Counted from the stretch's first letter, positions 1 to 64,000 are shown. The stretch: DNA of 64,000 nucleotides from Vicinamibacteria bacterium (GCA_023701125.1 JAMPXO010000011.1:1218-65217), one strand, 5' to 3'. The notes: generated from the letters alone by a model not told the origin. Program-made: numbers and translations.

Positions 1-708
1 GCCGTCGACCGCGACGCAGACCGCATCGCCCGGCTGGACGAAGACCTCGCCTGCGGCGCCGCGCACCCGGCGCGCCAGCACCTTCTCCGCGATGTTCATC
101 GGCCGCGCCGGCGTCGACGGCGGCGTCAGCGTCACCTGCCCCTCGGCCAGCGCGCGCGTGAAGGCGAACAGCCCGCCGTGCTCGATGACCTGGACCGTGA
201 TCGGGTCCCAGCCCTTCGTGAACTCGGACAGCGGCACCGCCTCGCCCGCCTGCAGCCGCGCGAGCGTGGCGTGGTCGCCCATCAGCACGCCCTGGGCGAC
301 GTTGTTGCGGGCGTGGATCGGCGCGAACGAGGCGGCGATCGCGATCCGGATGCCCGACCACTTCTCCGCCTGCACGGCCGTCTCGCGCGACGAGCCGACG
401 CCCTTGCGGTAGCCGGAGACGATCACCTCGAAGTTGCCCGCGATCAGCGAGCCCTCGGGGAACAGCCGCTCGCCCGCGATCGTGATGCCCGAGTAGGCGT
501 TGCGGGCGATGTCCTCGGGCCGGTAGTCGAAGCAGGCCCAGGCCGGCGTCATCGCGTCGGTGTTGACGTCGTCGAGCAGGTCCGCGACCTTGACGTCGGC
601 CATGCGCAGGTCCAGCTCGCCGCGGAGCTGGCGCCGGATCAGCTCCGGGTCGCGGGTCAGGAACAGGATCCGCTTGCCGGGCGTGAGCGAGATGGTCTTC
701 TGCTGCAT
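1..708 (-). CDS. Aconitase-family protein, 5'-partial at the window edge. The N-terminal part is LeuD-like, followed by a Pro/Thr linker and a LeuC-like N-terminus.
   Basis: An uninterrupted minus-strand frame runs from ATG at 708-706 (RBS gaggaagag upstream) to nt 1. It contains the LeuD swivel motifs DVNTDAMTPA and GVGSSRETA, the linker TLTPPSTPARP, and MNIAEKVLARRVRG...VQPGDAVCVAVDG, which resembles the start of archaeal-type LeuC. The ORF track omits it because the window contains no stop codon. Confidence 0.6.
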   Translation of the reverse strand, partial: MQQKTISLTPGKRILFLTRDPELIRRQLRGELDLRMADVKVADLLDDVNTDAMTPAWACFDYRPEDIARNAYSGITIAGERLFPEGSLIAGNFEVIVSGYRKGVGSSRETAVQAEKWSGIRIAIAASFAPIHARNNVAQGVLMGDHATLARLQAGEAVPLSEFTKGWDPITVQVIEHGGLFAFTRALAEGQVTLTPPSTPARPMNIAEKVLARRVRGAAGEVFVQPGDAVCVAVDG

Positions 709-728
709 CGGGGCGGCTCTTCCTCTCG

Positions 729-1784
729 TTAGCCGAGCCGGGCGGCGATCGCCGCGCCCACCTCGCGGGTGCCGAGCCGGCCCCCGATGTCCACCGTGGT
801 CTCGCCCGCCTCGACAGCGGCCCGGGTCGCACTCTCGATGCGCGCCGCCTCCTCGCGCCAGCCGAGGTGCTCGAGCATCAGGCCGGCGGTCAGGATCGCG
901 CCCATCGGGTTGGCGACGTTCTTGCCCGCCAGCGGCGGCGACGAGCCGTGGACCGGCTCGAACAGCGACAGCTTGCCGGGGTGGATGTTGCCGGACGCGG
1001 CCATGCCGAGCCCGCCCTGCAGGCCGGCGGCGAGGTCGGTGACGATGTCGCCGAACATGTTCGAGGTCACGATCACCTCGAACTGCCCGGGCTCACGGAT
1101 CATCTGCAGCACCAGGTTGTCGACGTACAGGTGGCGGGCCTCGATCGCGGGGTACTCCTTCGCGATCTCGCGGAACGTGCGCAGCCACAGCTCGTGGGCG
1201 TGGACCAGCACGTTCGACTTGTCGGCCATCACGATCCGCTTGCGGCCGTGCTCGGCCGCGAACGCGAACGCGTGGCGCACGATGCGCTCGACGCCCTTGC
1301 GGGTGTTGAGGTCGATCTCGGTCGCGACCTCGTCGGGCGTGCCGTGCTTGAAGTGGCCGCCCATCATCACGTAGAGCCCCTCCGTGTTCTCGCGGAACAC
1401 GACGAAGTCGACGTCCTTCGGGCTGGCGCCCTTGAGCGGGCACAGCCGCTCGTGGAACAGCTTCACGGGCCGGTAGTTGACGTAGAGGTCGAGCTTGAAG
1501 CGCAGGCCGAGCAGGATGTCGGCCGCGTGGCGGTTGTCGGGCACCCGCGGGTCGCCCATCGCGCCGAGCAGGATCGCGTCGAAGTTCTCGCGCAGGTCGT
1601 TGAGGGCATCGGGCGGCAGCGTCACGCCCGTCTTCAGGTAGTGCTCGGCCCCCCACTCGAAGCGGGTTCGCGTGATCTTCTTCGCCGCGGCCGCGGCCAC
1701 GGCGTCGAGCGCACGTTCGGCCTCGGCGATGACCTCGAGCCCGATCCCGTCGCCGGGGATCACGGCGATCCTCAACTCGCCCAT
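729..1784 (-). CDS. leuB: 3-isopropylmalate dehydrogenase (a related tartrate/isocitrate dehydrogenase family member is not fully excluded)
   Basis: 351 aa; IAVIPGDGIG..., NMFGDIVTDLAAG... match beta-decarboxylating dehydrogenases; adjacent to LeuD/C-like gene. Confidence 0.8.
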   Translation of the reverse strand: MGELRIAVIPGDGIGLEVIAEAERALDAVAAAAAKKITRTRFEWGAEHYLKTGVTLPPDALNDLRENFDAILLGAMGDPRVPDNRHAADILLGLRFKLDLYVNYRPVKLFHERLCPLKGASPKDVDFVVFRENTEGLYVMMGGHFKHGTPDEVATEIDLNTRKGVERIVRHAFAFAAEHGRKRIVMADKSNVLVHAHELWLRTFREIAKEYPAIEARHLYVDNLVLQMIREPGQFEVIVTSNMFGDIVTDLAAGLQGGLGMAASGNIHPGKLSLFEPVHGSSPPLAGKNVANPMGAILTAGLMLEHLGWREEAARIESATRAAVEAGETTVDIGGRLGTREVGAAIAARLG

Positions 1785-1797
1785 GCGCCTTCCTTCT

Positions 1798-1968
1798 TCA
1801 GATCCGCCCGAGCAGCCAGCCGGAGACGATCGCGCCCACCACCATCGCCACGAACACCTTGAGCCCGAACGCCTGCTGCTCGCGCGGATCGTCGCGCAGC
1901 AGCAGCGCGAACACGAACGACACCAGCGCCGAGAACACGACCAGCGACAGCAGGTGGCTGGCGATCAC
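1798..1968 (-). CDS. small membrane protein (~56 aa, GTG start overlapping upstream stop as GTGA)
   Basis: alternate frame downstream of the 1965..2345 ORF encodes VIASHLLSLVVFSALVSFVFALLLRDDPREQQAFGLKVFVAMVVGAIVSGWLLGRI*; two hydrophobic helices; stop 13 nt upstream of leuB RBS. Confidence 0.4.
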   Translation of the reverse strand: MIASHLLSLVVFSALVSFVFALLLRDDPREQQAFGLKVFVAMVVGAIVSGWLLGRI

Positions 1969-2345
1969 GCCCGGCGCCCGCGCGCCGTGTCCCAGGCGTC
2001 GAGGATGACCAGGACGTTCAACAGCCCGGCCACCTCGGTGAACGTGTTGCCGTAATCGTACCCGGGGTCCATCGGCAGCCCCATCGGGTCGGCCAGCCAG
2101 CGCGCGAGGCCGTAGGGCAGGCCGATCGCCACCTGGGCCGCGCAGCGCAGCAGCCCCAGCGGGTCCTCGAGCCCGCCCGGCGGCAACAGCCGGGCGTGCA
2201 TCGCGACGCCGAGGCCGAACAGCAGCCCGAGCGCCATCAAGAAGCGGAGGCCGCGGCCGGGGCGGCCGGCATACACGTGCCCCGCACCGGGCACCAGGCA
2301 GCCCAGCAAACAGGCGATGAGCGGCGATCGCGAGCGCGCTTCCAA
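1965..2345 (-). CDS. hypothetical membrane protein
   Basis: 126 aa ORF with hydrophobic segments (LIACLLGCLVPGAGHVYAG..., GLLFGLGVAM...), same strand and tightly following the PilT-like gene. Confidence 0.45.
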   Translation of the reverse strand: MEARSRSPLIACLLGCLVPGAGHVYAGRPGRGLRFLMALGLLFGLGVAMHARLLPPGGLEDPLGLLRCAAQVAIGLPYGLARWLADPMGLPMDPGYDYGNTFTEVAGLLNVLVILDAWDTARGRRA

Positions 2346-2412
2346 GGGGCGGCGATGCTACGGGCCCGGGCGAACCCAGGTCAAGGCGCGCGCCAGTCCT
2401 CCGAACAGGCCT

Positions 2413-4485
2413 TCAGAACAGGCGCTTGAGCTCGACCGTGACCGAGCGCCGCTTGCCCTGGCGCTCGACCGTGAACGAGTACTTGCCGTCCGTGCGCAGC
2501 ATCTGGCGCACCTCCTCGAGCGGCATGCCCTTCACCGCCTTGCCGCCCGCCTCGAGGATGTACTCCCCGCGCACGAGGCCGGCCAGCGCCCCGGGCGAGT
2601 CGGGGGCCACGTTCATGATGCGGATGCGCTCGAACGTCGGCGGGTCCTCGGCCAGGGTGATGCCGCTGCGGAAGCGACGACCGAACTCGACCTTGTCGAC
2701 GGCCTTGTTCAGCGCCTCGGGCATCTCCACCAGCTTGCGGTCTTCGACCAGGTCCTGCAGCTCGTCGTTGAGACTCTGCATGCCGACCGCGCGACCGGCC
2801 TGCATCACGCTGGAGAGCTGCACGGTCTTGGCCTCGCGGATCAGCGCGGCCGCCGCGTAGTTGACGACCAGGATCTCGAGCGCCGCGACCCGTCCGCCGC
2901 CCTTCTTCTTGCACAGGGTCTGGGCGACGACGCCCTTCAGCACGTCGGCCAGCACGCTGCGCACCTGGTTCTGCTGGTCCGCCGGGAACTGGTCGATCAC
3001 GCGGTCGATCGCGCTCATCGCCGAGTTGGTGTGCAGCGTGCCGAACACCAGGTGGCCGGTGTTGGCGGTCTCCAGCGCCAGCGCGATCGTCTCCGGGTCG
3101 CGCATCTCGCCGACCAGCACGATGTCCGGGTCCTCGCGCAGGCAGGCCTTCAGCGCCCGCGAGAAGCTGGTCGTGTGGCCGCCGACCTCGCGCTGGTTGA
3201 CGAGGCACTTCTGGCTGGTGTGCACGAACTCGATCGGGTCCTCGAGCGTGATGATGTGGCCCGCGCGCAGCTTGTTGATGTAGTCGACCATCGCCGCCAG
3301 CGTCGTCGACTTGCCGCTGCCGGTCGTGCCGGTGACCAGCACCAGGCCCTTGGGCAGCTCGCACATGTCCTTGATCACCTTCGGCAGGCGGAGCTGCTCG
3401 AGGGTCAGGATCTTCGACGGGATCAGCCGCAGCACCGCGCCGATGCCGTGGTGGTCGCGGAACATGTTGACGCGGAAGCGCGCCACCTCGGGCAGCGCGT
3501 AGGCGAAGTCGACGTCGTTGTCGGCGGCGAACTGCTCGCGGTGCCGCGGCTCCATCACCGGGGCGAGCAGCTCCAGCGTCTCCTCGACGCCGAGCGGCGT
3601 CGTCTCCGGGATGATGCTGATCTCGCCGTCGATGCGCCAGCGCGGCGCGACGCCGGCCGAGAGGTGCACGTCGGAAGCGCCTTCCGCCACCATCCGCTTG
3701 AGCAGCGCGTCGAGGCGCGGCGAGCTGGGCGCCGGGCCCGCCACCACCGCCGCCGGCGCGCCGGCCTTCCAGCCGGGCACCCCGGCCCCGGCGCGCAGCG
3801 CCTCGCCGAAGGCCTGGGCGTCGATCTGCACGGGCACCAGCTCGAAGCTGGGCAGCGCCGCGCGGATCGCGTTCATCAACTGCGCCGTCGGCTCGTCGAC
3901 CAGGCCGATCGTCAGCCGCGCGCCCTCCACCCGCAACGGCAGCGCGCGGTGGCGCTGCATCAGGTCGAGCGGCAGCAGCGCGAGGGCCTCCGGCGTCGGG
4001 CCGCCCTGGCTGGCGAGATCCCACTCCTGCAGCGCGATCCGGCCCGAGACCTTCGACAAGCGCGTCGCCAGGCCCTGGGCGAGGCCGATCCCGAACTCCG
4101 GGATCTTCTGGAACATGGCCTCGAACGACTTGACCGAGAAGCGCAGCACGAGCGCGTCGCTCGTGGCCGCGACCGTGGCTGTGCGCGGCTCGCGCAGCAG
4201 CAGGCCCATCTCGCCGAGGCTGCTGGGCGCCTCGACGCTGCCCAGCTCGGCCTGGTCGCCGGCCTTGTCGACGGTGATCGCCGCGCGGCCCTCGACCAGC
4301 AGGAAGAAGGCGTCGGAGGCCTCACCCTGGCGGATGATCGGCTCGTCCGCAGAGTAGCTGCGCAACTCGGAGAGCTTGACGACCTGAGGCAGGTGCTCCG
4401 GCTTGAGCGCGCGGAACAGCGGACAGCCAGCCAGCGCCGCGGTGATCTTGCCCTGCATCTCGTCCTGGATGGGCAGCACTTCCAT
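2413..4485 (-). CDS. multidomain PilT-type ATPase: N-terminal cNMP-binding (CAP-like) domain, GspE_N domain, PilT/GspE secretion ATPase core, C-terminal PDZ
   Basis: Start MEVLPIQ at 4485, preceded by aagga RBS. The 819-aa ORF-track version has an Arg-rich, non-protein-like extension. cNMP domain: FRALKPEHL...RQGEASDAFFLLVEGRAAI...LGEMGLL...RTATVAA. Walker A GTTGSGKSTT. PilT motifs GHTTSFSRALKACLREDPDIVLVGEMRD and TGHLVFGTLHT. C-terminal PDZ-like ...IMNVAPDSPGALAGLVRGEYILEAGGKAV. Confidence 0.8.
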   Translation of the reverse strand: MEVLPIQDEMQGKITAALAGCPLFRALKPEHLPQVVKLSELRSYSADEPIIRQGEASDAFFLLVEGRAAITVDKAGDQAELGSVEAPSSLGEMGLLLREPRTATVAATSDALVLRFSVKSFEAMFQKIPEFGIGLAQGLATRLSKVSGRIALQEWDLASQGGPTPEALALLPLDLMQRHRALPLRVEGARLTIGLVDEPTAQLMNAIRAALPSFELVPVQIDAQAFGEALRAGAGVPGWKAGAPAAVVAGPAPSSPRLDALLKRMVAEGASDVHLSAGVAPRWRIDGEISIIPETTPLGVEETLELLAPVMEPRHREQFAADNDVDFAYALPEVARFRVNMFRDHHGIGAVLRLIPSKILTLEQLRLPKVIKDMCELPKGLVLVTGTTGSGKSTTLAAMVDYINKLRAGHIITLEDPIEFVHTSQKCLVNQREVGGHTTSFSRALKACLREDPDIVLVGEMRDPETIALALETANTGHLVFGTLHTNSAMSAIDRVIDQFPADQQNQVRSVLADVLKGVVAQTLCKKKGGGRVAALEILVVNYAAAALIREAKTVQLSSVMQAGRAVGMQSLNDELQDLVEDRKLVEMPEALNKAVDKVEFGRRFRSGITLAEDPPTFERIRIMNVAPDSPGALAGLVRGEYILEAGGKAVKGMPLEEVRQMLRTDGKYSFTVERQGKRRSVTVELKRLF

Positions 4486-4566
4486 GGGAGTCCTTTCGTC
4501 GAGCGAATCACGCCGCGGCTCGCAGGCGGGCAAGGTAACACGCTTCCAAACGGTCGCCCCAGCGCT

Positions 4567-4580
4567 CGCGGCATGCCGCG
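4567..4580. promoter_or_regulatory. perfect 14-bp palindrome CGCGGCATGCCGCG in divergent promoter region between PilT-like gene and S55 peptidase gene
   Basis: read directly; self-complementary; located ~50 nt upstream of the 4629 ATG and ~85 nt upstream of the 4485 start. Confidence 0.25.
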
Positions 4581-4628
4581 CGGCGAAGCCGGCTAAGATC
4601 GAAATCGGGGGTTGCGACGAAAGAACGA

Positions 4629-6488
4629 ATGAACCAGGGTGTTGAACGGGGGGCGCGCCGGCTGGCCGCGCTCGCTCTCGCGGTCGCTGTCGCCGTTGGC
4701 GCCGGTGGCGCTGCGGCCGACGACCTCGCCTTCTTCCCGCTCGAAGACGTCCGACCCGGACAGAAGGGGGTCGGCCGCACGGTGTTCGCGGGCACGCAGA
4801 TCGTCGACTTCGAGGTCGAGGTGATCGGCGTGCTCGAGAACTTCGGGCCGAAGCAGAGCATGGTGCTCGCAAGGCTGACCGGCGGCCCGCTGGCCGAGAC
4901 GGGCGTGATCGCCGGCATGAGCGGCAGCCCCGTCTACATCGACGGCAAGCTGCTCGGCGCCGTGGCCTACGGCTTCCCTTTCAGCAAGCAGACGATCGCG
5001 GGCATCACGCCGATCGGCGAGATGCTGGAGGCCGCCAAGGCCGCGCCCGCCGCGCCGCGCGCCGCGTCGACCCGCTTCCCCGCCGCGGCCTTCGGCCCCG
5101 ACGCCTTCGCGCTGCCGCTGTCCCGCGCGACGCTCGTGGCCCCGTTCGTCCACCCGGAGCGCCTGTTGTCCTCCGCACCGCGGCTTCCGCTCGGCACCGG
5201 CGCGGGGCCGGCGATGGCACCCCTGCAGCTTCCGCTCGCCTTCGGCGGCTTCGAGCGCGGCGCGTTCGAGGCGGCTCGTGGCCTGTTCGAAGGCCTCGGC
5301 TTCGCGCCGGTGTTTGCGCCCGCGCGCAAGGGCGTACCGCCGGGGCCGATGCCCGACCTGGCGCCGGGCGGCGCCGTCGGCGTGTCGTTGATCGAGGGCG
5401 ACTTCGACCTGTCGGCGACCGGCACCATCACCCACATCGCCGACGGTCGCGTGTACGCCTTCGGCCACCCGTTCTACAACCTGGGGCCGATCCGCTTCCC
5501 GATGAAGAAGGCGTACGTGTTCGACGTCTTCCCGAGCCTGTACCAGTCGTGGAAGATCTCGTCGACCGCGAGCGAGGCCGTCGGCACCATCGACCAGGAC
5601 CGGGCGACGGCGATCGCGGGGGCCCTGGGCCCGGCGCCGCGCATGATCCCGCTGACCATCAACCTGAAGACGAGCCGCGGCGACCAGCGCACCTTCGAGT
5701 TGCGGGTCGTCGAGGACGAGCTGTTCACGCCGGTGCTGGCCTACCTGTCGGTGTTCTCGGTGCTGCAGGCCAACGAGCGCGCGTACGGGACGCAGACGGT
5801 GCGTATCGAGTCGCGGCTGGCGCTCGAGGGCCGGCCCGAGGTGCGGGTGGAGGACCTGCTGACCGAGAGCAACCCCTCGCTGCTGGCGTCCGGGCTGGCG
5901 GCCGCGCCGCTCGCCTACCTGATGGCCAACAGCCTCGAGCCGGTGAAGGTGACCAGCCTGAGCGTGACCGCCGAGTCCTTCGAGGACGAGCGCTCGGCCC
6001 GGCTCGAGCGGGTCTGGGTGGAGTCGCCGGGGCCGCTGCGGCCCGGCACCACGGTCGCGGTCAAGGCCGCCCTGCGCGGCTTCCGTGGCGAACTGACCGT
6101 GGAGTCGGTGCCTTTCCGCATCCCCGACACCGCGCCGGCCGGGAACTACAACCTGCTGGTGGCGGACGGCGACACGATGACGGTGTTCGAGCAGCGCGAG
6201 CTGCGCCAGCGCTACGAGCCGCGCAACCTCGACCAGTTGATCCGCGCGATCAACGGCCTGCGTCGCTCGGATCGACTGTACTTCCGCCTGGTCCGTGCCG
6301 AGGACGGTGCCGTCGTCGGCGGCGAGTGGCTGCCGTCGCTGCCGCCCTCGATGCTGACCGTGCTCGGCGCCAGCCAGGGCGGCGAGCCGCTGATCCGCAC
6401 CCGCACCGCCTCCGCGTGGGACTTCGAGCTGCCGCTGCAGGTCGCCGTGCGCGGCAGCCGCAGCCTGCCCTTCGTCGTCGAGCGCTAG
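4629..6488 (+). CDS. secreted peptidase S55 (SpoIVB-like serine peptidase)
   Basis: signal peptide RRLAALALAVAVAVGAGGAAA; GMSGSPVYIDGKLLGAVAYGF motif typical of SpoIVB/S55 catalytic Ser region; RBS gaaaga. Confidence 0.7.
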   Translation: MNQGVERGARRLAALALAVAVAVGAGGAAADDLAFFPLEDVRPGQKGVGRTVFAGTQIVDFEVEVIGVLENFGPKQSMVLARLTGGPLAETGVIAGMSGSPVYIDGKLLGAVAYGFPFSKQTIAGITPIGEMLEAAKAAPAAPRAASTRFPAAAFGPDAFALPLSRATLVAPFVHPERLLSSAPRLPLGTGAGPAMAPLQLPLAFGGFERGAFEAARGLFEGLGFAPVFAPARKGVPPGPMPDLAPGGAVGVSLIEGDFDLSATGTITHIADGRVYAFGHPFYNLGPIRFPMKKAYVFDVFPSLYQSWKISSTASEAVGTIDQDRATAIAGALGPAPRMIPLTINLKTSRGDQRTFELRVVEDELFTPVLAYLSVFSVLQANERAYGTQTVRIESRLALEGRPEVRVEDLLTESNPSLLASGLAAAPLAYLMANSLEPVKVTSLSVTAESFEDERSARLERVWVESPGPLRPGTTVAVKAALRGFRGELTVESVPFRIPDTAPAGNYNLLVADGDTMTVFEQRELRQRYEPRNLDQLIRAINGLRRSDRLYFRLVRAEDGAVVGGEWLPSLPPSMLTVLGASQGGEPLIRTRTASAWDFELPLQVAVRGSRSLPFVVER

Positions 6489-6519
6489 AAGACACCAGAC
6501 GCCAATGCAAGGAGCCCGC

Positions 6520-8724
6520 ATGAACGCGCCGCGAGCCGCGCTCGCCCTCGTCCTCGCCGCCAGCCCCGCCTTCGCCGTGCAGCCGCAGCTCCACCGCTTC
6601 GAGGGCGCGTCCGACTTCCTGGCGGGCGAGCTCGAGAACCTCGCCGTCGATTCCCTCGGCCGACTGCGGCTCGCCGGCCGGACGACCCTCGCCCACGACC
6701 CGGGCACGCCCTACGCGTGGTCCGTCGCGCGCGACGGCAAGGGCACCGTGTACCTGGGCACGGGCAACGAGGGCAAGGTGCTCGCGATCGGCCCGGACGG
6801 CACGGCGAAGGAGCTGTTCGACGCGCCCGAGCTGGAGGTACACGCGCTGGCGCTGGGGCCCGACGACCGGCTCTACGCGGCCACCTCGCCGGACGGCAAG
6901 GTCTATGCGATCGACCGCAAGGGGGGCAAGGCCCTGACCTTCTACGACCCGGCGGACAAGTACATCTGGGGCCTGGCGTTCGACGGCCAGGGCCAGCTCT
7001 ACGTGGCGACCGGCGCCGAGGCCAAGCTGCACCGCGTGAACGCGAAGGGCGAAGGCGTGATCGTGCTGACCACGGCCGAGACCCACTTCACGGCCCTCGC
7101 CGTCGACAAGCGAGGTCACGCCTTCGTGGGCTCAGCGCCCGGCGGCATCGTCTACGAGGTCGACCCGAAGGGCGTCGGCCGGGTCGTCGCCGACACGGGC
7201 TACAAGGAGGTCAAGGCGCTGGTGCCGACCGCGACCGGCGCCGTCTACGCCGCGGTGGTCGACGGCCGCGACGCGGCCAGCGACCGCACGCGGCCGGTCA
7301 CTCCCCCGCCGGCTCCCGCCGCGACGCCGTCGCCGGCGCCCGCGGGCGAGACCCTGGCGCAGCCGCCCGGCTTCGAGGGCGTGGCCGTGGTCGTGACCGC
7401 TTCTGCTGCCGCGCCGGCTCCGCCCCGCGGGCCGCAGAAAGGCGCCGTGCTGCGCCTCGCACCCGAGGGCGACGTGGACGTGCTGTGGACCTCCATCGAG
7501 GAGACCCCGCTGGCGCTGGCGCCCTCCGAGCGGGGCGTGACGTTCGGGACGGGCGCCGCCCGCGGCAAGGTCTACGAGGTGCGGGACGACCGCACCTGGA
7601 CGCTGCTCGCTTCGTTCGCCGCGCAACAGGTCACAGGCCTGGCGGGCGCGCCGGGCGGCGGTTTGCTGGCGGCGGTCTCGAACCCGGGCCAGGCGTGGCG
7701 AATCGAAGCCGCGCCGGCCGCCAGCGGCAGCTTCACGAGCAAGGTCAAGGACACCGAGACGCCGTCGACGTGGGGCCAGGTCTCGTGGACCGCGACGCTG
7801 CCGCGCGAGACCCGGGTCGAGGTGCAGACCCGCACCGGCAACACCGGCACGCCGGACTCGACGTGGTCCGCCTGGTCGGAGGCGCTGACCGCGGCGACGG
7901 GCGCTGCCGTGAAGAGCCCGCGCGGCCGCTTCGTCCAGGTCCGCGTCGTGCTGCACGGCGCGGGTGCGACCACGCCCGTGCTCGACGGCCTGCAACTCGC
8001 CTACCTGCAGCGCAACCTGCGGCCCGCCGTCAGCGCCGTGACCGCGCATCCACCGGGCGAGGTGTTCGGGCGCCCGATGATGGTGAGCAACGAGACCGAG
8101 GTGCTGGGCCTCGTGCCCGGCACCGGGCCCGACCTGCGCCGGCCCGGCACCCGGCCGCCCACGCTCAACCTGGGCATGTCCCGCCGGCTCTACGTCCGCG
8201 GCCTGCAGGCCTTCACCTGGCGCGCCGAGGACGCGAACGGCGACGAACTGCGCTACGACCTCCACTACCGCGCCGTCGGCGACGAGCGCTATCGGCCCAT
8301 CCAGCGCGGCCTCGACGACGCCGTGTTCACGTGGGACACGTCCACGGTCCCGAACGGCCGCTACGTGTTGCGGGTGACCGCGTCCGACGCGGCGGCCAAC
8401 CCCGCGGAGCTGGCCCAGTCGGGCGAGCGCGAGAGCGTCGCCTTCGACGTCGACAACACGCCGCCGACGGTCAGCGCCCGGCTCGAGGGCCGCTTCGTCA
8501 AGGCCCGCGCCGCGGACGCCGACACGGCGATCCGCAAGGTCGAGTGGGCGCTCGACGGCTCGCCCTGGCAGGAGGTCCACCCCGAGGACGGCCTGAGCGA
8601 CTCCGCGGACGAGGCCTTCTCGCTGCCGGTGCCCGCGGGCGAAGGCGCGGGGCCGCACGTGCTCGTGCTGCGGGCCACGGATCGGCTCGGCAACGTGGGC
8701 ACGGCGCGGGTCGAGATCCCCTGA
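6520..8724 (+). CDS. secreted beta-propeller repeat protein with C-terminal beta-sandwich domains
   Basis: signal peptide MNAPRAALALVLAASPAFA (aaggag RBS before second ATG); repeated ...G.VY.GTG..G.../PDG.LY repeats; Pro/Ala/Thr linker. Confidence 0.65.
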   Translation: MNAPRAALALVLAASPAFAVQPQLHRFEGASDFLAGELENLAVDSLGRLRLAGRTTLAHDPGTPYAWSVARDGKGTVYLGTGNEGKVLAIGPDGTAKELFDAPELEVHALALGPDDRLYAATSPDGKVYAIDRKGGKALTFYDPADKYIWGLAFDGQGQLYVATGAEAKLHRVNAKGEGVIVLTTAETHFTALAVDKRGHAFVGSAPGGIVYEVDPKGVGRVVADTGYKEVKALVPTATGAVYAAVVDGRDAASDRTRPVTPPPAPAATPSPAPAGETLAQPPGFEGVAVVVTASAAAPAPPRGPQKGAVLRLAPEGDVDVLWTSIEETPLALAPSERGVTFGTGAARGKVYEVRDDRTWTLLASFAAQQVTGLAGAPGGGLLAAVSNPGQAWRIEAAPAASGSFTSKVKDTETPSTWGQVSWTATLPRETRVEVQTRTGNTGTPDSTWSAWSEALTAATGAAVKSPRGRFVQVRVVLHGAGATTPVLDGLQLAYLQRNLRPAVSAVTAHPPGEVFGRPMMVSNETEVLGLVPGTGPDLRRPGTRPPTLNLGMSRRLYVRGLQAFTWRAEDANGDELRYDLHYRAVGDERYRPIQRGLDDAVFTWDTSTVPNGRYVLRVTASDAAANPAELAQSGERESVAFDVDNTPPTVSARLEGRFVKARAADADTAIRKVEWALDGSPWQEVHPEDGLSDSADEAFSLPVPAGEGAGPHVLVLRATDRLGNVGTARVEIP

Positions 8725-9626
8725 AGCTGCTGCTGGCGCGCGCGGGCGCGCTGGGCGACGTCCTGCTGCTGCGCCCGGCGCTGGCGGCGCTGCGCGCGGC
8801 GGGCCACGAGGCGCTGCTGCTGGCGCCGGCGCGCACCGCCTCGGTGCTGGTCCGAGGTGGTGCGTTGCCGGCGGCGAACCTGCTCGACGCCGACGCGCCG
8901 CAGTGGTCGTTCGCGGCGGCGGGCTCGCCGCCCCCGCCTGCCGCCCGCGAGCGCCTCGTCGGGCTCGACGCCGCGGTCGTCTTCAGCGCGCGGGTCGAGG
9001 CCGCGCGAGCCTTCGAGCGCTTCGCCCGTTGCGTGGTCGCCTTGCCGCCCTGGCCCGCGCCTGGTTCGCCGTCGGCCGCCGGAGCCGCAGCAGACGCCGT
9101 CTCGCGCTGGGCGCCCGCGTTGCCGCCGAGCCCGCTGCTTCCTCATCCTGAGGACGTGGCGGCGGTCGCGACCCTGCGCTCCACGCTGCCCTCGCACTTC
9201 GTGGCCTTGCACCCCGGCAGCGGCGCACCCCGGAAGAACTGGCCGGGCTTCCCGGCGCTGGCCGCTCGCCTTCCCGATCCTCCCCTCGTCGTCGTGGGCC
9301 CGGCCGAAGAAGAGCGCGGCTTCGACCCCGACGCCTACCCGGGGGCCCGATTCGCACGCGGCCTGTCGAACGGCGCACTCGGCGCGTTGCTCGCTGCGGC
9401 CGGGCTCGTCGTCGGCAACGACTCCGGCGTGCTCCACCTGGCGGCGGCGTTCGGAGCGCCGGTGCTGGGGCTCTACGGACCGACCGATCCGGAGACGTGG
9501 GCGCCGTGGGGTACGAAGGTGCAGGCGCTCCGCGCGCCGGGGGCGAGCCTGGCGGACCTCGAGGTCGAGGCGGTCCTCGCCTACGTCTGCGGCGCGCGGA
9601 CCTCGGTGCGGCTGATCAGCCGGTAG
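8721..9626 (+). CDS. glycosyltransferase family 9 (heptosyltransferase-like)
   Basis: LKLLLARAGALGDVLLLRPALAALRAAGHE (GT9 N-term), ...FVALHPGSGAPRKNWP..., GNDSGVLHLAAAFGAPVLGLYGPT; no ATG/GTG/TTG in frame near the conserved N-terminus (CTG at 8721). Confidence 0.6.
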   Translation: MKLLLARAGALGDVLLLRPALAALRAAGHEALLLAPARTASVLVRGGALPAANLLDADAPQWSFAAAGSPPPPAARERLVGLDAAVVFSARVEAARAFERFARCVVALPPWPAPGSPSAAGAAADAVSRWAPALPPSPLLPHPEDVAAVATLRSTLPSHFVALHPGSGAPRKNWPGFPALAARLPDPPLVVVGPAEEERGFDPDAYPGARFARGLSNGALGALLAAAGLVVGNDSGVLHLAAAFGAPVLGLYGPTDPETWAPWGTKVQALRAPGASLADLEVEAVLAYVCGARTSVRLISR

Positions 9627-10270
9627 AGGCTGACCGCCACCGGCCGGCCCTGGAAGCGGCCCGGCTCGAAGCGCTCCTGGCGCAGCGCATAGGCCAGCGG
9701 CGCGGCGTAGGCACTGTCGCCGCCGAGCACGCGCACCGCACTGACCCGGCCGTCGCGGGTGACGACGGTCTCGACGAACCAGGTGCGGTCGGCGGGCGCC
9801 CCGGCCAGCGCATCGTCGAGCTCCGCGCTGGCCGTGAGGCGCGGCGCGAGCACGCCGGGGGCCAGCGCCAGCGGCCGGCTCTCGCTGCCGGAGAGCAGGG
9901 ACTCGGCGGGCGCCGGCACCGTCGGCCGGATCGGCACCATCAGGATCGGCAGCGCCATCAGGCAGAACGCGGCCACCGCGACGGGCGCGAAGCGCGGCCG
10001 CAGCAGCGGCCGCGCCGGCCTCAGCAACTCGCGCAGGGCGGGCCGTCGAGACTCCAGCTCGAGCCGCTCGCGGACCCGCACGGCGATCGGCTCCGGCGAC
10101 GATTCGCGCGGCAGGCCGGCGACCAGCTCCAGCGTGTCGCGCAACTGGTCGAGATGCAGCCGACAGTCCGGGCAGCTCTCGACGTGACGGGACAGGAACC
10201 GCGCGTGAGCCGGCGCCAGTTCCCCGTCCAGGTACTCGGAGAACAGGGCACGGACGTCCCGACAGCTCAT
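9581..10270 (-). CDS. anti-sigma factor (zf-HC2 type) with C-terminal periplasmic region
   Basis: MSCRDVRALFSEYLDGEL...HVESCPDCR zinc-finger anti-sigma motif; single TM; ATGA overlap with sigma gene stop. Confidence 0.7.
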   Translation of the reverse strand: MSCRDVRALFSEYLDGELAPAHARFLSRHVESCPDCRLHLDQLRDTLELVAGLPRESSPEPIAVRVRERLELESRRPALRELLRPARPLLRPRFAPVAVAAFCLMALPILMVPIRPTVPAPAESLLSGSESRPLALAPGVLAPRLTASAELDDALAGAPADRTWFVETVVTRDGRVSAVRVLGGDSAYAAPLAYALRQERFEPGRFQGRPVAVSLYRLISRTEVRAPQT

Positions 10271-10893
10271 CGCGCGGCCTCCGGCGTGCACAGCCGGGCC
10301 CGCAGCGCCTCGCGGGCGCGAGCCAGGCGGCTCTTCACGGTGCCCTCGGCGATGCCGAGGCTGTGCGCGATCTCCTCGCAGGTCAGGCCCTCGACCTCGC
10401 GCAGCACCAGCACGGCACGGTGATCGAACGAGATCGCCAGCAGCGCCTTCTGCACGCGCTCGGCCTGCTCGCGCCGGCGCACGGCATCGTACGGCGAGTC
10501 GCCGCGCCGGGCCTGCGCGAGCTGCGACTCGTCGCGCGCGCTCAGCTGCTCGAGGCCGACGCTGCGGTCGCGCTTGCGGCGCATCCACAGCCGGCGCCGG
10601 TTCCGGCACAGGTTGACGACGATGCGGTAGATCCAGGTCCGCAGCGCGCTGCGCTCCTCGAAGCGGCCGAGCGTGCGGTAGACCTGCAGGAACACGTCCT
10701 GCGAGACGTCGCGGGCTTCGTCCGGGTTGCCCAGCATGCGCAGGGCGAGGTTGAAGACCATCGTTTCGTGGAGGGAGACGAGCCGCGCGAAGGCCGCGGC
10801 GTCACCGCCGCGGCACTGCGCGAGGAGGCTACGCTCGGCGGCAGCGGCGCCCAGCGACTCGACCGAAGCGATCGCAAATTCGCCCGCGGCCAT
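10267..10893 (-). CDS. ECF (sigma-24/RpoE-like) RNA polymerase sigma factor
   Basis: 208 aa; region 2 ...DVFLQVYRTLGRFEERSALRTWIYRIVVNLC..., region 4 LREVEGLTCEEIAHSLGIAEGTVKSRL. Confidence 0.85.
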   Translation of the reverse strand: MAAGEFAIASVESLGAAAAERSLLAQCRGGDAAAFARLVSLHETMVFNLALRMLGNPDEARDVSQDVFLQVYRTLGRFEERSALRTWIYRIVVNLCRNRRRLWMRRKRDRSVGLEQLSARDESQLAQARRGDSPYDAVRRREQAERVQKALLAISFDHRAVLVLREVEGLTCEEIAHSLGIAEGTVKSRLARAREALRARLCTPEAAR

Positions 10894-10972
10894 ATTCCCT
10901 CCTGCATCGAGTCCGGCGCCGAGGTGAACCCCTCGCCGGTCCTCCTACCCCCGTCGGGAACCTTGCTGCTTG

Positions 10973-10998
10973 GACACCAGCCAGGCGGCTGCGGTTCC
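10973..10998 (-). promoter_or_regulatory. candidate ECF-type promoter GGAACC-N17-GTC upstream of the sigma/anti-sigma operon (possible autoregulation)
   Basis: minus-strand reading ...aaGGAACCgcagccgcctggctggtGTCcaag... ~80 nt upstream of the sigma ATG; motif match only. Confidence 0.3.
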
Positions 10999-11009
10999 TT
11001 CTGCCGATA

Positions 11010-12596
11010 CTACGCCCCGGGCGCGGGATCCATTCCCGGTTTTTCCACCGCCAGGCCGCGCTGCCCGACCAGCAGGGCCGCCGTCGCGAGCCCGACGAGG
11101 ACCGCGGTCAGGGCAACGCCCACCAGGGTCAGCAGGTCGCCGAGCCCCACCGGCGCCAGGATGGCCTGGACCTGGGCCGCGAACGGGAAGCCCTTGCCCG
11201 CGCGGTAGGCCCGGGTCGCCGCCAGCCCGGCCATCGCCCCGACGCCCAGCCCGAAGCTGGCGGCACCGATCGCGACGCAGCGCCAGGCGACGCCCGCGCG
11301 CGAGAGTGCCGCCTTGCGCTCGGCCGGAGCCACGTGGAACTCGACGTCGCGCACGCTCCACGGCACGAAGCGGCTCAGCATCCACAGCCCGGGCAACCCC
11401 GTCAGCAGCGTGAAGACGAAGAAGTCCCGCCAGCCAATCGCGTCGGCCAGCAGCCCGGCGGGCGGGCCGGCGAAGACCCGCGGGATCGTGAACAGGCTGG
11501 AGAGCAGCGCGAACTGGGTGGCCGAGAAGCGCTTCTGGGTCAGCCGCAGCAACAGCACGCCGAACGCCCCGTTGCCGAGCCCGGAGGTCGCGTACTCGAA
11601 GGCGGTGGCGAGGTACATCACCGCCCGCACCGGCCCGACCTGGGCGACCACGGCATAGCCGAGGTTGGAGACGATCTGCAGCACGCCCGTGATCCACAGC
11701 GCGCGGCCGAGCCCCTGCGACTGGGTCAGCAGGCCGCCGAGGAAGGTGCCGAACACCATGCCGAACAGGCCGATCGTGCCGCTGGCCACGCCGACGTCGA
11801 CGTCGTCGAACCCGACCTGGATCAGGAACGGCGCGGTCAGCGCCTGGGTCAGGTTGTCGGACAGCTTGAACAGCACCACGAAGGCCAGGATCTCCAGCGC
11901 GCGGTGCTGGCCGAGCATGCCCACGAACGGCTCCCACACCGCCGCCCGCAGCGACACCGGCGGCACGGGGTGCTCCTCCGGCTCGGGCGCCTTCCACGGC
12001 AACAGGGTCGCGGGCAGGTACAACAGCGCCAGGCACAGGTTGACGAGCGGCCAGCCCATGAACGCCGAGGCGGTGATCGAGAGCCGGCCCGAGAACCACA
12101 TCGCGGCGCGGTACAACGCAACGCGGGCGCCGACCGCGAGGCCCTGCTCCTCGCGCCGCAGCACTTCGACCGTGTAGGCGTCGTACGCGACGTCGAAGCT
12201 CGCGGAGAAGAACGCGATCAGGCAGGCCACCGCGGCGATCCACAACACGTGCTGCGCGGGATCGGTGAGCGTGGCCAGCCACAGGCCGCTGGCCAGCAGC
12301 CCGGCGTTGGCGATCAGCATCCAGCCGCGCTTGCGGCCGAAGCCGGGCGGCGCGTAGCGGTCCATCAGCGGCGCCCACAGGAACTTGAAGGTCCACGGCG
12401 CCTGCGCCAGCGTGAACAGGCCGACCACGCGGATGTCGACCCCCGCCCGCGCCATCCAGGCCGGGATCGCGAGCCAGACGACGCCCAGCGGCAGGCCGGA
12501 GACGAACGAGAGCAGGGCGACCGAACCCAGTCGCCAGCTCCCGGCGACCTGCATCAGGCTCTCTCTCGTGTTCAGGCGCCGCGCGGGCTCGCTCAC
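11010..12596 (-). CDS. ampG: AmpG-family MFS muropeptide permease
   Basis: 528 aa; ...PWTFKFLWAPLMDRYAPPGFGRKRGW... matches AmpG signature (FKFLWSPLMDRY); 12-14 TM helices. Confidence 0.8.
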   Translation of the reverse strand: MSEPARRLNTRESLMQVAGSWRLGSVALLSFVSGLPLGVVWLAIPAWMARAGVDIRVVGLFTLAQAPWTFKFLWAPLMDRYAPPGFGRKRGWMLIANAGLLASGLWLATLTDPAQHVLWIAAVACLIAFFSASFDVAYDAYTVEVLRREEQGLAVGARVALYRAAMWFSGRLSITASAFMGWPLVNLCLALLYLPATLLPWKAPEPEEHPVPPVSLRAAVWEPFVGMLGQHRALEILAFVVLFKLSDNLTQALTAPFLIQVGFDDVDVGVASGTIGLFGMVFGTFLGGLLTQSQGLGRALWITGVLQIVSNLGYAVVAQVGPVRAVMYLATAFEYATSGLGNGAFGVLLLRLTQKRFSATQFALLSSLFTIPRVFAGPPAGLLADAIGWRDFFVFTLLTGLPGLWMLSRFVPWSVRDVEFHVAPAERKAALSRAGVAWRCVAIGAASFGLGVGAMAGLAATRAYRAGKGFPFAAQVQAILAPVGLGDLLTLVGVALTAVLVGLATAALLVGQRGLAVEKPGMDPAPGA

Positions 12597-12619
12597 GGGG
12601 CGCGAGGATACACGGCTCC

Positions 12620-14887
12620 TCAGCAGCCGAGCCGCTGCAGCTTCCGGGCGAGGCCCTGCCGGCTCAGTCCCAGCAGGCGCGCGGCCCGGGCCTGGTTGCC
12701 TCCGAAGCGCGCCAGGGCCTCGGCGATCGCCGCGCGCTCCAGGCGAGCGACGCGCCCGGCCAGGCCCTCCCCCGCCGGGCCGCCGCCGCGCAGCTCGCGC
12801 GGCAGGTGTTCGCGCAGGATCGTGGGGCCCGGGCAGTCGACGAGCGCCTGGCGCATCACGTTCATCAACTCGCGCACGTTGCCGGGCCAGGGATGGGCGC
12901 GCAGCGCCGCGAGGGCCGGGGCCGACAGGTCCGGGCAGGCGCGGCCATCACTGGCGGCGAAGCGCTTGAGAAAGGCGCGCGCCAGCAGCAGCAGGTCGTC
13001 GCCGCGCTCGCGGAGCGGCGGCAGTTCGAGCACGAGCTGGTGGAGCCGGTGCATCACGTCGGCGCGCAACTCGCCGCGCGCGACGCGGTCCGCCAGCGGC
13101 ACGTTCGAGGCGGTGACCACCCGCACGTCCGCGGCGCGCGACTGGGTGTCGCCGAAGCGCTCGTAGCGGCGCTCCTGCAGGAACCGCAGCAGCGCGCCCT
13201 GCGCGCGCGGGCTCAGGTCCTGGACCTCGTCGATGAAGAGCGTGCCGCCCTCGGCGCGCTCGACCAGGCCGGCGCGATCCTTGTGGGCGTCCGTGTACGC
13301 GCCGCGCACGTGGCCGAACAGCGTCGAGTGCAGGGTCCCGTCGTGCAGCTCGGCGGCCGAGACCGCGACGAACCCGCCGCGCCGGCCCGACAGCGCGTGC
13401 AGTGCCTGCGCCACCTGCTCCTTGCCGGTCCCGGTTTCGCCGCTCACGTGCACGTCGCCACTGGCTCGCGCGTAGCGCGGCAGGCTTTCGCACAGCGTCC
13501 GCATCGCCTCCGAGCGCCCGAGCAGGCCGTGCAACGGGCCACCCGCCACGCCGGCTTCTTCGAAGCCGGGCGCTCCACCTTCCGCGGCTCCGATGCGCAG
13601 GTCGGCGCGAACGTAAGCGAGGATGCGGCGGTCGCCCCACGCCTCGATCTCGACCAGCGCATCGCGCACCTCGGGCGCCTCCGGCCCGAGCCCGCGGCCC
13701 AACGCGAGCCCCAGCGCCGCGACGGCCCGGAACGCCGGCCGCGAAGAGGCCGCGGCCAGGGCGCGCTCGAACGCGGCTTCGGCGGGGCGTCCGGCGTGGA
13801 GCAGGGCCCGCCCGCGCGCGATCTCCGCCAGCATCACCAGGTCGGGGCGGCGCCGCCCCAGTCGCCCCGCCCGCTCGGCATCCCGCAGCGCCGCGGCCAC
13901 CGCGCCACGCGCCAGCAGCGCCTGCGCGTGCCGGACCCGGGCGCGCGCCTCGCCCTCGCGATCCTGCAACTCGGCGAATACGCGCGCCGCCTCGGCCGCC
14001 TCCGCCTCGGAGACCGCCGGCTGGCCGAAGGCGAGGGCCAGGTCGGCCTCGAGCAGCAGCACTTCCGCCCGCCCCCGATCCAGGCCGCTGCCGGCCCCGG
14101 CCCGGGCGCGGTCGGCCTCGGCCCGAGCCGCCTGCAGGTCGCCCTGGGCGAGGCGCACGCTGGCCAGGCGCAAGCCGGCCACCGATTCGGCCCGCGGGTC
14201 GCCCAGCCGGCGCCAGATCTCGGCGGCCTGCTGCAAGTCGGCCGCCGCCTGCTGCCAGCCGCCCCTGTAGGCGAGCAACTCGCCGCGGTCGGCGAGGCCC
14301 GCGGCCACCGCGTCCTCGCGGCCCAGCGCGCGCGAGACCTCGATCCGGCGGGTCAGCGCGTCCTGGCAGTCCGCGAGTCGTCCCGCGTCGCGGGCCAGGC
14401 TGGCCTCGACCTCGTGGACTGCCGCCAGCACGCCGCTCCAGTGCTCGCGTCCGCACACGTCTCGGGCCGTCGCCAGCGCGTGGCCGGCGCGCTCCGGCTC
14501 GCCCCGACGCCAGCAGCAGCGGGCCTCAGTCAGGGCCAGCCTTGCCAGCGTGCGCGGTTCGGCCGCGAGCGCCCGCGCCTGCCGCAGGTCCGCCTCGGCC
14601 GCGGCCACCCGGCCCGTCTCCAGGTGCGCCTCTGCCCGGGCGATGCGCAAGCGGGCCGCCAGGTCCGGCGCCAGCGGACCCGAGTTCAAGGCGCGCGAGG
14701 CCGTGGCCAGCGCCTCGCGGCCGCGGCCCAGCGCGGCGAGGGCATCGATTCGTAACAGGGCGCCCTCGCGCCGGTTGCCGAGCGACGCCAGGGCGAGCGT
14801 GGGCCGGCCCGCCGCCAGCGCGGCTCGAGCCCGGCGCAGGCGCGCGGGTGTGCGGTCGACGAGCGGGCGGGACCAGGTCTCGGGCAT
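12620..14887 (-). CDS. sigma-54-dependent transcriptional activator with N-terminal TPR-like region and C-terminal Fis-type HTH
   Basis: AAA+ sigma54-interaction domain (VSGETGTGKE, GTLFIDEV, ESELFGH-like TLFGHVRGAYTDA), C-terminal GNQARAARLLGLSRQGLARKL. Confidence 0.8.
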   Translation of the reverse strand: MPETWSRPLVDRTPARLRRARAALAAGRPTLALASLGNRREGALLRIDALAALGRGREALATASRALNSGPLAPDLAARLRIARAEAHLETGRVAAAEADLRQARALAAEPRTLARLALTEARCCWRRGEPERAGHALATARDVCGREHWSGVLAAVHEVEASLARDAGRLADCQDALTRRIEVSRALGREDAVAAGLADRGELLAYRGGWQQAAADLQQAAEIWRRLGDPRAESVAGLRLASVRLAQGDLQAARAEADRARAGAGSGLDRGRAEVLLLEADLALAFGQPAVSEAEAAEAARVFAELQDREGEARARVRHAQALLARGAVAAALRDAERAGRLGRRRPDLVMLAEIARGRALLHAGRPAEAAFERALAAASSRPAFRAVAALGLALGRGLGPEAPEVRDALVEIEAWGDRRILAYVRADLRIGAAEGGAPGFEEAGVAGGPLHGLLGRSEAMRTLCESLPRYARASGDVHVSGETGTGKEQVAQALHALSGRRGGFVAVSAAELHDGTLHSTLFGHVRGAYTDAHKDRAGLVERAEGGTLFIDEVQDLSPRAQGALLRFLQERRYERFGDTQSRAADVRVVTASNVPLADRVARGELRADVMHRLHQLVLELPPLRERGDDLLLLARAFLKRFAASDGRACPDLSAPALAALRAHPWPGNVRELMNVMRQALVDCPGPTILREHLPRELRGGGPAGEGLAGRVARLERAAIAEALARFGGNQARAARLLGLSRQGLARKLQRLGC

Positions 14888-15017
14888 GTCGGTGGGCCTC
14901 CGTGGCCGAAGATGGTCCCCGCGCTCGCGGCGGCCCGCCCGCGTTGGACGGACGGAATCACGACCGTCACACCCGCGCGGCTACGGACTTTTCGCGCGGC
15001 CTGCTACCCTCGGCGCC

Positions 15018-16205
15018 GTGCTGCGTTTCTTCACCGCGGGCGAGTCCCACGGCCCCGCCCTGACCGCCATCCTCGACGGCCTGCCGCGGGGCGTCGCCGT
15101 CGACCGGGCGGCCATCGACGCCGACTTGCGCCGCCGGCAGGGCGGTTACGGCCGCGGCGGGCGGCAGCAGATCGAGCGCGACGAGGTCGAGATCACCGGC
15201 GGCGTGCGCCACGGCCGGACCCTGGGCAGCCCGGTGGCGCTCGTGGTGCGCAACCGCGACCACGCCAACTGGGCGGACGTGATGTCGCCCGATCCCCAGC
15301 CCGACGCCGCGCGCGAGCGGCGCCGACTGCGCCACCCGCGGCCGGGCCACGCCGATCTCGCGGGCGCCCTGAAGTACGGCACCACCGACCTGCGCGAGGT
15401 GCTGGAACGGGCCAGCGCCCGCGAGACGGCGGCCCGCGTCGCCGCCGGCGCGCTGGCCCGCGCCCTGCTCCGCGCGACAGGCGTCGAGGTCCGCAGCCAT
15501 GTCGTGCAGATCGGGGCCGCGGCCGCCGCGGACGGGGTCGCGTGGGACGCGCTGGCCGAGGTCGAGGCCAGCCCCGTGCGCTGCGCCGACACCGATGCGG
15601 GCCCGCGCATGGTGGCGGCGATCGACGACGCGAAGCGCGCGGGCGACACCGTGGGCGGCGTGTTCGAGGTCGTGGCCCACGGCGTGCCTCCCGGGCTCGG
15701 CTCGTACGCACAATGGGACCTGCGGCTCGACGGCCGCCTCGCCCAGGCGTTGATGTCGATCCCCGCGATCAAGGCCGTCGCCATCGGCAACGGCGCCGAC
15801 GCCTCCCGCCCGGGCAGCGCGACCCACGACCCGATCGCCTTCGATCCCGGCCGCGGCGTGCACCGGCTCAGCAACCACGCGGGTGGGCTCGAGGGCGGCG
15901 TCACCAACGGCGAGGAGCTGCGGCTGCGGGCGTGGGTCAAGCCGATCCCCACGTTGCAGGCGCCGCTGCCCTCGGTCGATCTCGAGAGCGGCGAAGCGAA
16001 GCCCGCGTCCTACGAGCGCAGCGACACCTGCGTCGTGCCGGCCGCCGCGGTGGTCGGCGAGGCGATGGTGTGCCTCGTGCTCGCCGACGCGGTCCTGCGC
16101 AAGTACGGCGGCGACTCGCTGGACGAACTGCTGCATCACCACGAGGCTTCGCGCGCCGGCGAGCAGTCCCTGCTCGCGGCGCGGGCCCCGGAATCACAGG
16201 AGTAG
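15018..16205 (+). CDS. aroC: chorismate synthase
   Basis: GTG start; VLRFFTAGESHGPALTAILDGLP..., GRSSARETA-like RASARETAARVAAG; upstream extension in ORF track is non-protein-like. Confidence 0.9.
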   Translation: MLRFFTAGESHGPALTAILDGLPRGVAVDRAAIDADLRRRQGGYGRGGRQQIERDEVEITGGVRHGRTLGSPVALVVRNRDHANWADVMSPDPQPDAARERRRLRHPRPGHADLAGALKYGTTDLREVLERASARETAARVAAGALARALLRATGVEVRSHVVQIGAAAAADGVAWDALAEVEASPVRCADTDAGPRMVAAIDDAKRAGDTVGGVFEVVAHGVPPGLGSYAQWDLRLDGRLAQALMSIPAIKAVAIGNGADASRPGSATHDPIAFDPGRGVHRLSNHAGGLEGGVTNGEELRLRAWVKPIPTLQAPLPSVDLESGEAKPASYERSDTCVVPAAAVVGEAMVCLVLADAVLRKYGGDSLDELLHHHEASRAGEQSLLAARAPESQE

Positions 16206-16213
16206 ATGGAAGG

Positions 16214-16729
16214 ATGGCGATCCGTCCGATCGTGAAGTGGGGCGACCCTGTCCTGCACGCGCCCTCGGCGCCGGTGGCGGTGGGCGACGCCTCGCTGCGC
16301 CAGTTGTTCGTGGACATGGTGGACACGATGTACGGAGCACCCGGGATCGGGCTGGCGGCCCCGCAGATCGGGGTGGGACTGCGAGTGATCGTGATCGATC
16401 TCTCCGTGGGCAAGGACCCGTCGCAGTTGATCCAGCTCTACAACCCCGAGTTCCTCTCCCGCGAGGGCGAACAGAAGGAGGACGAGGGCTGCCTCTCGAT
16501 CCCCGGCCACTACGGCTCGCCCGTGCGCCCGGAGAAGGTGGTGGTCAAGGGCCTCGACCCGCAGGGAGTCGAGCGGACCTACACCGCGACCGAGTTGCTG
16601 GCGCGCGCGTTCTGCCACGAGATCGACCACATCGACGGCCAGCTCTTCGTCGACCGGCTGTCCCCGCTCAAGCGCGACCTGCTCAAGCGCAAGCTGCGCA
16701 AGAAGGCGCGCTCCGGGTGGGAGGAGTAG
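16214..16729 (+). CDS. def: peptide deformylase
   Basis: GIGLAAPQIG, EGCLSIPG, HEIDHIDG motifs. Confidence 0.9.
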   Translation: MAIRPIVKWGDPVLHAPSAPVAVGDASLRQLFVDMVDTMYGAPGIGLAAPQIGVGLRVIVIDLSVGKDPSQLIQLYNPEFLSREGEQKEDEGCLSIPGHYGSPVRPEKVVVKGLDPQGVERTYTATELLARAFCHEIDHIDGQLFVDRLSPLKRDLLKRKLRKKARSGWEE

Positions 16730-16736
16730 CGACCGC

Positions 16737-17663
16737 GTGCGGATCGCCTTCTACGGCACGGGCCACTTCGCGGTGCCGTCGCTGCGCGCGCTGCTCGACG
16801 CCGGGCACGAGGTCGCCGCGCTGGTGGCGCAGCCCGACCGCGCGGCGGGCCGCGGCCTGAGCCTGCACGAGCCGCCGACCAAGACGCTGGCCCGCGAACG
16901 CGGGGTGCCGGTGCTGCAGCCCGAGCGCGTCAAGCGCCCCGAGGCCCAGGCGGCGCTGCGCGCGCTCACGCCCGAGCTGCAGGTCGTCGTCGCCTACGGG
17001 CAGATCCTGCCGCGGGCGGTGATCGACCTGGCCCCGCTCGGCACGGTCAACGTGCACGGTTCGCTGCTGCCGCGCTACCGCGGCGCGGCGCCGATCCAGT
17101 GGGCGATCGCGTCGGGCGAGACGATGACCGGGGTGTCGACGATGCTGATCGACGAGGGCCTCGACACCGGCCCGGTCCTGCAGCGGTGCGGGCTGGAGAT
17201 CGGACCGGAAGAAACCGCTTCCGAGCTGGAGCCGCGGCTCGCCGAGCTGGGCGCTGCCCTGCTGCTGGAGACGGTCTCGGGCCTGGCGACGGGCCGCCTG
17301 CACGCCCAGCCGCAGGACCCGGCGCAGGCCACGCTGGCACGGCTGCTCACGAAGGACGACGCGAAGATGGACTTCGCGCGGCCCGCGAAGGTGCTGTTCG
17401 ATCGCCTGCGCGGCTTCACGCCCTGGCCTGGCGCCCACACGCGGCACGACGGACGGCTGCTGAAGGTGCTGCGGGCGCGTCCCGAAGGCGGTGGCGGCGC
17501 GCCCGGCGAAGTCCTGGCCTGCGACCGCGAGGGTGTCGTGGTGGCGTGCGGCGAGAACAGCGGGCTCCGGTTGCTCGAGGTCCAGCCGGAGAGCCGGCGG
17601 GCGATGGCGGCGTCGGCGTGGGCCGCGGGCGCCCGGCTGGCCCCCGGCGCGCGGCTCGGCTAG
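16737..17663 (+). CDS. fmt: methionyl-tRNA formyltransferase
   Basis: GTG start; MRIAFYGTGHFAVPSL..., NVHGSLLPRYRGAAPIQ. Confidence 0.9.
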   Translation: MRIAFYGTGHFAVPSLRALLDAGHEVAALVAQPDRAAGRGLSLHEPPTKTLARERGVPVLQPERVKRPEAQAALRALTPELQVVVAYGQILPRAVIDLAPLGTVNVHGSLLPRYRGAAPIQWAIASGETMTGVSTMLIDEGLDTGPVLQRCGLEIGPEETASELEPRLAELGAALLLETVSGLATGRLHAQPQDPAQATLARLLTKDDAKMDFARPAKVLFDRLRGFTPWPGAHTRHDGRLLKVLRARPEGGGGAPGEVLACDREGVVVACGENSGLRLLEVQPESRRAMAASAWAAGARLAPGARLG

Positions 17664-17666
17664 GCC

Positions 17667-18956
17667 ATGCCGACGCCGGCGCGCCGCCTCGCCCACCGCG
17701 TGTTGCTGGCCGCAGAGCAGGTCGGCGGGTCCTCGCTTTCGACCCTGCTCAACACGCCGGAGAGCGAGCGGCTGGACGCCCGCGACCGCGGCTTCCTGCA
17801 CGAGTTGTGCGCGGGCAGCCTGCGCCGGCAGGGCACGATCGACGCGGCGCTGGTGGCCCAGCTCGATCGTCCGCTGGCACGGCTCGACCCGCCCGTGCGG
17901 GCCGCGTTGCGGCTGGGGGCGTACCAGCTCCTGTTCACCCGCGTGCCACCGCGGGCTGCGGTCTCGGAAAGCGTCGAGCTCGCGCCCGGGCGCGGCCGCG
18001 GCTTCGTCAACGCGGTGCTGCGCGCGCTCGCCCGCTCGGGCGCGGCGGCCGAACCCGACCCGGTCGCCGATCCCCGCAGTTGGCTGACGCGGACCGGCTC
18101 GCTGCCCGACTGGCTGGCCGAGCGCTGGCTGCAGCGGCTCGGGCCCGAGCGGGCCGTGGCCCGCGCCCGCGCACAACTCGGCGTGCCCCCGGTCCATTTC
18201 CGGCTCAACCCCGCGCGCGCCGCCGAGCACGCGGCGGCCCTCGAGGCGCTGTGCCCGCGCCCGCTGCCGATCGCGGGCGCCTTCGAGGCGACGGCCGGCG
18301 ACGCCCAGCCGTGGAGCGAACGCGGCGTCATCTACCTCCAGGACGCGGGTGCGCAACTGGTGGCGCGACTGGCCGCGACGCCCGGGCGCGCGCTCGACGC
18401 CTGCGCCGCGCCGGGCGGCAAGTCGCTGCTGCTGGCCGACGCGGGGGCCCGGCTCGTGGTGGCGGCCGAGGCCGCGGCGCCGCGCGCCCGCACGCTGCGC
18501 CAACTGGTCGCTCGCTGGGGAGCCGCAGAGCGCGTGCGTCCCGTGCAGGCCGACGGCACGCGCCCGCCGTTCAAGCCCGGGTCGTTCGACACGGTGCTGG
18601 TCGACGCGCCGTGCTCGGGCCTCGGCACGCTCGGCCGCCACCCGGACATTCGCTGGCGCGTCACCGCGGCCGACCTGCCCCGCCAGGCCGCGCGCCAGGC
18701 CTCGCTGCTGGCGGCCTGCGCGCCGCTGGTCGTGCCGGGCGGCCTGCTCGTGTACGCGACCTGCTCCACCGAGCCCGAGGAGAACGAGGACGTGGTGGCC
18801 GCGTTCCTCGCGGCCCGCGCCGACTACGCGCTCGAGCCGGCCCCGGAATGGGCCGCGCCGTTCGCCGAGGGCGATCACGTGCGCGCCACGCCCGAGGGCC
18901 ACGGCACCGAGGCGTTCTTCGCGGCGCTCCTCCGCAGGCGCGCGGGTGGCTCGTGA
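17667..18956 (+). CDS. rsmB: 16S rRNA (cytosine967-C5)-methyltransferase RsmB/Sun
   Basis: NusB-like N-term, LDACAAPGGKS, VLVDAPCSGLGT, YATCS motifs. Confidence 0.85.
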   Translation: MPTPARRLAHRVLLAAEQVGGSSLSTLLNTPESERLDARDRGFLHELCAGSLRRQGTIDAALVAQLDRPLARLDPPVRAALRLGAYQLLFTRVPPRAAVSESVELAPGRGRGFVNAVLRALARSGAAAEPDPVADPRSWLTRTGSLPDWLAERWLQRLGPERAVARARAQLGVPPVHFRLNPARAAEHAAALEALCPRPLPIAGAFEATAGDAQPWSERGVIYLQDAGAQLVARLAATPGRALDACAAPGGKSLLLADAGARLVVAAEAAAPRARTLRQLVARWGAAERVRPVQADGTRPPFKPGSFDTVLVDAPCSGLGTLGRHPDIRWRVTAADLPRQAARQASLLAACAPLVVPGGLLVYATCSTEPEENEDVVAAFLAARADYALEPAPEWAAPFAEGDHVRATPEGHGTEAFFAALLRRRAGGS

Positions 18957-18996
18957 TAACCTCGCTTTTTCGCCTCGGTTTCGAGGCCAATCCCGC

Positions 18997-19731
18997 GTGA
19001 CCGAGACCCGATCCCTGCCCCGCCTCCTGCGCCTGCTGGTCCTCGGCGCCGCGCTCTCCGCGGTCGCCGGCGCCACCGCGCTCGCCACCATGCGTCGCGT
19101 GCTGGACGCCCAGGAAGTCGTGGTTCCCGACCTCAGGGCCCGCCGCGTGGCCGAGGCGGGCGCGCTGGCGGCCGAGCACCGGCTGGGGGTTCGCGTCGAA
19201 GGCCGCCGCCACGACCCGCGCGTCGAAGAGGGCAAGGTGGCGGCTCAGGAACCCGACGCCGGCGCGACACTCAAGGCCGGCCGCAGCGTCAAGGTCTGGC
19301 TCAGCCTCGGCCCGCGGCGGATCGTGGTCCCCGACGTCCGCGGGCAGACCATGCGCGCGGCCCGCCTCGCCCTCGAGCAGGCCGGCGCCCCGGTGGCGCG
19401 CGTGCTCGAGGCGCCCGGTCCCGCCGCCGAAGACACCGTGATGCTGCAGGAGCCGCCGCCGGGGCCCGCCGAGGACCTCGGGGCCGGCGCCTCGATCCTG
19501 GTCTCGCGCGGTCCGGCCGGCGCCGACTACGTGATGCCGGACGTGATCGGCCGCCCGGGCGAGGACGTGATGCTCTCCCTGCGGGCCGCGGGGCTCTCCG
19601 TCACAGCGGTGCCCGGCAAGCTGTACCCCGGCGCTCCCGCCGGCGCGGTGCTCAAGCAGACGCCCGCTTCCGGCCACCGCGTCAGCCCGCGCAGTGTCGT
19701 CACCCTCGAGCTCAACGGCGGTGCCTCGTGA
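18997..19731 (+). CDS. membrane-anchored PASTA-repeat protein (three PASTA domains, no kinase or transpeptidase domain)
   Basis: GTG start; N-terminal TM LLRLLVLGAALSAVAGATALA; three ...VPDVRGQ...A...L...G..V repeats (VVPDLRARRV..., VVPDVRGQTMRAARLALEQAG..., VMPDVIGRPGEDVMLSLRAAGL...). Confidence 0.7.
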   Translation: MTETRSLPRLLRLLVLGAALSAVAGATALATMRRVLDAQEVVVPDLRARRVAEAGALAAEHRLGVRVEGRRHDPRVEEGKVAAQEPDAGATLKAGRSVKVWLSLGPRRIVVPDVRGQTMRAARLALEQAGAPVARVLEAPGPAAEDTVMLQEPPPGPAEDLGAGASILVSRGPAGADYVMPDVIGRPGEDVMLSLRAAGLSVTAVPGKLYPGAPAGAVLKQTPASGHRVSPRSVVTLELNGGAS

Positions 19732-20378
19732 TCCTCGCGCCTTCGATCCTCTCCGCCGATTTCGCGCGCCTCGGCGAAGCCGTGCAGGCCGTCGAGCGGG
19801 GCGGTGCGGACATCGTCCACGTCGACGTGATGGACGGCCACTTCGTGCCCAACCTGACGATCGGCCCCGACGTGGTCAAGGCGCTGCGGCGCTCGACACC
19901 ACTGCCGCTCGACGTCCACCTGATGATCGAGCACGCGGACCGCTGGCTCGACGCGTACGTCGACGCCGGCGCTTCGTGGGTCAGCGTGCACGTCGAGGCG
20001 GTGCCCCACCTGCACCGCGCCATCAGCCACCTGCGCAGCCGTGGCGTGCAGCCGGGCGTGGCGCTGAATCCCGCCACGCCGCTGTCGACGCTCGAGGAGA
20101 TCCTGCCCGAGCTGCATCACGTGCTGTTGATGTCGGTCAACCCCGGCTTCGGCGGCCAGAAGTTCATCCCGGCGGCGCTCGACAAGATCGGCCGCCTGAA
20201 GGCGATGATCCACGACCGCGGGCTGTCGACGAAGATCGAGGTCGACGGCGGCGTGGGGGCGGGCAACGGCAAGGCGCTGCTTCAGGCTGGCGCGGAAGTG
20301 CTGGTCGCCGGCAACGCGGTGTTCGCGGGCGGCGACCCGGAGCAGGGCGTGCGCGACCTGCGGTCCGCCTGCTCGTGA
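19728..20378 (+). CDS. rpe: ribulose-phosphate 3-epimerase
   Basis: ILAPSILSADFARLGE..., VHVDVMDGHFVPN, VNPGFGGQKF. Confidence 0.9.
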   Translation: MILAPSILSADFARLGEAVQAVERGGADIVHVDVMDGHFVPNLTIGPDVVKALRRSTPLPLDVHLMIEHADRWLDAYVDAGASWVSVHVEAVPHLHRAISHLRSRGVQPGVALNPATPLSTLEEILPELHHVLLMSVNPGFGGQKFIPAALDKIGRLKAMIHDRGLSTKIEVDGGVGAGNGKALLQAGAEVLVAGNAVFAGGDPEQGVRDLRSACS

Positions 20379-20776
20379 GTGCCCGCAGCGCCGTGTCGCA
20401 GTTGCGGGTGCGCTACGCCGAGACCGACCAGATGGGCGTCGCCTGGCACGGCGGCTACCTCGCGTGGTTCGAGGTCGCCCGCACCGACCTGCTGCGCGGC
20501 TTCGGCACGACCTACAAGGAGATGGAGGCCCAGGGCTTGAGATTGCCCGTGATCGCCGCGCAAGCGCGCTACCTGAAACCGGCCCTGTACGACGACGTGC
20601 TGAACGTCACCGTGCGCATCGCGCAGTTGACGCGGGTGCGGATGGCGTTCGACTACGAGGTCCGACGCGACGGCGAGCAGGTGGTGCTGGCCACCGGCCG
20701 CACCGAGCACGCGGTCGTCGACCTGCGCGGCCGGCCCTGCCGGCTGCCCGAGCCGCTGCGGCAGGTGCTGGCGTGA
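20375..20776 (+). CDS. acyl-CoA thioesterase (4HBT/YbgC-FadM family)
   Basis: GTG start overlapping rpe stop; LRVRYAETDQMGVAWHGGYLAWFEVARTDLLR hot-dog fold motif. Confidence 0.7.
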   Translation: MSARSAVSQLRVRYAETDQMGVAWHGGYLAWFEVARTDLLRGFGTTYKEMEAQGLRLPVIAAQARYLKPALYDDVLNVTVRIAQLTRVRMAFDYEVRRDGEQVVLATGRTEHAVVDLRGRPCRLPEPLRQVLA

Positions 20777-21711
20777 GGGCGCTGGTCACCGGCGCCGCCG
20801 GCTTCATCGGCTCCACCCTCTGCGAGCGGCTGCTCGCCTCCGGCGCCGAGGTGCGCGCGATCGACGGCTTCGTCGACTACTACCCGCGCGCGGTGAAGGA
20901 GGGCAACCTCGCCACCAGCCGCGCGTCGAAGCATTTCCAGTTCCACGAGGGACTGCTGCAGGAGACCGACCTCGGTCCGCTGCTCGCGGGCGTCGACGTG
21001 GTGTTCCACCTCGCCGCCCAGGCGGGCGTGCGCGCGTCCTGGGGCCGCGACTTCCGCCTCTACACCGACCACAACGTGCTCGGCACCCAGGTCGTGCTCG
21101 AGGCGGCCCTGCAGGCGGGTCGGCCGCGGGTCGTGTACGCGTCGTCGTCGTCGGTCTACGGCGACACGCCCGCACTGCCGCTGCGCGAGGACGGCCACTG
21201 CCACCCGGTCTCGCCCTACGGCGTGACCAAGCTGGCGGCCGAGCATCTGGTCCAGCTCTACAACCGCAACCACGGCCTGCACGTGAGCAGCCTGCGCTTC
21301 TTCACGGTGTACGGGCCGCGGCAGCGGCCGGACATGGCCTTCCACAAGTTCCTGAAGGCGGCGCGCGACGGCCAGCCGATCCACGTCTACGGCGACGGCA
21401 GCCAGACCCGCGACTTCACGTTCGTCGACGACATCGTGACGGCCCTGGTGCGGGCCGCGGCGGACGGCCGCGCGGGCGGGGTCTACAACGTCGGCGGCGG
21501 CCAGCGGGTGGCGCTGATGGACGTGATCCGCACGATCGAGCGCGTGTCCGGCAGGAGCATCGAAGTGATCCACGAGGAGGCCCAGAAGGGCGACATGCGC
21601 GACACCTTTGCCGACACCACCGCGGCGGCCACGGACCTCGGGTTCCGCTCCACCGTCGCACTCGAGGACGGCCTGGCCCGCGAGTGGGCCTGGATCCGGA
21701 GCCTCGCGTGA
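20773..21711 (+). CDS. NAD-dependent epimerase/dehydratase (UDP-sugar epimerase-like)
   Basis: GTG start; LVTGAAGFIGS Rossmann, YASSSSVYG, YGVTK catalytic motif. Confidence 0.8.
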   Translation: MRALVTGAAGFIGSTLCERLLASGAEVRAIDGFVDYYPRAVKEGNLATSRASKHFQFHEGLLQETDLGPLLAGVDVVFHLAAQAGVRASWGRDFRLYTDHNVLGTQVVLEAALQAGRPRVVYASSSSVYGDTPALPLREDGHCHPVSPYGVTKLAAEHLVQLYNRNHGLHVSSLRFFTVYGPRQRPDMAFHKFLKAARDGQPIHVYGDGSQTRDFTFVDDIVTALVRAAADGRAGGVYNVGGGQRVALMDVIRTIERVSGRSIEVIHEEAQKGDMRDTFADTTAAATDLGFRSTVALEDGLAREWAWIRSLA

Positions 21712-22580
21712 AGCGCGTCGTCGCCGCCCTCGCCCTGCTGGCGCTCGCCGGCTGCGGCCATGGCGGCCCCGTCGACATCGCCTCCCTGGCCAGCAACTCC
21801 GCCCAGGTCGTCTGGGAGGCCGGCCAGAAAGCCGCCGAGAAGAAGCAGTGGGACGCGGCCCGCCAGCACTTCCGCCGCATCATCGACGGCTTCCCGCAGA
21901 GCGACCTGGTGCCCGAGGCGCGCCTGGCCCTGGGCGAGAGCTACTTCAAGGAGGGCGGCACCGCGAACTGGATCCTGGCGGCCGCGGCCTACAAGGAGTT
22001 CCTGACCTTCTACCCCTCCCACCCGCGCGCCGACTTCGCGCAGTTCATGGTCGCCGAGAGCCACTTCGAGCAGCGCAACCCCCCGGACCGCGACCAGAAG
22101 GCGACGATGGAGGCGCTCGAGGAGTTCGACCGCCTGCTCCAGTTGTTCCCGGAGTCGGCCCACGTCGAGACCACGCGGGAGCGCATCACGACCTGCCGGC
22201 AGAGCCTGGCGCGGGCCGAGTTCGTCGCCGGCTACTTCTACCAGAAGACCCGCCAGGCGTGGCGGGCCGCGATCCAGCGCTACGAGTTCCTGCTGAAGGA
22301 ATACCCCGACTACGCTGGCCTGGACGAGGTGCTGTTCCGCACCGCCCAGTGCAAGTCCTTCCAGGCCCAGCCCGCCGAGGCGCTGCCGCTCCTGGCCCGG
22401 CTCTTCGAGGAGTTCCCGGACTCGGCCCTGACGGTCGACGCCCGAGCCCTCGAAGCCGAGGTCCGCGCGATGCCGATGCCCGGCGTGCCGGCCGTGCTGG
22501 CCCCGGAGGATGCCCCGGCAGCCGCCCCCTCGCCCAGCCCCAGCCCCGCCGCCAGTCCTCAAGCATCACTTGAGCCGTGA
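21684..22580 (+). CDS. bamD: outer membrane protein assembly factor BamD (YfiO-like TPR lipoprotein)
   Basis: Lipoprotein signal with lipobox LLALAGC. TPR-like repeats (AARQHFRRIIDGFPQSDLVPEARLALGESYFK...). An alternative GTG start at 21708 overlaps the upstream stop codon. Confidence 0.7.
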   Translation: MGLDPEPRVKRVVAALALLALAGCGHGGPVDIASLASNSAQVVWEAGQKAAEKKQWDAARQHFRRIIDGFPQSDLVPEARLALGESYFKEGGTANWILAAAAYKEFLTFYPSHPRADFAQFMVAESHFEQRNPPDRDQKATMEALEEFDRLLQLFPESAHVETTRERITTCRQSLARAEFVAGYFYQKTRQAWRAAIQRYEFLLKEYPDYAGLDEVLFRTAQCKSFQAQPAEALPLLARLFEEFPDSALTVDARALEAEVRAMPMPGVPAVLAPEDAPAAAPSPSPSPAASPQASLEP

Positions 22581-22728
22581 TCAAAAACCCCTTGACCTCG
22601 CGTTCCTTTTCCTGTTAGCGTCGCGGCAACTCTCGGGTGTGAGCTACGGGCGGACCACGGCCGGCAAACGGTCTCGCTCGACGGCAAACCCGGTCGAGGA
22701 CGGCAGGAAGGCCGTCAGGAGGTAGGCT

Positions 22729-23847
22729 GTGAGGTCCAATCGCTACGCGTTGCTCTGCGGCGCCGCGCTCGTCCTGACCGCCGGGATTGCCCGGGGCCAG
22801 GCCGCCGAGCCGGCCCCTTCGCCCGCGGCGGCCGCGAAGGTGGGACCGGCCACCATCGCGCCCCACTGGTCGAAGTACACCTATCCGGACACCGTGCCCG
22901 AGGGTGCCGCCTACCACCTGATCGAAAAGGGCGACACGCTCTGGGATCTGTCGGGCCGCTATCTCGGTACCCCGTACCTGTGGCCCCAGATCTGGGAGCA
23001 GAACAAGTACATCACCGACGCCCACTGGATCTACCCGGGCGATCCGCTGGTGCTGCCAGCGCTCGACGTCGTGGCGTCCTCGGCGGGCCAGGGTGGCGAA
23101 GGGATGGACGACGACGAGGACGAGGTGGCACCTGCCGTCGAAGCGCCCGAGACCGTCCTCTACCCCATCTCCGAGGAGTTCACGATCTTCTGCGCCGGTG
23201 CGCTGGCGAGTTCGCCCGAGGACCAGAGCTTCAAGATCCTCGGCTCCGAGGAGACCCGGCTCCGCATGACCTTCGCTGACCGCGACATCATCTACCTGAA
23301 CAAGGGCGCGGCCGCCGGCGTGCGCGCCGGCGATGTGTACTCGATCCACCGTCCCGGCGCCGAGGTCAAGCACCCCAGCACCCGCAAGCACTTCGGCACC
23401 CGCATCGACAACATCGGTCGCCTGCGCGTGATCCTGGTCCACGAGCGCTCCGCGACGGCCGTGATCGAGAACGCCTGCCAGGAGGTCCAGATCGGCGATT
23501 ACCTCAAGCCCAACGAGCCGATCAACGTGCCCCTGGCCGTCCGTCGCGACCCCGCGGACCGGATGACCCCGCCCTCCGGCAAGGCCGACGGCTGGGTGGT
23601 CGAGATCGGCCTCGGCGGCGAGGCGGCCGCCACGGGCAACATGGTCACCATCGACATGGGCTCGGCGGCCGGCATCGCCCCGGGCAACCTGCTCGTCGCC
23701 TACCGGTTCACTCACCCCGGCGACGCCACCCAGCGCTACGTGCTGGGTGATCTCGCGGTCGTGGCGGTGCGCGAGAAGAGCGCCACCGCCAAGGTCGTCT
23801 ACTCCACGGACGTGATCGAGGCGGGCGACCGGGTCGAGCTCCGCTAG
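22729..23847 (+). CDS. secreted LysM domain protein
   Basis: GTG start after aggagg RBS; signal peptide; LysM YHLIEKGDTLWDLSGRYLGTPYLWPQIWEQN... Confidence 0.7.
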   Translation: MRSNRYALLCGAALVLTAGIARGQAAEPAPSPAAAAKVGPATIAPHWSKYTYPDTVPEGAAYHLIEKGDTLWDLSGRYLGTPYLWPQIWEQNKYITDAHWIYPGDPLVLPALDVVASSAGQGGEGMDDDEDEVAPAVEAPETVLYPISEEFTIFCAGALASSPEDQSFKILGSEETRLRMTFADRDIIYLNKGAAAGVRAGDVYSIHRPGAEVKHPSTRKHFGTRIDNIGRLRVILVHERSATAVIENACQEVQIGDYLKPNEPINVPLAVRRDPADRMTPPSGKADGWVVEIGLGGEAAATGNMVTIDMGSAAGIAPGNLLVAYRFTHPGDATQRYVLGDLAVVAVREKSATAKVVYSTDVIEAGDRVELR

Positions 23848-23868
23848 ACCCGACTTCGCGAGTCCTCG

Positions 23869-23912
23869 CTGCGGCCTCGGCTCCCCTCGGGGGTCGGGGC
23901 CGCAGGTGTTTT
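23869..23912 (+). terminator. intrinsic terminator-like hairpin + T-run after the LysM gene
   Basis: ctgcggcctcggctcccctcgggggtcggggccgcag (long GC stem) followed by gtgttttc. Confidence 0.5.
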
Positions 23913-23933
23913 CGGGCCCGGCAGGTCAGTACC

Positions 23934-24488
23934 TCAGTGGCGCGGGGCGCCCCACACGGCCTCGCGGCCGTGGCGCACGAAGTAGTCGATGCCGGACCAG
24001 ACCGCGATGCCGACGACGACCCACAGGGCGAACCGGCCGAGCGGCAGCAGCATCGGCAGCTCGAGCGCGAGGATCAGCACCGAGATGGCCACGACCTGCG
24101 CGACCATCTTCGACTTGCCGAGGCCCGAGGCTGCGATCACGAGGCCCCTGCCGGTCGCCAGCGTGCGCAACCAGGTCACCGCGAACTCGCGACCGATGAT
24201 GATCACCGCCATCCAGGCCGGCACGCTGCCCAGTTCCACCAGCGCGATGAACGCCGCCGACGTCAGCAGCTTGTCGGCGATCGGGTCGAGCAGAATGCCG
24301 AGCTTGGTGACCTGGTTGCGGCGGCGCGCCAGGTAGCCGTCGAGCCAGTCCGTGAGCACGGCCACGGCGAACACGAAAGCTCCGGCGATCGTCCCGTGTG
24401 GGGTCCGGGTCAGCAGCAGCGCGACCAGCAGCGGCACCAGGAAGATCCGCAGCAGGGTCAACGCCACCGGCAGGTTCACGGCGGCCAT
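23934..24488 (-). CDS. pgsA: CDP-alcohol phosphatidyltransferase (CDP-diacylglycerol--glycerol-3-phosphate 3-phosphatidyltransferase-like)
   Basis: 184 aa; ...DWLDGYLARRRNQVTKLGILLDPIADK... CDP-OH_P_transf motif D-G-x2-A-R-x8-G-x3-D-x3-D. Confidence 0.8.
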   Translation of the reverse strand: MAAVNLPVALTLLRIFLVPLLVALLLTRTPHGTIAGAFVFAVAVLTDWLDGYLARRRNQVTKLGILLDPIADKLLTSAAFIALVELGSVPAWMAVIIIGREFAVTWLRTLATGRGLVIAASGLGKSKMVAQVVAISVLILALELPMLLPLGRFALWVVVGIAVWSGIDYFVRHGREAVWGAPRH

Positions 24489-24529
24489 TCGCCAGCGCCT
24501 CTCCCAGCCAGGGACGTCCGAGCCCGGGT

Positions 24530-25855
24530 CTAGAGCTTCTGCAGATTCGGCGACTGGATGCCGCGCGTCGCGTTGCGGGTGTCGACCACCAGCCGCGCCG
24601 ACTTCACGACCTCGGCCCAGGGCAGACCCGTGTGGTCCGTGACGATCAGCACGGCATCCGCCTCGCGCACCGCCGGCATCAGCTCGACCGACATCTCCAC
24701 CTGGTCGCCGAAGCGGACCGAGGGCACGAACGGATCGTGGAACGAAACCGTCGCGCCGCGCGCGCGCAGCACGTTGATGATGTCGAGCGCGGGCGACTCG
24801 CGCACGTCGTCGATGTCCTTCTTGTAGGCGACACCCACGATCAGGATGCGGCTGCCGTTGACGGCCTTCTTCTGGTCGTTCAGCGCCAGCGCGACCCGCT
24901 CGCAGACGTACTCCGGCATCTCGGAGTTGATCTCCCCCGCCAGCTCGATGAACCTGGCGCGGTAGTTGAGCGTCTTCATCTTCCACGACAGGTACAGCGG
25001 GTCGATCGGGATGCAGTGGCCGCCCAGGCCCGGGCCCGGGTAGAAGGGCATGAAGCCGAACGGCTTGCTGGCCGCGGCCTCGATCACCTCCCAGACGTCC
25101 ACGCCGAGCCGCTCGCACATCAGCGCGACCTCGTTGACGAGGCCGATGTTGACGCTGCGGAACGTGTTCTCGAGCAGCTTGACCATCTCCGCGGTGCGGG
25201 TCGAGGACACCTTGATGATGGTGTCGATCGCGCGCGAGTACAGCGCCTGGGCTGCCGCCGAGCAGGCCGGCGTCACGCCGCCGATGATCTTGGGCGTGTT
25301 GCGGGTGTGGAATTTCGGGTTGCCCGGGTCGACCCGCTCCGGCGAGAACGCCAGGAAGAAGTCGACGCCGGCCTTCAGGCCGCCGCGCTCCAGGATCGGC
25401 TGGATCAGTTCTTCGGTGGTGCCCGGGTAGGTCGTGCTCTCGAGCACGATCAACTGGCCAGGGCGCTGGTGCTGGGCAATCGCCTCGGAGGCGTCGACCA
25501 CCATCTGCAGGTCCGGGTCCTTGGTCTTGCTGAGCGGGGTCGGCACGCAGATGATGATCGCGTCGCACTCGGCGAGGCCAGCGAAGTCCGAACTGGCCGA
25601 CAGCCGACCGGCCGCGACGTGCTCCGCGACCCGCGCCGCCGGCACGTCCTTCACATAGGACTCGCCGCGATTGATGGCGGCGACCTTGTCCTCCAGGATG
25701 TCGAAACCGCGCACCGTCAGGCCGGCGCTCGCGAACTCGACGGCGAGCGGCAGGCCCACGTAGCCGAGGCCGATGGTTCCGACCCGCGCCTGGCCGGACT
25801 GAATGCGCGCGACGAGCGCGGCCTGCTTCTGGTTCACGACCCCGGGTTCGGACAT
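24530..25855 (-). CDS. nucleotide-sugar dehydrogenase (UDP-glucose/UDP-N-acetyl-mannosamine 6-dehydrogenase family)
   Basis: 441 aa; GTIGLGYVGLP Rossmann, GFSPERV, catalytic GGHCIPID. Confidence 0.85.
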   Translation of the reverse strand: MSEPGVVNQKQAALVARIQSGQARVGTIGLGYVGLPLAVEFASAGLTVRGFDILEDKVAAINRGESYVKDVPAARVAEHVAAGRLSASSDFAGLAECDAIIICVPTPLSKTKDPDLQMVVDASEAIAQHQRPGQLIVLESTTYPGTTEELIQPILERGGLKAGVDFFLAFSPERVDPGNPKFHTRNTPKIIGGVTPACSAAAQALYSRAIDTIIKVSSTRTAEMVKLLENTFRSVNIGLVNEVALMCERLGVDVWEVIEAAASKPFGFMPFYPGPGLGGHCIPIDPLYLSWKMKTLNYRARFIELAGEINSEMPEYVCERVALALNDQKKAVNGSRILIVGVAYKKDIDDVRESPALDIINVLRARGATVSFHDPFVPSVRFGDQVEMSVELMPAVREADAVLIVTDHTGLPWAEVVKSARLVVDTRNATRGIQSPNLQKL

Positions 25856-26047
25856 GGCGTGCTTCTTCGGCTCCTTGGTGAACGCTCTCGCGGGTCACCC
25901 GCGGCGCGGCGCTGGACTATACGGAATGGGGCCCCGCCCTGTCAAACCAGGAACCTCGCAAGTCCCTCGTTTTTCGTGAGATAGCCCCGTAACACCGGCG
26001 TCGCACGGGAGCCCTGCTAAGATCGCCGCCTTCTGGCGGGAGGCGCC

Positions 26048-27115
26048 TTGAAATCGGTCATCCTGGCGGGGGGCGAGGGCACGCGCCTGAGGCCTCTCAC
26101 CCTGCAGTTGCCCAAGCCGGTCGTACCCGTGCTCGACCGCCCGTTCCTGCAGTACCAGTTGGACCTGCTGGCGAGCGCGGGCGTCCGGGACGTGGTGTTC
26201 TCGGTGGCGTACCAGCCCGACCGCGTGCGGCGGGTGTTCGGCGACGGCTCCGCGATCGGCCGCAACATCATCTACGCGATCGAGGACACGCCGCTCGGCA
26301 CCGGCGGCGCGGTGCGCAACGCCTGGCCGCACCTGGACGACCTGACCGTCGTGTTCAACGGCGACGTGCTGACCGACGTCGACCTGCCGAAGGTCGTGGC
26401 CGACCACCGCGCATCGGGCGCCACCGCCACGATCGTGCTCTACCCCGTGCCCAACCCGGCGGCCTACGGCCTGGTCGAGTTCGACGGCTCCTCGCGGGTG
26501 ACGCGCTTCCTCGAGAAGCCGAAGCCCGAGGAGATCACGACCGACACCATCAACGCCGGCATCTACGTGCTCGACAGCCGCGCCCTCGAGCTGATCCCGC
26601 CCGGCGTCAGCCACTCGATCGAGCGCGGCTTCTTCCCCGCCCTGCTCCAGCGCGGCGACCTGGTCCGCGCCCACGTCCACCGCGGCTACTGGATCGACAT
26701 CGGGACCCCGGAGAAGTACCTCCAGGTCCACGCCGACCTGCTCGACGGCCGCTTCCCGCATGCGATCGCGGCGCCCGAGCGTGGGCCGCGCGCCTTCGTC
26801 GACGCGGCCGCAAGCGTGTCCGACGGCGCCCGCCTCGAGGGCCCCTGCTACGTGGGCCCGGGCTGCCGCATCGAGCAAGGCGCGGTCGTCGGTCCCGGCG
26901 CCGTGCTGACCCGCGACGTCGCCCTCGCGTCGGGCGCGCGGGTCGAGTCCAGCGTGCTGTGGGCAGGCTGCACGCTGGGCCCGGAGGCCCGCGTGCGCGG
27001 CGCCCTGCTCGCCTCGAAGGTCGCCGTCGGCGCCCACGCCCAGGTCGGCCCCGGCGCCTGCCTCGGCGAGGACGCCCGCATTCCCGATCACAGCCGGCTC
27101 TGCGCCGGCGCCTGA
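26048..27115 (+). CDS. NDP-sugar pyrophosphorylase (mannose-1-phosphate guanylyltransferase-like) with C-terminal left-handed beta-helix
   Basis: TTG start; KSVILAGGEGTRLRPLT; C-terminal hexapeptide repeats. Confidence 0.8.
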   Translation: MKSVILAGGEGTRLRPLTLQLPKPVVPVLDRPFLQYQLDLLASAGVRDVVFSVAYQPDRVRRVFGDGSAIGRNIIYAIEDTPLGTGGAVRNAWPHLDDLTVVFNGDVLTDVDLPKVVADHRASGATATIVLYPVPNPAAYGLVEFDGSSRVTRFLEKPKPEEITTDTINAGIYVLDSRALELIPPGVSHSIERGFFPALLQRGDLVRAHVHRGYWIDIGTPEKYLQVHADLLDGRFPHAIAAPERGPRAFVDAAASVSDGARLEGPCYVGPGCRIEQGAVVGPGAVLTRDVALASGARVESSVLWAGCTLGPEARVRGALLASKVAVGAHAQVGPGACLGEDARIPDHSRLCAGA

Positions 27116-27135
27116 ACCCGAAGCAAGGACGCGCC

Positions 27136-28485
27136 ATGACCCACGTCGATCCGTCCATCTTCAAGGCCTACGACGTGCGCGGGATCTACCCGACGCAGAT
27201 CTCCGGCGAGGTCGCGCGCCGCATCGGCGCCGCCTTCGTCGACTACCTCGGCGCGAAGCGGATCGCGGTCGGCCGCGACATCCGGCTGTCCTCGCCCGAG
27301 ATCGCCACGGCATTCGAGCAGGGCGCGCGCGCCCGCGGCGCGCACGTGACGGACATCGGCATCGTCGGCACCGACGTCCTCTACTACTACGTCGCCCGCC
27401 ACGGGCTGGACGGCGGCGCGATCATCACCGCGTCCCACAATCCGAAGGAGTACAACGGCATCAAGATGGTCCGCCAGGGCGCGTTCGCGCTCTCGGGCGA
27501 CGCCGGGATCAAGGAGATCAAGGAGGCGATCGGCGCCGGCGCCCACCCCGCGCTGGCAACGCCCGCCGGCGCACCGGAACTCGTCTCGGACGTCCTCGAG
27601 GACTACGCCCGCCACTGCCTGTCGTTCATCGACAAGGGCCGCGTGCCGCGGATCAAGGTGGTGATGGACGCCGGCAACGGCATGGGCTCGGTGGCCGCCA
27701 GGCCCGTCTTCCGCGACCTGCCGCTGACGATCGTGCCCCTCTACTTCGAGCCCGACGGCACCTTCCCGAACCACCCGGCCGACCCGCTGATCGAGGAGAA
27801 CCGGCGCGAGATCATGGAGCGCGTGGTCAGCGAAGACGCCGACCTCGGCATCGCCTGGGACGGTGACGCCGACCGCTGCTTCTTCATCGACGACACCGGC
27901 GCCTTCGTGCCCGGCGACTTCGTGACGGCGCTGCTCGGCGAGGCCTTCTGCCGCAAGGAGCAGGGCGCCCGCATCATCTACGACGTGCGCGCGTCGCGGG
28001 CCGTCGCCGACCGCGTGACCGCGGCCGGCGGCACGGCGCTGATGCACCGCGTGGGCCACGCCTTCATCAAGAAGCGGATGCGCGACGAGGGCGCCGTGTT
28101 CGGCGGCGAGGTCTCGGGCCACTTCTACTTCCGCGAGAACTGGTTCGCCGACAACGGCATGATCCCCGCGCTCGTGCTGCTCGAGTTGCTCGGCGGCGGC
28201 CACAAGCTGTCGCAGTTGCTGGCCCCGCTCCGCCAGCGCTACCACCTCTCGGGCGAGATCAACTCGAAGGTGGCGGACGTGCCGCGGGCGCTGGCCCGGC
28301 TCGAGGAGCGCTACGCGGACGGCCGCGTCACCAAGCTCGACGGCATCTCGGTCGACTACGACGACTGGCACTTCAACGTCCGCGCCTCGAACACCGAGCC
28401 GCTGCTGCGGCTCAACCTCGAGGCCTACACGGACGCCGAAATGCAGCGCCACCGCGACCAGGTCCTGGAGCTGATCCGCGGCTGA
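27136..28485 (+). CDS. phosphomannomutase/phosphoglucomutase
   Basis: active-site TASHNP, GDGDADR Mg loop, GEVSGHFYF sugar-binding loop. Confidence 0.9.
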   Translation: MTHVDPSIFKAYDVRGIYPTQISGEVARRIGAAFVDYLGAKRIAVGRDIRLSSPEIATAFEQGARARGAHVTDIGIVGTDVLYYYVARHGLDGGAIITASHNPKEYNGIKMVRQGAFALSGDAGIKEIKEAIGAGAHPALATPAGAPELVSDVLEDYARHCLSFIDKGRVPRIKVVMDAGNGMGSVAARPVFRDLPLTIVPLYFEPDGTFPNHPADPLIEENRREIMERVVSEDADLGIAWDGDADRCFFIDDTGAFVPGDFVTALLGEAFCRKEQGARIIYDVRASRAVADRVTAAGGTALMHRVGHAFIKKRMRDEGAVFGGEVSGHFYFRENWFADNGMIPALVLLELLGGGHKLSQLLAPLRQRYHLSGEINSKVADVPRALARLEERYADGRVTKLDGISVDYDDWHFNVRASNTEPLLRLNLEAYTDAEMQRHRDQVLELIRG

Positions 28486-28501
28486 ACGGGGCGCCATCCG
28501 A

Positions 28502-28531
28502 TTGACCGTGGCGGGCGGCGGTCGCTATGAT
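28502..28531 (+). promoter_or_regulatory. sigma70-like promoter for tRNA-Gly (TTGACC-N18-TATGAT)
   Basis: aTTGACCgtggcgggcggcggtcgcTATGATc ends ~13 nt upstream of the tRNA 5' end. Confidence 0.4.
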
Positions 28532-28544
28532 CTTCGCTGTCGGG

Positions 28545-28620
28545 GCGGGCGTAGCTCAGTTGGTAGAGTACGAGCTTCCCAAGCTCGGTGTCGCGGGTTC
28601 GAACCCCGTCGCCCGCTCCA
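28545..28620 (+). tRNA. tRNA-Gly (anticodon CCC)
   Basis: cloverleaf folded by hand: acceptor gcgggcg/cgcccgc, D arm gctcagttggtagagt, anticodon stem cgagc/gctcg with loop ttCCCaa, T arm gcgggttcgaaccccgt, encoded CCA. Confidence 0.9.
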
Positions 28621-28661
28621 CTTTCCCCGGCACCTGCACTGAGGAGGCGAAAGAGCACGCG

Positions 28662-29165
28662 ATGGGCCTTTTCGGCGGCAAGAATCCCGAACCGAAGCCG
28701 GCGGAGCCGGCCTCGAACCGTCCCCAGCCGGTCGCGCCGGCACCCTCGTCCACGCCCGCCGCGAAGCCGCAGCCGTGCGTGGTCGGCGCCCAGACCACGT
28801 TCAAGGGCGAGCTCTCGGCCGAGGAGGACGTGCTCGTCGAAGGCGCCGTCGAGGGCCAGATCAAGGTCTCCCGCTCGCTCCGGATCGGCCCCGGCGGCCG
28901 CGTCAAGGCCTCGCTCCAGGCCCAGTCGATCGTCATCTCCGGCGAGGTCACCGGCGATTGCGTCGCGGTCGAGCGGGTCGAGCTGCAGGCTACGGCCCGG
29001 CTCTTCGGCAACATCCGCGCGCCGCGGATCGTGATCGCCGAGGGTGCCTTGTTCAAGGGCCAGAGCGACATGACCGCTCCCGACCGCGGCTTGGGGGCTC
29101 GCGGCGTGAGCCCCCAAGGGACCGGCGACGGGCTCCGCCCGGCGACGGAACCCGACAGGGCGTAG
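28662..29165 (+). CDS. bactofilin (polymer-forming cytoskeletal protein)
   Basis: gaggagg RBS; disordered N-term then bactofilin beta-helix repeats (FKGELSAEEDVLVEGAVEGQIKVSRSLRIGPGGRVKASLQAQSIVISGEVTGD...LFKG). Confidence 0.8.
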   Translation: MGLFGGKNPEPKPAEPASNRPQPVAPAPSSTPAAKPQPCVVGAQTTFKGELSAEEDVLVEGAVEGQIKVSRSLRIGPGGRVKASLQAQSIVISGEVTGDCVAVERVELQATARLFGNIRAPRIVIAEGALFKGQSDMTAPDRGLGARGVSPQGTGDGLRPATEPDRA

Positions 29166-29189
29166 CGCCCCGCCGCGTTCGCAAGGACC

Positions 29190-30236
29190 ATGTCCCACGC
29201 CCTCGACGAACGGCGCAGCGAGGTCCTCAAGACCCTGATCCAGCTCCACGTGGCCACCGGCGAGCCGGTCGGCTCCGAGAGCCTGTCCCGGGTGCTGTCG
29301 CGTCGACTGTCGCCCGCGACGCTGCGCAACATCATGGCCGACCTCGAACGGCTCGGCCTGCTCGACCATCCGCACACGAGCGCCGGCCGCATCCCGACGG
29401 ACGAGGGCTACCGCACGTACGTCGACAGCCTGATGACCCAGCGTCCGCTGGCCGCGTCGGAGGCCTCGGCCATCGACGTGGCCCTGCGCGGAGCCGACGG
29501 CTCCCCCACCCAGGCTTTCGAGAACGTCTCCCAGTTGCTGTCGAGGCTGACCCAGAACGTGGGCTTCGTGCTGCTGCCCGACCTCGAGCGCACCCGCCTG
29601 CACCGGATCGATTTCCTGCCGTTGTCCGGGCCACGCGCGCTGGCGGTGCTGGTCTCCCGCAACGGTGTCGTCACCAACAAGGTGATCGACCTCGGCCAGG
29701 AGATCCCGGCCCACGAGCTGACGGCCTGCGCCAACTACCTGAACGCCCACTTCCCCGGCAAGCCGCTGTCGAACATCCGCGCCGAGCTGTTGAAACGGAT
29801 GCACGAGGAGAAGAGCCTGTACGACACCCTGCTCCAGCGCGTGATTGCGCTCGGCGAGCGAGTGTTCACGGACGGCCCGGCCGACAGCGGCGACGTGATC
29901 GTGGGCGGCGCCGCCCACATGTTCGATCGCGTCGAGCTGAAGGACCTCGATCGCATGAAGTCGCTGTTCAAGACCTTCGAGGAGAAGAACCGCCTGGTCC
30001 GCCTGCTCAACGGCTGCCTGTCGGGCGACGGCCTGCAGATCGTGATCGGCCACGAGAACCCCGAGCCCGCGATGCACGACCTGTCGCTGGTCGCCGCCAG
30101 CTCGACCGTGGGCGGCGAGGACGGCTGGGCCGTGGGCGTGCTGGGCACCACCCGCATGGAGTACGCACGAGCGGTCGCGCTCGTGGATCACGTGGCGCGC
30201 GCGATGCGGCGCCTGGCCGAGGAGAACGAACGGTGA
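29190..30236 (+). CDS. hrcA: heat-inducible transcription repressor HrcA
   Basis: 348 aa; LDERRSEVLKTLIQLHVATGEPVGSESL winged-helix N-term typical of HrcA. Confidence 0.9.
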   Translation: MSHALDERRSEVLKTLIQLHVATGEPVGSESLSRVLSRRLSPATLRNIMADLERLGLLDHPHTSAGRIPTDEGYRTYVDSLMTQRPLAASEASAIDVALRGADGSPTQAFENVSQLLSRLTQNVGFVLLPDLERTRLHRIDFLPLSGPRALAVLVSRNGVVTNKVIDLGQEIPAHELTACANYLNAHFPGKPLSNIRAELLKRMHEEKSLYDTLLQRVIALGERVFTDGPADSGDVIVGGAAHMFDRVELKDLDRMKSLFKTFEEKNRLVRLLNGCLSGDGLQIVIGHENPEPAMHDLSLVAASSTVGGEDGWAVGVLGTTRMEYARAVALVDHVARAMRRLAEENER

Positions 30237-30841
30237 GCGACGAACAGCCCCCAACGGGAGCCGCGACCGGCCCCGCCTGCGAGCCCGAGGCGGGCGTCGC
30301 CGCGGCCGAGCCCACGGGCCTGGCCGCCGTGGAGCCCGCAGGCTCGGCCCCGGCCGCCGCCGACGAATTGGAGAGCCTGCGCCGCGAGTGCGCCGAGTTG
30401 CGCGATCAGTTGCTGCGGCGGCGGGCCGAGTTCGACAACTTCAAGAAGCGGGTGGAGCGTGATCGCTCGCTGGCCGGCCAGGACGCGCTGGCGCGGGCGC
30501 TGACGGCGCTGGTGCCGACGCTCGACAACCTCGAGCGCGCGCTCGGCGCCGAGGCCGCCGCGGGCGCCCTGCGCGACGGCATTCGCCTGGTCCACCGCGA
30601 CCTGCTGGTGGCGCTCGAGGGCCTCGGCCTGCGCACCGACGACCCGCGGGGGGGGCCGTTCGACCCCGAGCGGCACCAGGCCCTGACCCACGAGGCGGTG
30701 CCCGGCTTCGCCGACGGCACCGTCGTCGACGTGTTCGGCAAGGGCTACGCCCTCGGCGACCGCCTGCTCCGGCCCGCCCTGGTCAAGGTGGCCAAGGGCG
30801 AAGAGGCCCCACACCAAAACGACCCGGAAACGCTACACTAA
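30233..30841 (+). CDS. grpE: nucleotide exchange factor GrpE
   Basis: GTG start overlapping hrcA stop; [22 protein letters not shown]..., C-terminal [12 protein letters not shown]... Confidence 0.9.
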
Positions 30842-30879
30842 CGCCCACCGCTCAGGCGGCTTTCCGGGAAAGGGATATC

Positions 30880-32685
30880 GTGGGCAAGGTCATCGGCATC
30901 GACCTCGGTACGACGAACTCGTGCGTGGCGGTCATGGAAGGGGGCGCCCCGCAGGTCATCCCGAACCAGGAGGGCGCTCGCACCACGCCCTCGATCGTCG
31001 GCTTCACGGCCAAGGGCGAGCGTCTCGTCGGTCAGATCGCCAAGCGCCAGGCGCTGACCAATCCGCGCAACACCGTGTTCGCGGTGAAGCGGCTGATTGG
31101 TCGCAAGTTCCGGTCGCCCGAGGTGGACGAGGCGGCCCGCCTGCTGCCCTACACGTTGACGGAGTCCAACAACGGCGACTGTCACATCGGCGTCGACGAC
31201 AAGGTCTACTCGCCGCCCGAGGTGCAGTCGTTCGTGCTGCAGAAGCTGAAGGCCGCCGCCGAGGACTACCTCGGCGAGCCGGTCGAGGACGCGATCATCA
31301 CCGTCCCCGCCTACTTCAACGACATGCAGCGGCAGGCGACCAAGGACGCCGGCCAGATCGCGGGCCTCAAGGTCTCGCGCATCCTGAACGAGCCGACCGC
31401 GGCTGCCCTCGCCTACGGGCTCGACAAGGAAGCCAAGGGCCAGTACGTCGCGGTCTACGACCTCGGCGGAGGCACGTTCGACATCTCGATTCTGGAATTG
31501 GCCGAGGGCCTGTTCCAGGTGCGCGCGACCGGCGGCGACACGTTCCTCGGCGGCGAGGACTTCGACCAGCGCATCATCGACTGGCTGATCGGCGAGTTCC
31601 TGCGCGAGACCGGGATCGACCTCAAGCAGGACCGGATGGCGCTGCAGCGGCTGAAGGAGGCGGGCGAGAAGGCCAAGTGCGACCTCTCGACCGCGCAGCA
31701 GACCGAGATCGTGCTGCCCTTCATCTCGGCGGACGCGAGTGGCCCGAAGCACCTCAACACGGTCTTGACCCGGCAGAAGTACGAGTCGCTGACCGACGAC
31801 CTGCTGGAGAAGACGATCGAGCCGTGCAAGCGCGCGCTGGCCGACGCCGGCCTGCGCCCCGACCAGGTGGACGAGGTGATCCTGGTCGGTGGCCAGACTC
31901 GCGCTCCCAAGGTCAACGAGGTGATCCGCAAGGTGTTCGGGCGCGATCCCAATCGCACGGTCAACCCCGACGAGGGCATCGCGCTGGGCGCCGCGATCCA
32001 GAGCGGCATCCTGGCCGGCGAGGTCAAGGACCTGGTCCTGCTCGACGTCACGCCGCACACGCTGGGGATCGAGACCAAGGACGGCACGTTCACGCCGCTG
32101 ATCGACCGCAACAGCACGATCCCCACCCGCAAGGCGCGCATCTTCACGACGGTCGCCGACAACCAGACGAAGGTCGAGGTCCACGTCCTGCAGGGCGAGA
32201 GCGACATGGCGGCCTACAACAAGAGCCTCGCCAAGTTCGAGCTCACCAACATCCCGCCCTCGCCGCGCGGGGTGCCGCAGATCGAGGTCGGCTTCGAGAT
32301 CGACGTCAACGGCATCGTCTCCGTGTCGGCGTCCGACCAGGCCACGGGCCGCGCCCAGACGATCGTGATCCACCCCTCGGGCGGCCTGTCGCAGAACGAG
32401 CTCAGCCGCCTCGCCGACGAGACCCGCAACCGCGAGCACGCCGAGAAGACTCGCCGCGAGCAGGAAGGCGTCGCGCGCCAGCTCGAGGGCCTGCTCGCCA
32501 ACACGATGCGCTCGGTGCAGGCGCTCGAGGGCAAGCTGACGGCCGAGGAGCACGAGCGCATCCTGACGGCGATGGAGCGGGCCAAGAAGCTGCCGTCCAA
32601 CGCCGGCATCGACGAGTTGCGGGCGCGGCTGGCCGAGATGGAGAAGGCCGCCACGCTCATCGGCCAGGCCATGTTGCGGCCGTAG
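30880..32685 (+). CDS. dnaK: molecular chaperone DnaK (Hsp70)
   Basis: GTG start; [25 protein letters not shown], full Hsp70 similarity. Confidence 0.95.
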
Positions 32686-32712
32686 CCAGCGCCCTCCACT
32701 CCGACTCCCACG

Positions 32713-33846
32713 ATGGCCCAGGCGTCCCAGACCGATTTCTACGAGATCCTCGGCGTCGCTCGCGACGCGGACGAGGCGGCGATCAAGTCCGCCTACCGCA
32801 AGCAGGCGATGAAGTACCACCCCGACCGCAACCCGGGGGACAAGCAGGCCGAGGCGAAGTTCAAGGAGGCGGCCGAGGCGTACTCGGTGCTCTCCGACCC
32901 CGACAAGCGCCGCCGCTACGACACCTACGGCGCGGCAGGCCTCGGCAGCGCCGCTTCCGGTGCGCAGGGTTTCGACCCGGCCGCGTTCGCGGACTTCCAG
33001 GACATCCTCGGCGACTTCTTCGGCTTCGGCGACGTGTTCGGCCGCCGTCGCACCGGCCCGCGCCGCGGCGCCGACCTGCGCTACGACCTCGAACTGACGC
33101 TCGCCGAGGCGGCCTACGGCACCGAGACGACGCTGCGCATCCCGCGCACCGAGAGCTGCGGCACCTGCCACGGCAGCGGTGCGGCGGCCGGCACCAAGCC
33201 GACCTCGTGCCCCAACTGCGGCGGCTCGGGCCAGGTCACGTTCCAGCAGGGCTTCTTCACGGTCGCCCGCACCTGCGGCCGTTGCCGCGGCCAGGGCCGG
33301 GTGATCGCCCAGCCGTGCAAGGACTGCCGCGGCGAGGGCCACGTCGCGGTCGAGCGCACGCTGCAGATCAAGATCCCGGCCGGCGTCGACAACGGCAGCC
33401 AGTTGCGGATCAGCGGCGAAGGCGAAGCCGGCGTGCGCGGCGGGCCGGGCGGCGACCTCTACGTCGTCGTGCGCGTGCAGGAGCACCCGTTCTTCCGCCG
33501 CGACGGCCAGTCGCTGCATTGCGAGATCCCGGTCGCGTTCACCCAGGCGGCGCTCGGTGCCACGCTCGAGGTGCCGACCCTCGACGGCTCGAAGGCGAAG
33601 GTCGAGATCCCCGCGGGCAGCCAGCCGGGCGACAGCGTGCGGGTCAAGGGCCACGGCGTGCCGCACCTCGGCGAGCGCGGCAAGGGCGACCTGCACGTGT
33701 CGTTGCGGGTCGTCGTCCCGACCCACCTGACCGGGGAGCAGAAGAAGCTGGTCGAGCAACTGGGGAAGACGCTGCCCATCCCGCAGACGGCCGAAGCCGA
33801 CCGCGAGCGCTCGATCCTCGAGCGGATGAAGGACTGGCTCGGCTGA
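32713..33846 (+). CDS. dnaJ: molecular chaperone DnaJ
   Basis: J domain DFYEILGV...KYHPDRNPGD, four CxxCxGxG zinc repeats. Confidence 0.95.
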   Translation: MAQASQTDFYEILGVARDADEAAIKSAYRKQAMKYHPDRNPGDKQAEAKFKEAAEAYSVLSDPDKRRRYDTYGAAGLGSAASGAQGFDPAAFADFQDILGDFFGFGDVFGRRRTGPRRGADLRYDLELTLAEAAYGTETTLRIPRTESCGTCHGSGAAAGTKPTSCPNCGGSGQVTFQQGFFTVARTCGRCRGQGRVIAQPCKDCRGEGHVAVERTLQIKIPAGVDNGSQLRISGEGEAGVRGGPGGDLYVVVRVQEHPFFRRDGQSLHCEIPVAFTQAALGATLEVPTLDGSKAKVEIPAGSQPGDSVRVKGHGVPHLGERGKGDLHVSLRVVVPTHLTGEQKKLVEQLGKTLPIPQTAEADRERSILERMKDWLG

Positions 33847-34673
33847 GCGCCGCGGACTTCGTCGCCTTCCGCATCACCGTCCCGCGCGAGGCGGAAGAGG
33901 ACGCGTCTGCGGTGCTGTGGGACCTCGGCACGGCCGGCGTCACGATCGAGATCACCGGCGCCGTGGCCCGCCTGCTCGCCTACTTCCCCGCTCGCGCGGG
34001 CCTCGAGGAGGCCATCCGCGCGGCGTTGTCACCGTGGCCAGGCGCGGCCGTCGAGCCCTCGGCGATCCCCGACGTGGACTGGGTCGCCCGCTTCCGCGAG
34101 AACTTCACGGCCTTCGAGGCGCCGCCCTTCCGCGTGGTGCCCGAGTGGTCCGACGAAGCGCCCGGCGCGCGCACGCTGGTGGTCTCGCCCGGCCGTGCGT
34201 TCGGGACCGGGACCCACGAGACCACCCGCCTGTGCCTCGCGGCGCTGGCCCGGCTGGCGGCGGCCGGGCCGCTGGGACACGTGCTCGACGTCGGCGCCGG
34301 CACCGGGCTTCTGGCGCTGGGTGCGCTGCGCCTGGGGGCCGCCTCCGCCGTCGCGACCGACAACGACCCCGAGTGCCGCGAGGCGTGCCGGCTGCACGCG
34401 ACCCTCAACCGGCTGCCGCTCCACGTGGTCCAGGCCGACGGCGCGCGGCCGTTCCACAGCGGACACTTCGACCTGGTCCTCGCCAACCTGATGGCGCCGT
34501 GGCTGCTCGAGCGCCGCGAAGAACTCTGCGCCCGCGTACGACCAGGGGGCGTGCTGGTGCTCTCGGGCCTGCTCGCCGGCGATGTCGACGAGGTCAGCGC
34601 CGCCTATGCGGGGCACGGCGCGCTCGAGGTCCATCGCGACAACGAGTGGGCGGCGATCGTCGTCCGCACGTGA
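33843..34673 (+). CDS. prmA: ribosomal protein L11 methyltransferase PrmA
   Basis: FVAFRITVPREAEEDASAVLWDLGTAGVTIE (PrmA N-term), VLDVGAGTGLLALGA SAM motif. There is no canonical start codon at the conserved N-terminus. The only in-frame candidates are CTG at 33843 or GTG at ~33909. Confidence 0.75.
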   Translation: MSAADFVAFRITVPREAEEDASAVLWDLGTAGVTIEITGAVARLLAYFPARAGLEEAIRAALSPWPGAAVEPSAIPDVDWVARFRENFTAFEAPPFRVVPEWSDEAPGARTLVVSPGRAFGTGTHETTRLCLAALARLAAAGPLGHVLDVGAGTGLLALGALRLGAASAVATDNDPECREACRLHATLNRLPLHVVQADGARPFHSGHFDLVLANLMAPWLLERREELCARVRPGGVLVLSGLLAGDVDEVSAAYAGHGALEVHRDNEWAAIVVRT

Positions 34674-35404
34674 GCGGCCCGCGGCTCTATGTCCCGGGGG
34701 CCGCAGCAGGCACCCGCGTCGAGCTGCCCGACTTCGCCGCCCGCCACGCGCGCGATGCCTTGCGCCTCGGTCCCGGTTCCCCGCTGCGGTTGTTCGACGG
34801 CCGCGGCGCCGAGTTCGAGGCCACGGTCGAGGAGGTCTCGCGGCGGCGCGTCACCGTCGCGGTGGGCGGTGCAGTCGCGCCGCGGGCCGAGAGCCCGCTG
34901 CGCGTGGAGCTCTGCCTGCCGCCGCTCAAGGCGGACCGCTTCGAGTGGGCACTCGAGAAGGCCGTCGAACTCGGCGTCCACACGATCGTCCCGCTCGCCA
35001 CCGAGCGCGGCGACATGGCCGCCCAGCGCGCGCTGCGCGGCGCACGACCCGACCGCTGGCTGCGGGTGATGGCCGCGGCGGCCGAGCAGTGCGGGCGGGC
35101 CACGCTGCCCGAGGTGCTGCCCGCCGCCCGCCTGACCGAAGTGCTGAGCGCGCCCTTCGACGGCGCTCGCGTGCTGCTCGCCGAGACCGATCCGGCTCGG
35201 CCGCTGCGCGACTGCGTCCCGGCGGGCACGACCCGCGTGCAACTGATCGTCGGCCCGGCGGGCGGCTTCACCGCGGCCGAGCGCGAGGCCGCGCGCGCGG
35301 CCGGCTGCGCGGAGGCCGGCCTCGGCCCCCGCATCCTGCGCGCCGAAACGGCGGCGATCACAGCACTCGCCCTGCTCCAGGCCGAGCGCGGCGACCTCTC
35401 CTGA
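34670..35404 (+). CDS. rsmE: 16S rRNA (uracil1498-N3)-methyltransferase RsmE
   Basis: GTG start overlapping prmA stop; RLYVPGAAAGTRVELPDFAARHARDALRLGPGSPLRLFDGRG..., C-terminal GPAGGFTAAER...LGPRILRAETAAI. Confidence 0.8.
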   Translation: MSGPRLYVPGAAAGTRVELPDFAARHARDALRLGPGSPLRLFDGRGAEFEATVEEVSRRRVTVAVGGAVAPRAESPLRVELCLPPLKADRFEWALEKAVELGVHTIVPLATERGDMAAQRALRGARPDRWLRVMAAAAEQCGRATLPEVLPAARLTEVLSAPFDGARVLLAETDPARPLRDCVPAGTTRVQLIVGPAGGFTAAEREAARAAGCAEAGLGPRILRAETAAITALALLQAERGDLS

Positions 35405-35408
35405 TGCC

Positions 35409-36380
35409 CTAGCCCATCGCCTGGGCGGCGGTGACCGTCGCGACATCGGCGAGGTCCTGGGCCGAGCAGCCGCGCGACACGTCGTTCACCGGCCGCCGCA
35501 GCCCCTGCAGGATCGGGCCGATCGCGGTCGCCCCGGCCAGTCGTTCGCTGATCTTGTAGGCGATGTTGCCGGCGTTCAGGTCCGGGAACACGAAGACGTT
35601 GGCCTTTCCGGCCAGCGGGCTGTCTGCGCACTTCTTCGCCGCGACGCCGGGCACGAACGCGGCGTCGAACTGCAGCTCGCCGTCGACCAGCAGCTCCGGG
35701 TGCGCGGCCCGACACGCCGCGGCCGCCTCGCGCACGCGGTCGACGCTCTCGTGCTCGGCGCTGGCCCGGGTCGAGAACGACAGGAACGCGACCCGCGGCT
35801 CGTGGCCGAAGGCGCGCGCGGTCGCGGCGGTGGCTGCCCCGATCTGGGCCAGCAGCGCGGCGTCCGGCGCGATGTTGACGGAGCAGTCCGCGTAGAAGAG
35901 CACGCGCTCGGGCCACTCCATCACGAACACCGACGACACCCGCTGGTAGCCGGCGGCCAGCTTGACGATCTCGAACGCCGGGATGAACGGCTTGCAGGCG
36001 CTGGTCAGGCCCGAGACGAACCCGTCCGCATCCCCGGCCTCCACGAGCAGCGCGGCGAAGTAGTTGGGCTTCGCCGTCACCTCATGAGCCTGCTCGAGGG
36101 TCATGCCCTTGTGCTTCCGCAACTCCTGGTAGCGCGCCGCGAGCCGGGCCCGGTCCGGGTCCTGGGCCGGGTCGCGGACGATCACGCCTTCCAGCGAGAC
36201 ACCGGCGGCCTGCGCCACCGCTGCGACCTGGTCCCGCGGCCCCAGCAGCACCGGCTGGCACAAGCCCTGGCCGGCCACGGTGGCCGCCGCCCGCACCGCC
36301 CGCTCTTCGGTGCCCTCGGCGAGCACCACCCGCATCCCCTTGCCGCGCACCCGCTGTCGAACGTCGTCCATGAAGCCCAT
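35409..36380 (-). CDS. pta: phosphate acetyltransferase (short-form Pta; phosphate butyryltransferase not excluded)
   Basis: 323 aa; strong similarity to Bacillus-type Pta: ...VFADCSVNIAPD..., FSTRASAE, GELQFDAAFVPGVAAKK, GPILQGL..PVNDLSRGC. Confidence 0.8.
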   Translation of the reverse strand: MGFMDDVRQRVRGKGMRVVLAEGTEERAVRAAATVAGQGLCQPVLLGPRDQVAAVAQAAGVSLEGVIVRDPAQDPDRARLAARYQELRKHKGMTLEQAHEVTAKPNYFAALLVEAGDADGFVSGLTSACKPFIPAFEIVKLAAGYQRVSSVFVMEWPERVLFYADCSVNIAPDAALLAQIGAATAATARAFGHEPRVAFLSFSTRASAEHESVDRVREAAAACRAAHPELLVDGELQFDAAFVPGVAAKKCADSPLAGKANVFVFPDLNAGNIAYKISERLAGATAIGPILQGLRRPVNDVSRGCSAQDLADVATVTAAQAMG

Positions 36381-36417
36381 CGTGTCTTCTCCTGGTTGCT
36401 ATACTCCGCGCGCTGCG

Positions 36418-37353
36418 ATGTTCCTCCTCGGCCAGACCGTCGGCAAGTATCAGATCCTTGCCAACCTCGGCTCCGGGGGCTTCGGGACCGTGTTCCTCGC
36501 CCGCGACACCTGGATCGACAAGAAGTTCGCGATCAAGGTCCCCCACCGCCAGTCGGGCGACGCCGACGACCTGCTGCAGGAGCCGCGGCTGCTGGCCGCG
36601 CTCGACCACCAGAACATCGTCGGCATCGTCACCGCCGAGAAGGTCGACGGCGTCTTCTTCATCGTCATGGAGTACGTCAAGGGCGAGAGCCTCGAGGGCG
36701 CCCTCGACCGCGAGAAGTCGTTCGACGTGCCCCGCGCGCTCAACTACACGGTGCAGGCGCTGAAGGGCGTCGAGCACGCCCACGGCGCCAACATCCTGCA
36801 CCGCGACCTGCGCCCCGCCAACGTGCTGGTGTCGGAGAGCGGCGTCGTCAAGGTCGCCGACTTCGGCACCTCGCGGCTGATGGACAAGATGCACGCGACG
36901 ACCGTCATCGGCAGCCCGCCGTACATGGCGCCCGAGCAGTTCGCCGGCCGCGCCGTGCTGGCCTCGGACATCTACTCGGTCGGCGTCATGCTGTATCAGA
37001 TGCTGACCGGGACGCTGCCCTACTTCAGCCCCAACCCGGCCCAGATCGAGCGCATGGTCGCGCAGGGCCGCTGCACCCCGCCGCGACTGCGCAACCAGCA
37101 GATCCCGCGCGAGATCTCGGACATCGTGATGAAGGCGATGGCGCCCGAGCTGGCCGACCGCTACCAGAAGGCCTCCGAGCTGCTCGAGGACCTGGCGACC
37201 GCGACCGACATCGACCACAAGGCGACCGAGCTGGAGGACATCCGCAAGCGCCTGAAGGCCCGCGAGACCCCCAAGAGCGGCTTCTGCTGGCACTGCCGCA
37301 AGCCGCTTCACGCCCGGTCCCGCTCCTGTCCCTTCTGCGGCGAGGCACAGTAG
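36418..37353 (+). CDS. serine/threonine protein kinase with C-terminal zinc-ribbon
   Basis: GxGxxG LGSGGFGTV, VAIK-like FAIKV, HRDLRPANVLV, DFGTS, APE; C-terminal CWHCRKPLHARSRSCPFCG. Confidence 0.8.
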   Translation: MFLLGQTVGKYQILANLGSGGFGTVFLARDTWIDKKFAIKVPHRQSGDADDLLQEPRLLAALDHQNIVGIVTAEKVDGVFFIVMEYVKGESLEGALDREKSFDVPRALNYTVQALKGVEHAHGANILHRDLRPANVLVSESGVVKVADFGTSRLMDKMHATTVIGSPPYMAPEQFAGRAVLASDIYSVGVMLYQMLTGTLPYFSPNPAQIERMVAQGRCTPPRLRNQQIPREISDIVMKAMAPELADRYQKASELLEDLATATDIDHKATELEDIRKRLKARETPKSGFCWHCRKPLHARSRSCPFCGEAQ

Positions 37354-37394
37354 CCGGAAGCCGCTGAGACTCAGTAACTTCCCGCACGGGACCT

Positions 37395-37424
37395 TTGACA
37401 CCCTGCGCGCCGGGGGCATAGACT
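37395..37424 (+). promoter_or_regulatory. sigma70-like promoter upstream of pilT (TTGACA-N17/18-ATAGACT)
   Basis: cTTGACAccctgcgcgccgggggcATAGACTcc; followed by hairpin ccgtctcccggaagacgg in the 5' UTR (~37453-37471). Confidence 0.35.
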
Positions 37425-37511
37425 CCTAGCAAGGCGAAATCGGGCGGAGCCGTCTCCCGGAAGACGGGTGGCGTGCGCTCACTCGTCCAAGCCCCACAGG
37501 GAGTTGGAACG

Positions 37512-38642
37512 ATGCACATCAACGATCTCCTGAAGATCGCGTCGGAGCGGAAGGGCTCGGACCTTCACCTGAAGGTCGGCTCGCACCCCGTGGTGCGCAT
37601 CAACGGCGAGCTGATCCCGCTCGTCGAGACCAAGCGGCTCATGCAGGAAGACACCATCGCCATGGCGTTCTCCATCATGAGCAACCGCCAGAAGCAGAAG
37701 TTCAAGGAGAACCTCGAGATCGACATCGCGTACTCGGTGCCGGGTCTCGGCCGCTTCCGCTGCAACGTGTTCCAGCAGCGCGGCACCGTCGGCCTCGTGC
37801 TGCGCGTGATCCCGGTCAAGATCCTGACGGTCAAGGAACTGGGCCTGCCGGTGGTGCTGGAGAAGATCGCCGGCGAGCAGCGCGGGATGGTGCTCTGCAC
37901 CGGGACCACGGGCTCGGGCAAGTCGACCACGCTGGCCGCGATCATCGACTACATCAACACCCAGCGCTGCGAGCACATCATCACGATCGAGGACCCGATC
38001 GAGTTCCTCCATCGCGACAAGAAGTCGATCGTCAACCAGCGCGAGATCGAGGTCGACACCAAGAGTTTCGCGGCGGCGCTGCGCTCTGCCCTGCGCCAGG
38101 ACCCCGACGTGATCCTGGTCGGCGAGATGCGCGACTACGAGACGATCGAGACCGCGATCACGGCGGCCGAGACCGGCCACCTCGTGTTCTCGACCCTGCA
38201 CACGCTGGACGCGACGGAGACCGTCAACCGCATCATCTCGGTCTTCCCGCCGCACCAGCAGAAGCAGATCCGCCTCCAGCTCGCCGGCGTGCTCAAGGCC
38301 GTCATCTCGATGCGGCTGATCCCGCGCGCCGACAACAACGGCCGTGTGCCGGCGACCGAGGTGATGATCACGACGCCGTTCATCCGCGACTGCATCATCA
38401 ACAAGGACAAGACCAAGCTGATCCACGAGGCGATCGCGGCCGGCGTCTCGCAGTACGGGATGCAGACCTTCGACCAGGCGGTGTTCTACCTGTACAAGAA
38501 GGAGCTGATCACCTACGACGAGGCGATGCGCCGCTGCTCGAACCCCGACGAGTTCAAGATGCGGGTGCAGGGCGTGCAGTCGACCTCCGACATGGCCGCC
38601 GAGGAGATGGAGAAGTCCATCGAATCGTTCGAGATGGAATGA
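37512..38642 (+). CDS. pilT: type IV pilus retraction ATPase PilT
   Basis: ggag RBS; MHINDLLKIASERKGSDLHL, Walker A GTTGSGKSTT, ...VNQREIEVDTKSFAAALRSALRQDPDVILVGEMRD..., C-terminal AIAAG motif region. Confidence 0.9.
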   Translation: MHINDLLKIASERKGSDLHLKVGSHPVVRINGELIPLVETKRLMQEDTIAMAFSIMSNRQKQKFKENLEIDIAYSVPGLGRFRCNVFQQRGTVGLVLRVIPVKILTVKELGLPVVLEKIAGEQRGMVLCTGTTGSGKSTTLAAIIDYINTQRCEHIITIEDPIEFLHRDKKSIVNQREIEVDTKSFAAALRSALRQDPDVILVGEMRDYETIETAITAAETGHLVFSTLHTLDATETVNRIISVFPPHQQKQIRLQLAGVLKAVISMRLIPRADNNGRVPATEVMITTPFIRDCIINKDKTKLIHEAIAAGVSQYGMQTFDQAVFYLYKKELITYDEAMRRCSNPDEFKMRVQGVQSTSDMAAEEMEKSIESFEME

Positions 38643-39160
38643 GCCTCGGCTTGGCCCGTCCCGACTCCGCCTGGGAGCAAGCGATCGCCCGCCTGTCGCG
38701 GCGCGATTTCTCCGAGGCCGAGCTGCGCCGGGCGCTCGGCCGGGACGGCTACGCCGAGCCCGAGGTCGAGGCCGTGCTGATCCGGCTGCGCGAGAAGCGC
38801 CTGCTCGACGACGCCCGCTACGCGCGCCGGCGGGCCCAGCGCGGTCTCGCGGAGCGCGGCATGGGCCGGCTCCGGGTTCGCGCCGAGCTGCGCAGCCGCG
38901 GCGTGCACCCGAAGCTGGCCGACGTCGCCGTCGCCGAGGCGCTGGCCGAGGCACCCGAGCCGGTCCGCATCGAGGCCCTGGCCCGCGCCTGGTGGCGCAC
39001 CCACAAGAGCGGCGAGCCGCAGGCCCGCGTGCGCCGGCTGGCCGGCTGGCTGGTCCGCCGCGGCTTCCCCGCTTCCGCCGTCGCGGACAAGCTGCGTCAC
39101 CTGTTCCCGCGAGATGCCGACGGCTTCGGCGAGATCGCCGACGCACCCGAAGAAGACTAG
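38639..39160 (+). CDS. recX: regulatory protein RecX
   Basis: 173 aa; ATGA overlap with pilT; three-helix repeat pattern with LLDDARYARRRAQ. Confidence 0.8.
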   Translation: MSLGLARPDSAWEQAIARLSRRDFSEAELRRALGRDGYAEPEVEAVLIRLREKRLLDDARYARRRAQRGLAERGMGRLRVRAELRSRGVHPKLADVAVAEALAEAPEPVRIEALARAWWRTHKSGEPQARVRRLAGWLVRRGFPASAVADKLRHLFPRDADGFGEIADAPEED

Positions 39161-39181
39161 AAGGAGCAGAAGAGTCCTACC

Positions 39182-41857
39182 GTGAAGACCGCCGACCAGA
39201 TCCGCCACGCCTTCCTGCGCTACTTCGAGGAGCGCGGCCACCGCGTCGTCAAGAGCAGCTCGCTCGTCCCCGAGAGCGACCCCACGCTGCTGTTCGCCAA
39301 CGCGGGCATGAACCAGTTCAAGGACCTCTTCCTCGGCCGCGAGAAGCGCGACTACGCCCGCGCCGCCTCGTCGCAGAAGTGCGTCCGCGCCGGCGGCAAG
39401 CACAACGACCTCGAGAACGTGGGCCAGACCGCGCGCCACCACACCTTCTTCGAGATGCTCGGCAACTTCTCGTTCGGCGACTACTTCAAGAAGGACGCGA
39501 TCGCCTTCGGCTGGGAGTTCCTGACCAGGGACCTCGGCCTCGACCCGTCGCGGATGAAGGTCACGATCTTCCGCGGCGAGGACGGCGTGCCGCGCGACAG
39601 CGAGGCCCACGGCTTCTGGCTGGAGCACGTCGCCGCCGACCGCATCCTGGAGCTCTCGGCCAAGGACAACTTCTGGGCGATGGGCGACACCGGCCCCTGC
39701 GGTCCCTGCTCCGAGATCCACTTCCACCAGGGCGACGACCTGCCCTGCGCCGACGAGGCGGCCGGAGGGAAGTGCAAGGGCGTCGAGTGCGAGTGCGACC
39801 GCTGGCTGGAGATCTGGAACCTGGTCTTCATGCAGTTCGACCGCGATTCCGCCGGCAAGCTGACGCCGCTGCCGGCGCCGTGCGTCGACACCGGCATGGG
39901 CCTCGAGCGCGTCAGCGCCGTCGCCCAGGGCCACCGCTCGAACTACGACACCGACCTGTTCACCCCGCTGTTCGCCGCGATCTCGAAGCTGTGCGGCAAG
40001 CCGTACGGGGCGACGACCTCCGCCGACGACATGTCGATGCGGGTGATCGCCGACCACATGCGGGCGACGACGTTCCTGGTCGGCGACGGCGTGATCCCCG
40101 GCAACGAGGGACGCGGCTACGTGCTGCGCAAGATCATGCGTCGCGCGCTGCGCCACGGCCGCCGGCTCGGCATCGAAGGCGCCGTGCTGGTGCCGCTGAT
40201 CGACGCGGTGGTCGAGCGCATGGCGGGCGCCTACCCGGAGCTGCACAACCAGAAGGACTCGATCCGCAAGATCGTCGAGGTCGAGGAGGACCGCTTCTCG
40301 ACCACCCTGCGCCAGGCGTTCGTGATGTTCGACCAGGCGGCGGCGAAGCTGAAGGCGGGCGACGTGCTGCCCGGCGCCGAGGCCTTCCGCCTGTACGACA
40401 CCTACGGCCTGGCCCTCGACTTCACCGAGGAGCTGGCGAAGGACCGCGGCCTCACGGTCGACAACGCCGGCTTCGACCGCGAGTTGCAGGCCCAGCAGGA
40501 ACGCGCCCGCAGCGCCAGCAAGCTGGGCGCGGTCACCGGCGACCCGGTCTACATGGAGCTGCTGCACAAGCAGAAGCCGCAGTTCGTCGGCTACGACACG
40601 CTGGCCCTCGACGAGGCGCGGGTGCTGGCCGTGGTCCGCGGCGGCGCCTCCGTGAGCCGGCTCGACGTGGGCGAGGAGGGCGAGATCATCCTCGACCGCA
40701 CGCCGTTCTACGGGGAGTCGGGCGGCCAGGTCGGCGACCGCGGCGTGATCGCCGCCGAGGGCGCGGCGGCGGACGTCACGGACTGCCGGCTGCCGGTGCC
40801 CGGGCTTTACTCCCACCACGTCAAGGTCACGGCGGGCGGCTTCGAGCCGGGCATGGTCGTGCGCTGCGAGGTCGACCCCGCCCACCGCGCGGGCGCCATG
40901 CGCCACCACAGCGCGACCCACCTGCTCCACGCCGCGCTGCGCGAGATCCTCGGCCCCCACGTCAAGCAGGCGGGCTCCATGGTCGCGCCCGACCGGCTGC
41001 GCTTCGACTTCAGCCACTACGCGGGGGTCACGCCGCGCGAGCTGCGCCACCTCGAGAACCGGGTCAACGGCGAGATCCTGCGCAACACGGGCCTGGAGAC
41101 GAAGGTGATGGGCCGCGAGGAGGCGCTCTCCTACGGCGCCCTGGCCTTCTTCGGCGACAAGTACGGCGAGCGCGTGCGGGTGGTCGAGGTGCCGGGCTTC
41201 TCGAAGGAGTTCTGCGGCGGCACCCACGTCCACCGCACGGGCGACATCGGCCTGTTCCTGTTCAGCTTCGAGCAGGGCATCTCGGCCGGCACCCGCCGCG
41301 TCGAGGCGCTCGCGGGCGACGCCGCGATGGCCCGCGCCCAGGCCGACCAGGGCATCCTCGAAGAGCTCGAGCAGGCCGCCAAGACGGATCGCCGCGCGCT
41401 GGTCGACGAGTACGCGAAGTTGCGCGACCAGTTGAAGACCAGGGAGCGCGAGGTCCAGGCGCTGAAGATGAAGCTGGCTACCGGTGGCGGCGGCGCCAGC
41501 GACGACGAAAAGGCCGAGCACGCCGGCGTCCGGCTGCTCACGCCCCGCTACGACGGCCTCGACAAGAAGTCGCACGCGGCCGTGGTCGACGACCTGCGCA
41601 ACCGCCACAAGGCGGCGCCGTTCCTGATCGTCTCCGCGGCCGTCGCGGAGGACGGCGTGCACGTGATCGCCGCCGTGTCGGAGTCGCTCCAGGGCCGGGT
41701 GAAGGCGCCCGAGCTGATGAAGCGGCTGGGGCTGCGCGGCGGAGGTCGGCCCGACTTCGCGCAGGGCGGCGGCGTGGCCGCAGACGACGTGGACGCGATG
41801 AGGAAGAAGGCGGGAGAGCTGATGCGCGAGATGCTGGAGGGTGTCGGTGCAGCCTGA
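39182..41857 (+). CDS. alaS: alanine--tRNA ligase
   Basis: GTG start; 891 aa; FANAGMNQFKD, class II motifs, editing HxxxH...CGGTH, C-terminal DHHA1-like region. Confidence 0.95.
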   Translation: MKTADQIRHAFLRYFEERGHRVVKSSSLVPESDPTLLFANAGMNQFKDLFLGREKRDYARAASSQKCVRAGGKHNDLENVGQTARHHTFFEMLGNFSFGDYFKKDAIAFGWEFLTRDLGLDPSRMKVTIFRGEDGVPRDSEAHGFWLEHVAADRILELSAKDNFWAMGDTGPCGPCSEIHFHQGDDLPCADEAAGGKCKGVECECDRWLEIWNLVFMQFDRDSAGKLTPLPAPCVDTGMGLERVSAVAQGHRSNYDTDLFTPLFAAISKLCGKPYGATTSADDMSMRVIADHMRATTFLVGDGVIPGNEGRGYVLRKIMRRALRHGRRLGIEGAVLVPLIDAVVERMAGAYPELHNQKDSIRKIVEVEEDRFSTTLRQAFVMFDQAAAKLKAGDVLPGAEAFRLYDTYGLALDFTEELAKDRGLTVDNAGFDRELQAQQERARSASKLGAVTGDPVYMELLHKQKPQFVGYDTLALDEARVLAVVRGGASVSRLDVGEEGEIILDRTPFYGESGGQVGDRGVIAAEGAAADVTDCRLPVPGLYSHHVKVTAGGFEPGMVVRCEVDPAHRAGAMRHHSATHLLHAALREILGPHVKQAGSMVAPDRLRFDFSHYAGVTPRELRHLENRVNGEILRNTGLETKVMGREEALSYGALAFFGDKYGERVRVVEVPGFSKEFCGGTHVHRTGDIGLFLFSFEQGISAGTRRVEALAGDAAMARAQADQGILEELEQAAKTDRRALVDEYAKLRDQLKTREREVQALKMKLATGGGGASDDEKAEHAGVRLLTPRYDGLDKKSHAAVVDDLRNRHKAAPFLIVSAAVAEDGVHVIAAVSESLQGRVKAPELMKRLGLRGGGRPDFAQGGGVAADDVDAMRKKAGELMREMLEGVGAA

Positions 41858-42725
41858 GCGCCGGGTCGGCCTGCTGTTCCTGATCACGGCCCTGGCGGCC
41901 CCGGGGGCAACGGCCCAGATCTACACCCGGGTCAAGGCCAACGGCGTGATCGAGGCCACCAACATGCCGGCGGGAAACGACTTCCGCCTCACCTACCCCG
42001 GCAAGGGCCGACTCATCCACTCGCGCGGCTTCCGCCGCGTGGCCTACAACGGCGAGTACGACCGCCACATCTTCGACGCGGCGACCACCCACGGCGTCTC
42101 GGCGGAGCTCGTCAAGGCCGTGATCCAGGTCGAGTCCGAGTTCGACCACCTGGCCGTTTCGTCCAAGGGCGCTCAGGGCCTGATGCAACTGATGCCCCCG
42201 ACCGCCCGCCGCTTCGGCGTCGGCGACGCGTTCGATCCGCGCCAGAACATCTTCGGCGGTGTCGAGTACCTCGCGTTCCTGCTGCGCACGTTCCAGGGCG
42301 ACGTGTCGATGGCACTGGCCGGCTACAACGCCGGCGAGAACGCCGTCATCCGCCACAAGGGTATCCCGCCGTACAAGGAGACCCGCGGCTACGTGAAGAA
42401 GATCCAGGGCCTGCTCGAGGGCGGCTACTCCGGGCCCACCTACCGCCGCGCCTCGACGGTCAGCCCCGCGCCGGGCCTCGGCGCCGGTAGCGAGAGCGCC
42501 CATTACTTCGCCCCGGGTGCAGGCGCCGGCCGGCTGCGCACGGCCACCCCGACGTCGGTCGCGGCGCGTGGCGTACGGATCGCAGCGGCGGCCCCCCGCG
42601 CCGTCGCGCCGCCGCTGCCGCCGCGGACCTACTACAAGTGGACCGACTCCCGCGGCCAGTGGCACGTGGCCCAGGAGCCCCCGCCCGAGGGCATCGCGTA
42701 CTCGATGATCCGGGGCCTGGACTAG
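41841..42725 (+). CDS. lytic transglycosylase (SLT domain) flanked by DUF4124-like motifs
   Basis: GTG start inside alaS 3' end; signal peptide; SLT motif AVIQVESEFDHLAVSSKGAQGLMQLMP...GYNAG; IYTRVKANGVIEATN and YYKWTDSRGQWHVAQEPP. Confidence 0.75.
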   Translation: MSVQPERRVGLLFLITALAAPGATAQIYTRVKANGVIEATNMPAGNDFRLTYPGKGRLIHSRGFRRVAYNGEYDRHIFDAATTHGVSAELVKAVIQVESEFDHLAVSSKGAQGLMQLMPPTARRFGVGDAFDPRQNIFGGVEYLAFLLRTFQGDVSMALAGYNAGENAVIRHKGIPPYKETRGYVKKIQGLLEGGYSGPTYRRASTVSPAPGLGAGSESAHYFAPGAGAGRLRTATPTSVAARGVRIAAAAPRAVAPPLPPRTYYKWTDSRGQWHVAQEPPPEGIAYSMIRGLD

Positions 42726-42735
42726 GAGTTCGACC

Positions 42736-44058
42736 ATGCCCCCCGAACGCGACGACGAAGGCCTGTTCGTCGCCCACTTCGAGCGCGGGCGCGAGCAGTT
42801 CGACGCCGGTCGCATCGGCGAGGCCGAGAAGGACCTGGTCGAAGCCTGCCTGATCCGGCCGCGCGACCAGCGCGTGCTGAACCTGCTGGGCCTCGTCTAC
42901 TTCAAGCAGCAGAAGTACGCCAAGGCCGAGGAGGTCTACCGCCGGCTCGCCGTCGAGAGCCCCGACGTGCCGACGCTCTTCTACAACCTCGGCCTGATCT
43001 ACTTCAAGCTCGGCCGGCTCGAGGAGGCCGAGACCGCGTTCCAGAAGTCACTCGAGCTCGGGCCCGAGAACGCCAAGATCGAGTTCTACCTGGGCTCGAT
43101 CTACGAGAAGCTGCACCGCTTCCAGGACGCCATCTACCGCTACCGCCATGCGGGCGCCAGCCTGATGGTCCGACGCGTCGAGGACAAGATCGCGGCCGGC
43201 CCCGGCCCCGCTGCGCCGCCGGCCCGGCCCGCGGCCCCGGCGGTAGCCCGACCCAGGGCCCCGCTGCCGCCGCTACCACGCTCGACGGCCGACACGGCGG
43301 AGTTCCGCGTCGACTCGGTCAAGCAGGCCCTGCACGAACAGGACGATGCAGCCACGCTGGTGCCCGGCAAGCGGGTCGAGAAGGTCAGTCCGGCCCTGCT
43401 CGCGCGCTCCGCGGCGACCGACACCAACCGCTTCAAGGTGACGGAGAGCGCCGACGCCGATGCGCGCCGGTTGGAGCCCGCCACCAAGCACCCGGTGCTG
43501 GGCTCGTTCCGGCCGCTGGAGCGCGGCCTGCTCGAGGCCACGTTCTCCGGCAAGCTGTTCATCAAGCAGGGCACGATCTACTCGTACAGCGGCAACCTGA
43601 CCTTCTGGGTCAAGGAGAAGCGCCCCGGCGGCCGCAACCCGTTGGTCATCATCTCCGGCTCGGGCCGCGTGTTGCTGACCGACGGCGATCGCGAGATCAC
43701 GTTCGTCCACGTCACCGAGGACGAGCAGGTGTTCGTCGAGCCCGGCCACCTGCTGGCCTGCGAGGAGACGCTGACGCCGCGCTACGTGCCGCTGGTGCCG
43801 GGCGTCGAGTACGTCGTGTTCGAGGGCAGGGGCTCGGCCGCACTGTCGATCGCCAGCAAGGCGCTGTCGCTGTCGGTGACGCCGGACCTGCCGGTCTCGG
43901 TGCCCTACTCGGCGATCATCACCTGGAGCGGGCGCCTGCAGGCCACGCTGATCGACGACCCCCACCTGCGCGAGATGATCCTGCCGCCCGCCCGTCGCGA
44001 CGAGCCGTTGCTGCGGATCGAAGGCGCCGGCCGCGTGCTCGTCGAGCAGACTCCCTAG
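42736..44058 (+). CDS. TPR-repeat protein with C-terminal AIM24 (DUF124/TIGR00266) domain
   Basis: N-terminal TPR (VLNLLGLVYFKQQKYAKAEEVYRR..., TLFYNLGLIYFKLGRLEEAE); C-terminal ...FIKQGTIYSYSGNLTFWV...VIISGSGRVLLTDGDREITFVHV. Confidence 0.65.
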   Translation: MPPERDDEGLFVAHFERGREQFDAGRIGEAEKDLVEACLIRPRDQRVLNLLGLVYFKQQKYAKAEEVYRRLAVESPDVPTLFYNLGLIYFKLGRLEEAETAFQKSLELGPENAKIEFYLGSIYEKLHRFQDAIYRYRHAGASLMVRRVEDKIAAGPGPAAPPARPAAPAVARPRAPLPPLPRSTADTAEFRVDSVKQALHEQDDAATLVPGKRVEKVSPALLARSAATDTNRFKVTESADADARRLEPATKHPVLGSFRPLERGLLEATFSGKLFIKQGTIYSYSGNLTFWVKEKRPGGRNPLVIISGSGRVLLTDGDREITFVHVTEDEQVFVEPGHLLACEETLTPRYVPLVPGVEYVVFEGRGSAALSIASKALSLSVTPDLPVSVPYSAIITWSGRLQATLIDDPHLREMILPPARRDEPLLRIEGAGRVLVEQTP

Positions 44059-44062
44059 GCGC

Positions 44063-45010
44063 TCAGCGCCACAGGCCCGGCAGCGCCTGCAGCGCGCCGC
44101 GGGCCGTGTACAGCCCCTGCACCTCGCCGCGGAAGCCGTGCCAGCAGGCCGTGCAGCCGTGGTTCGCGCTCTGGGCCTTGAGGCGATCGACAACGGCGGC
44201 GGCGGGCTCCTCGACCAGCGAGCCCGCGACGTCCGCCGGGCCCTGGAACTCCACGCAGCGCGAGACGCGGCCGCGGTGGTCGATGTTGAAGAAGGCGCGG
44301 CCCGCGGGACACCCGGGCACACCGCCGGCCAGGGCGCGGTCGAGGCCCTCGACGACCGACGGGCTGGAGGCCAGCGGGCGACCGCGGCGCCGCGCCTCGA
44401 GCAGCGCCGGCGCCAGTGGCGCGCCAGCCGCGGGCATCGGGTACGGCACGTCGACGGCCAGCTCCACGCCCAGCCGCTCGGCCAGTTGCAACGCGCGTTC
44501 GAGGCCGTCGACGCCGGCACCGGGGTCGAGCGCGAGCTTCAGCCGTACCGCCCCGCGCCCGCCTTCGCGCAACGCCTCGACCGCGGCCACCGCCCGCGCG
44601 TGCGCACCCGGCAGCCCCGCGCGCTCGTCGTGCCGGGCTGGCTCGCCGTCGTAGAGCACGACAGCGGCGCTGCGCAGCCCCGCGTCCCAGAGCCCGGTCG
44701 CCACCGCGGGGTTGACCAGCCAGCCGTGGGTCGTCAACCGGACCTCGTGCTGCGGCGACGCCGCGGCCACGACCTGGCGCAGGCCCGGGTGCAGCAGCGG
44801 CTCGCAGCCCGAGAGCGACAGCACGAGGCTGCCGAGGCTGGACAGGCCTTCGACCACCCGCAGGCAGTCGTCGGTGGCGAGTTCTGCCTCGCCGCCCTCG
44901 GCGCGGTGCTCGCAGAACTGGCACAACGAGTTGCAGCGCCGCACGAGCTGCCACGAGGCGTACACCGGGCGGCCGCGCAGCCAGCCGCCCAGCAGCCGCA
45001 GCCGCTTCAC
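44063..45010 (-). CDS. radical SAM enzyme with C-terminal SPASM/twitch-like auxiliary Cys cluster
   Basis: CNSLCQFC (CxxxCxxC), GCEPLL, C-terminal CPAGRAFFNIDHRGRVSRC...HGCTACW; ATGA overlap with upstream LolA-like gene. Confidence 0.75.
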   Translation of the reverse strand: MKRLRLLGGWLRGRPVYASWQLVRRCNSLCQFCEHRAEGGEAELATDDCLRVVEGLSSLGSLVLSLSGCEPLLHPGLRQVVAAASPQHEVRLTTHGWLVNPAVATGLWDAGLRSAAVVLYDGEPARHDERAGLPGAHARAVAAVEALREGGRGAVRLKLALDPGAGVDGLERALQLAERLGVELAVDVPYPMPAAGAPLAPALLEARRRGRPLASSPSVVEGLDRALAGGVPGCPAGRAFFNIDHRGRVSRCVEFQGPADVAGSLVEEPAAAVVDRLKAQSANHGCTACWHGFRGEVQGLYTARGALQALPGLWR

Positions 45011-45645
45011 CGAACCTCGACCACGTCCTTGGGCAACTTCAGGTCGAAGGCGTCCTTCGGCAACGCGCCGTTGACCGTCACCTTCTCGAACAGGATCGTC
45101 GTGTGATCGCCGGTGGGCTCGGTCAGCCGGGTCTGCACCGGGATGCCACGAGCCTGGTCGACGTACAGGCGGATCGCGGAGAAGACCGAGTTCTGCTCGG
45201 GCCGCGGCTGCAGGTCGAGCACGTGGCAGCGCAGCCCCGCCACCGTCTCCTCGCCGACGAGGGTGACCTTGTACTTGTCGCCGAGCCCCGCCGCCCCGGG
45301 GCCGAAGCCCACCAGCAGGTCGGCCTCGCCCTTCGCCTTGCCCTTGAACACCTGCTTCGAACGCGGGAAGTAGCGGAAGAACTCCCCGTCGCGGATCATC
45401 ACCGCGCTCTCCTGCGGCACGAGGTAGTTCCAGCGGAAGCGGCCGGGCACCTGCAGGTAGACCGTGCCCTTCTGCACGGTCTTCTCGTCGAGCAGCACCA
45501 CCAGCCTGGTTTCGACGAAGCCGGCCTGCATGGTCTTCAGCGAGCGCCCCGCGGTCTCCAGCGCGCGCAGCACGGAGGCGGCGTCCGCAGCCGCGGCCGC
45601 CGGCGCCAGCATCGCCAGCAGCAGGGCCGCCGGCAGCCGCCTCAC
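45007..45645 (-). CDS. LolA-like periplasmic lipoprotein-carrier fold protein
   Basis: GTG start; signal peptide [20 protein letters not shown]; ...VQKGTVYLQVPGRFRWNYLVPQESAVMIRDGEFF... resembles LolA. Confidence 0.65.
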   Translation of the reverse strand: MRRLPAALLLAMLAPAAAAADAASVLRALETAGRSLKTMQAGFVETRLVVLLDEKTVQKGTVYLQVPGRFRWNYLVPQESAVMIRDGEFFRYFPRSKQVFKGKAKGEADLLVGFGPGAAGLGDKYKVTLVGEETVAGLRCHVLDLQPRPEQNSVFSAIRLYVDQARGIPVQTRLTEPTGDHTTILFEKVTVNGALPKDAFDLKLPKDVVEVR

Positions 45646-45784
45646 GGCCGCACCATCGGGTCGCCCCACATCCCCGCCGGGGTCAGCGTCAGCACCAGGA
45701 ACAAGGCGATGCACAGCAGATCGTAGGCCAACGTGCCGCGGTCGTAGTCCCACAACAGCAGCCGCGCCCGCGCCGACAGCGCGC

Positions 45785-45788
<4 letters not shown>
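45642..45788 (-). CDS. 48-aa hydrophobic small protein, translationally coupled (ATGA upstream, GTGA downstream)
   Basis: [48 protein letters not shown]; reading frame exactly bridges ABC ATPase stop and LolA-like start. Confidence 0.35.
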
Positions 45789-46489
<701 letters not shown>

Positions 46490-46491
46490 GC

Positions 46492-47283
46492 TCAGGACGT
46501 CACCTCCACGGTCTCGAACCCCTGCGGCACTCGCGGCTCGAACAGCTTGTCGGGGGCTTCGACGTTGCGTTCCGCGCGGTCGAACGTCAGCCTCGCCTCG
46601 TATCCCTCGCGCCGCAGCAGCGTGACGTCGCCCGGCAGCTCCTCGCGCCAGGCCGCCAGGCGGGCCTCGGTCACCAGGTCGCCGGCCGCATCGTAGAACA
46701 GCAGCCGCAGCGGTCGCAGCGACTCGCGATCGAACACGATCCGGCGGCCCGGGCGCAGCCCAGGGCCCGCGTCGTGCAGCTCGGTCAGCGCCAGCGTCGC
46801 GCGGTCGGCCTCCCACAGCAAGCGCGCTCCCGCGGCCACCGGCTCGGGCAGCAGCGCGGCCACGACGTCGGCGGCGCGCAGCGCCTCGTACGGCGCGTCG
46901 GTGCTCTCGGAGCGCGGCGCGCCGCCCTCCGCCCCGGTCCAGACCTTTTTCTTCGACGGCACCTGGAACCAGAAGCGGCGGCCGTCGGCGACCACCTCGA
47001 GGGCCGTCACCACCGCAACCGAGCCCTTCACGTACAGGCGGCCCGGCCGCGCCGCCACGAGCCGCACGCCGAGCCGGCGCACGCGCGCGGCCTTCAGATC
47101 CTTGACCTCGAGTTCGCCCGCGGCCGAGAAGGAACGCAGCCCCGCGCAGTACTCCTGGTAGCGGGCGAGGGCTTCCGCCGGACGCAGCTCCGCGGCCGGG
47201 CGGAACGGCTCGACCTGGGTCAACGGCCGGCTCGCGCCGCAACCCATGGCCAGCAGGCCGAGCGCGAGCAGCGCGGCTCTCAC
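46492..47283 (-). CDS. outer-membrane lipoprotein (LolB-like/DUF4292-like fold suspected)
   Basis: GTG start overlapping rtcA stop; lipobox LLAMGC; ...[33 protein letters not shown]... Confidence 0.55.
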
Positions 47284-48314
47284 GCCGGGGTGACCTCGAA
47301 CAGCCCGGGGCCGCCGACCCGGCCTTCGATCCGGGTCGGGATGCCGAAGGCCTGGAGCACGCCGGCGACCGTCTGCAGGTGGAGCGTGATCTCGGACGTG
47401 ACCAGCTGGCCGCCGCGGCCGAGCGCCATCGGCACGGCGAGCTGGTCGGCCAGGTGCGGGTCGACGGCTTCCTCGCGCTCGAGGAAGTGCATCAGGTCGC
47501 GCGCGATCCGCGCGCCCACGGACTCGGGTCGGCTGCGGCGGTCGAAGAGCACGCTGAAGCCGGCACGACCGCGCTCGAACACGGCCTCCAGCATCAGCCA
47601 CGCGCCGGGCGACTCGGAGCGCCAGCGCTCGTCGACGTGCCAACTGGCCTCGAGGCGTCGACGCTCCCACAGTTCCTGGATGGCCGCGTCGCGCATCTTG
47701 GCCGCGATGCCCGGCATCCGCACGCCACCCGCGTGGCCGTGGATCGACACCAGCGCGCCGCGGTCCGTCAGCTCGAGCGCGGCCTCCGGCCGCACGGCCG
47801 GCAGCACGTCCAGCCGCACGTCGCCGCCGCCGCGCGGGAACAGGCCCGGCCGGACCATCCGTCCGTCCACGCGCTGGCCCGCCAGCGACGCCGTCTGCGC
47901 GAAGGGCCCGAGGAAGTACTCCCAGGGCGGCGAGGCCGGCACGTGGGTGCCGCCGGTGACGCGCACCCGGGAGCGCTCGGCCGCGCGCGAGAGCGCCGGC
48001 ACCAGCGCCTGGAGCACCAGCGTCACCGATCCCGCCGTGCCGATCTCGAACTCGTAGTCGCCGGCCGTCGCGGCGCCCGGCTCGAAGCGCAGTTGCAGCG
48101 AGCCCTCGAAGCCGTGGGTCACGGTGGCGCCGCTGGCGAGCGCGACGGCGCGGACCGCGGCGAGGTGCTGCGGGCGCAGGCCGGGGCGCGTGCGCCCCGC
48201 GCGGATGGCGGTGACGTGGAAGGCCTGGCCGGTGGCGACCGAGAGAGCGAGGGCCGCGCGCAGGATCTGGCCACCGCCTTCCCCGGCGGCGCCGTCGATC
48301 GGGATCGCGCTCAC
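47280..48314 (-). CDS. rtcA: RNA 3'-terminal phosphate cyclase
   Basis: 344 aa; [36 protein letters not shown] (RtcA N-term), catalytic His region HGHAGG. Confidence 0.85.
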
Positions 48315-48348
48315 GCCGACACCGCGAGGCGGTCCAGGCGTGGTGCGA

Positions 48349-48774
48349 TCAGGCCGGGACCAGTTGCGCGCCCATCTCCTGCCGCAACGCTCGCGGCACG
48401 AAGTAGCCGGGCATGGCCACGACCCGGGTGATCGTGTCGATGCCCTCGAAGTGCCGCAACAGGGCTTCCTGCGCCTGCGGGTAGGTCTCCGCGGCGAAGA
48501 AGCGCTCGATCGGCACGACCAGTCCGTCCGGCGTCCGGCGATCGAAGCGCAGCCGCAACACCGGCAGCAGGTCCTCCGCCGAGAAGCCCGAGTTCCACCA
48601 CAACGCCCGCTCCGGCACCCAGGCGGAGATCTCCTCCACCGTCACCGTGCGGTGATGGCGAAGCTCCATCAGGTTGCGCCACAGATCGAACTCGGCCAGC
48701 GGGACGAAGCGCTGATTGGCGCTCTCGTCCGGCCCATCGAGTCGGCAGTGGACGAGGGCCACCTCGTCGGACAT
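48349..48774 (-). CDS. hypothetical protein (~141 aa)
   Basis: non-GC-artifact composition (W/F/Y/E-containing: ...EFDLWRNLMELRHHRTVTVEEISAWVPERALWWNSGF...), same strand directly upstream of rtcA; start MSDEVALV preferred (aaagtgag SD-like). Confidence 0.4.
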   Translation of the reverse strand: MSDEVALVHCRLDGPDESANQRFVPLAEFDLWRNLMELRHHRTVTVEEISAWVPERALWWNSGFSAEDLLPVLRLRFDRRTPDGLVVPIERFFAAETYPQAQEALLRHFEGIDTITRVVAMPGYFVPRALRQEMGAQLVPA

Positions 48775-48893
48775 GCTCACTTTCTGTGCAAGAGCCGCGC
48801 CCCGCCCCTTCGAGCCCATCCAAGTTGTTCTGAATCAGTGACATGGCAGCAATGAAGTCGGTGAGCGACGAAACCCTGCCGCTCACTGACTTG

Positions 48894-49466
48894 TTACTCT
48901 TCGCTACGTCCCGGCCGGAAACAGCGCCGGCAGCGGGCTTCGTACTGGTCGGCCCCGCCGACGACCACGCGATCGGTCGCGGCGACCAGGCGCTGGGTCC
49001 GGTTGGCAGGAGCGCCGCACTGCATGCAGATCGCGAGCGTCTTGTCGACGTACTCGGCGATCGCCATCAGTGCCGGCATCGGCTCGAACGGCCGCCCCAG
49101 GTAGTCCTGGTCCAGGCCCGCGACGATCACGCGGATGCCGCGGTTGGCCAGGGTGTTGGCGACCTCGATCAGGGTCTGGTCGAAGAACTGGCCCTCGTCG
49201 ACGCCGACGACCTCGGTGTCGGCGTCGACTCGCTGCAGGATCTCGGCGGCCGCGTCGATCGGCTCGGACGGCAGGCGCATCTCGGAGTGGCTGACGACGT
49301 GGTCGGCGGCGAAGCGGTCGTCGATCCGGGGCTTGAACAGGCGCACCTTCTGGCGCGCGATCTGGGCCCGCCGGATGCGGCGGATCAGCTCTTCGCTCTT
49401 GCCGGAGAACATGCTGCCGGCGACGACCTCGATCCAGCCGGAACCGGTGCGTGGAAGCGGGTTCAA
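48894..49466 (-). CDS. tdk: thymidine kinase
   Basis: [15 protein letters not shown]-loop, C-terminal CxxC...CRRC zinc ribbon. Confidence 0.9.
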
Positions 49467-49481
49467 GGGCGGACTTTCGGG

Positions 49482-50045
49482 CTAGCGGTTGGCGCGTTCG
49501 ATGTAGGAGCCGGTCTGGGTGTCGATGCGGATCACCTCGCCTTCGGAGATGAAGGCCGGCACCGTGACGATCAGGCCCGATTCCATCCGCGCGGGCTTGC
49601 CCACGTTGGACACGGAAGCGCCCTTGATCGACGGCTCGGTCTCCATCACCTTCAGCTCGACCGTCAGCGGCAGCTCGATGCCGACCGGGCGACCGTCGTA
49701 GAACTCGACCATCAGCATGATGTTGGGGATCAGGTAGTTGACCGTGTCGCCCAGGATCTCCGCGGAGAGCCCGACCTGCTCGTAGGTCTCCTGGTTCATG
49801 AAGAAGAACATGTCTCCTTCGCGATACAGGTACTCCATCTTGGACTCGTCCAGGATCGCGCGCTCGACCATGTCCACGGAACGGTAGCGGTGGTCGCTGA
49901 TCGCGCCGGTGCGCAGGTTGCGGAGGCGGGACTGGACCATGCCGCGCAGGTTGCCCGGCGTCTTGTGCTGGGCCTCCACGACCCGGTACAACTCGCCGTC
50001 GTGCTTGATCGCCATGCCGCGCTTCAACTGGGTCGCCTGGATCAT
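49482..50045 (-). CDS. efp: elongation factor P
   Basis: 187 aa; KRGMAIKHDGELYRVVEAQHKTPGN..., three OB/KOW-like domains. Confidence 0.95.
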   Translation of the reverse strand: MIQATQLKRGMAIKHDGELYRVVEAQHKTPGNLRGMVQSRLRNLRTGAISDHRYRSVDMVERAILDESKMEYLYREGDMFFFMNQETYEQVGLSAEILGDTVNYLIPNIMLMVEFYDGRPVGIELPLTVELKVMETEPSIKGASVSNVGKPARMESGLIVTVPAFISEGEVIRIDTQTGSYIERANR

Positions 50046-50177
50046 CTCGAAGACGTCTCCTGTGACTTCTCTGCTCTGGTCGGGGCGCGCGCCCGCCCAG
50101 GGGCGCCGCGGGCCTGAAGAAAGGGGCCACCCCGCGGGCGACCCCGGCCAAACACGAGATTATAGCGGACCGGAGGG

Positions 50178-51185
50178 CTACTCGACCTCGAGCCCCCGCA
50201 GGTCGACCCGGAACGGCACCTGCTTGAAGCCGGCCTCGCGCAGCGCCGGCGCGACCCGCTCCCGGGGCCCGTCGCCGCGAGCCCCCGGCGGTGCCCACAC
50301 CGCCACCATCCCGCCGCCGCCGGCGCCACAGACCTTGGCCGCCCCGCCGAGCTCGCGGGCGATCGACGCGATGCGGTCGATCTCGGGCGTCGTCACCCCC
50401 GGGGCCAGTCGCTTGCGCGCTTCCCACTCGTCGTTCATCGCCTGCGCCACGCCTTCGACGCGGCCGGCCTCGAGCGCGGTCTTCAACTCCCCCGCCGCCC
50501 GCACGATCGCCGACAGCGCCTGGCGCACGCCGGGGTCGCCGTCGATCTGGCCCTTGAACACGTCCCAGTTGTTGATGCCCGAGAAGCGGGTCGCGCCGGC
50601 ATCGAACAGCAGCAGGCACTCCTCGACGAGGCCCGGGTCCGCCTTCAGCTTCTCGACCTTGATCGCGCCCGGGTCGAGCCGCAGCCCGAGCACGCCACCG
50701 TGCAGCGCGGCGTGGTAGTCCTGCACACCGGTCGGCACGCCGATGCACTGCGCCTCCGCATCGCGCACGATCGGCCACAGGCCGTCGGCATCGAGGCTGC
50801 GCCCGATCGCCGTGGCCGCCGCCGCGGCGATCGTCACCGCCAGCGCGGACGAGCCGCCGAGCCCCGAACCCGCGGGCACCCGCGAGTGGGTCACCACCTT
50901 GAGCCCCTCGTCGATGCCCAGCGCGCGCAGGATGAACGCGGGCAGCGACAGCTCTCCCGCTTCGATCGCGGCGTGGACCGAGGGCGACTCCGTCTTGCGC
51001 TGGGTGTCCTTCGATTCCAGCAGCACCCCGCTGACACCGGTCTCGACCCGGGTGTGGGCCCGACGGTCGATCGCGACGTTGACCGTGACGGCGCCCGGGT
51101 GGAACAGGTACAGCGGCCAGATGTCGAGCGTGCCGCCCGCCAGGTCGACGCGGGTCGGGGCCGAGGCCTCCACCACGGTCTTCAC
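50178..51185 (-). CDS. GHMP-family sugar/acid kinase
   Basis: GTG start overlapping transporter stop; APTRVDLAGGTLDIWP (motif 1), PAGSGLGGSSA (motif 2), KVCGAGGGG (motif 3). Confidence 0.7.
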   Translation of the reverse strand: MKTVVEASAPTRVDLAGGTLDIWPLYLFHPGAVTVNVAIDRRAHTRVETGVSGVLLESKDTQRKTESPSVHAAIEAGELSLPAFILRALGIDEGLKVVTHSRVPAGSGLGGSSALAVTIAAAAATAIGRSLDADGLWPIVRDAEAQCIGVPTGVQDYHAALHGGVLGLRLDPGAIKVEKLKADPGLVEECLLLFDAGATRFSGINNWDVFKGQIDGDPGVRQALSAIVRAAGELKTALEAGRVEGVAQAMNDEWEARKRLAPGVTTPEIDRIASIARELGGAAKVCGAGGGGMVAVWAPPGARGDGPRERVAPALREAGFKQVPFRVDLRGLEVE

Positions 51186-52684
51186 GCCAGCCCCAGCAGC
51201 GGACACAGCACGCGCAGCGTTGCGAACACGACGAAGAAACCGATCAGGTCCACGATCACTCCGATCCGCATCATGGCGGTGAGCGGCACCAGCCCGGTGC
51301 CGTAGACGAGGGCGTTGGGCGGGGTGCCGGCGGGAAACATGAAGCCCAGGCTGGCGCCGAAACCGACGGCCAGCAGCGGCGGAACGACGCTGACCCCGAT
51401 CTCCCGCGCCAGCGCGATCACGAGCGGGGCCAGCATCGAGACCGTGGCCGCGTTCGAGGCCACCTCGGTCAGCACGATGGTGAGCAGCAGGGCGAGGGCC
51501 GTCAGCCCCCACAAGGTCGAGACGCCCGTGGCGGCCAGCGCGCCGCGGCCGAGCGCCTCCGCGAGGCCGGTGTCGAACATCAGCTTGCCGAGTGCCAGGC
51601 CGCCGCCGAACAGCATCAGCGTGCCCCAGTCGATGCGCTGGGCGTCGCTCCAGGCCAGCGCGCGGCGGCCGCCGCCGATCGGCAGCACGAACAGGGCGCC
51701 CCCGGCGCAGAGCGCCACGACCGCCTCGTCGAGCACGCCCGCCAGTCGCCCGAGCGCCGACTCACGCAGTCCCGCCAGGCCGACCACGCCCGGCAGCAGC
51801 CAGAGCACGACGGCGACCACGAACACGGCCATGCAGGTGCGATCGCCGGTCGACCATCGCGGCAGCGCCGCCTGCTCGGCGCGGACGTGGCGCATCAGCG
51901 CCTCGCCGTCCACGCCAGCCGCGGCGACTTCGTGGCGGTCGCGCCAGCGGCCGATCGTGGTCAGCACCAGCAGCATCGCCAGCGCAACCGGCACCCCGAT
52001 CGCCATGAACGTCAGGAAATCGAGGTGCACGCCCGCGTGGCGTTCGAGGAAGCCGAGCGCGATCAGGTTCGGCGGGCTGCCCACCGGCGTGGCCACCCCG
52101 CCGACGGAAGCGGCGATGCCGACCGTGATCAGCAGCGTCGCCGGCGACTGGCGGGCGCCCGCCTTGTCCAGTGCCCGCACGATGCCCAGCGCGATCGGCA
52201 GCATCATGGCCGCGGTCGCCGTGTTGCTGATCCACATCGACACGGCGGCCGTGACCAGCCCCAGCGCGAGCGGGACGCGCCCGGGCCGCGTGCTGATGCC
52301 GGGCAGCGCCAGCACGAACAGCGCAAGCCGGCGGTCGAGGCCGTGGACGTGGAGCGCCTCGGCCAGCAGGAACGAGCCGAGGAACAGGAAGATCACCGGG
52401 TCGCCGAACGGCGCGAACACCTCGCGCGCGCGGCCGAGGCCGAGCAACACCGCGAGGCACGGGCCCAGCAGCGCCGTGACCGCCAGCGGAACGGCCTCGG
52501 TCACCCACCACACGACCACCAGTCCCATCACCGCGGCCAGCCGGTGGGCGGGCGCCGGCAGCGACAGCGGGGCCGCCAGCAGCAACACGAAGGTGACCGG
52601 CCCGAGCAGCAGTATCCAGACCGGGGCCGCCTTGGCGTCGCTCGGGGCGTTCATGGGCGTGCGGATTGTATCCGCCTGGGGCAT
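51182..52684 (-). CDS. DASS/SLC13-family (divalent anion:Na+ symporter / ArsB-NhaD superfamily) permease
   Basis: 500 aa polytopic; ...MWISNTATAAMMLPIA..., ...SNAATVSMLAPLV... repeated SNT/SNA hairpin-loop motifs; alternative start at 52654. Confidence 0.7.
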   Translation of the reverse strand: MPQADTIRTPMNAPSDAKAAPVWILLLGPVTFVLLLAAPLSLPAPAHRLAAVMGLVVVWWVTEAVPLAVTALLGPCLAVLLGLGRAREVFAPFGDPVIFLFLGSFLLAEALHVHGLDRRLALFVLALPGISTRPGRVPLALGLVTAAVSMWISNTATAAMMLPIALGIVRALDKAGARQSPATLLITVGIAASVGGVATPVGSPPNLIALGFLERHAGVHLDFLTFMAIGVPVALAMLLVLTTIGRWRDRHEVAAAGVDGEALMRHVRAEQAALPRWSTGDRTCMAVFVVAVVLWLLPGVVGLAGLRESALGRLAGVLDEAVVALCAGGALFVLPIGGGRRALAWSDAQRIDWGTLMLFGGGLALGKLMFDTGLAEALGRGALAATGVSTLWGLTALALLLTIVLTEVASNAATVSMLAPLVIALAREIGVSVVPPLLAVGFGASLGFMFPAGTPPNALVYGTGLVPLTAMMRIGVIVDLIGFFVVFATLRVLCPLLGLA

Positions 52685-52695
52685 GCTCTCCGGGC

Positions 52696-54213
52696 ATGGA
52701 CTGCCCGCGCTGCGGACACCCCAACGACGAAGCCGCGGGCGAGTGCATCCGCTGCGGCGTGGTCTTCGCCCGTGCCGCGCGTCCGCCCCGGCCGCGGCCC
52801 GCGCCCCCCCCTGCGCCCGCGCCGGCCGGGTCGGGAGCGGCTGCGGCCCGCATCATCCTCGCCATCGTCGTGGTGGGCGTGACCGCGGTGGTGGCGATCC
52901 GAGGGTGGCGCAACGCCTCCGCGGGCAGGCCCGCGGCCGGCGCACGCTCGGCACCGGTGACCTCCGCCGCGGCGGTCGACACGGCGCCGCCCGAGGGCCT
53001 CGGCGCAGGCTTCGACGCGGCCCCGTCGGTCGAGGCCTTCGACGCCGCGCCGGTGAGAGGCCTCGACGCCGACTCGGCGCGCGACCTCGCCCACGTCAAG
53101 GCGCTCGCCCACCGGGTGCCGTCGGACGCCGACCTGGAGATCGCCGAGCGCCTGCTCGCCCGCCACGGCGCGAACCTGCCCGGCCTGCAGCAGCACGTCG
53201 CGAACCTGTACGTGCGGGCCGCCCGCGCGGACCACGACGCCCACCGCCAGGCCCGGGCCGCGACCCGGCTCGAGCGCGCCGCCGCGCTGATCCCGGATCG
53301 CCCCGAGCCGTGGGTCGCGCTCTCGGTCGTGCGGCTCGACGCCTCCCAGTGGAGCGAGGCCGAGGCCGCGGCCCGGCGCGCCGTCGAACTCGATCCGCAG
53401 AACCCGCAGGCCACGCTGCACCTGGCCTGGGCGCTCTACCGCCAGGACCGCAACCGCGAGGCGGCGGCCCTGCTCGACGAACTGCTCGCCATCCGCGAGG
53501 ACGCCTCGGCCCGCGGCCTGCGCGAGCGCATCCGCAAGCAGGGCCGGGACGAGGCGGGCATGGCCGAGCATCGCGCCGCCCACTTCACGCTGCGCTTCGA
53601 GGGCGACGAAGCGGCCGACATCGGCCACGAGATCCTGCAGGCGCTGGAGCGCCACCGGGCGACGCTGGTCAGTACCCTCGACCACGAGCCGGAGGCGCCG
53701 ATCGCGGTGATCCTGTTCTCGCGCGAGGCCTACTACGACGCCGCCGGCGCGCCGCGCTGGTCGGGAGGCGTGTTCGACTCGATCGACGGCCGCATCCGCA
53801 TCCCGATCGGCGGCCTCGATCGCTCGCTGACGCCCGACATGGACGAGACCCTGGTCCACGAGGTGACCCACGCGTTCGTGGCCGACCTGTCGAAGACCGT
53901 GTGCCCGCGCGACGTCCACGAGGGACTCGCCCAGTACATGGAGGGCAAGCGCAGCGAGGAGGCGTTCGGCGCGCGCGGCCTGGCGTTCCTGGCCGCCGGC
54001 CGCATCCCCGGCGTCCAGGGCTTCTACGCCGGCGCCCTCTCGTTCGTCGAGCACCTGATCGCGGAACGCGGCATGGGCGGCCTCCGCGAACTGCTGGTGG
54101 CGATGGGCGAGACGCGCTCCGAGGAGGCCGCCTTCGAGCAGGTCTACGGCCGCGGCGCGACGGCCCAGCGCAAGGCGTGGATCGAGCGCCTGCGCCAGCG
54201 TTACCCGCTCTGA
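52696..54213 (+). CDS. membrane-anchored double zinc-ribbon / TPR / HExxH putative metallopeptidase
   Basis: CPRCGH...CIRCG, TM ARIILAIVVVGVTAVVAI, TPR-like middle region, C-terminal LVHEVTHAF (HExxH) + EGLAQY. Confidence 0.6.
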   Translation: MDCPRCGHPNDEAAGECIRCGVVFARAARPPRPRPAPPPAPAPAGSGAAAARIILAIVVVGVTAVVAIRGWRNASAGRPAAGARSAPVTSAAAVDTAPPEGLGAGFDAAPSVEAFDAAPVRGLDADSARDLAHVKALAHRVPSDADLEIAERLLARHGANLPGLQQHVANLYVRAARADHDAHRQARAATRLERAAALIPDRPEPWVALSVVRLDASQWSEAEAAARRAVELDPQNPQATLHLAWALYRQDRNREAAALLDELLAIREDASARGLRERIRKQGRDEAGMAEHRAAHFTLRFEGDEAADIGHEILQALERHRATLVSTLDHEPEAPIAVILFSREAYYDAAGAPRWSGGVFDSIDGRIRIPIGGLDRSLTPDMDETLVHEVTHAFVADLSKTVCPRDVHEGLAQYMEGKRSEEAFGARGLAFLAAGRIPGVQGFYAGALSFVEHLIAERGMGGLRELLVAMGETRSEEAAFEQVYGRGATAQRKAWIERLRQRYPL

Positions 54214-54225
54214 GCGGGTCCTCGT

Positions 54226-55941
<1,716 letters not shown>

Positions 55942-55948
55942 GGCCGGC

Positions 55949-56677
55949 TCAGCCCGCGACGGTTTCGAGCTGCTGGAAGCGGTTGCGAGCCTCGCCCGCG
56001 TAGACGCTGCCCGGGAAGTCCTGGAACACGCGCTGGTACAGGTCGCGCGCGTCGCCGAAGCGCTTGGCCTCCTCGAGGCAGCTCGCCTGGCGCAGCAACG
56101 CGTGGTCCTTGGGCAACGCGTAGGCGGGATCGGCGACCAGCCGGCCCAGCGCCTCGGCCGCGGCGGCGGGCTGGCCCGCCCGGCGCTCGACCTCGGCCAG
56201 GGCGAGCCCACCGAGGCTCTTCAGCATCGGGTCGCGGTGGCTGGCGGTGAGCTTGAGCGCCTCGCGGGCGCGGTCGATCTCGCCGAGGCGGAGGCGGCTG
56301 ACGCCCGCGTAGTAGCGGGCCCAGTCGGCGGACCTGGAGTTGGAGAAGCGGCTGGCGACGTCGTCGAAGCCGGCGGCGGCCTTCGTGTAGCGCTCGCGCT
56401 CGTCGGCCCAGGCGGCCGTGCTGCCCGCCGGCCCGGCCGGCTGCTCGGCCTTCGAGACGCCCTCGAACGCGCGCAACGCGTCGACCAGCGCCGCGGAGGC
56501 CTGCGCCTCCTGCGTGGAGCGCCAGTACGAGTAGCCGCCCAGCAGCGCCACGACCAGCAACACCCCGCCCGCGATCTTGAGGGCGGTCTCGCGGTTGGTC
56601 ACCACCCACTCGACCGCGTGCTCGAGGCCGCTGCGGATCTCGTCCTCTTTGATCTGACGCTTCAGTTCCTTGTCCAA
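55949..56677 (-). CDS. YfgM-like membrane-anchored TPR protein
   Basis: N-terminal TM LKIAGGVLLVVALLGGYSYW then TPR-like helices; position directly upstream of sppA. Confidence 0.55.
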   Translation of the reverse strand: MDKELKRQIKEDEIRSGLEHAVEWVVTNRETALKIAGGVLLVVALLGGYSYWRSTQEAQASAALVDALRAFEGVSKAEQPAGPAGSTAAWADERERYTKAAAGFDDVASRFSNSRSADWARYYAGVSRLRLGEIDRAREALKLTASHRDPMLKSLGGLALAEVERRAGQPAAAAEALGRLVADPAYALPKDHALLRQASCLEEAKRFGDARDLYQRVFQDFPGSVYAGEARNRFQQLETVAG

Positions 56678-56711
56678 CGCCGTTCCCTTCGACTCCGAGA
56701 AAATTGGAAGC

Positions 56712-56788
56712 CTGGTGCGCCTGGAGGGACTCGAACCCCCAACCTTGAGCTTAGGATGCTCCTGCTCTATCCTGTTGAGCTACAGGCG
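56712..56788 (-). tRNA. tRNA-Arg (anticodon CCT)
   Basis: reverse complement gcgcctgtagctcaacaggatagagcaggagcatcctaagctcaaggttgggggttcgagtccctccaggcgcacca folds as cloverleaf; anticodon loop atCCTaa; encoded CCA. Confidence 0.85.
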
Positions 56789-56841
56789 CGTACATCCAGA
56801 AAACGGCACTTTCGCGCCGTCATTACAGGTTAGCACAGGGC

Positions 56842-57375
56842 TCAGTAGCGGATCACCGAGACGACCTCGGCGGCCCCCAGCTTCTCGCGCCCACCCAGGA
56901 AGCCCAGCTCGATCACGAACGCGAAGGCCGCCACCTCGCCGCCGACGCGGCGGACGAGGTCCGCCGTGGCCCGCGCCGTGCCGCCGGTGGCCAGCACGTC
57001 GTCGACGACCAGCACACGCTCGCCCGCGCGCACCGCGTCCTCGTGGATCTCCAGCGCGTCCTCCCCGTACTCCAGGGCGTACGAGATGCGCACGCTGCGG
57101 TGCGGCAGCTTGCCGGGCTTGCGCACGGGCGCGAAGCCCACGCCGAGGCGGTCGGCCACCAGGCTGCCGAAGATGAAGCCGCGGCTCTCGATCGCCACCA
57201 CCCGCTGCGGGCGATGGGCCATGGCGCCTTCACAGAGCACGTCGATGGAGGAGCGCAGCAGGGCGGGGTCGGCCAGCAGCGGCGTGATGTCCTTGAACAC
57301 GATGCCCGGCCTCGGGAAGTCCGGCACGTCACGGATCGCCGCGCGCAGGGCCGCGACGCGGATGTCTTCGTTCAT
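56842..57375 (-). CDS. apt: adenine phosphoribosyltransferase
   Basis: FPRPGIVFKDITPLL..., PRPP-binding VLVVDDVLATGGTA. Confidence 0.9.
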   Translation of the reverse strand: MNEDIRVAALRAAIRDVPDFPRPGIVFKDITPLLADPALLRSSIDVLCEGAMAHRPQRVVAIESRGFIFGSLVADRLGVGFAPVRKPGKLPHRSVRISYALEYGEDALEIHEDAVRAGERVLVVDDVLATGGTARATADLVRRVGGEVAAFAFVIELGFLGGREKLGAAEVVSVIRY

Positions 57376-57644
57376 CGGATGTGGAACCCCGCGAAACCGC
57401 GCGCCGTCGCCGTCGTGACCTCGAGCCCCTCGACGCGCGAGAACGAGGGGCCCGACCGCAACTTTTCTTCGAATCGCGCGAGCGCGTCGGGCGACGCCTC
57501 CGCGTTCACTTCCACGCTGCCGTCGGGCAGGTTCCGCACGTGGCCGCACACGCCGAGCGTCTCCGCCTCGCGCAGCGCGAAGTAGCGATACCCGACGCCC
57601 TGGACGCGACCCACGACCCGGTACTGCCGCGCCTCGGCGCTCAC
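57372..57644 (-). CDS. acyP: acylphosphatase
   Basis: 90 aa; GRVQGVGYRYF and GHVRNLPDGSVEV signature motifs; GTG start; ATGA overlap with apt. Confidence 0.8.
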   Translation of the reverse strand: MSAEARQYRVVGRVQGVGYRYFALREAETLGVCGHVRNLPDGSVEVNAEASPDALARFEEKLRSGPSFSRVEGLEVTTATARGFAGFHIR

Positions 57645-58090
57645 TTCCCCAGCTCCACCTCGGCCCCGCTCTTGAACCCGAGCTTCTTCAGCCCCTGGCC
57701 CTGGCGCACGTAGAAGTGGCCCTTGACCTGCACCTTCGCGCGGTCGCTGTCGAGCACTTCCTTGACGGCCCCCGGCAGGCTCAGGAAGTTGATCGCGAAG
57801 CGCGTGTCGATGCGGCCGTCCTCGAAGCCGTCGAGCTGGATCGGGTCGGCGTAGTAGCCGCGCCCGAGGTTGCGTCCGTTGACCGCCAGCTCGTACTCCA
57901 GGCGCTCGATCAGGAGCCGCTCGGGGTTCGGGTTCTGGACGCGCAGACCCACGTTCATCCCCGCCCCGGTGACTCGTACCTTGTCCATCTTCAACGACTC
58001 GACCTGCAGCGTCGGCGTGCGCAACGTCGCGCACCCCGCGACCCCACCGAGGGCCAGCACCAGGGCCAGGATCCGGCTCGACTTCTGCAT
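57641..58090 (-). CDS. LEA14/WHy-domain (LEA_2-like) lipoprotein
   Basis: lipobox LALGGVAGC; ...YELAVNGRNLGRGYYADPIQLDGFEDGRIDTRFAINF... resembles LEA_2/NDR1-HIN1 fold. Confidence 0.6.
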   Translation of the reverse strand: MQKSSRILALVLALGGVAGCATLRTPTLQVESLKMDKVRVTGAGMNVGLRVQNPNPERLLIERLEYELAVNGRNLGRGYYADPIQLDGFEDGRIDTRFAINFLSLPGAVKEVLDSDRAKVQVKGHFYVRQGQGLKKLGFKSGAEVELGK

Positions 58091-58263
58091 CTGGAATCGT
58101 CCTCCTGCGGCCCGCGACCGCGCCCTACTGGCGGCCAAAATACCAGACGCGACGTGGCCTTGGCCACGGCGCAGCCGTTGCGGCGGCCGGTCCCGGCACG
58201 TCCCTTGCTCGGGACCTGTCGAAACTGGACGCGCGGCTCGGCTGCGCCGGAGGCTCGACCCTG

Positions 58264-60534
58264 ATGACCCGCCCCACTTCCGCCCCCGACGTGCCCCTGC
58301 TCGCGGCAGCTCTCGCCGAGGAGCGCAGCCTGCTCCTGGAGGCCGAGGTCTACGCCTTGCTCGCCTCGGCCGGCCTGGCGGTGCCGCGCCACCACGAGGT
58401 CCAGGCGGACTCCGACATCGACCGCGGCCTGTGCGAGGCACTCGGCACCGAGCAGGTGGTGCTGAAGGTCGTGTCGCCGGACCTGATGCACAAGAGCGAC
58501 GTGGGCGGCGTCGTGGTCTGCGAGAACACGCCGTCGGCGCTGCGCGAGGCCCGCTCCCGGATTCTCGCGGCCGTCTCCCGGGCTCGGCCGGAGGCCCGCA
58601 TCCGTGGTCTGCTGGCCTGCGAGAAGGTGGCCCACGCGGGCGGCCCCGGCCGCGAGCTGCTGGCCGGCTTCCGCCACGACCCGGCTTTCGGCCCGGTGGT
58701 CGTCCTCGGCGTCGGCGGTCTCGACGCCGAGGCGTTGATGAAGGCGCTGCTGCCCGAGCAGGCGCGCGCCGTGTTCCATGCCGAGGGCCTGGCCCGCGAC
58801 GTGGTGGCCGCCCGCCTGCGCCAGACCCTGTTCCACGGCTTCCTCACCGGCCGCATGCGCAGCGCGCGCGAGGGCGACAGCGTCGGCGAGGAGGCGCTGG
58901 TCGACCTGGTGATGGCACTCGGCTCGCTCGCCCGCCGCTACGCCTCGCTCGCACCCGACGCCGGTGTCGGCCTGGCCGAACTCGAGATCAACCCCGTCGT
59001 GCTCGCGCGGGACGGGCGACTGGTGGCGCTCGACGGCCTGGCCCGCGTGCACCACCCGCAGCCGTGCGCGCCGCCGCGGCCGCAGGAGGCGCTGGCCCGC
59101 CTGCTGCGCCCGCAGAGCGCCGTCGTGATCGGCGCCTCCGCCGAGGGCAGCAACGTCGGCCGCACCATCCTCCGCAACCTGCTCGCGGGCGGCGGCGTGC
59201 CGAAGGACAAGCTGTGGGCGATCCACCCGCGGGCGAAGGAGATCGACGGCTGCGCCGCGTTCGCCGATGCCAGCGCCTTGCCCGAGCGGCCGGATCTCGC
59301 GGTGGTCGCGCTGCCCGCGGACCGCGGCGCCGGCGAGGTCACGCTCGACCTCGTCTCCAAGGCTCGCGCCCGCTCGGTGACGTTGATCTCCGGCGGCTTC
59401 GCCGAGACCGAGGCCGGCCGCGGCATCGAGGCCGCCTTGCGCGCGGCCATCGAGCGCTCGCGCACGGACGCGGACGGCGGCGTCGTGGTCAACGGCGGCA
59501 ACTGTCTCGGCATCATCTCTGAGCCGGGGCGCTACAACACGTTCTTCATCCCCCGCTACAAGCTGCCCTTCCCCGACGCCCCGGTCCGCCACGTCGCCGC
59601 GATCAGCCAGTCCGGCGCCTACCTCGTGACGCTGATCTCCAACCTCGAGCGCGCGGTGCGACCGCGCTACGCCATCTCCTTCGGCAACCAGGTCGACCTC
59701 AGCGTCGCCGACTACCTCGAGCACCTGGCCGCGGACCCCGAGGTGCGCGTGTTCGCCGCCTACGTCGAGGGCTTCCGCCGCGGCGACGGCCTGCGCTTCC
59801 TCGACATCGCGCGCCGGCTGGAGGCCGAGGGCCGCACGGTGCTCCTCTACAAGGCCGGGCGCAGCGCCGAGGGCAGTGCCGCCGCCGCCTCCCACACGGC
59901 CGCCGCCGTGGGCGACTACGCCGTCAGCCGTGAGCTGTGCCGCGCCGCCGGCGTGATCGACTGCAACACCCTCAACATGTTCGAGGACTACCTGCTGACC
60001 TTCGCCTTCCTCGAGGGCCGGCAGGTGACGGGCCCGCGGGTGGCGATCCTCTCCAACGCGGGCTTCGAGTGCACGGCGGCCGCCGACCGCCTCTACGGCC
60101 TGGAGATCGCGAGCCTCGCGCCGGCGACGCTCGCGCGGCTGACGGCGCTGCTGCCCAAGGGCGTGATCGACGCCCACAACCCCGTCGACGCGACGCCGGT
60201 GACGCCCACCGATCGTTACGCCGCGCTGTTCGAAGCACTGCTCGCGGACGACGCCGTGGACGCCGTGGTGGTCGGCGGCGTGCCGGCGACGCCAGCCCTC
60301 GACGACCTGCCGGCGGGCCTCGGCCACGGCGAGGACATCCTGGGCGAGGACAGTCTGCCGCAGCGGCTGATCCGCATCTTCCGCGAGTCGCGCAAGCCGA
60401 TCGTGTTCTCGGTCGACGCGGGGCCGCTCTACGACCCATTCGCGCTCGCGATGCTGCGGGCGGGCCTGCCGACGTTCCGCAAGATCGACCGCGCCACCCG
60501 CGCGCTGGCGGCCTTCACCGGCGTTTTCCGCTAG
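58264..60534 (+). CDS. ADP-forming acetate--CoA ligase family protein (fused ATP-grasp + CoA-binding/ligase-CoA domains)
   Basis: 756 aa; ATP-grasp-like N-term (VVLKVVSPDLMHKSDVGGVVV), CoA-binding SAVVIGASAEGSNVGRTILRNL..., ligase-CoA region. Confidence 0.7.
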   Translation: MTRPTSAPDVPLLAAALAEERSLLLEAEVYALLASAGLAVPRHHEVQADSDIDRGLCEALGTEQVVLKVVSPDLMHKSDVGGVVVCENTPSALREARSRILAAVSRARPEARIRGLLACEKVAHAGGPGRELLAGFRHDPAFGPVVVLGVGGLDAEALMKALLPEQARAVFHAEGLARDVVAARLRQTLFHGFLTGRMRSAREGDSVGEEALVDLVMALGSLARRYASLAPDAGVGLAELEINPVVLARDGRLVALDGLARVHHPQPCAPPRPQEALARLLRPQSAVVIGASAEGSNVGRTILRNLLAGGGVPKDKLWAIHPRAKEIDGCAAFADASALPERPDLAVVALPADRGAGEVTLDLVSKARARSVTLISGGFAETEAGRGIEAALRAAIERSRTDADGGVVVNGGNCLGIISEPGRYNTFFIPRYKLPFPDAPVRHVAAISQSGAYLVTLISNLERAVRPRYAISFGNQVDLSVADYLEHLAADPEVRVFAAYVEGFRRGDGLRFLDIARRLEAEGRTVLLYKAGRSAEGSAAAASHTAAAVGDYAVSRELCRAAGVIDCNTLNMFEDYLLTFAFLEGRQVTGPRVAILSNAGFECTAAADRLYGLEIASLAPATLARLTALLPKGVIDAHNPVDATPVTPTDRYAALFEALLADDAVDAVVVGGVPATPALDDLPAGLGHGEDILGEDSLPQRLIRIFRESRKPIVFSVDAGPLYDPFALAMLRAGLPTFRKIDRATRALAAFTGVFR

Positions 60535-60671
60535 CCACGCCGCCGGACCACTCGACGCGGCGCACGGGTTCCAGCGCCGGGCGGGGCCCGTCGCCGGTCC
60601 CATGGGGGCGCCGTCGGCCTCTGGTCAAAGACCCCCGAAAGGTCCACAATCGCCTCGACACGGGAGCGGCG

Positions 60672-62867
60672 GTGGGTCGCAACAACCTTGCTGGTGACAT
60701 CTGGGGCGGCCTGGCGGCGACGCTGGTGGCGTTGCCCGCCTCGATCGCGTTCGGCGTCGCGGTCTACACGCCGCTGGGCGGCGCTGCGACCGCGCAGGGC
60801 GCGCTCGCCGGCCTGATCGGCGCGGCCGTCATCGGCATCGTCGCTCCGCTGGTGGGCGGCACCGCCCGCCTCGTCTCCGCCCCGTGCGCTCCCGCCGCCG
60901 CCGTGATGGGCGCCTTCTCGCTCGAGCTCGTCTCGCGCGGCCTGGAGCCCTCGCGGGTCATCCTGCTGATGATGATCGTCGCCCTGATTTCCGGCGGCCT
61001 GCAGGTGCTCTACGGCCTGCTCGGCGGCGGCACGCTGATCAAGTACATCCCTTACCCCGTCGTCACCGGCTACCTGAGCGGCGTCGGCGTCGTGATCTTC
61101 CTGAAGCAGATGCCCGGCCTGCTGGGCCTCGGCCCCGAGGTCAAGCTGGCCCACGCGCTGCGCGAGCCCGCGACGTGGAGCGCACCGGCGCTGGTGGTGG
61201 GCGCGGCCACCATGCTGTTCATGGTGCTGGCGCCGCGCTGGACGAAGACGGTGCCGCCCGCGATCATCGGCCTCGCCGGCGGCTGCGCGGCCTACTTCGC
61301 CCTCGCGTTCCGCGACCCGGCGCTGCTGGTGCTCGAGGGCAACCGGCTGCTGATCGGCCCGCTGGCCGGCTCCGGTGCGTCACCGCTCGAGGCGCTCACG
61401 GCGCGCCTCTCGGGCCTCTCCGGGTTCGCGGCTTCGGACCTCGGCCTGGTCGTGATGCCGGCGCTCACCCTCTCCGCGCTGCTGTCGATCGACACCCTGA
61501 AGACCTGCGTCGTGGTCGATGCGCTGACCCGCAGCCGCCACGACTCGAACCGCGAGATGCGCGGCCAGGGCGTCGCCAACGTGTCTGCGGCGCTGCTCGG
61601 CGGCATGCCCGGCGCGGGCACCTCGGGCCCCACCCTGGTCAACATCGCGAGCGGCGGCCACTCGCGTCTGTCGGGCCTGCTCGCGGGCGCCTTCGCGTTG
61701 ATCGCGTACCTGCTGCTGGCGCGGCTGGTGGCGTGGACGCCGCTGTCGGCGCTGGCCGGCATCCTGATCGTGGTCGCCTGGCGCATGTTCGACAAGGGCA
61801 GCTTCCGGCTGCTGCGGCAGCGCTCGACCATCCTCGACTTCTTCGTCGTCGCCAGCGTGATCGCGGTCGCCGTCGGCGTCGGCCTGATCGCCGCGTCCGG
61901 CACGGGCGTCGCGCTGGCGATCATGCTCTTCATCCGCGACCAGATCCGCGGCACCGTGATCCACCGCAAGGTCTACGGCAACCAGCTCTTCTCGCGCCAG
62001 CGCCGGCTGCCGGAGCAGCTCGAGGCGTTGAAGCGACGTGGCGGCGAGACGGTCGTCTGCGAGCTCGAGGGCAACCTGTTCTTCGGCACCACGGACCAGC
62101 TGCTGTCCGAGCTGGAGGCCGACCTGCGCACGAAGAAGACGATGATCCTCGACCTGCGCCGCGTGCGCTCGCTGGACCTGACGGCCGCCCACCTGCTCGA
62201 GCAGATGTCCTCCCAGCTCGAGGAGCGCCGCGGCCACCTGCTGTTCAGCAACGTGCCCAAGAGCCTGCCCTCCGGCCAGGACCTGCGCGCCTACTTCGAC
62301 GAGGTCGGCCTGGTGCGCCCGGAGAGCCACGTGCGGGTGTTCGGCCAGCTCTCCGACGCGCTGGAGTGGGCGGAGGACCAGGTCCTCGAGGAGGAGGGCC
62401 TGGTCACGCCGGACGAGGAGCCGCCACTCGAGGTCACCGACATCGACTTCATGAAGGGTCGCAAGCCGGAGACCGCGCGCCAGCTCGCGGAGGCGATGAT
62501 CGCCCGCAGCTACGCGGCCGGCGAGACCATCTTCCGCCAGGGCGACGCGGGCGACGAGATCTTCCTGGTCCGCCGCGGCACCGTGCGCATCGCGCTCCAG
62601 GTCGGCCCCGGCAAGGAGTTCCACGTCGCCACGTTCGGCCGCGGCGACTTCTTCGGCGACATGGCCTTCCTCGACCGCGGCATCCGCTCGGCGGACGCGC
62701 TGGCGCAGACGCCGACCGACCTGTTCGTGCTCTCGCGCGAGCGCTTCGACGCGCTGGCCGACAAGCACCCCCGCCTCGGCCAGCAGGTGCTGGGCGACCT
62801 GGCGCTGGCCCTGGCCCGCCGCCTGCGCCACGCCGACGCCGAGCTGCGCGTCCTCGAAGAGGCCTGA
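60672..62867 (+). CDS. SulP-family anion transporter with C-terminal STAS and cNMP-binding domains
   Basis: GTG start (no in-frame ATG); NNLAGDIWGGLAATLVALPASIAFGVA SulP N-term; STAS ...VVCELEGNLFFGTTDQL...; cNMP domain ...FRQGDAGDEIFLVRRGTVRI...FGRGDFFGDMAFL...RSADALA. Confidence 0.8.
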   Translation: MGRNNLAGDIWGGLAATLVALPASIAFGVAVYTPLGGAATAQGALAGLIGAAVIGIVAPLVGGTARLVSAPCAPAAAVMGAFSLELVSRGLEPSRVILLMMIVALISGGLQVLYGLLGGGTLIKYIPYPVVTGYLSGVGVVIFLKQMPGLLGLGPEVKLAHALREPATWSAPALVVGAATMLFMVLAPRWTKTVPPAIIGLAGGCAAYFALAFRDPALLVLEGNRLLIGPLAGSGASPLEALTARLSGLSGFAASDLGLVVMPALTLSALLSIDTLKTCVVVDALTRSRHDSNREMRGQGVANVSAALLGGMPGAGTSGPTLVNIASGGHSRLSGLLAGAFALIAYLLLARLVAWTPLSALAGILIVVAWRMFDKGSFRLLRQRSTILDFFVVASVIAVAVGVGLIAASGTGVALAIMLFIRDQIRGTVIHRKVYGNQLFSRQRRLPEQLEALKRRGGETVVCELEGNLFFGTTDQLLSELEADLRTKKTMILDLRRVRSLDLTAAHLLEQMSSQLEERRGHLLFSNVPKSLPSGQDLRAYFDEVGLVRPESHVRVFGQLSDALEWAEDQVLEEEGLVTPDEEPPLEVTDIDFMKGRKPETARQLAEAMIARSYAAGETIFRQGDAGDEIFLVRRGTVRIALQVGPGKEFHVATFGRGDFFGDMAFLDRGIRSADALAQTPTDLFVLSRERFDALADKHPRLGQQVLGDLALALARRLRHADAELRVLEEA

Positions 62868-62930
62868 GGCCGGCTTCGCGCGGGTCGTCCTGGCCGCGGC
62901 GCGGGCCTCGGGTATGCTCCGCGCCACGCG

Positions 62931-64000
62931 GTGCTCTTCAACTCGTTCGCCTTCCTGATCTTCTTCCCGCTGGTCGCGGGCTCCTACGCGGTGCTCGGGC
63001 CGCGGTCGCGCCGGCACCTGCTGCTCGCCGCCAGCTTCCTCTTCTACGGCTGGTGGGACTGGCGCTTCCTCGGCCTGATGGTCGGCACCGCGCTGGTCGA
63101 CTTCTTCGTCGCCCTCGCGCTGCAGGGCGAAGAGCGCCCCGGGCGGCGGCGCGGCCTGCTGTGGCTCAGCCTGGTCTCGAACCTGGGAGTGCTGGCCGCG
63201 TTCAAGTACTTCGGGTTCTTCGTCGACTCCGCGCTCTCGCTGGCGAGCGCGCTCGGCGTGGCCGCCAGCCGGCCGACGCTCGACATCGTGCTGCCCGTCG
63301 GCATCTCCTTCTACACGTTCCAGGCGCTGTCCTACACGATCGACGTCTATCGCCGAGGCCTGCCGGCCTGTCGCAGCGTGGAGCAGTACCTGCTCTACAT
63401 CTCGTTCTTCCCCCAACTCGTCGCGGGCCCGATCGAGCGCGCCACCCGCCTGCTGCCCCAGCTCGAGCAGCTGCGCGCGCCGACCCGCGGCGACGTGCGC
63501 GCCGGCATCGAGCTGATGGTGATCGGCTTCTTCAAGAAGGTCGCGGTCGCGGACGTGATCGCGCCGCTGGTCGACCTGCGGTTCCAGGACCCGACGGCCT
63601 TCGCACCGGTGGACCTGCTGCTCGCCGTCTACCTGTTCTCGCTGCAGATCTACTGCGACTTCTCGGGCTACTCCGACATCGCCCGCGGCGCGGCCCGCTT
63701 CTTCGGCATCGACCTGATGCAGAACTTCGCCCAGCCCTACGGGGCCACCGACATCGCCGCCTTCTGGCGGCGCTGGCACATTTCGCTTTCCGGCTGGCTG
63801 CGGGACTACCTCTATATCCCGCTCGGCGGCAACCGACTCGGGTCCGCTGCCACGTACCGCAACCTGCTGCTGACGATGCTGCTGGGCGGCCTGTGGCACG
63901 GGGCGAACTGGACGTTCGTGATCTGGGGCGGCCTCCACGGCCTCTACCTGTGCGCGCACCGAATCTGGAACGAGCGGCGCGGGCCGCGAACCGGCTCGCC
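62931..64000 (+). CDS. MBOAT-family membrane O-acyltransferase (AlgI/DltB-like), 3'-partial
   Basis: GTG start; VLFNSFAFLIFFPLV..., ...FWRRWHISLSGWLRDYLYIPLGGNR (MBOAT His motif); runs off window end. Confidence 0.8.
   Translation, partial: MLFNSFAFLIFFPLVAGSYAVLGPRSRRHLLLAASFLFYGWWDWRFLGLMVGTALVDFFVALALQGEERPGRRRGLLWLSLVSNLGVLAAFKYFGFFVDSALSLASALGVAASRPTLDIVLPVGISFYTFQALSYTIDVYRRGLPACRSVEQYLLYISFFPQLVAGPIERATRLLPQLEQLRAPTRGDVRAGIELMVIGFFKKVAVADVIAPLVDLRFQDPTAFAPVDLLLAVYLFSLQIYCDFSGYSDIARGAARFFGIDLMQNFAQPYGATDIAAFWRRWHISLSGWLRDYLYIPLGGNRLGSAATYRNLLLTMLLGGLWHGANWTFVIWGGLHGLYLCAHRIWNERRGPRTGS

Follow-up and report, generated by a model that had tools for sequence, protein, structure and literature searches.

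The gene at positions 2413..4485 (minus strand, stop codon included) of the window, by which we mean the whole 64-kb stretch of DNA analyzed, encodes a 690-aa protein in which a cyclic-nucleotide-binding (CNB) domain, an N1-like domain, a PilT-family ATPase core and a PDZ domain are joined. Judged from its sequence, this protein is probably a type IVa pilus retraction motor gated by a cyclic mononucleotide (cNMP) and placed under direct second-messenger and partner control.

Domain composition of the fusion protein

The gene was delineated from its reading frame, Pfam and NCBIfam domain matches, homologues and an AF2 model. The minus-strand frame runs uninterrupted from the ATG at 4485-4483 to the stop codon at 2413-2415. 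A Shine-Dalgarno-like GAAAGGA was seen in the sequence at 4491..4497 (minus strand), 6 nt 5' of the ATG, and this start is supported by residue M1, which is invariant among 72 aligned homologues. A longer frame extends to a TTG at 4872 and would run into the divergent gene at 4629..6488. The initial annotation had described a single 690-aa protein with four regions; four Pfam matches, each above its gathering cut-off, were obtained in this intact frame, and every peptide string quoted in that annotation could be located in the translation. In the AF2 model of the complete protein (mean pLDDT 85.4) each domain is modelled confidently, and the arrangement of the domains relative to one another is uncertain (pTM 0.59), with low-confidence linkers at residues 148-150 and 239-249.

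The N- and C-terminal domains of the ATPase core occupy residues about 255-600 (2686..3723, minus strand), as delimited by the NCBIfam model TIGR01420 and the solved structure 3jvu. TIGR01420, which describes the PilT/PilU family, matches residues 258-598 with 454.1 bits (cut-off 319.1), and the Pfam model T2SSE matches residues 252-566 with 157.9 bits (cut-off 24.9). The fusion fails the thresholds of both GspE (141 bits, cut-off 630) and PilB (140 bits, cut-off 676). Membership of the PilT/PilU family was assigned on a score above the TIGR01420 cut-off and above those of the sister families GspE, PilB, DotB and TraJ, and the fusion scores above all of them. Compared with solved ATPases, the core gave 358 bits with Pseudomonas aeruginosa PilT (3jvu), 265 bits with PilU and about 115 bits with GspE. 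Foldseek superposed it on 3jvu_A over 341 columns with a target-normalised TM-score of 0.95, an rmsd of 1.6 A and 52% identity, in a fold of the PilT type, with a PAS-like N-terminal domain followed by a RecA-like C-terminal domain.

The catalytic motifs of the core were then compared with those of the homologues. The Walker A motif GTTGSGKST (residues 386-394; 3304..3330, minus strand) and the Walker B motif with the catalytic glutamate, DIVLVGEMRD (residues 454-463; 3097..3126, minus strand), were both seen in the sequence; G386, T388, G389, G391, K392 and S393 of the former and G459, E460, R462 and D463 of the latter are invariant among the 72 homologues. The His box TGHLVFGTLHT (residues 476-486; 3028..3060, minus strand) and the Asp box EDPIEF are likewise invariant in this alignment, and the Walker B, His box and Asp box patterns were found in all of 137 four-domain homologues. 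PilT-type ATPases carry the C-terminal motif AIRNLIRE; its counterpart here reads AAAALIREAK (family consensus AVANLIRExK), with variable first positions and with A544, R550, E551 and K553 invariant among the 72 homologues. In GspE and PilB, CxxC pairs form a zinc site in the C-terminal domain. Such pairs, and thus the tetracysteine zinc motif, are absent from the fusion protein, whose only cysteines are C21, C375, C426, C447 and C524. Combined, the profile scores, the motifs and the predicted fold point to an ATPase of the PilT type rather than the GspE/PilB type, with the full set of catalytic motifs intact, in agreement with the PilT/PilU-like core initially proposed.

The CNB domain extends over residues about 10-147, including a C-terminal helix at 131-147 (4045..4458, minus strand), and was delimited from PF00027, its PDB relatives and the AF2 model, in which it forms a beta-barrel with helices. 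The cNMP_binding model PF00027 matches residues 42-127 with 65.5 bits (cut-off 27.5). The phosphate-binding cassette GEMGLLLREPRTATV (residues 91-105; 4171..4215, minus strand), placed by conservation and alignment, has the layout G91-E92...R101-T102-A103 intact and aligns with FGELALMYNTPRAATIIA of PKA RII-alpha. None of the 72 aligned homologues departs from G91, E92 or R101, and conservation reaches 90% or more at T102 and A103. The cassette pattern G-E...R-[TSA]-A was found in 135 of 137 four-domain proteins, in 72 of 98 relatives that have three domains and end before the PDZ, and in none of 174 plain PilTs; the three-domain relatives that fail this strict pattern, about a quarter, include some fragments. 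The closest solved relatives are the CNB-A domains of PKA RII-alpha and RII-beta (72-76 bits), with PKG, MloK1 and SthK also among the top matches, and the cassette matches the consensus given for ligand-binding bacterial CNB families (PMC2246266). The N-terminal domain of the CAP family recognized initially is thus upheld, and its cassette is predicted to be of the cAMP/cGMP-binding type, the variation between R-T-A and R-S-A being no guide to cAMP versus cGMP.

The N1-like domain, at residues about 155-235 (3781..4023, minus strand), corresponds to the alpha/beta half of an MshEN/GSPII module and lacks its c-di-GMP motifs. The MshEN model PF05157 (formerly T2SSE_N) matches residues 163-231 with 33.7 bits (cut-off 23.1), covering only profile positions 13-81 of 90. 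The AF2 model of this region (pLDDT 93) found its best Foldseek matches in Xanthomonas citri PilB-N (in the PilZ complex), Vibrio cholerae MshE-N, the Thermus PilF GSPII domain, XpsE-N and GspE N1E, with a TM-score of about 0.75 when normalised to the query and about 0.5 when normalised to the target, roughly half of each target being covered, and with 11-26% sequence identity. By phmmer, the match falls in the C-terminal part of the targets, at residues 68-120 of the 146 in 6ejf_G and residues 90-135 of the 173 in 7lkm. In MshE, c-di-GMP is bound through a tandem 24-residue motif, RLGxx(L/V/I)(L/V/I)xxG(L/V/I)(L/V/I)xxxxLxxxLxxQ. Neither a strict nor a loose regular expression for this motif matched the window protein, and the strict form matched none of 120 homologues. 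Foldseek and phmmer further indicated that the two-subdomain MshEN fold is not formed: the N-terminal helical subdomain is absent, the C-terminal alpha/beta subdomain alone is present, and the CNB domain occupies the place of the missing helical, c-di-GMP-binding half. Sensing of c-di-GMP through MshEN was therefore ruled out by the missing motifs and the half-domain coverage. The GspE_N domain of the initial annotation stands as a profile match above the cut-off and is narrowed to the C-terminal half, which is predicted to act as an N1E/GSPII alpha/beta subdomain and not as a c-di-GMP receptor.

The PDZ domain at the C-terminus (residues about 603-688; 2422..2679, minus strand), also proposed initially, was supported by PF17820, by PDB sequence matches and by the AF2 model. 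The PDZ_6 model PF17820 matches residues 623-668 with 35.5 bits (cut-off 27), and PF00595 (22.4 bits) and PDZ_2 (21.6 bits) fall slightly under their cut-offs. All PDB sequence matches of this region are PDZ domains, including a consensus PDZ, syntenin-1, DegP and CtpA, and AF2 predicts the strands and helices typical of the fold. The carboxylate-binding loop R604-F-R-S-G608-I-T-L is intact; R604, R606 and G608 are invariant among the 72 homologues, and the pattern was found in 135 of the 137 four-domain proteins. No long linker separates the domain from the final PilT helix. That the PDZ domain binds the C-terminus of its own chain was considered and is thought unlikely, as the last strand lies 2-4 residues from the end and the terminal residues are not conserved.

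Distribution, phylogeny and gene neighbourhood of the family

At least 137 four-domain proteins are present in databases, and all those carrying a taxonomic label come from Vicinamibacteria or other Acidobacteriota; at least 98 three-domain proteins lacking the PDZ were retrieved, from Desulfobacterales, Myxococcota, Kiritimatiellae and Gammaproteobacteria. The full-length homologues, in more than 120 clusters, are 56-66% identical and keep all four domains, and more than 130 of them (from NCBI, JGI, ENA and Logan) have an identical domain order, a length of 683-717 aa and conserved residues at the domain junctions. Orthologues thus keep the architecture, a point that the initial annotation had proposed to check. 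Its description of the architecture as unusual applies with respect to characterized proteins only, since this is a sizeable conserved family; its proviso that the architecture might prove common and already characterized is borne out for the first part and not for the second, as a full-text literature search returned no publication on a cNMP-PilT fusion. Family members are labelled in databases merely as PilT or PilT/PilU.

In a neighbour-joining tree of the ATPase cores, calculated without bootstrap from sequences drawn from the best matches to the window protein, 70 of 71 fused cores grouped in a single clade that excluded the 70 plain PilTs. Four-domain proteins formed a clade nested within three-domain grades, and one three-domain sequence fell outside the fused clade. 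The fusion seems to have had a single origin, as CNB-N1-PilT, before it spread across phyla, and the PDZ domain seems to have been added later, in the Vicinamibacteria lineage, of which the window is probably a part as judged from the homologues of its protein. With residues 1-240 as the only query, the known family was missed and no more than 23 proteins were obtained, most of them fragments or proteins with just a CNB domain; this search was kept out of every census. A single-protein scan of genome contigs, which is unsuited as a taxonomic census, recovered two or three loci with the full architecture (L001, L002 and L003) and about 77 plain PilTs.

The genomic context was compared at 13 loci. 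In six of them, cyclases, GAF-HD proteins, cNMP-binding proteins or a GAF-fused PilB-like ATPase lie near the fusion gene: a HisKA-REC-cyclase upstream and a cNMP-binding protein downstream (L083), a TPR-cNMP_binding neighbour (L081 and L086), a GAF-HD protein about 1 kb downstream (L002) and, for three-domain members, either a GAF-MshEN-T2SSE (PilB-like) gene followed by the fusion and then by a PAS-cyclase and a GAF-HD protein (L088) or a GAF-MshEN-T2SSE gene directly upstream (L089). The seven other contexts, the window included, show an unrelated neighbourhood; among these, L001 was assessed by tblastn with few query proteins only, and L084 offers only a PatA_N gene, linked to pili and not to cNMP. 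Unannotated genes lying upstream of three-domain members (273 aa in L087 and 351 aa in L088) gave no tblastn match in the other loci compared.

In the window, the fusion gene is followed by two co-oriented genes, encoding a DUF6677 protein of 126 aa (1965..2345) and a hydrophobic ORF of 56 aa (1798..1968), and the product of the divergent gene (4629..6488) is matched in part by Peptidase_S55 (29.7 bits). The neighbours named in the initial annotation, two small co-oriented ORFs and a divergent S55-like gene, are therefore present; they are not conserved beside homologues. When the Iso_dh, the 56-aa ORF, the DUF6677 protein, the S55 peptidase and a 739-aa propeller protein of the window were used in tblastn, no match was found in six homologous loci, and a functional tie of the fusion to these genes was rejected; the small membrane proteins and the S55 peptidase are probably incidental. 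No pil gene, cyclase or phosphodiesterase was seen adjoining the fusion gene, and no cyclase was found anywhere in the 64-kb window. Orphan pilT genes are common. The canonical PilT noted initially at 37512..38642 is indeed a plain PilT (TIGR01420, 480 bits), closest to the housekeeping Geobacter PilT4; it is 43% identical to the fusion protein, and the two are paralogues. cNMP signalling is also used elsewhere in this genome, a cNMP-binding domain being carried by a SulP-STAS-cNMP transporter (59934-62867).

Proposed mechanism and alternative explanations

The fusion protein would be a cytoplasmic, hexameric PilT-family ATPase of the type IVa pilus retraction-motor type, equipped with three accessory modules. 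Binding of cAMP or cGMP to the CNB domain would reposition its C-terminal helix (131-147), which is predicted to be connected to the N1-like domain by a short, flexible stretch (148-156), and this movement would alter either the activity of the ATPase or hexamer, or the docking of the N1-like domain on a platform or adaptor protein. Docking through N1-type domains has precedents in GspL with GspE and PilZ with PilB. A cyclic mononucleotide would thereby switch pilus retraction at the post-translational level, in a manner similar to the action of c-di-GMP on MshE and PilB. Six PDZ domains would be arrayed at the rim of the hexamer, where they would bind a partner by its C-terminal tail and so tether or localize the motor. 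Retraction as the direction of action is assumed from the similarity of the core only, because the N1-type domain otherwise marks extension ATPases. A more far-reaching scheme is conceivable, and we hold it only tentatively: cAMP or cGMP would act directly on the motor, the CNB domain having replaced the c-di-GMP half of MshEN and been grafted onto PilT; with GAF-PilB-like partners, cyclases and phosphodiesterases (L088) this would provide a switch between extension and retraction at the level of the ATPases, and in Vicinamibacteria the motor would be held in place by its PDZ domain, bound to the C-terminal tail of a pilus-platform or polarity protein.

The role of the motor could differ from dedicated type IVa retraction. 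The protein may serve another filament-like machine, act as an extension or bifunctional motor, or be a poisoning or regulatory subunit that mixes with plain PilT, in each case recruited via its N1 domain. Domains of the N1/MshEN type are otherwise found on PilB, MshE, PilF and GspE, and the position of the fusion after a GAF-MshEN-T2SSE ATPase in L088 and L089 suggests a dedicated motor pair; the window already holds a plain PilT nearest to Geobacter PilT4, pil genes do not adjoin the fusion gene, and PilT paralogues with auxiliary or unclear roles have been described in Myxococcus xanthus and Geobacter sulfurreducens (PMC13584747; PMC5065972). Against this, the core superposes on P. aeruginosa PilT at 1.6 A with 52% identity in the structural alignment, it passes the PilT/PilU threshold and fails those of GspE and PilB (141 and 140 bits), it keeps the A..NLIRE-like PilT motif and it is without the CxxC pairs of the GspE/PilB-type zinc site. 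We consider a role of this kind rather unlikely, and prefer the retraction motor.

It is less likely still that the CNB-fold domain is no cAMP/cGMP sensor but a constitutive oligomerization or autoinhibitory module, with a different ligand or with no ligand at all. Many ligands are bound by members of the CNB/CRP-FNR fold (PMC2246266), the window lacks a cyclase, and the strict cassette pattern fails in the quarter or so of three-domain relatives mentioned above. However, in the four-domain clade the Gly, Glu and Arg of the cassette are invariant and the Thr/Ser-Ala nearly so, the top solved relatives PKA RII, PKG, MloK1 and SthK are genuine cAMP/cGMP receptors, and class III cyclases, GAF-HD proteins and other CNB proteins adjoin family members at several loci. 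As to a merger of separate genes by a frameshift or a chimeric contig, entries with CNB and N1 only or with PilT and PDZ only do occur on long contigs (P0121, P0124, P0129; L003), so that split versions exist or arise from sequencing errors. Yet the frame in the window is uninterrupted, more than 130 independent full-length homologues share its domain order at 683-717 aa, the junction residues are conserved and AF2 is confident on each domain; an assembly or annotation artefact is effectively refuted.

Relation to known systems

The core shares with P. aeruginosa PilT (3JVU/3JVV) and Geobacter PilT4 (6OJX) the two-domain fold, the Walker A motif, the Asp box, the Walker B motif, the His box and the AIRNLIRE-like motif. 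Characterized PilTs are stand-alone proteins of about 345 aa, whereas the fusion adds 250 residues at the N-terminus (CNB and N1-like) and 90 at the C-terminus (PDZ). With MshE, PilB and Thermus PilF (5HTL, 7LKO, 8PDK) it shares the logic of an N-terminal sensor of a nucleotide second messenger on a type IV filament ATPase, and its N1-like domain is folded like the C-terminal half of MshEN; it differs from them in its PilT-type ATPase, in the absence of the tandem 24-residue motifs and in the presence of a CNB domain of the cAMP/cGMP type instead. The alpha/beta docking fold of the N1-like domain is also that of GspE N1E with GspL (2BH1, 4PHT) and of X. citri PilB-N with PilZ (7LKO). Sequence identity is only 11-26%, and docking through this domain in the fusion protein is putative.

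The CNB domain resembles those of PKA RII, PKG, MloK1, SthK and CRP in its beta-barrel and its G-E...R-T-A cassette, with scores of 40-76 bits. The outputs of these known CNB proteins are kinases, channels and DNA binding, in contrast to the secretion-superfamily ATPase of the fusion, an output that is not among the families of the 2007 CNB census (PMC2246266). The PilT paralogues of M. xanthus and G. sulfurreducens were considered as a precedent and set aside, as neither a CNB domain, cAMP nor a cyclic nucleotide is mentioned for any of them (PMC13584747; PMC5065972). The nearest relatives are the three-domain CNB-N1-PilT proteins of Desulfobacterales, Archangium (Myxococcota), Kiritimatiellae and Gammaproteobacteria MAGs (e.g. 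P0307, P0309, P0320 and P0166), whose identity to the window protein is 37-56% and whose cores group in its clade. They are without the PDZ, ending at about residue 605 where the PDZ loop starts, and some of their genes cluster, in operon-like fashion, with genes for a cyclase, a GAF-HD protein and a GAF-PilB-like ATPase.

To our knowledge, cAMP controls pilus dynamics at the transcriptional level only, for example through regulators of the CRP/Vfr type, and direct second-messenger control of pilus ATPases is known to us only for c-di-GMP on the extension motors MshE, PilB and PilF. If the proposed mechanism is true, regulation would act at a new point, through a cAMP/cGMP receptor built into a retraction motor. 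The presence of a CNB domain in place of the c-di-GMP subdomain, before a shared N1-like adaptor, represents a clean natural case of modular sensor exchange, which could guide the engineering of ligand-controlled motors. Soil Acidobacteriota (Vicinamibacteria) carry many members of the family and several other phyla have it too, so that in environmental bacteria it may represent a common and overlooked coupling of surface behaviour to cyclic-nucleotide signals.

Domain composition of the fused gene product

The window has a G+C content of ~72% and carries an uninterrupted minus-strand ORF ending at position 2413, the longest form of which starts from a TTG at 4872. This extended form overlaps the divergent gene 4629..6488. 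The ATG at 4485 is preceded, 6 nt upstream, by the sequence GAAAGGA and coincides with the first Met, which is invariant across 72 aligned homologues; it yields the 690-aa protein (2413..4485, minus strand) described in the initial annotation, and all of the peptide strings quoted there were found in the translation. The proposed combination of four domains was recovered by Pfam, each above its curated threshold: cNMP_binding (residues 42-127, 65.5 bits), MshEN, formerly T2SSE_N (residues 163-231, 33.7 bits), T2SSE (residues 252-566, 157.9 bits) and PDZ_6 (residues 623-668, 35.5 bits). In NCBIfam, residues 258-598 were assigned to the PilT/PilU family with 454 bits for a cut-off of 319. These scores indicate that the four-domain observation is real and far beyond chance. 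An AlphaFold2 model based on 72 homologues reached a mean pLDDT of 85.4, with low confidence confined to two inter-domain linkers (148-150 and 239-249).

The motor core is of the PilT type. Its nearest solved structure is P. aeruginosa PilT (358 bits), followed by the Aquifex, Geobacter and Thermus PilTs and then by PilU (265 bits) and GspE/PilB (~100-117 bits), and the modelled core superimposed on 3JVU at 1.6 Å with a target-normalised TM of 0.95 and 52% identity. The Walker A motif, Asp box, Walker B motif with its Glu, His box and A..NLIRE-like motif were invariant or nearly so across homologues. A GspE or PilB identity was rejected because the corresponding equivalogs scored only ~140 bits each against cut-offs above 600 and because the protein sequence has none of the CxxC pairs seen at the GspE/PilB zinc site. 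The canonical PilT reported elsewhere in the window (37512..38642, plus strand) is indeed a plain protein of 376 aa (TIGR01420, 480 bits), closest to Geobacter PilT4 and 43% identical to the fused core. The organism thus has at least two PilT paralogues, the fused one being an extra, specialised copy. The plain gene is an orphan, lying between a Ser/Thr protein kinase gene (36133-37353, plus strand) and an alanyl-tRNA synthetase gene (39161-41857, plus strand), with no other pil genes nearby.

Sensor, docking and PDZ domains

The phosphate-binding cassette of the CNB (cyclic-nucleotide-binding) domain reads GEMGLLLREPRTATV. Among the 72 homologues, G91, E92 and R101 are invariant, with conservation of at least 90% at T102 and A103, and the pattern G-E...R-[TSA]-A was present in 135/137 four-domain relatives (CNB-N1-PilT-PDZ), 72/98 three-domain relatives (without the PDZ) and 0/174 plain PilTs. 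Among solved structures, the domain is best matched by genuine cAMP/cGMP receptors: PKA RII-alpha/beta (72-76 bits), then PKG, MloK1, SthK and CRP. The cassette of PKA RII-alpha, FGELALMYNTPRAATIIA, aligns with that of the fused protein residue for residue. As a Thr following the cassette Arg is seen in cAMP- as well as cGMP-preferring domains, the ligand is not assignable from sequence. The cassette agrees with those that Kannan et al. 2007 (PMC2246266) give for ligand-binding CNB families of bacteria.

The domain termed GspE_N in the initial annotation proved to be only part of the expected module. Modelled separately, residues 150-240 (pLDDT 93) form short helices followed by a beta-beta-alpha-beta-alpha unit, and the best PDB matches were all N-terminal modules of extension/secretion ATPases: X. 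citri PilB bound to PilZ, V. cholerae MshE with c-di-GMP, the GSPII domains of Thermus PilF, XpsE, and GspE N1E bound to GspL. Coverage of the model was good (query-normalised TM ~0.75), but the match took in no more than about half of each target (target-normalised TM ~0.5); within the target domains, phmmer located the similarity in the C-terminal part (residues 68-120 of 146, and 90-135 of 173), and the tandem c-di-GMP-binding motif was absent from the fused protein and from 120 homologues. Combined, these results indicate that the protein carries the alpha/beta "docking" half of the MshEN module, here called N1-like, and a c-di-GMP-binding MshEN was rejected; the CNB domain stands where the helical c-di-GMP-binding half would be. 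In the homologue alignment, a conserved G-V-x-G-W motif (residues 235-239, window ~3769-3783, minus strand), which may be a docking element, stands out from the rest of the variable linker that joins the N1-like domain to PilT; 105/137 four-domain proteins have it, as do 21/98 of the three-domain proteins and 5/174 of the plain PilTs.

The PDZ domain starts directly after the last PilT helix (H598-603) with a canonical carboxylate-binding loop, R604-F-R-S-G608-I-T-L, in which R604, R606 and G608 are invariant. PDB sequence matches of this region were all PDZ domains (consensus PDZ, syntenin-1, DegP, CtpA). Since the C-terminus of the fused protein is non-conserved and extends only 2-4 residues past the last strand, binding of its own C-terminus by the PDZ is unlikely and an external partner would be expected. 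By every testable criterion of sequence and structure, the fused protein is a member of the CNB, PilT/PilU and PDZ families.

Distribution and gene context

In a full-length search, more than 120 clusters (90% identity) matched at 56-66% identity and ~100% coverage, and each of them keeps the four Pfam domains; every labelled source was a MAG from Vicinamibacteria or Acidobacteriota. These labels and the high G+C suggest that the window stems from a member of the Vicinamibacteria. When 1.84 billion cluster representatives were scanned exhaustively, a wider family emerged, of ~590-650 aa and covering query residues 1-605, i.e. CNB-N1-PilT without PDZ, as confirmed by Pfam in six proteins. Labelled three-domain members came from Desulfobacterales, Archangium (Myxococcota) and Kiritimatiellae in a profile search, which also found one variant with an additional PAS domain, and from one Gammaproteobacteria MAG in a cluster look-up. 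By domain HMMs built for this analysis, the retrieved sequences, including those of the loci, comprised 142 with four domains and 98 with three.

A neighbour-joining tree was constructed without bootstrap from 165 PilT cores sampled from the best matches to the fused protein. In it, 70 of the 71 fused cores, all but one outlier, grouped in a single clade that was separate from 70 plain PilTs and also took in a few CNB-PilT variants. The four-domain clade was nested within successive three-domain grades, which is most simply explained by a single fusion and a later gain of the PDZ. Tandem PilT-PilT fusions of 741-1024 aa (P0158, P0164, P0175), one with an N-terminal PatA_N/DUF4388 domain (P0158), lay mostly outside both the plain and fused clades. 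On long contigs, ORFs with CNB only, CNB+N1 only or PilT+PDZ only (P0121, P0124, P0126, P0127, P0129 and locus L003) could be genuine split genes or long-read frameshift errors.

Downstream of the fused gene are a DUF6677 membrane protein gene (126 aa, 1965-2345, minus strand), a hydrophobic 56-aa ORF overlapping it by 4 nt (1798-1968, minus strand) and, 14 nt beyond, an isocitrate/isopropylmalate dehydrogenase-family gene (Iso_dh, 729-1784). On the divergent side, a 619-aa S55-like protein (4629-6488, plus strand; Peptidase_S55 over only ~75 residues, 29.7 bits) with a signal-peptide-like N-terminus is followed after 17 nt by a protein of 739 aa that matches beta-propellers weakly (Reg_prop, SGL; 6505-8724, plus strand), in what looks like an operon. 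The orientations initially noted for the small membrane genes and the peptidase were thus upheld, but none of these five neighbours recurs in six homologous loci. A sigma-70-like site, TTGACC-18-TAGCAT (2355-2384, minus strand; 0 in 50 shuffles), lies in the 67-nt gap between the fused-gene stop and the DUF6677 gene; it is a hint that the small membrane genes downstream are served by a promoter of their own, so that the fused gene may be monocistronic.

The neighbourhood varied among the 13 contexts examined (the window and twelve others, one without DNA), and related signalling or motor genes were present in six: a HisKA-REC-cyclase upstream and a cNMP-binding protein downstream (L083), TPR-cNMP_binding neighbours (L081, L086), a GAF-HD protein ~1 kb downstream (L002), and GAF-MshEN-T2SSE ATPases (L088, L089). 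The latter, PilB-like proteins of 787-788 aa with an N-terminal GAF sensor, lie directly upstream of three-domain genes in both loci (5564-7927 in L089); in L088 (4479-13046) the fusion is followed by a PAS-class III cyclase and a GAF-HD protein. This arrangement may represent a second-messenger-controlled motor pair. Apart from the PatA_N neighbour in L084 described below, nothing related was seen in the remaining contexts, L001 being covered by tblastn with few query proteins only, and the window has neither a cyclase nor a PilB-like gene. Linkage to cNMP-signalling genes is recurrent though not universal. PatA_N (PATAN) proteins, a family linked to type IV pilus-dependent motility control in cyanobacteria, are encoded near two four-domain genes (L084, divergent, 5847-7793, minus strand; L083, 15391-16599, plus strand). 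The window contains a second cyclic-nucleotide-binding protein, a SulP-STAS-cNMP transporter (59934-62867, plus strand; C-terminal cNMP_binding, 78.8 bits).

A candidate cNMP-regulated motor

An intact PilT motor, an intact cNMP-type pocket, an N1-type docking fold and an intact PDZ groove are all present, and the fused protein is probably a cNMP-regulated PilT-type retraction motor. Binding of cAMP or cGMP would reposition the CNB C-helix (131-147), which would be tethered to the N1-like domain through a short flexible linker; its movement could change the activity of the ATPase or hexamer, or affect how the protein docks on a platform or adaptor, for which GspE N1E with GspL and PilB-N with PilZ are precedents. 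The PDZ would take up the C-terminal tail of a partner protein. Functionally, the nearest analogue is the control of MshE, PilB and PilF by c-di-GMP, from which the fused protein differs in messenger class, sensor fold and motor type.

That the protein serves another machine, or does something other than retract pili, would accommodate an N1-like domain whose matches are extension and secretion ATPases; with a core this close to PilT, it is a clearly less likely reading. That the CNB domain has a different ligand or none is somewhat less likely still: the lack of a cyclase in the window would fit it, and the conserved cassette argues against it. An artefactual four-domain ORF has a negligible probability given the number of full-length homologues.

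PilT paralogues have been studied in M. xanthus (PMC13584747) and G. sulfurreducens (PMC5065972), where CNB/N1/PDZ-type fusions were not reported, and secretion-ATPase output is absent from the list of the 2007 CNB census (PMC2246266). The view that the architecture is unusual holds insofar as a full-text literature search found no description of a CNB-PilT fusion; the family is nevertheless abundant in databases, annotated only as "PilT". In conclusion, the cNMP-regulated motor proposed here belongs to a fused family that, while not categorically new, is readily testable.
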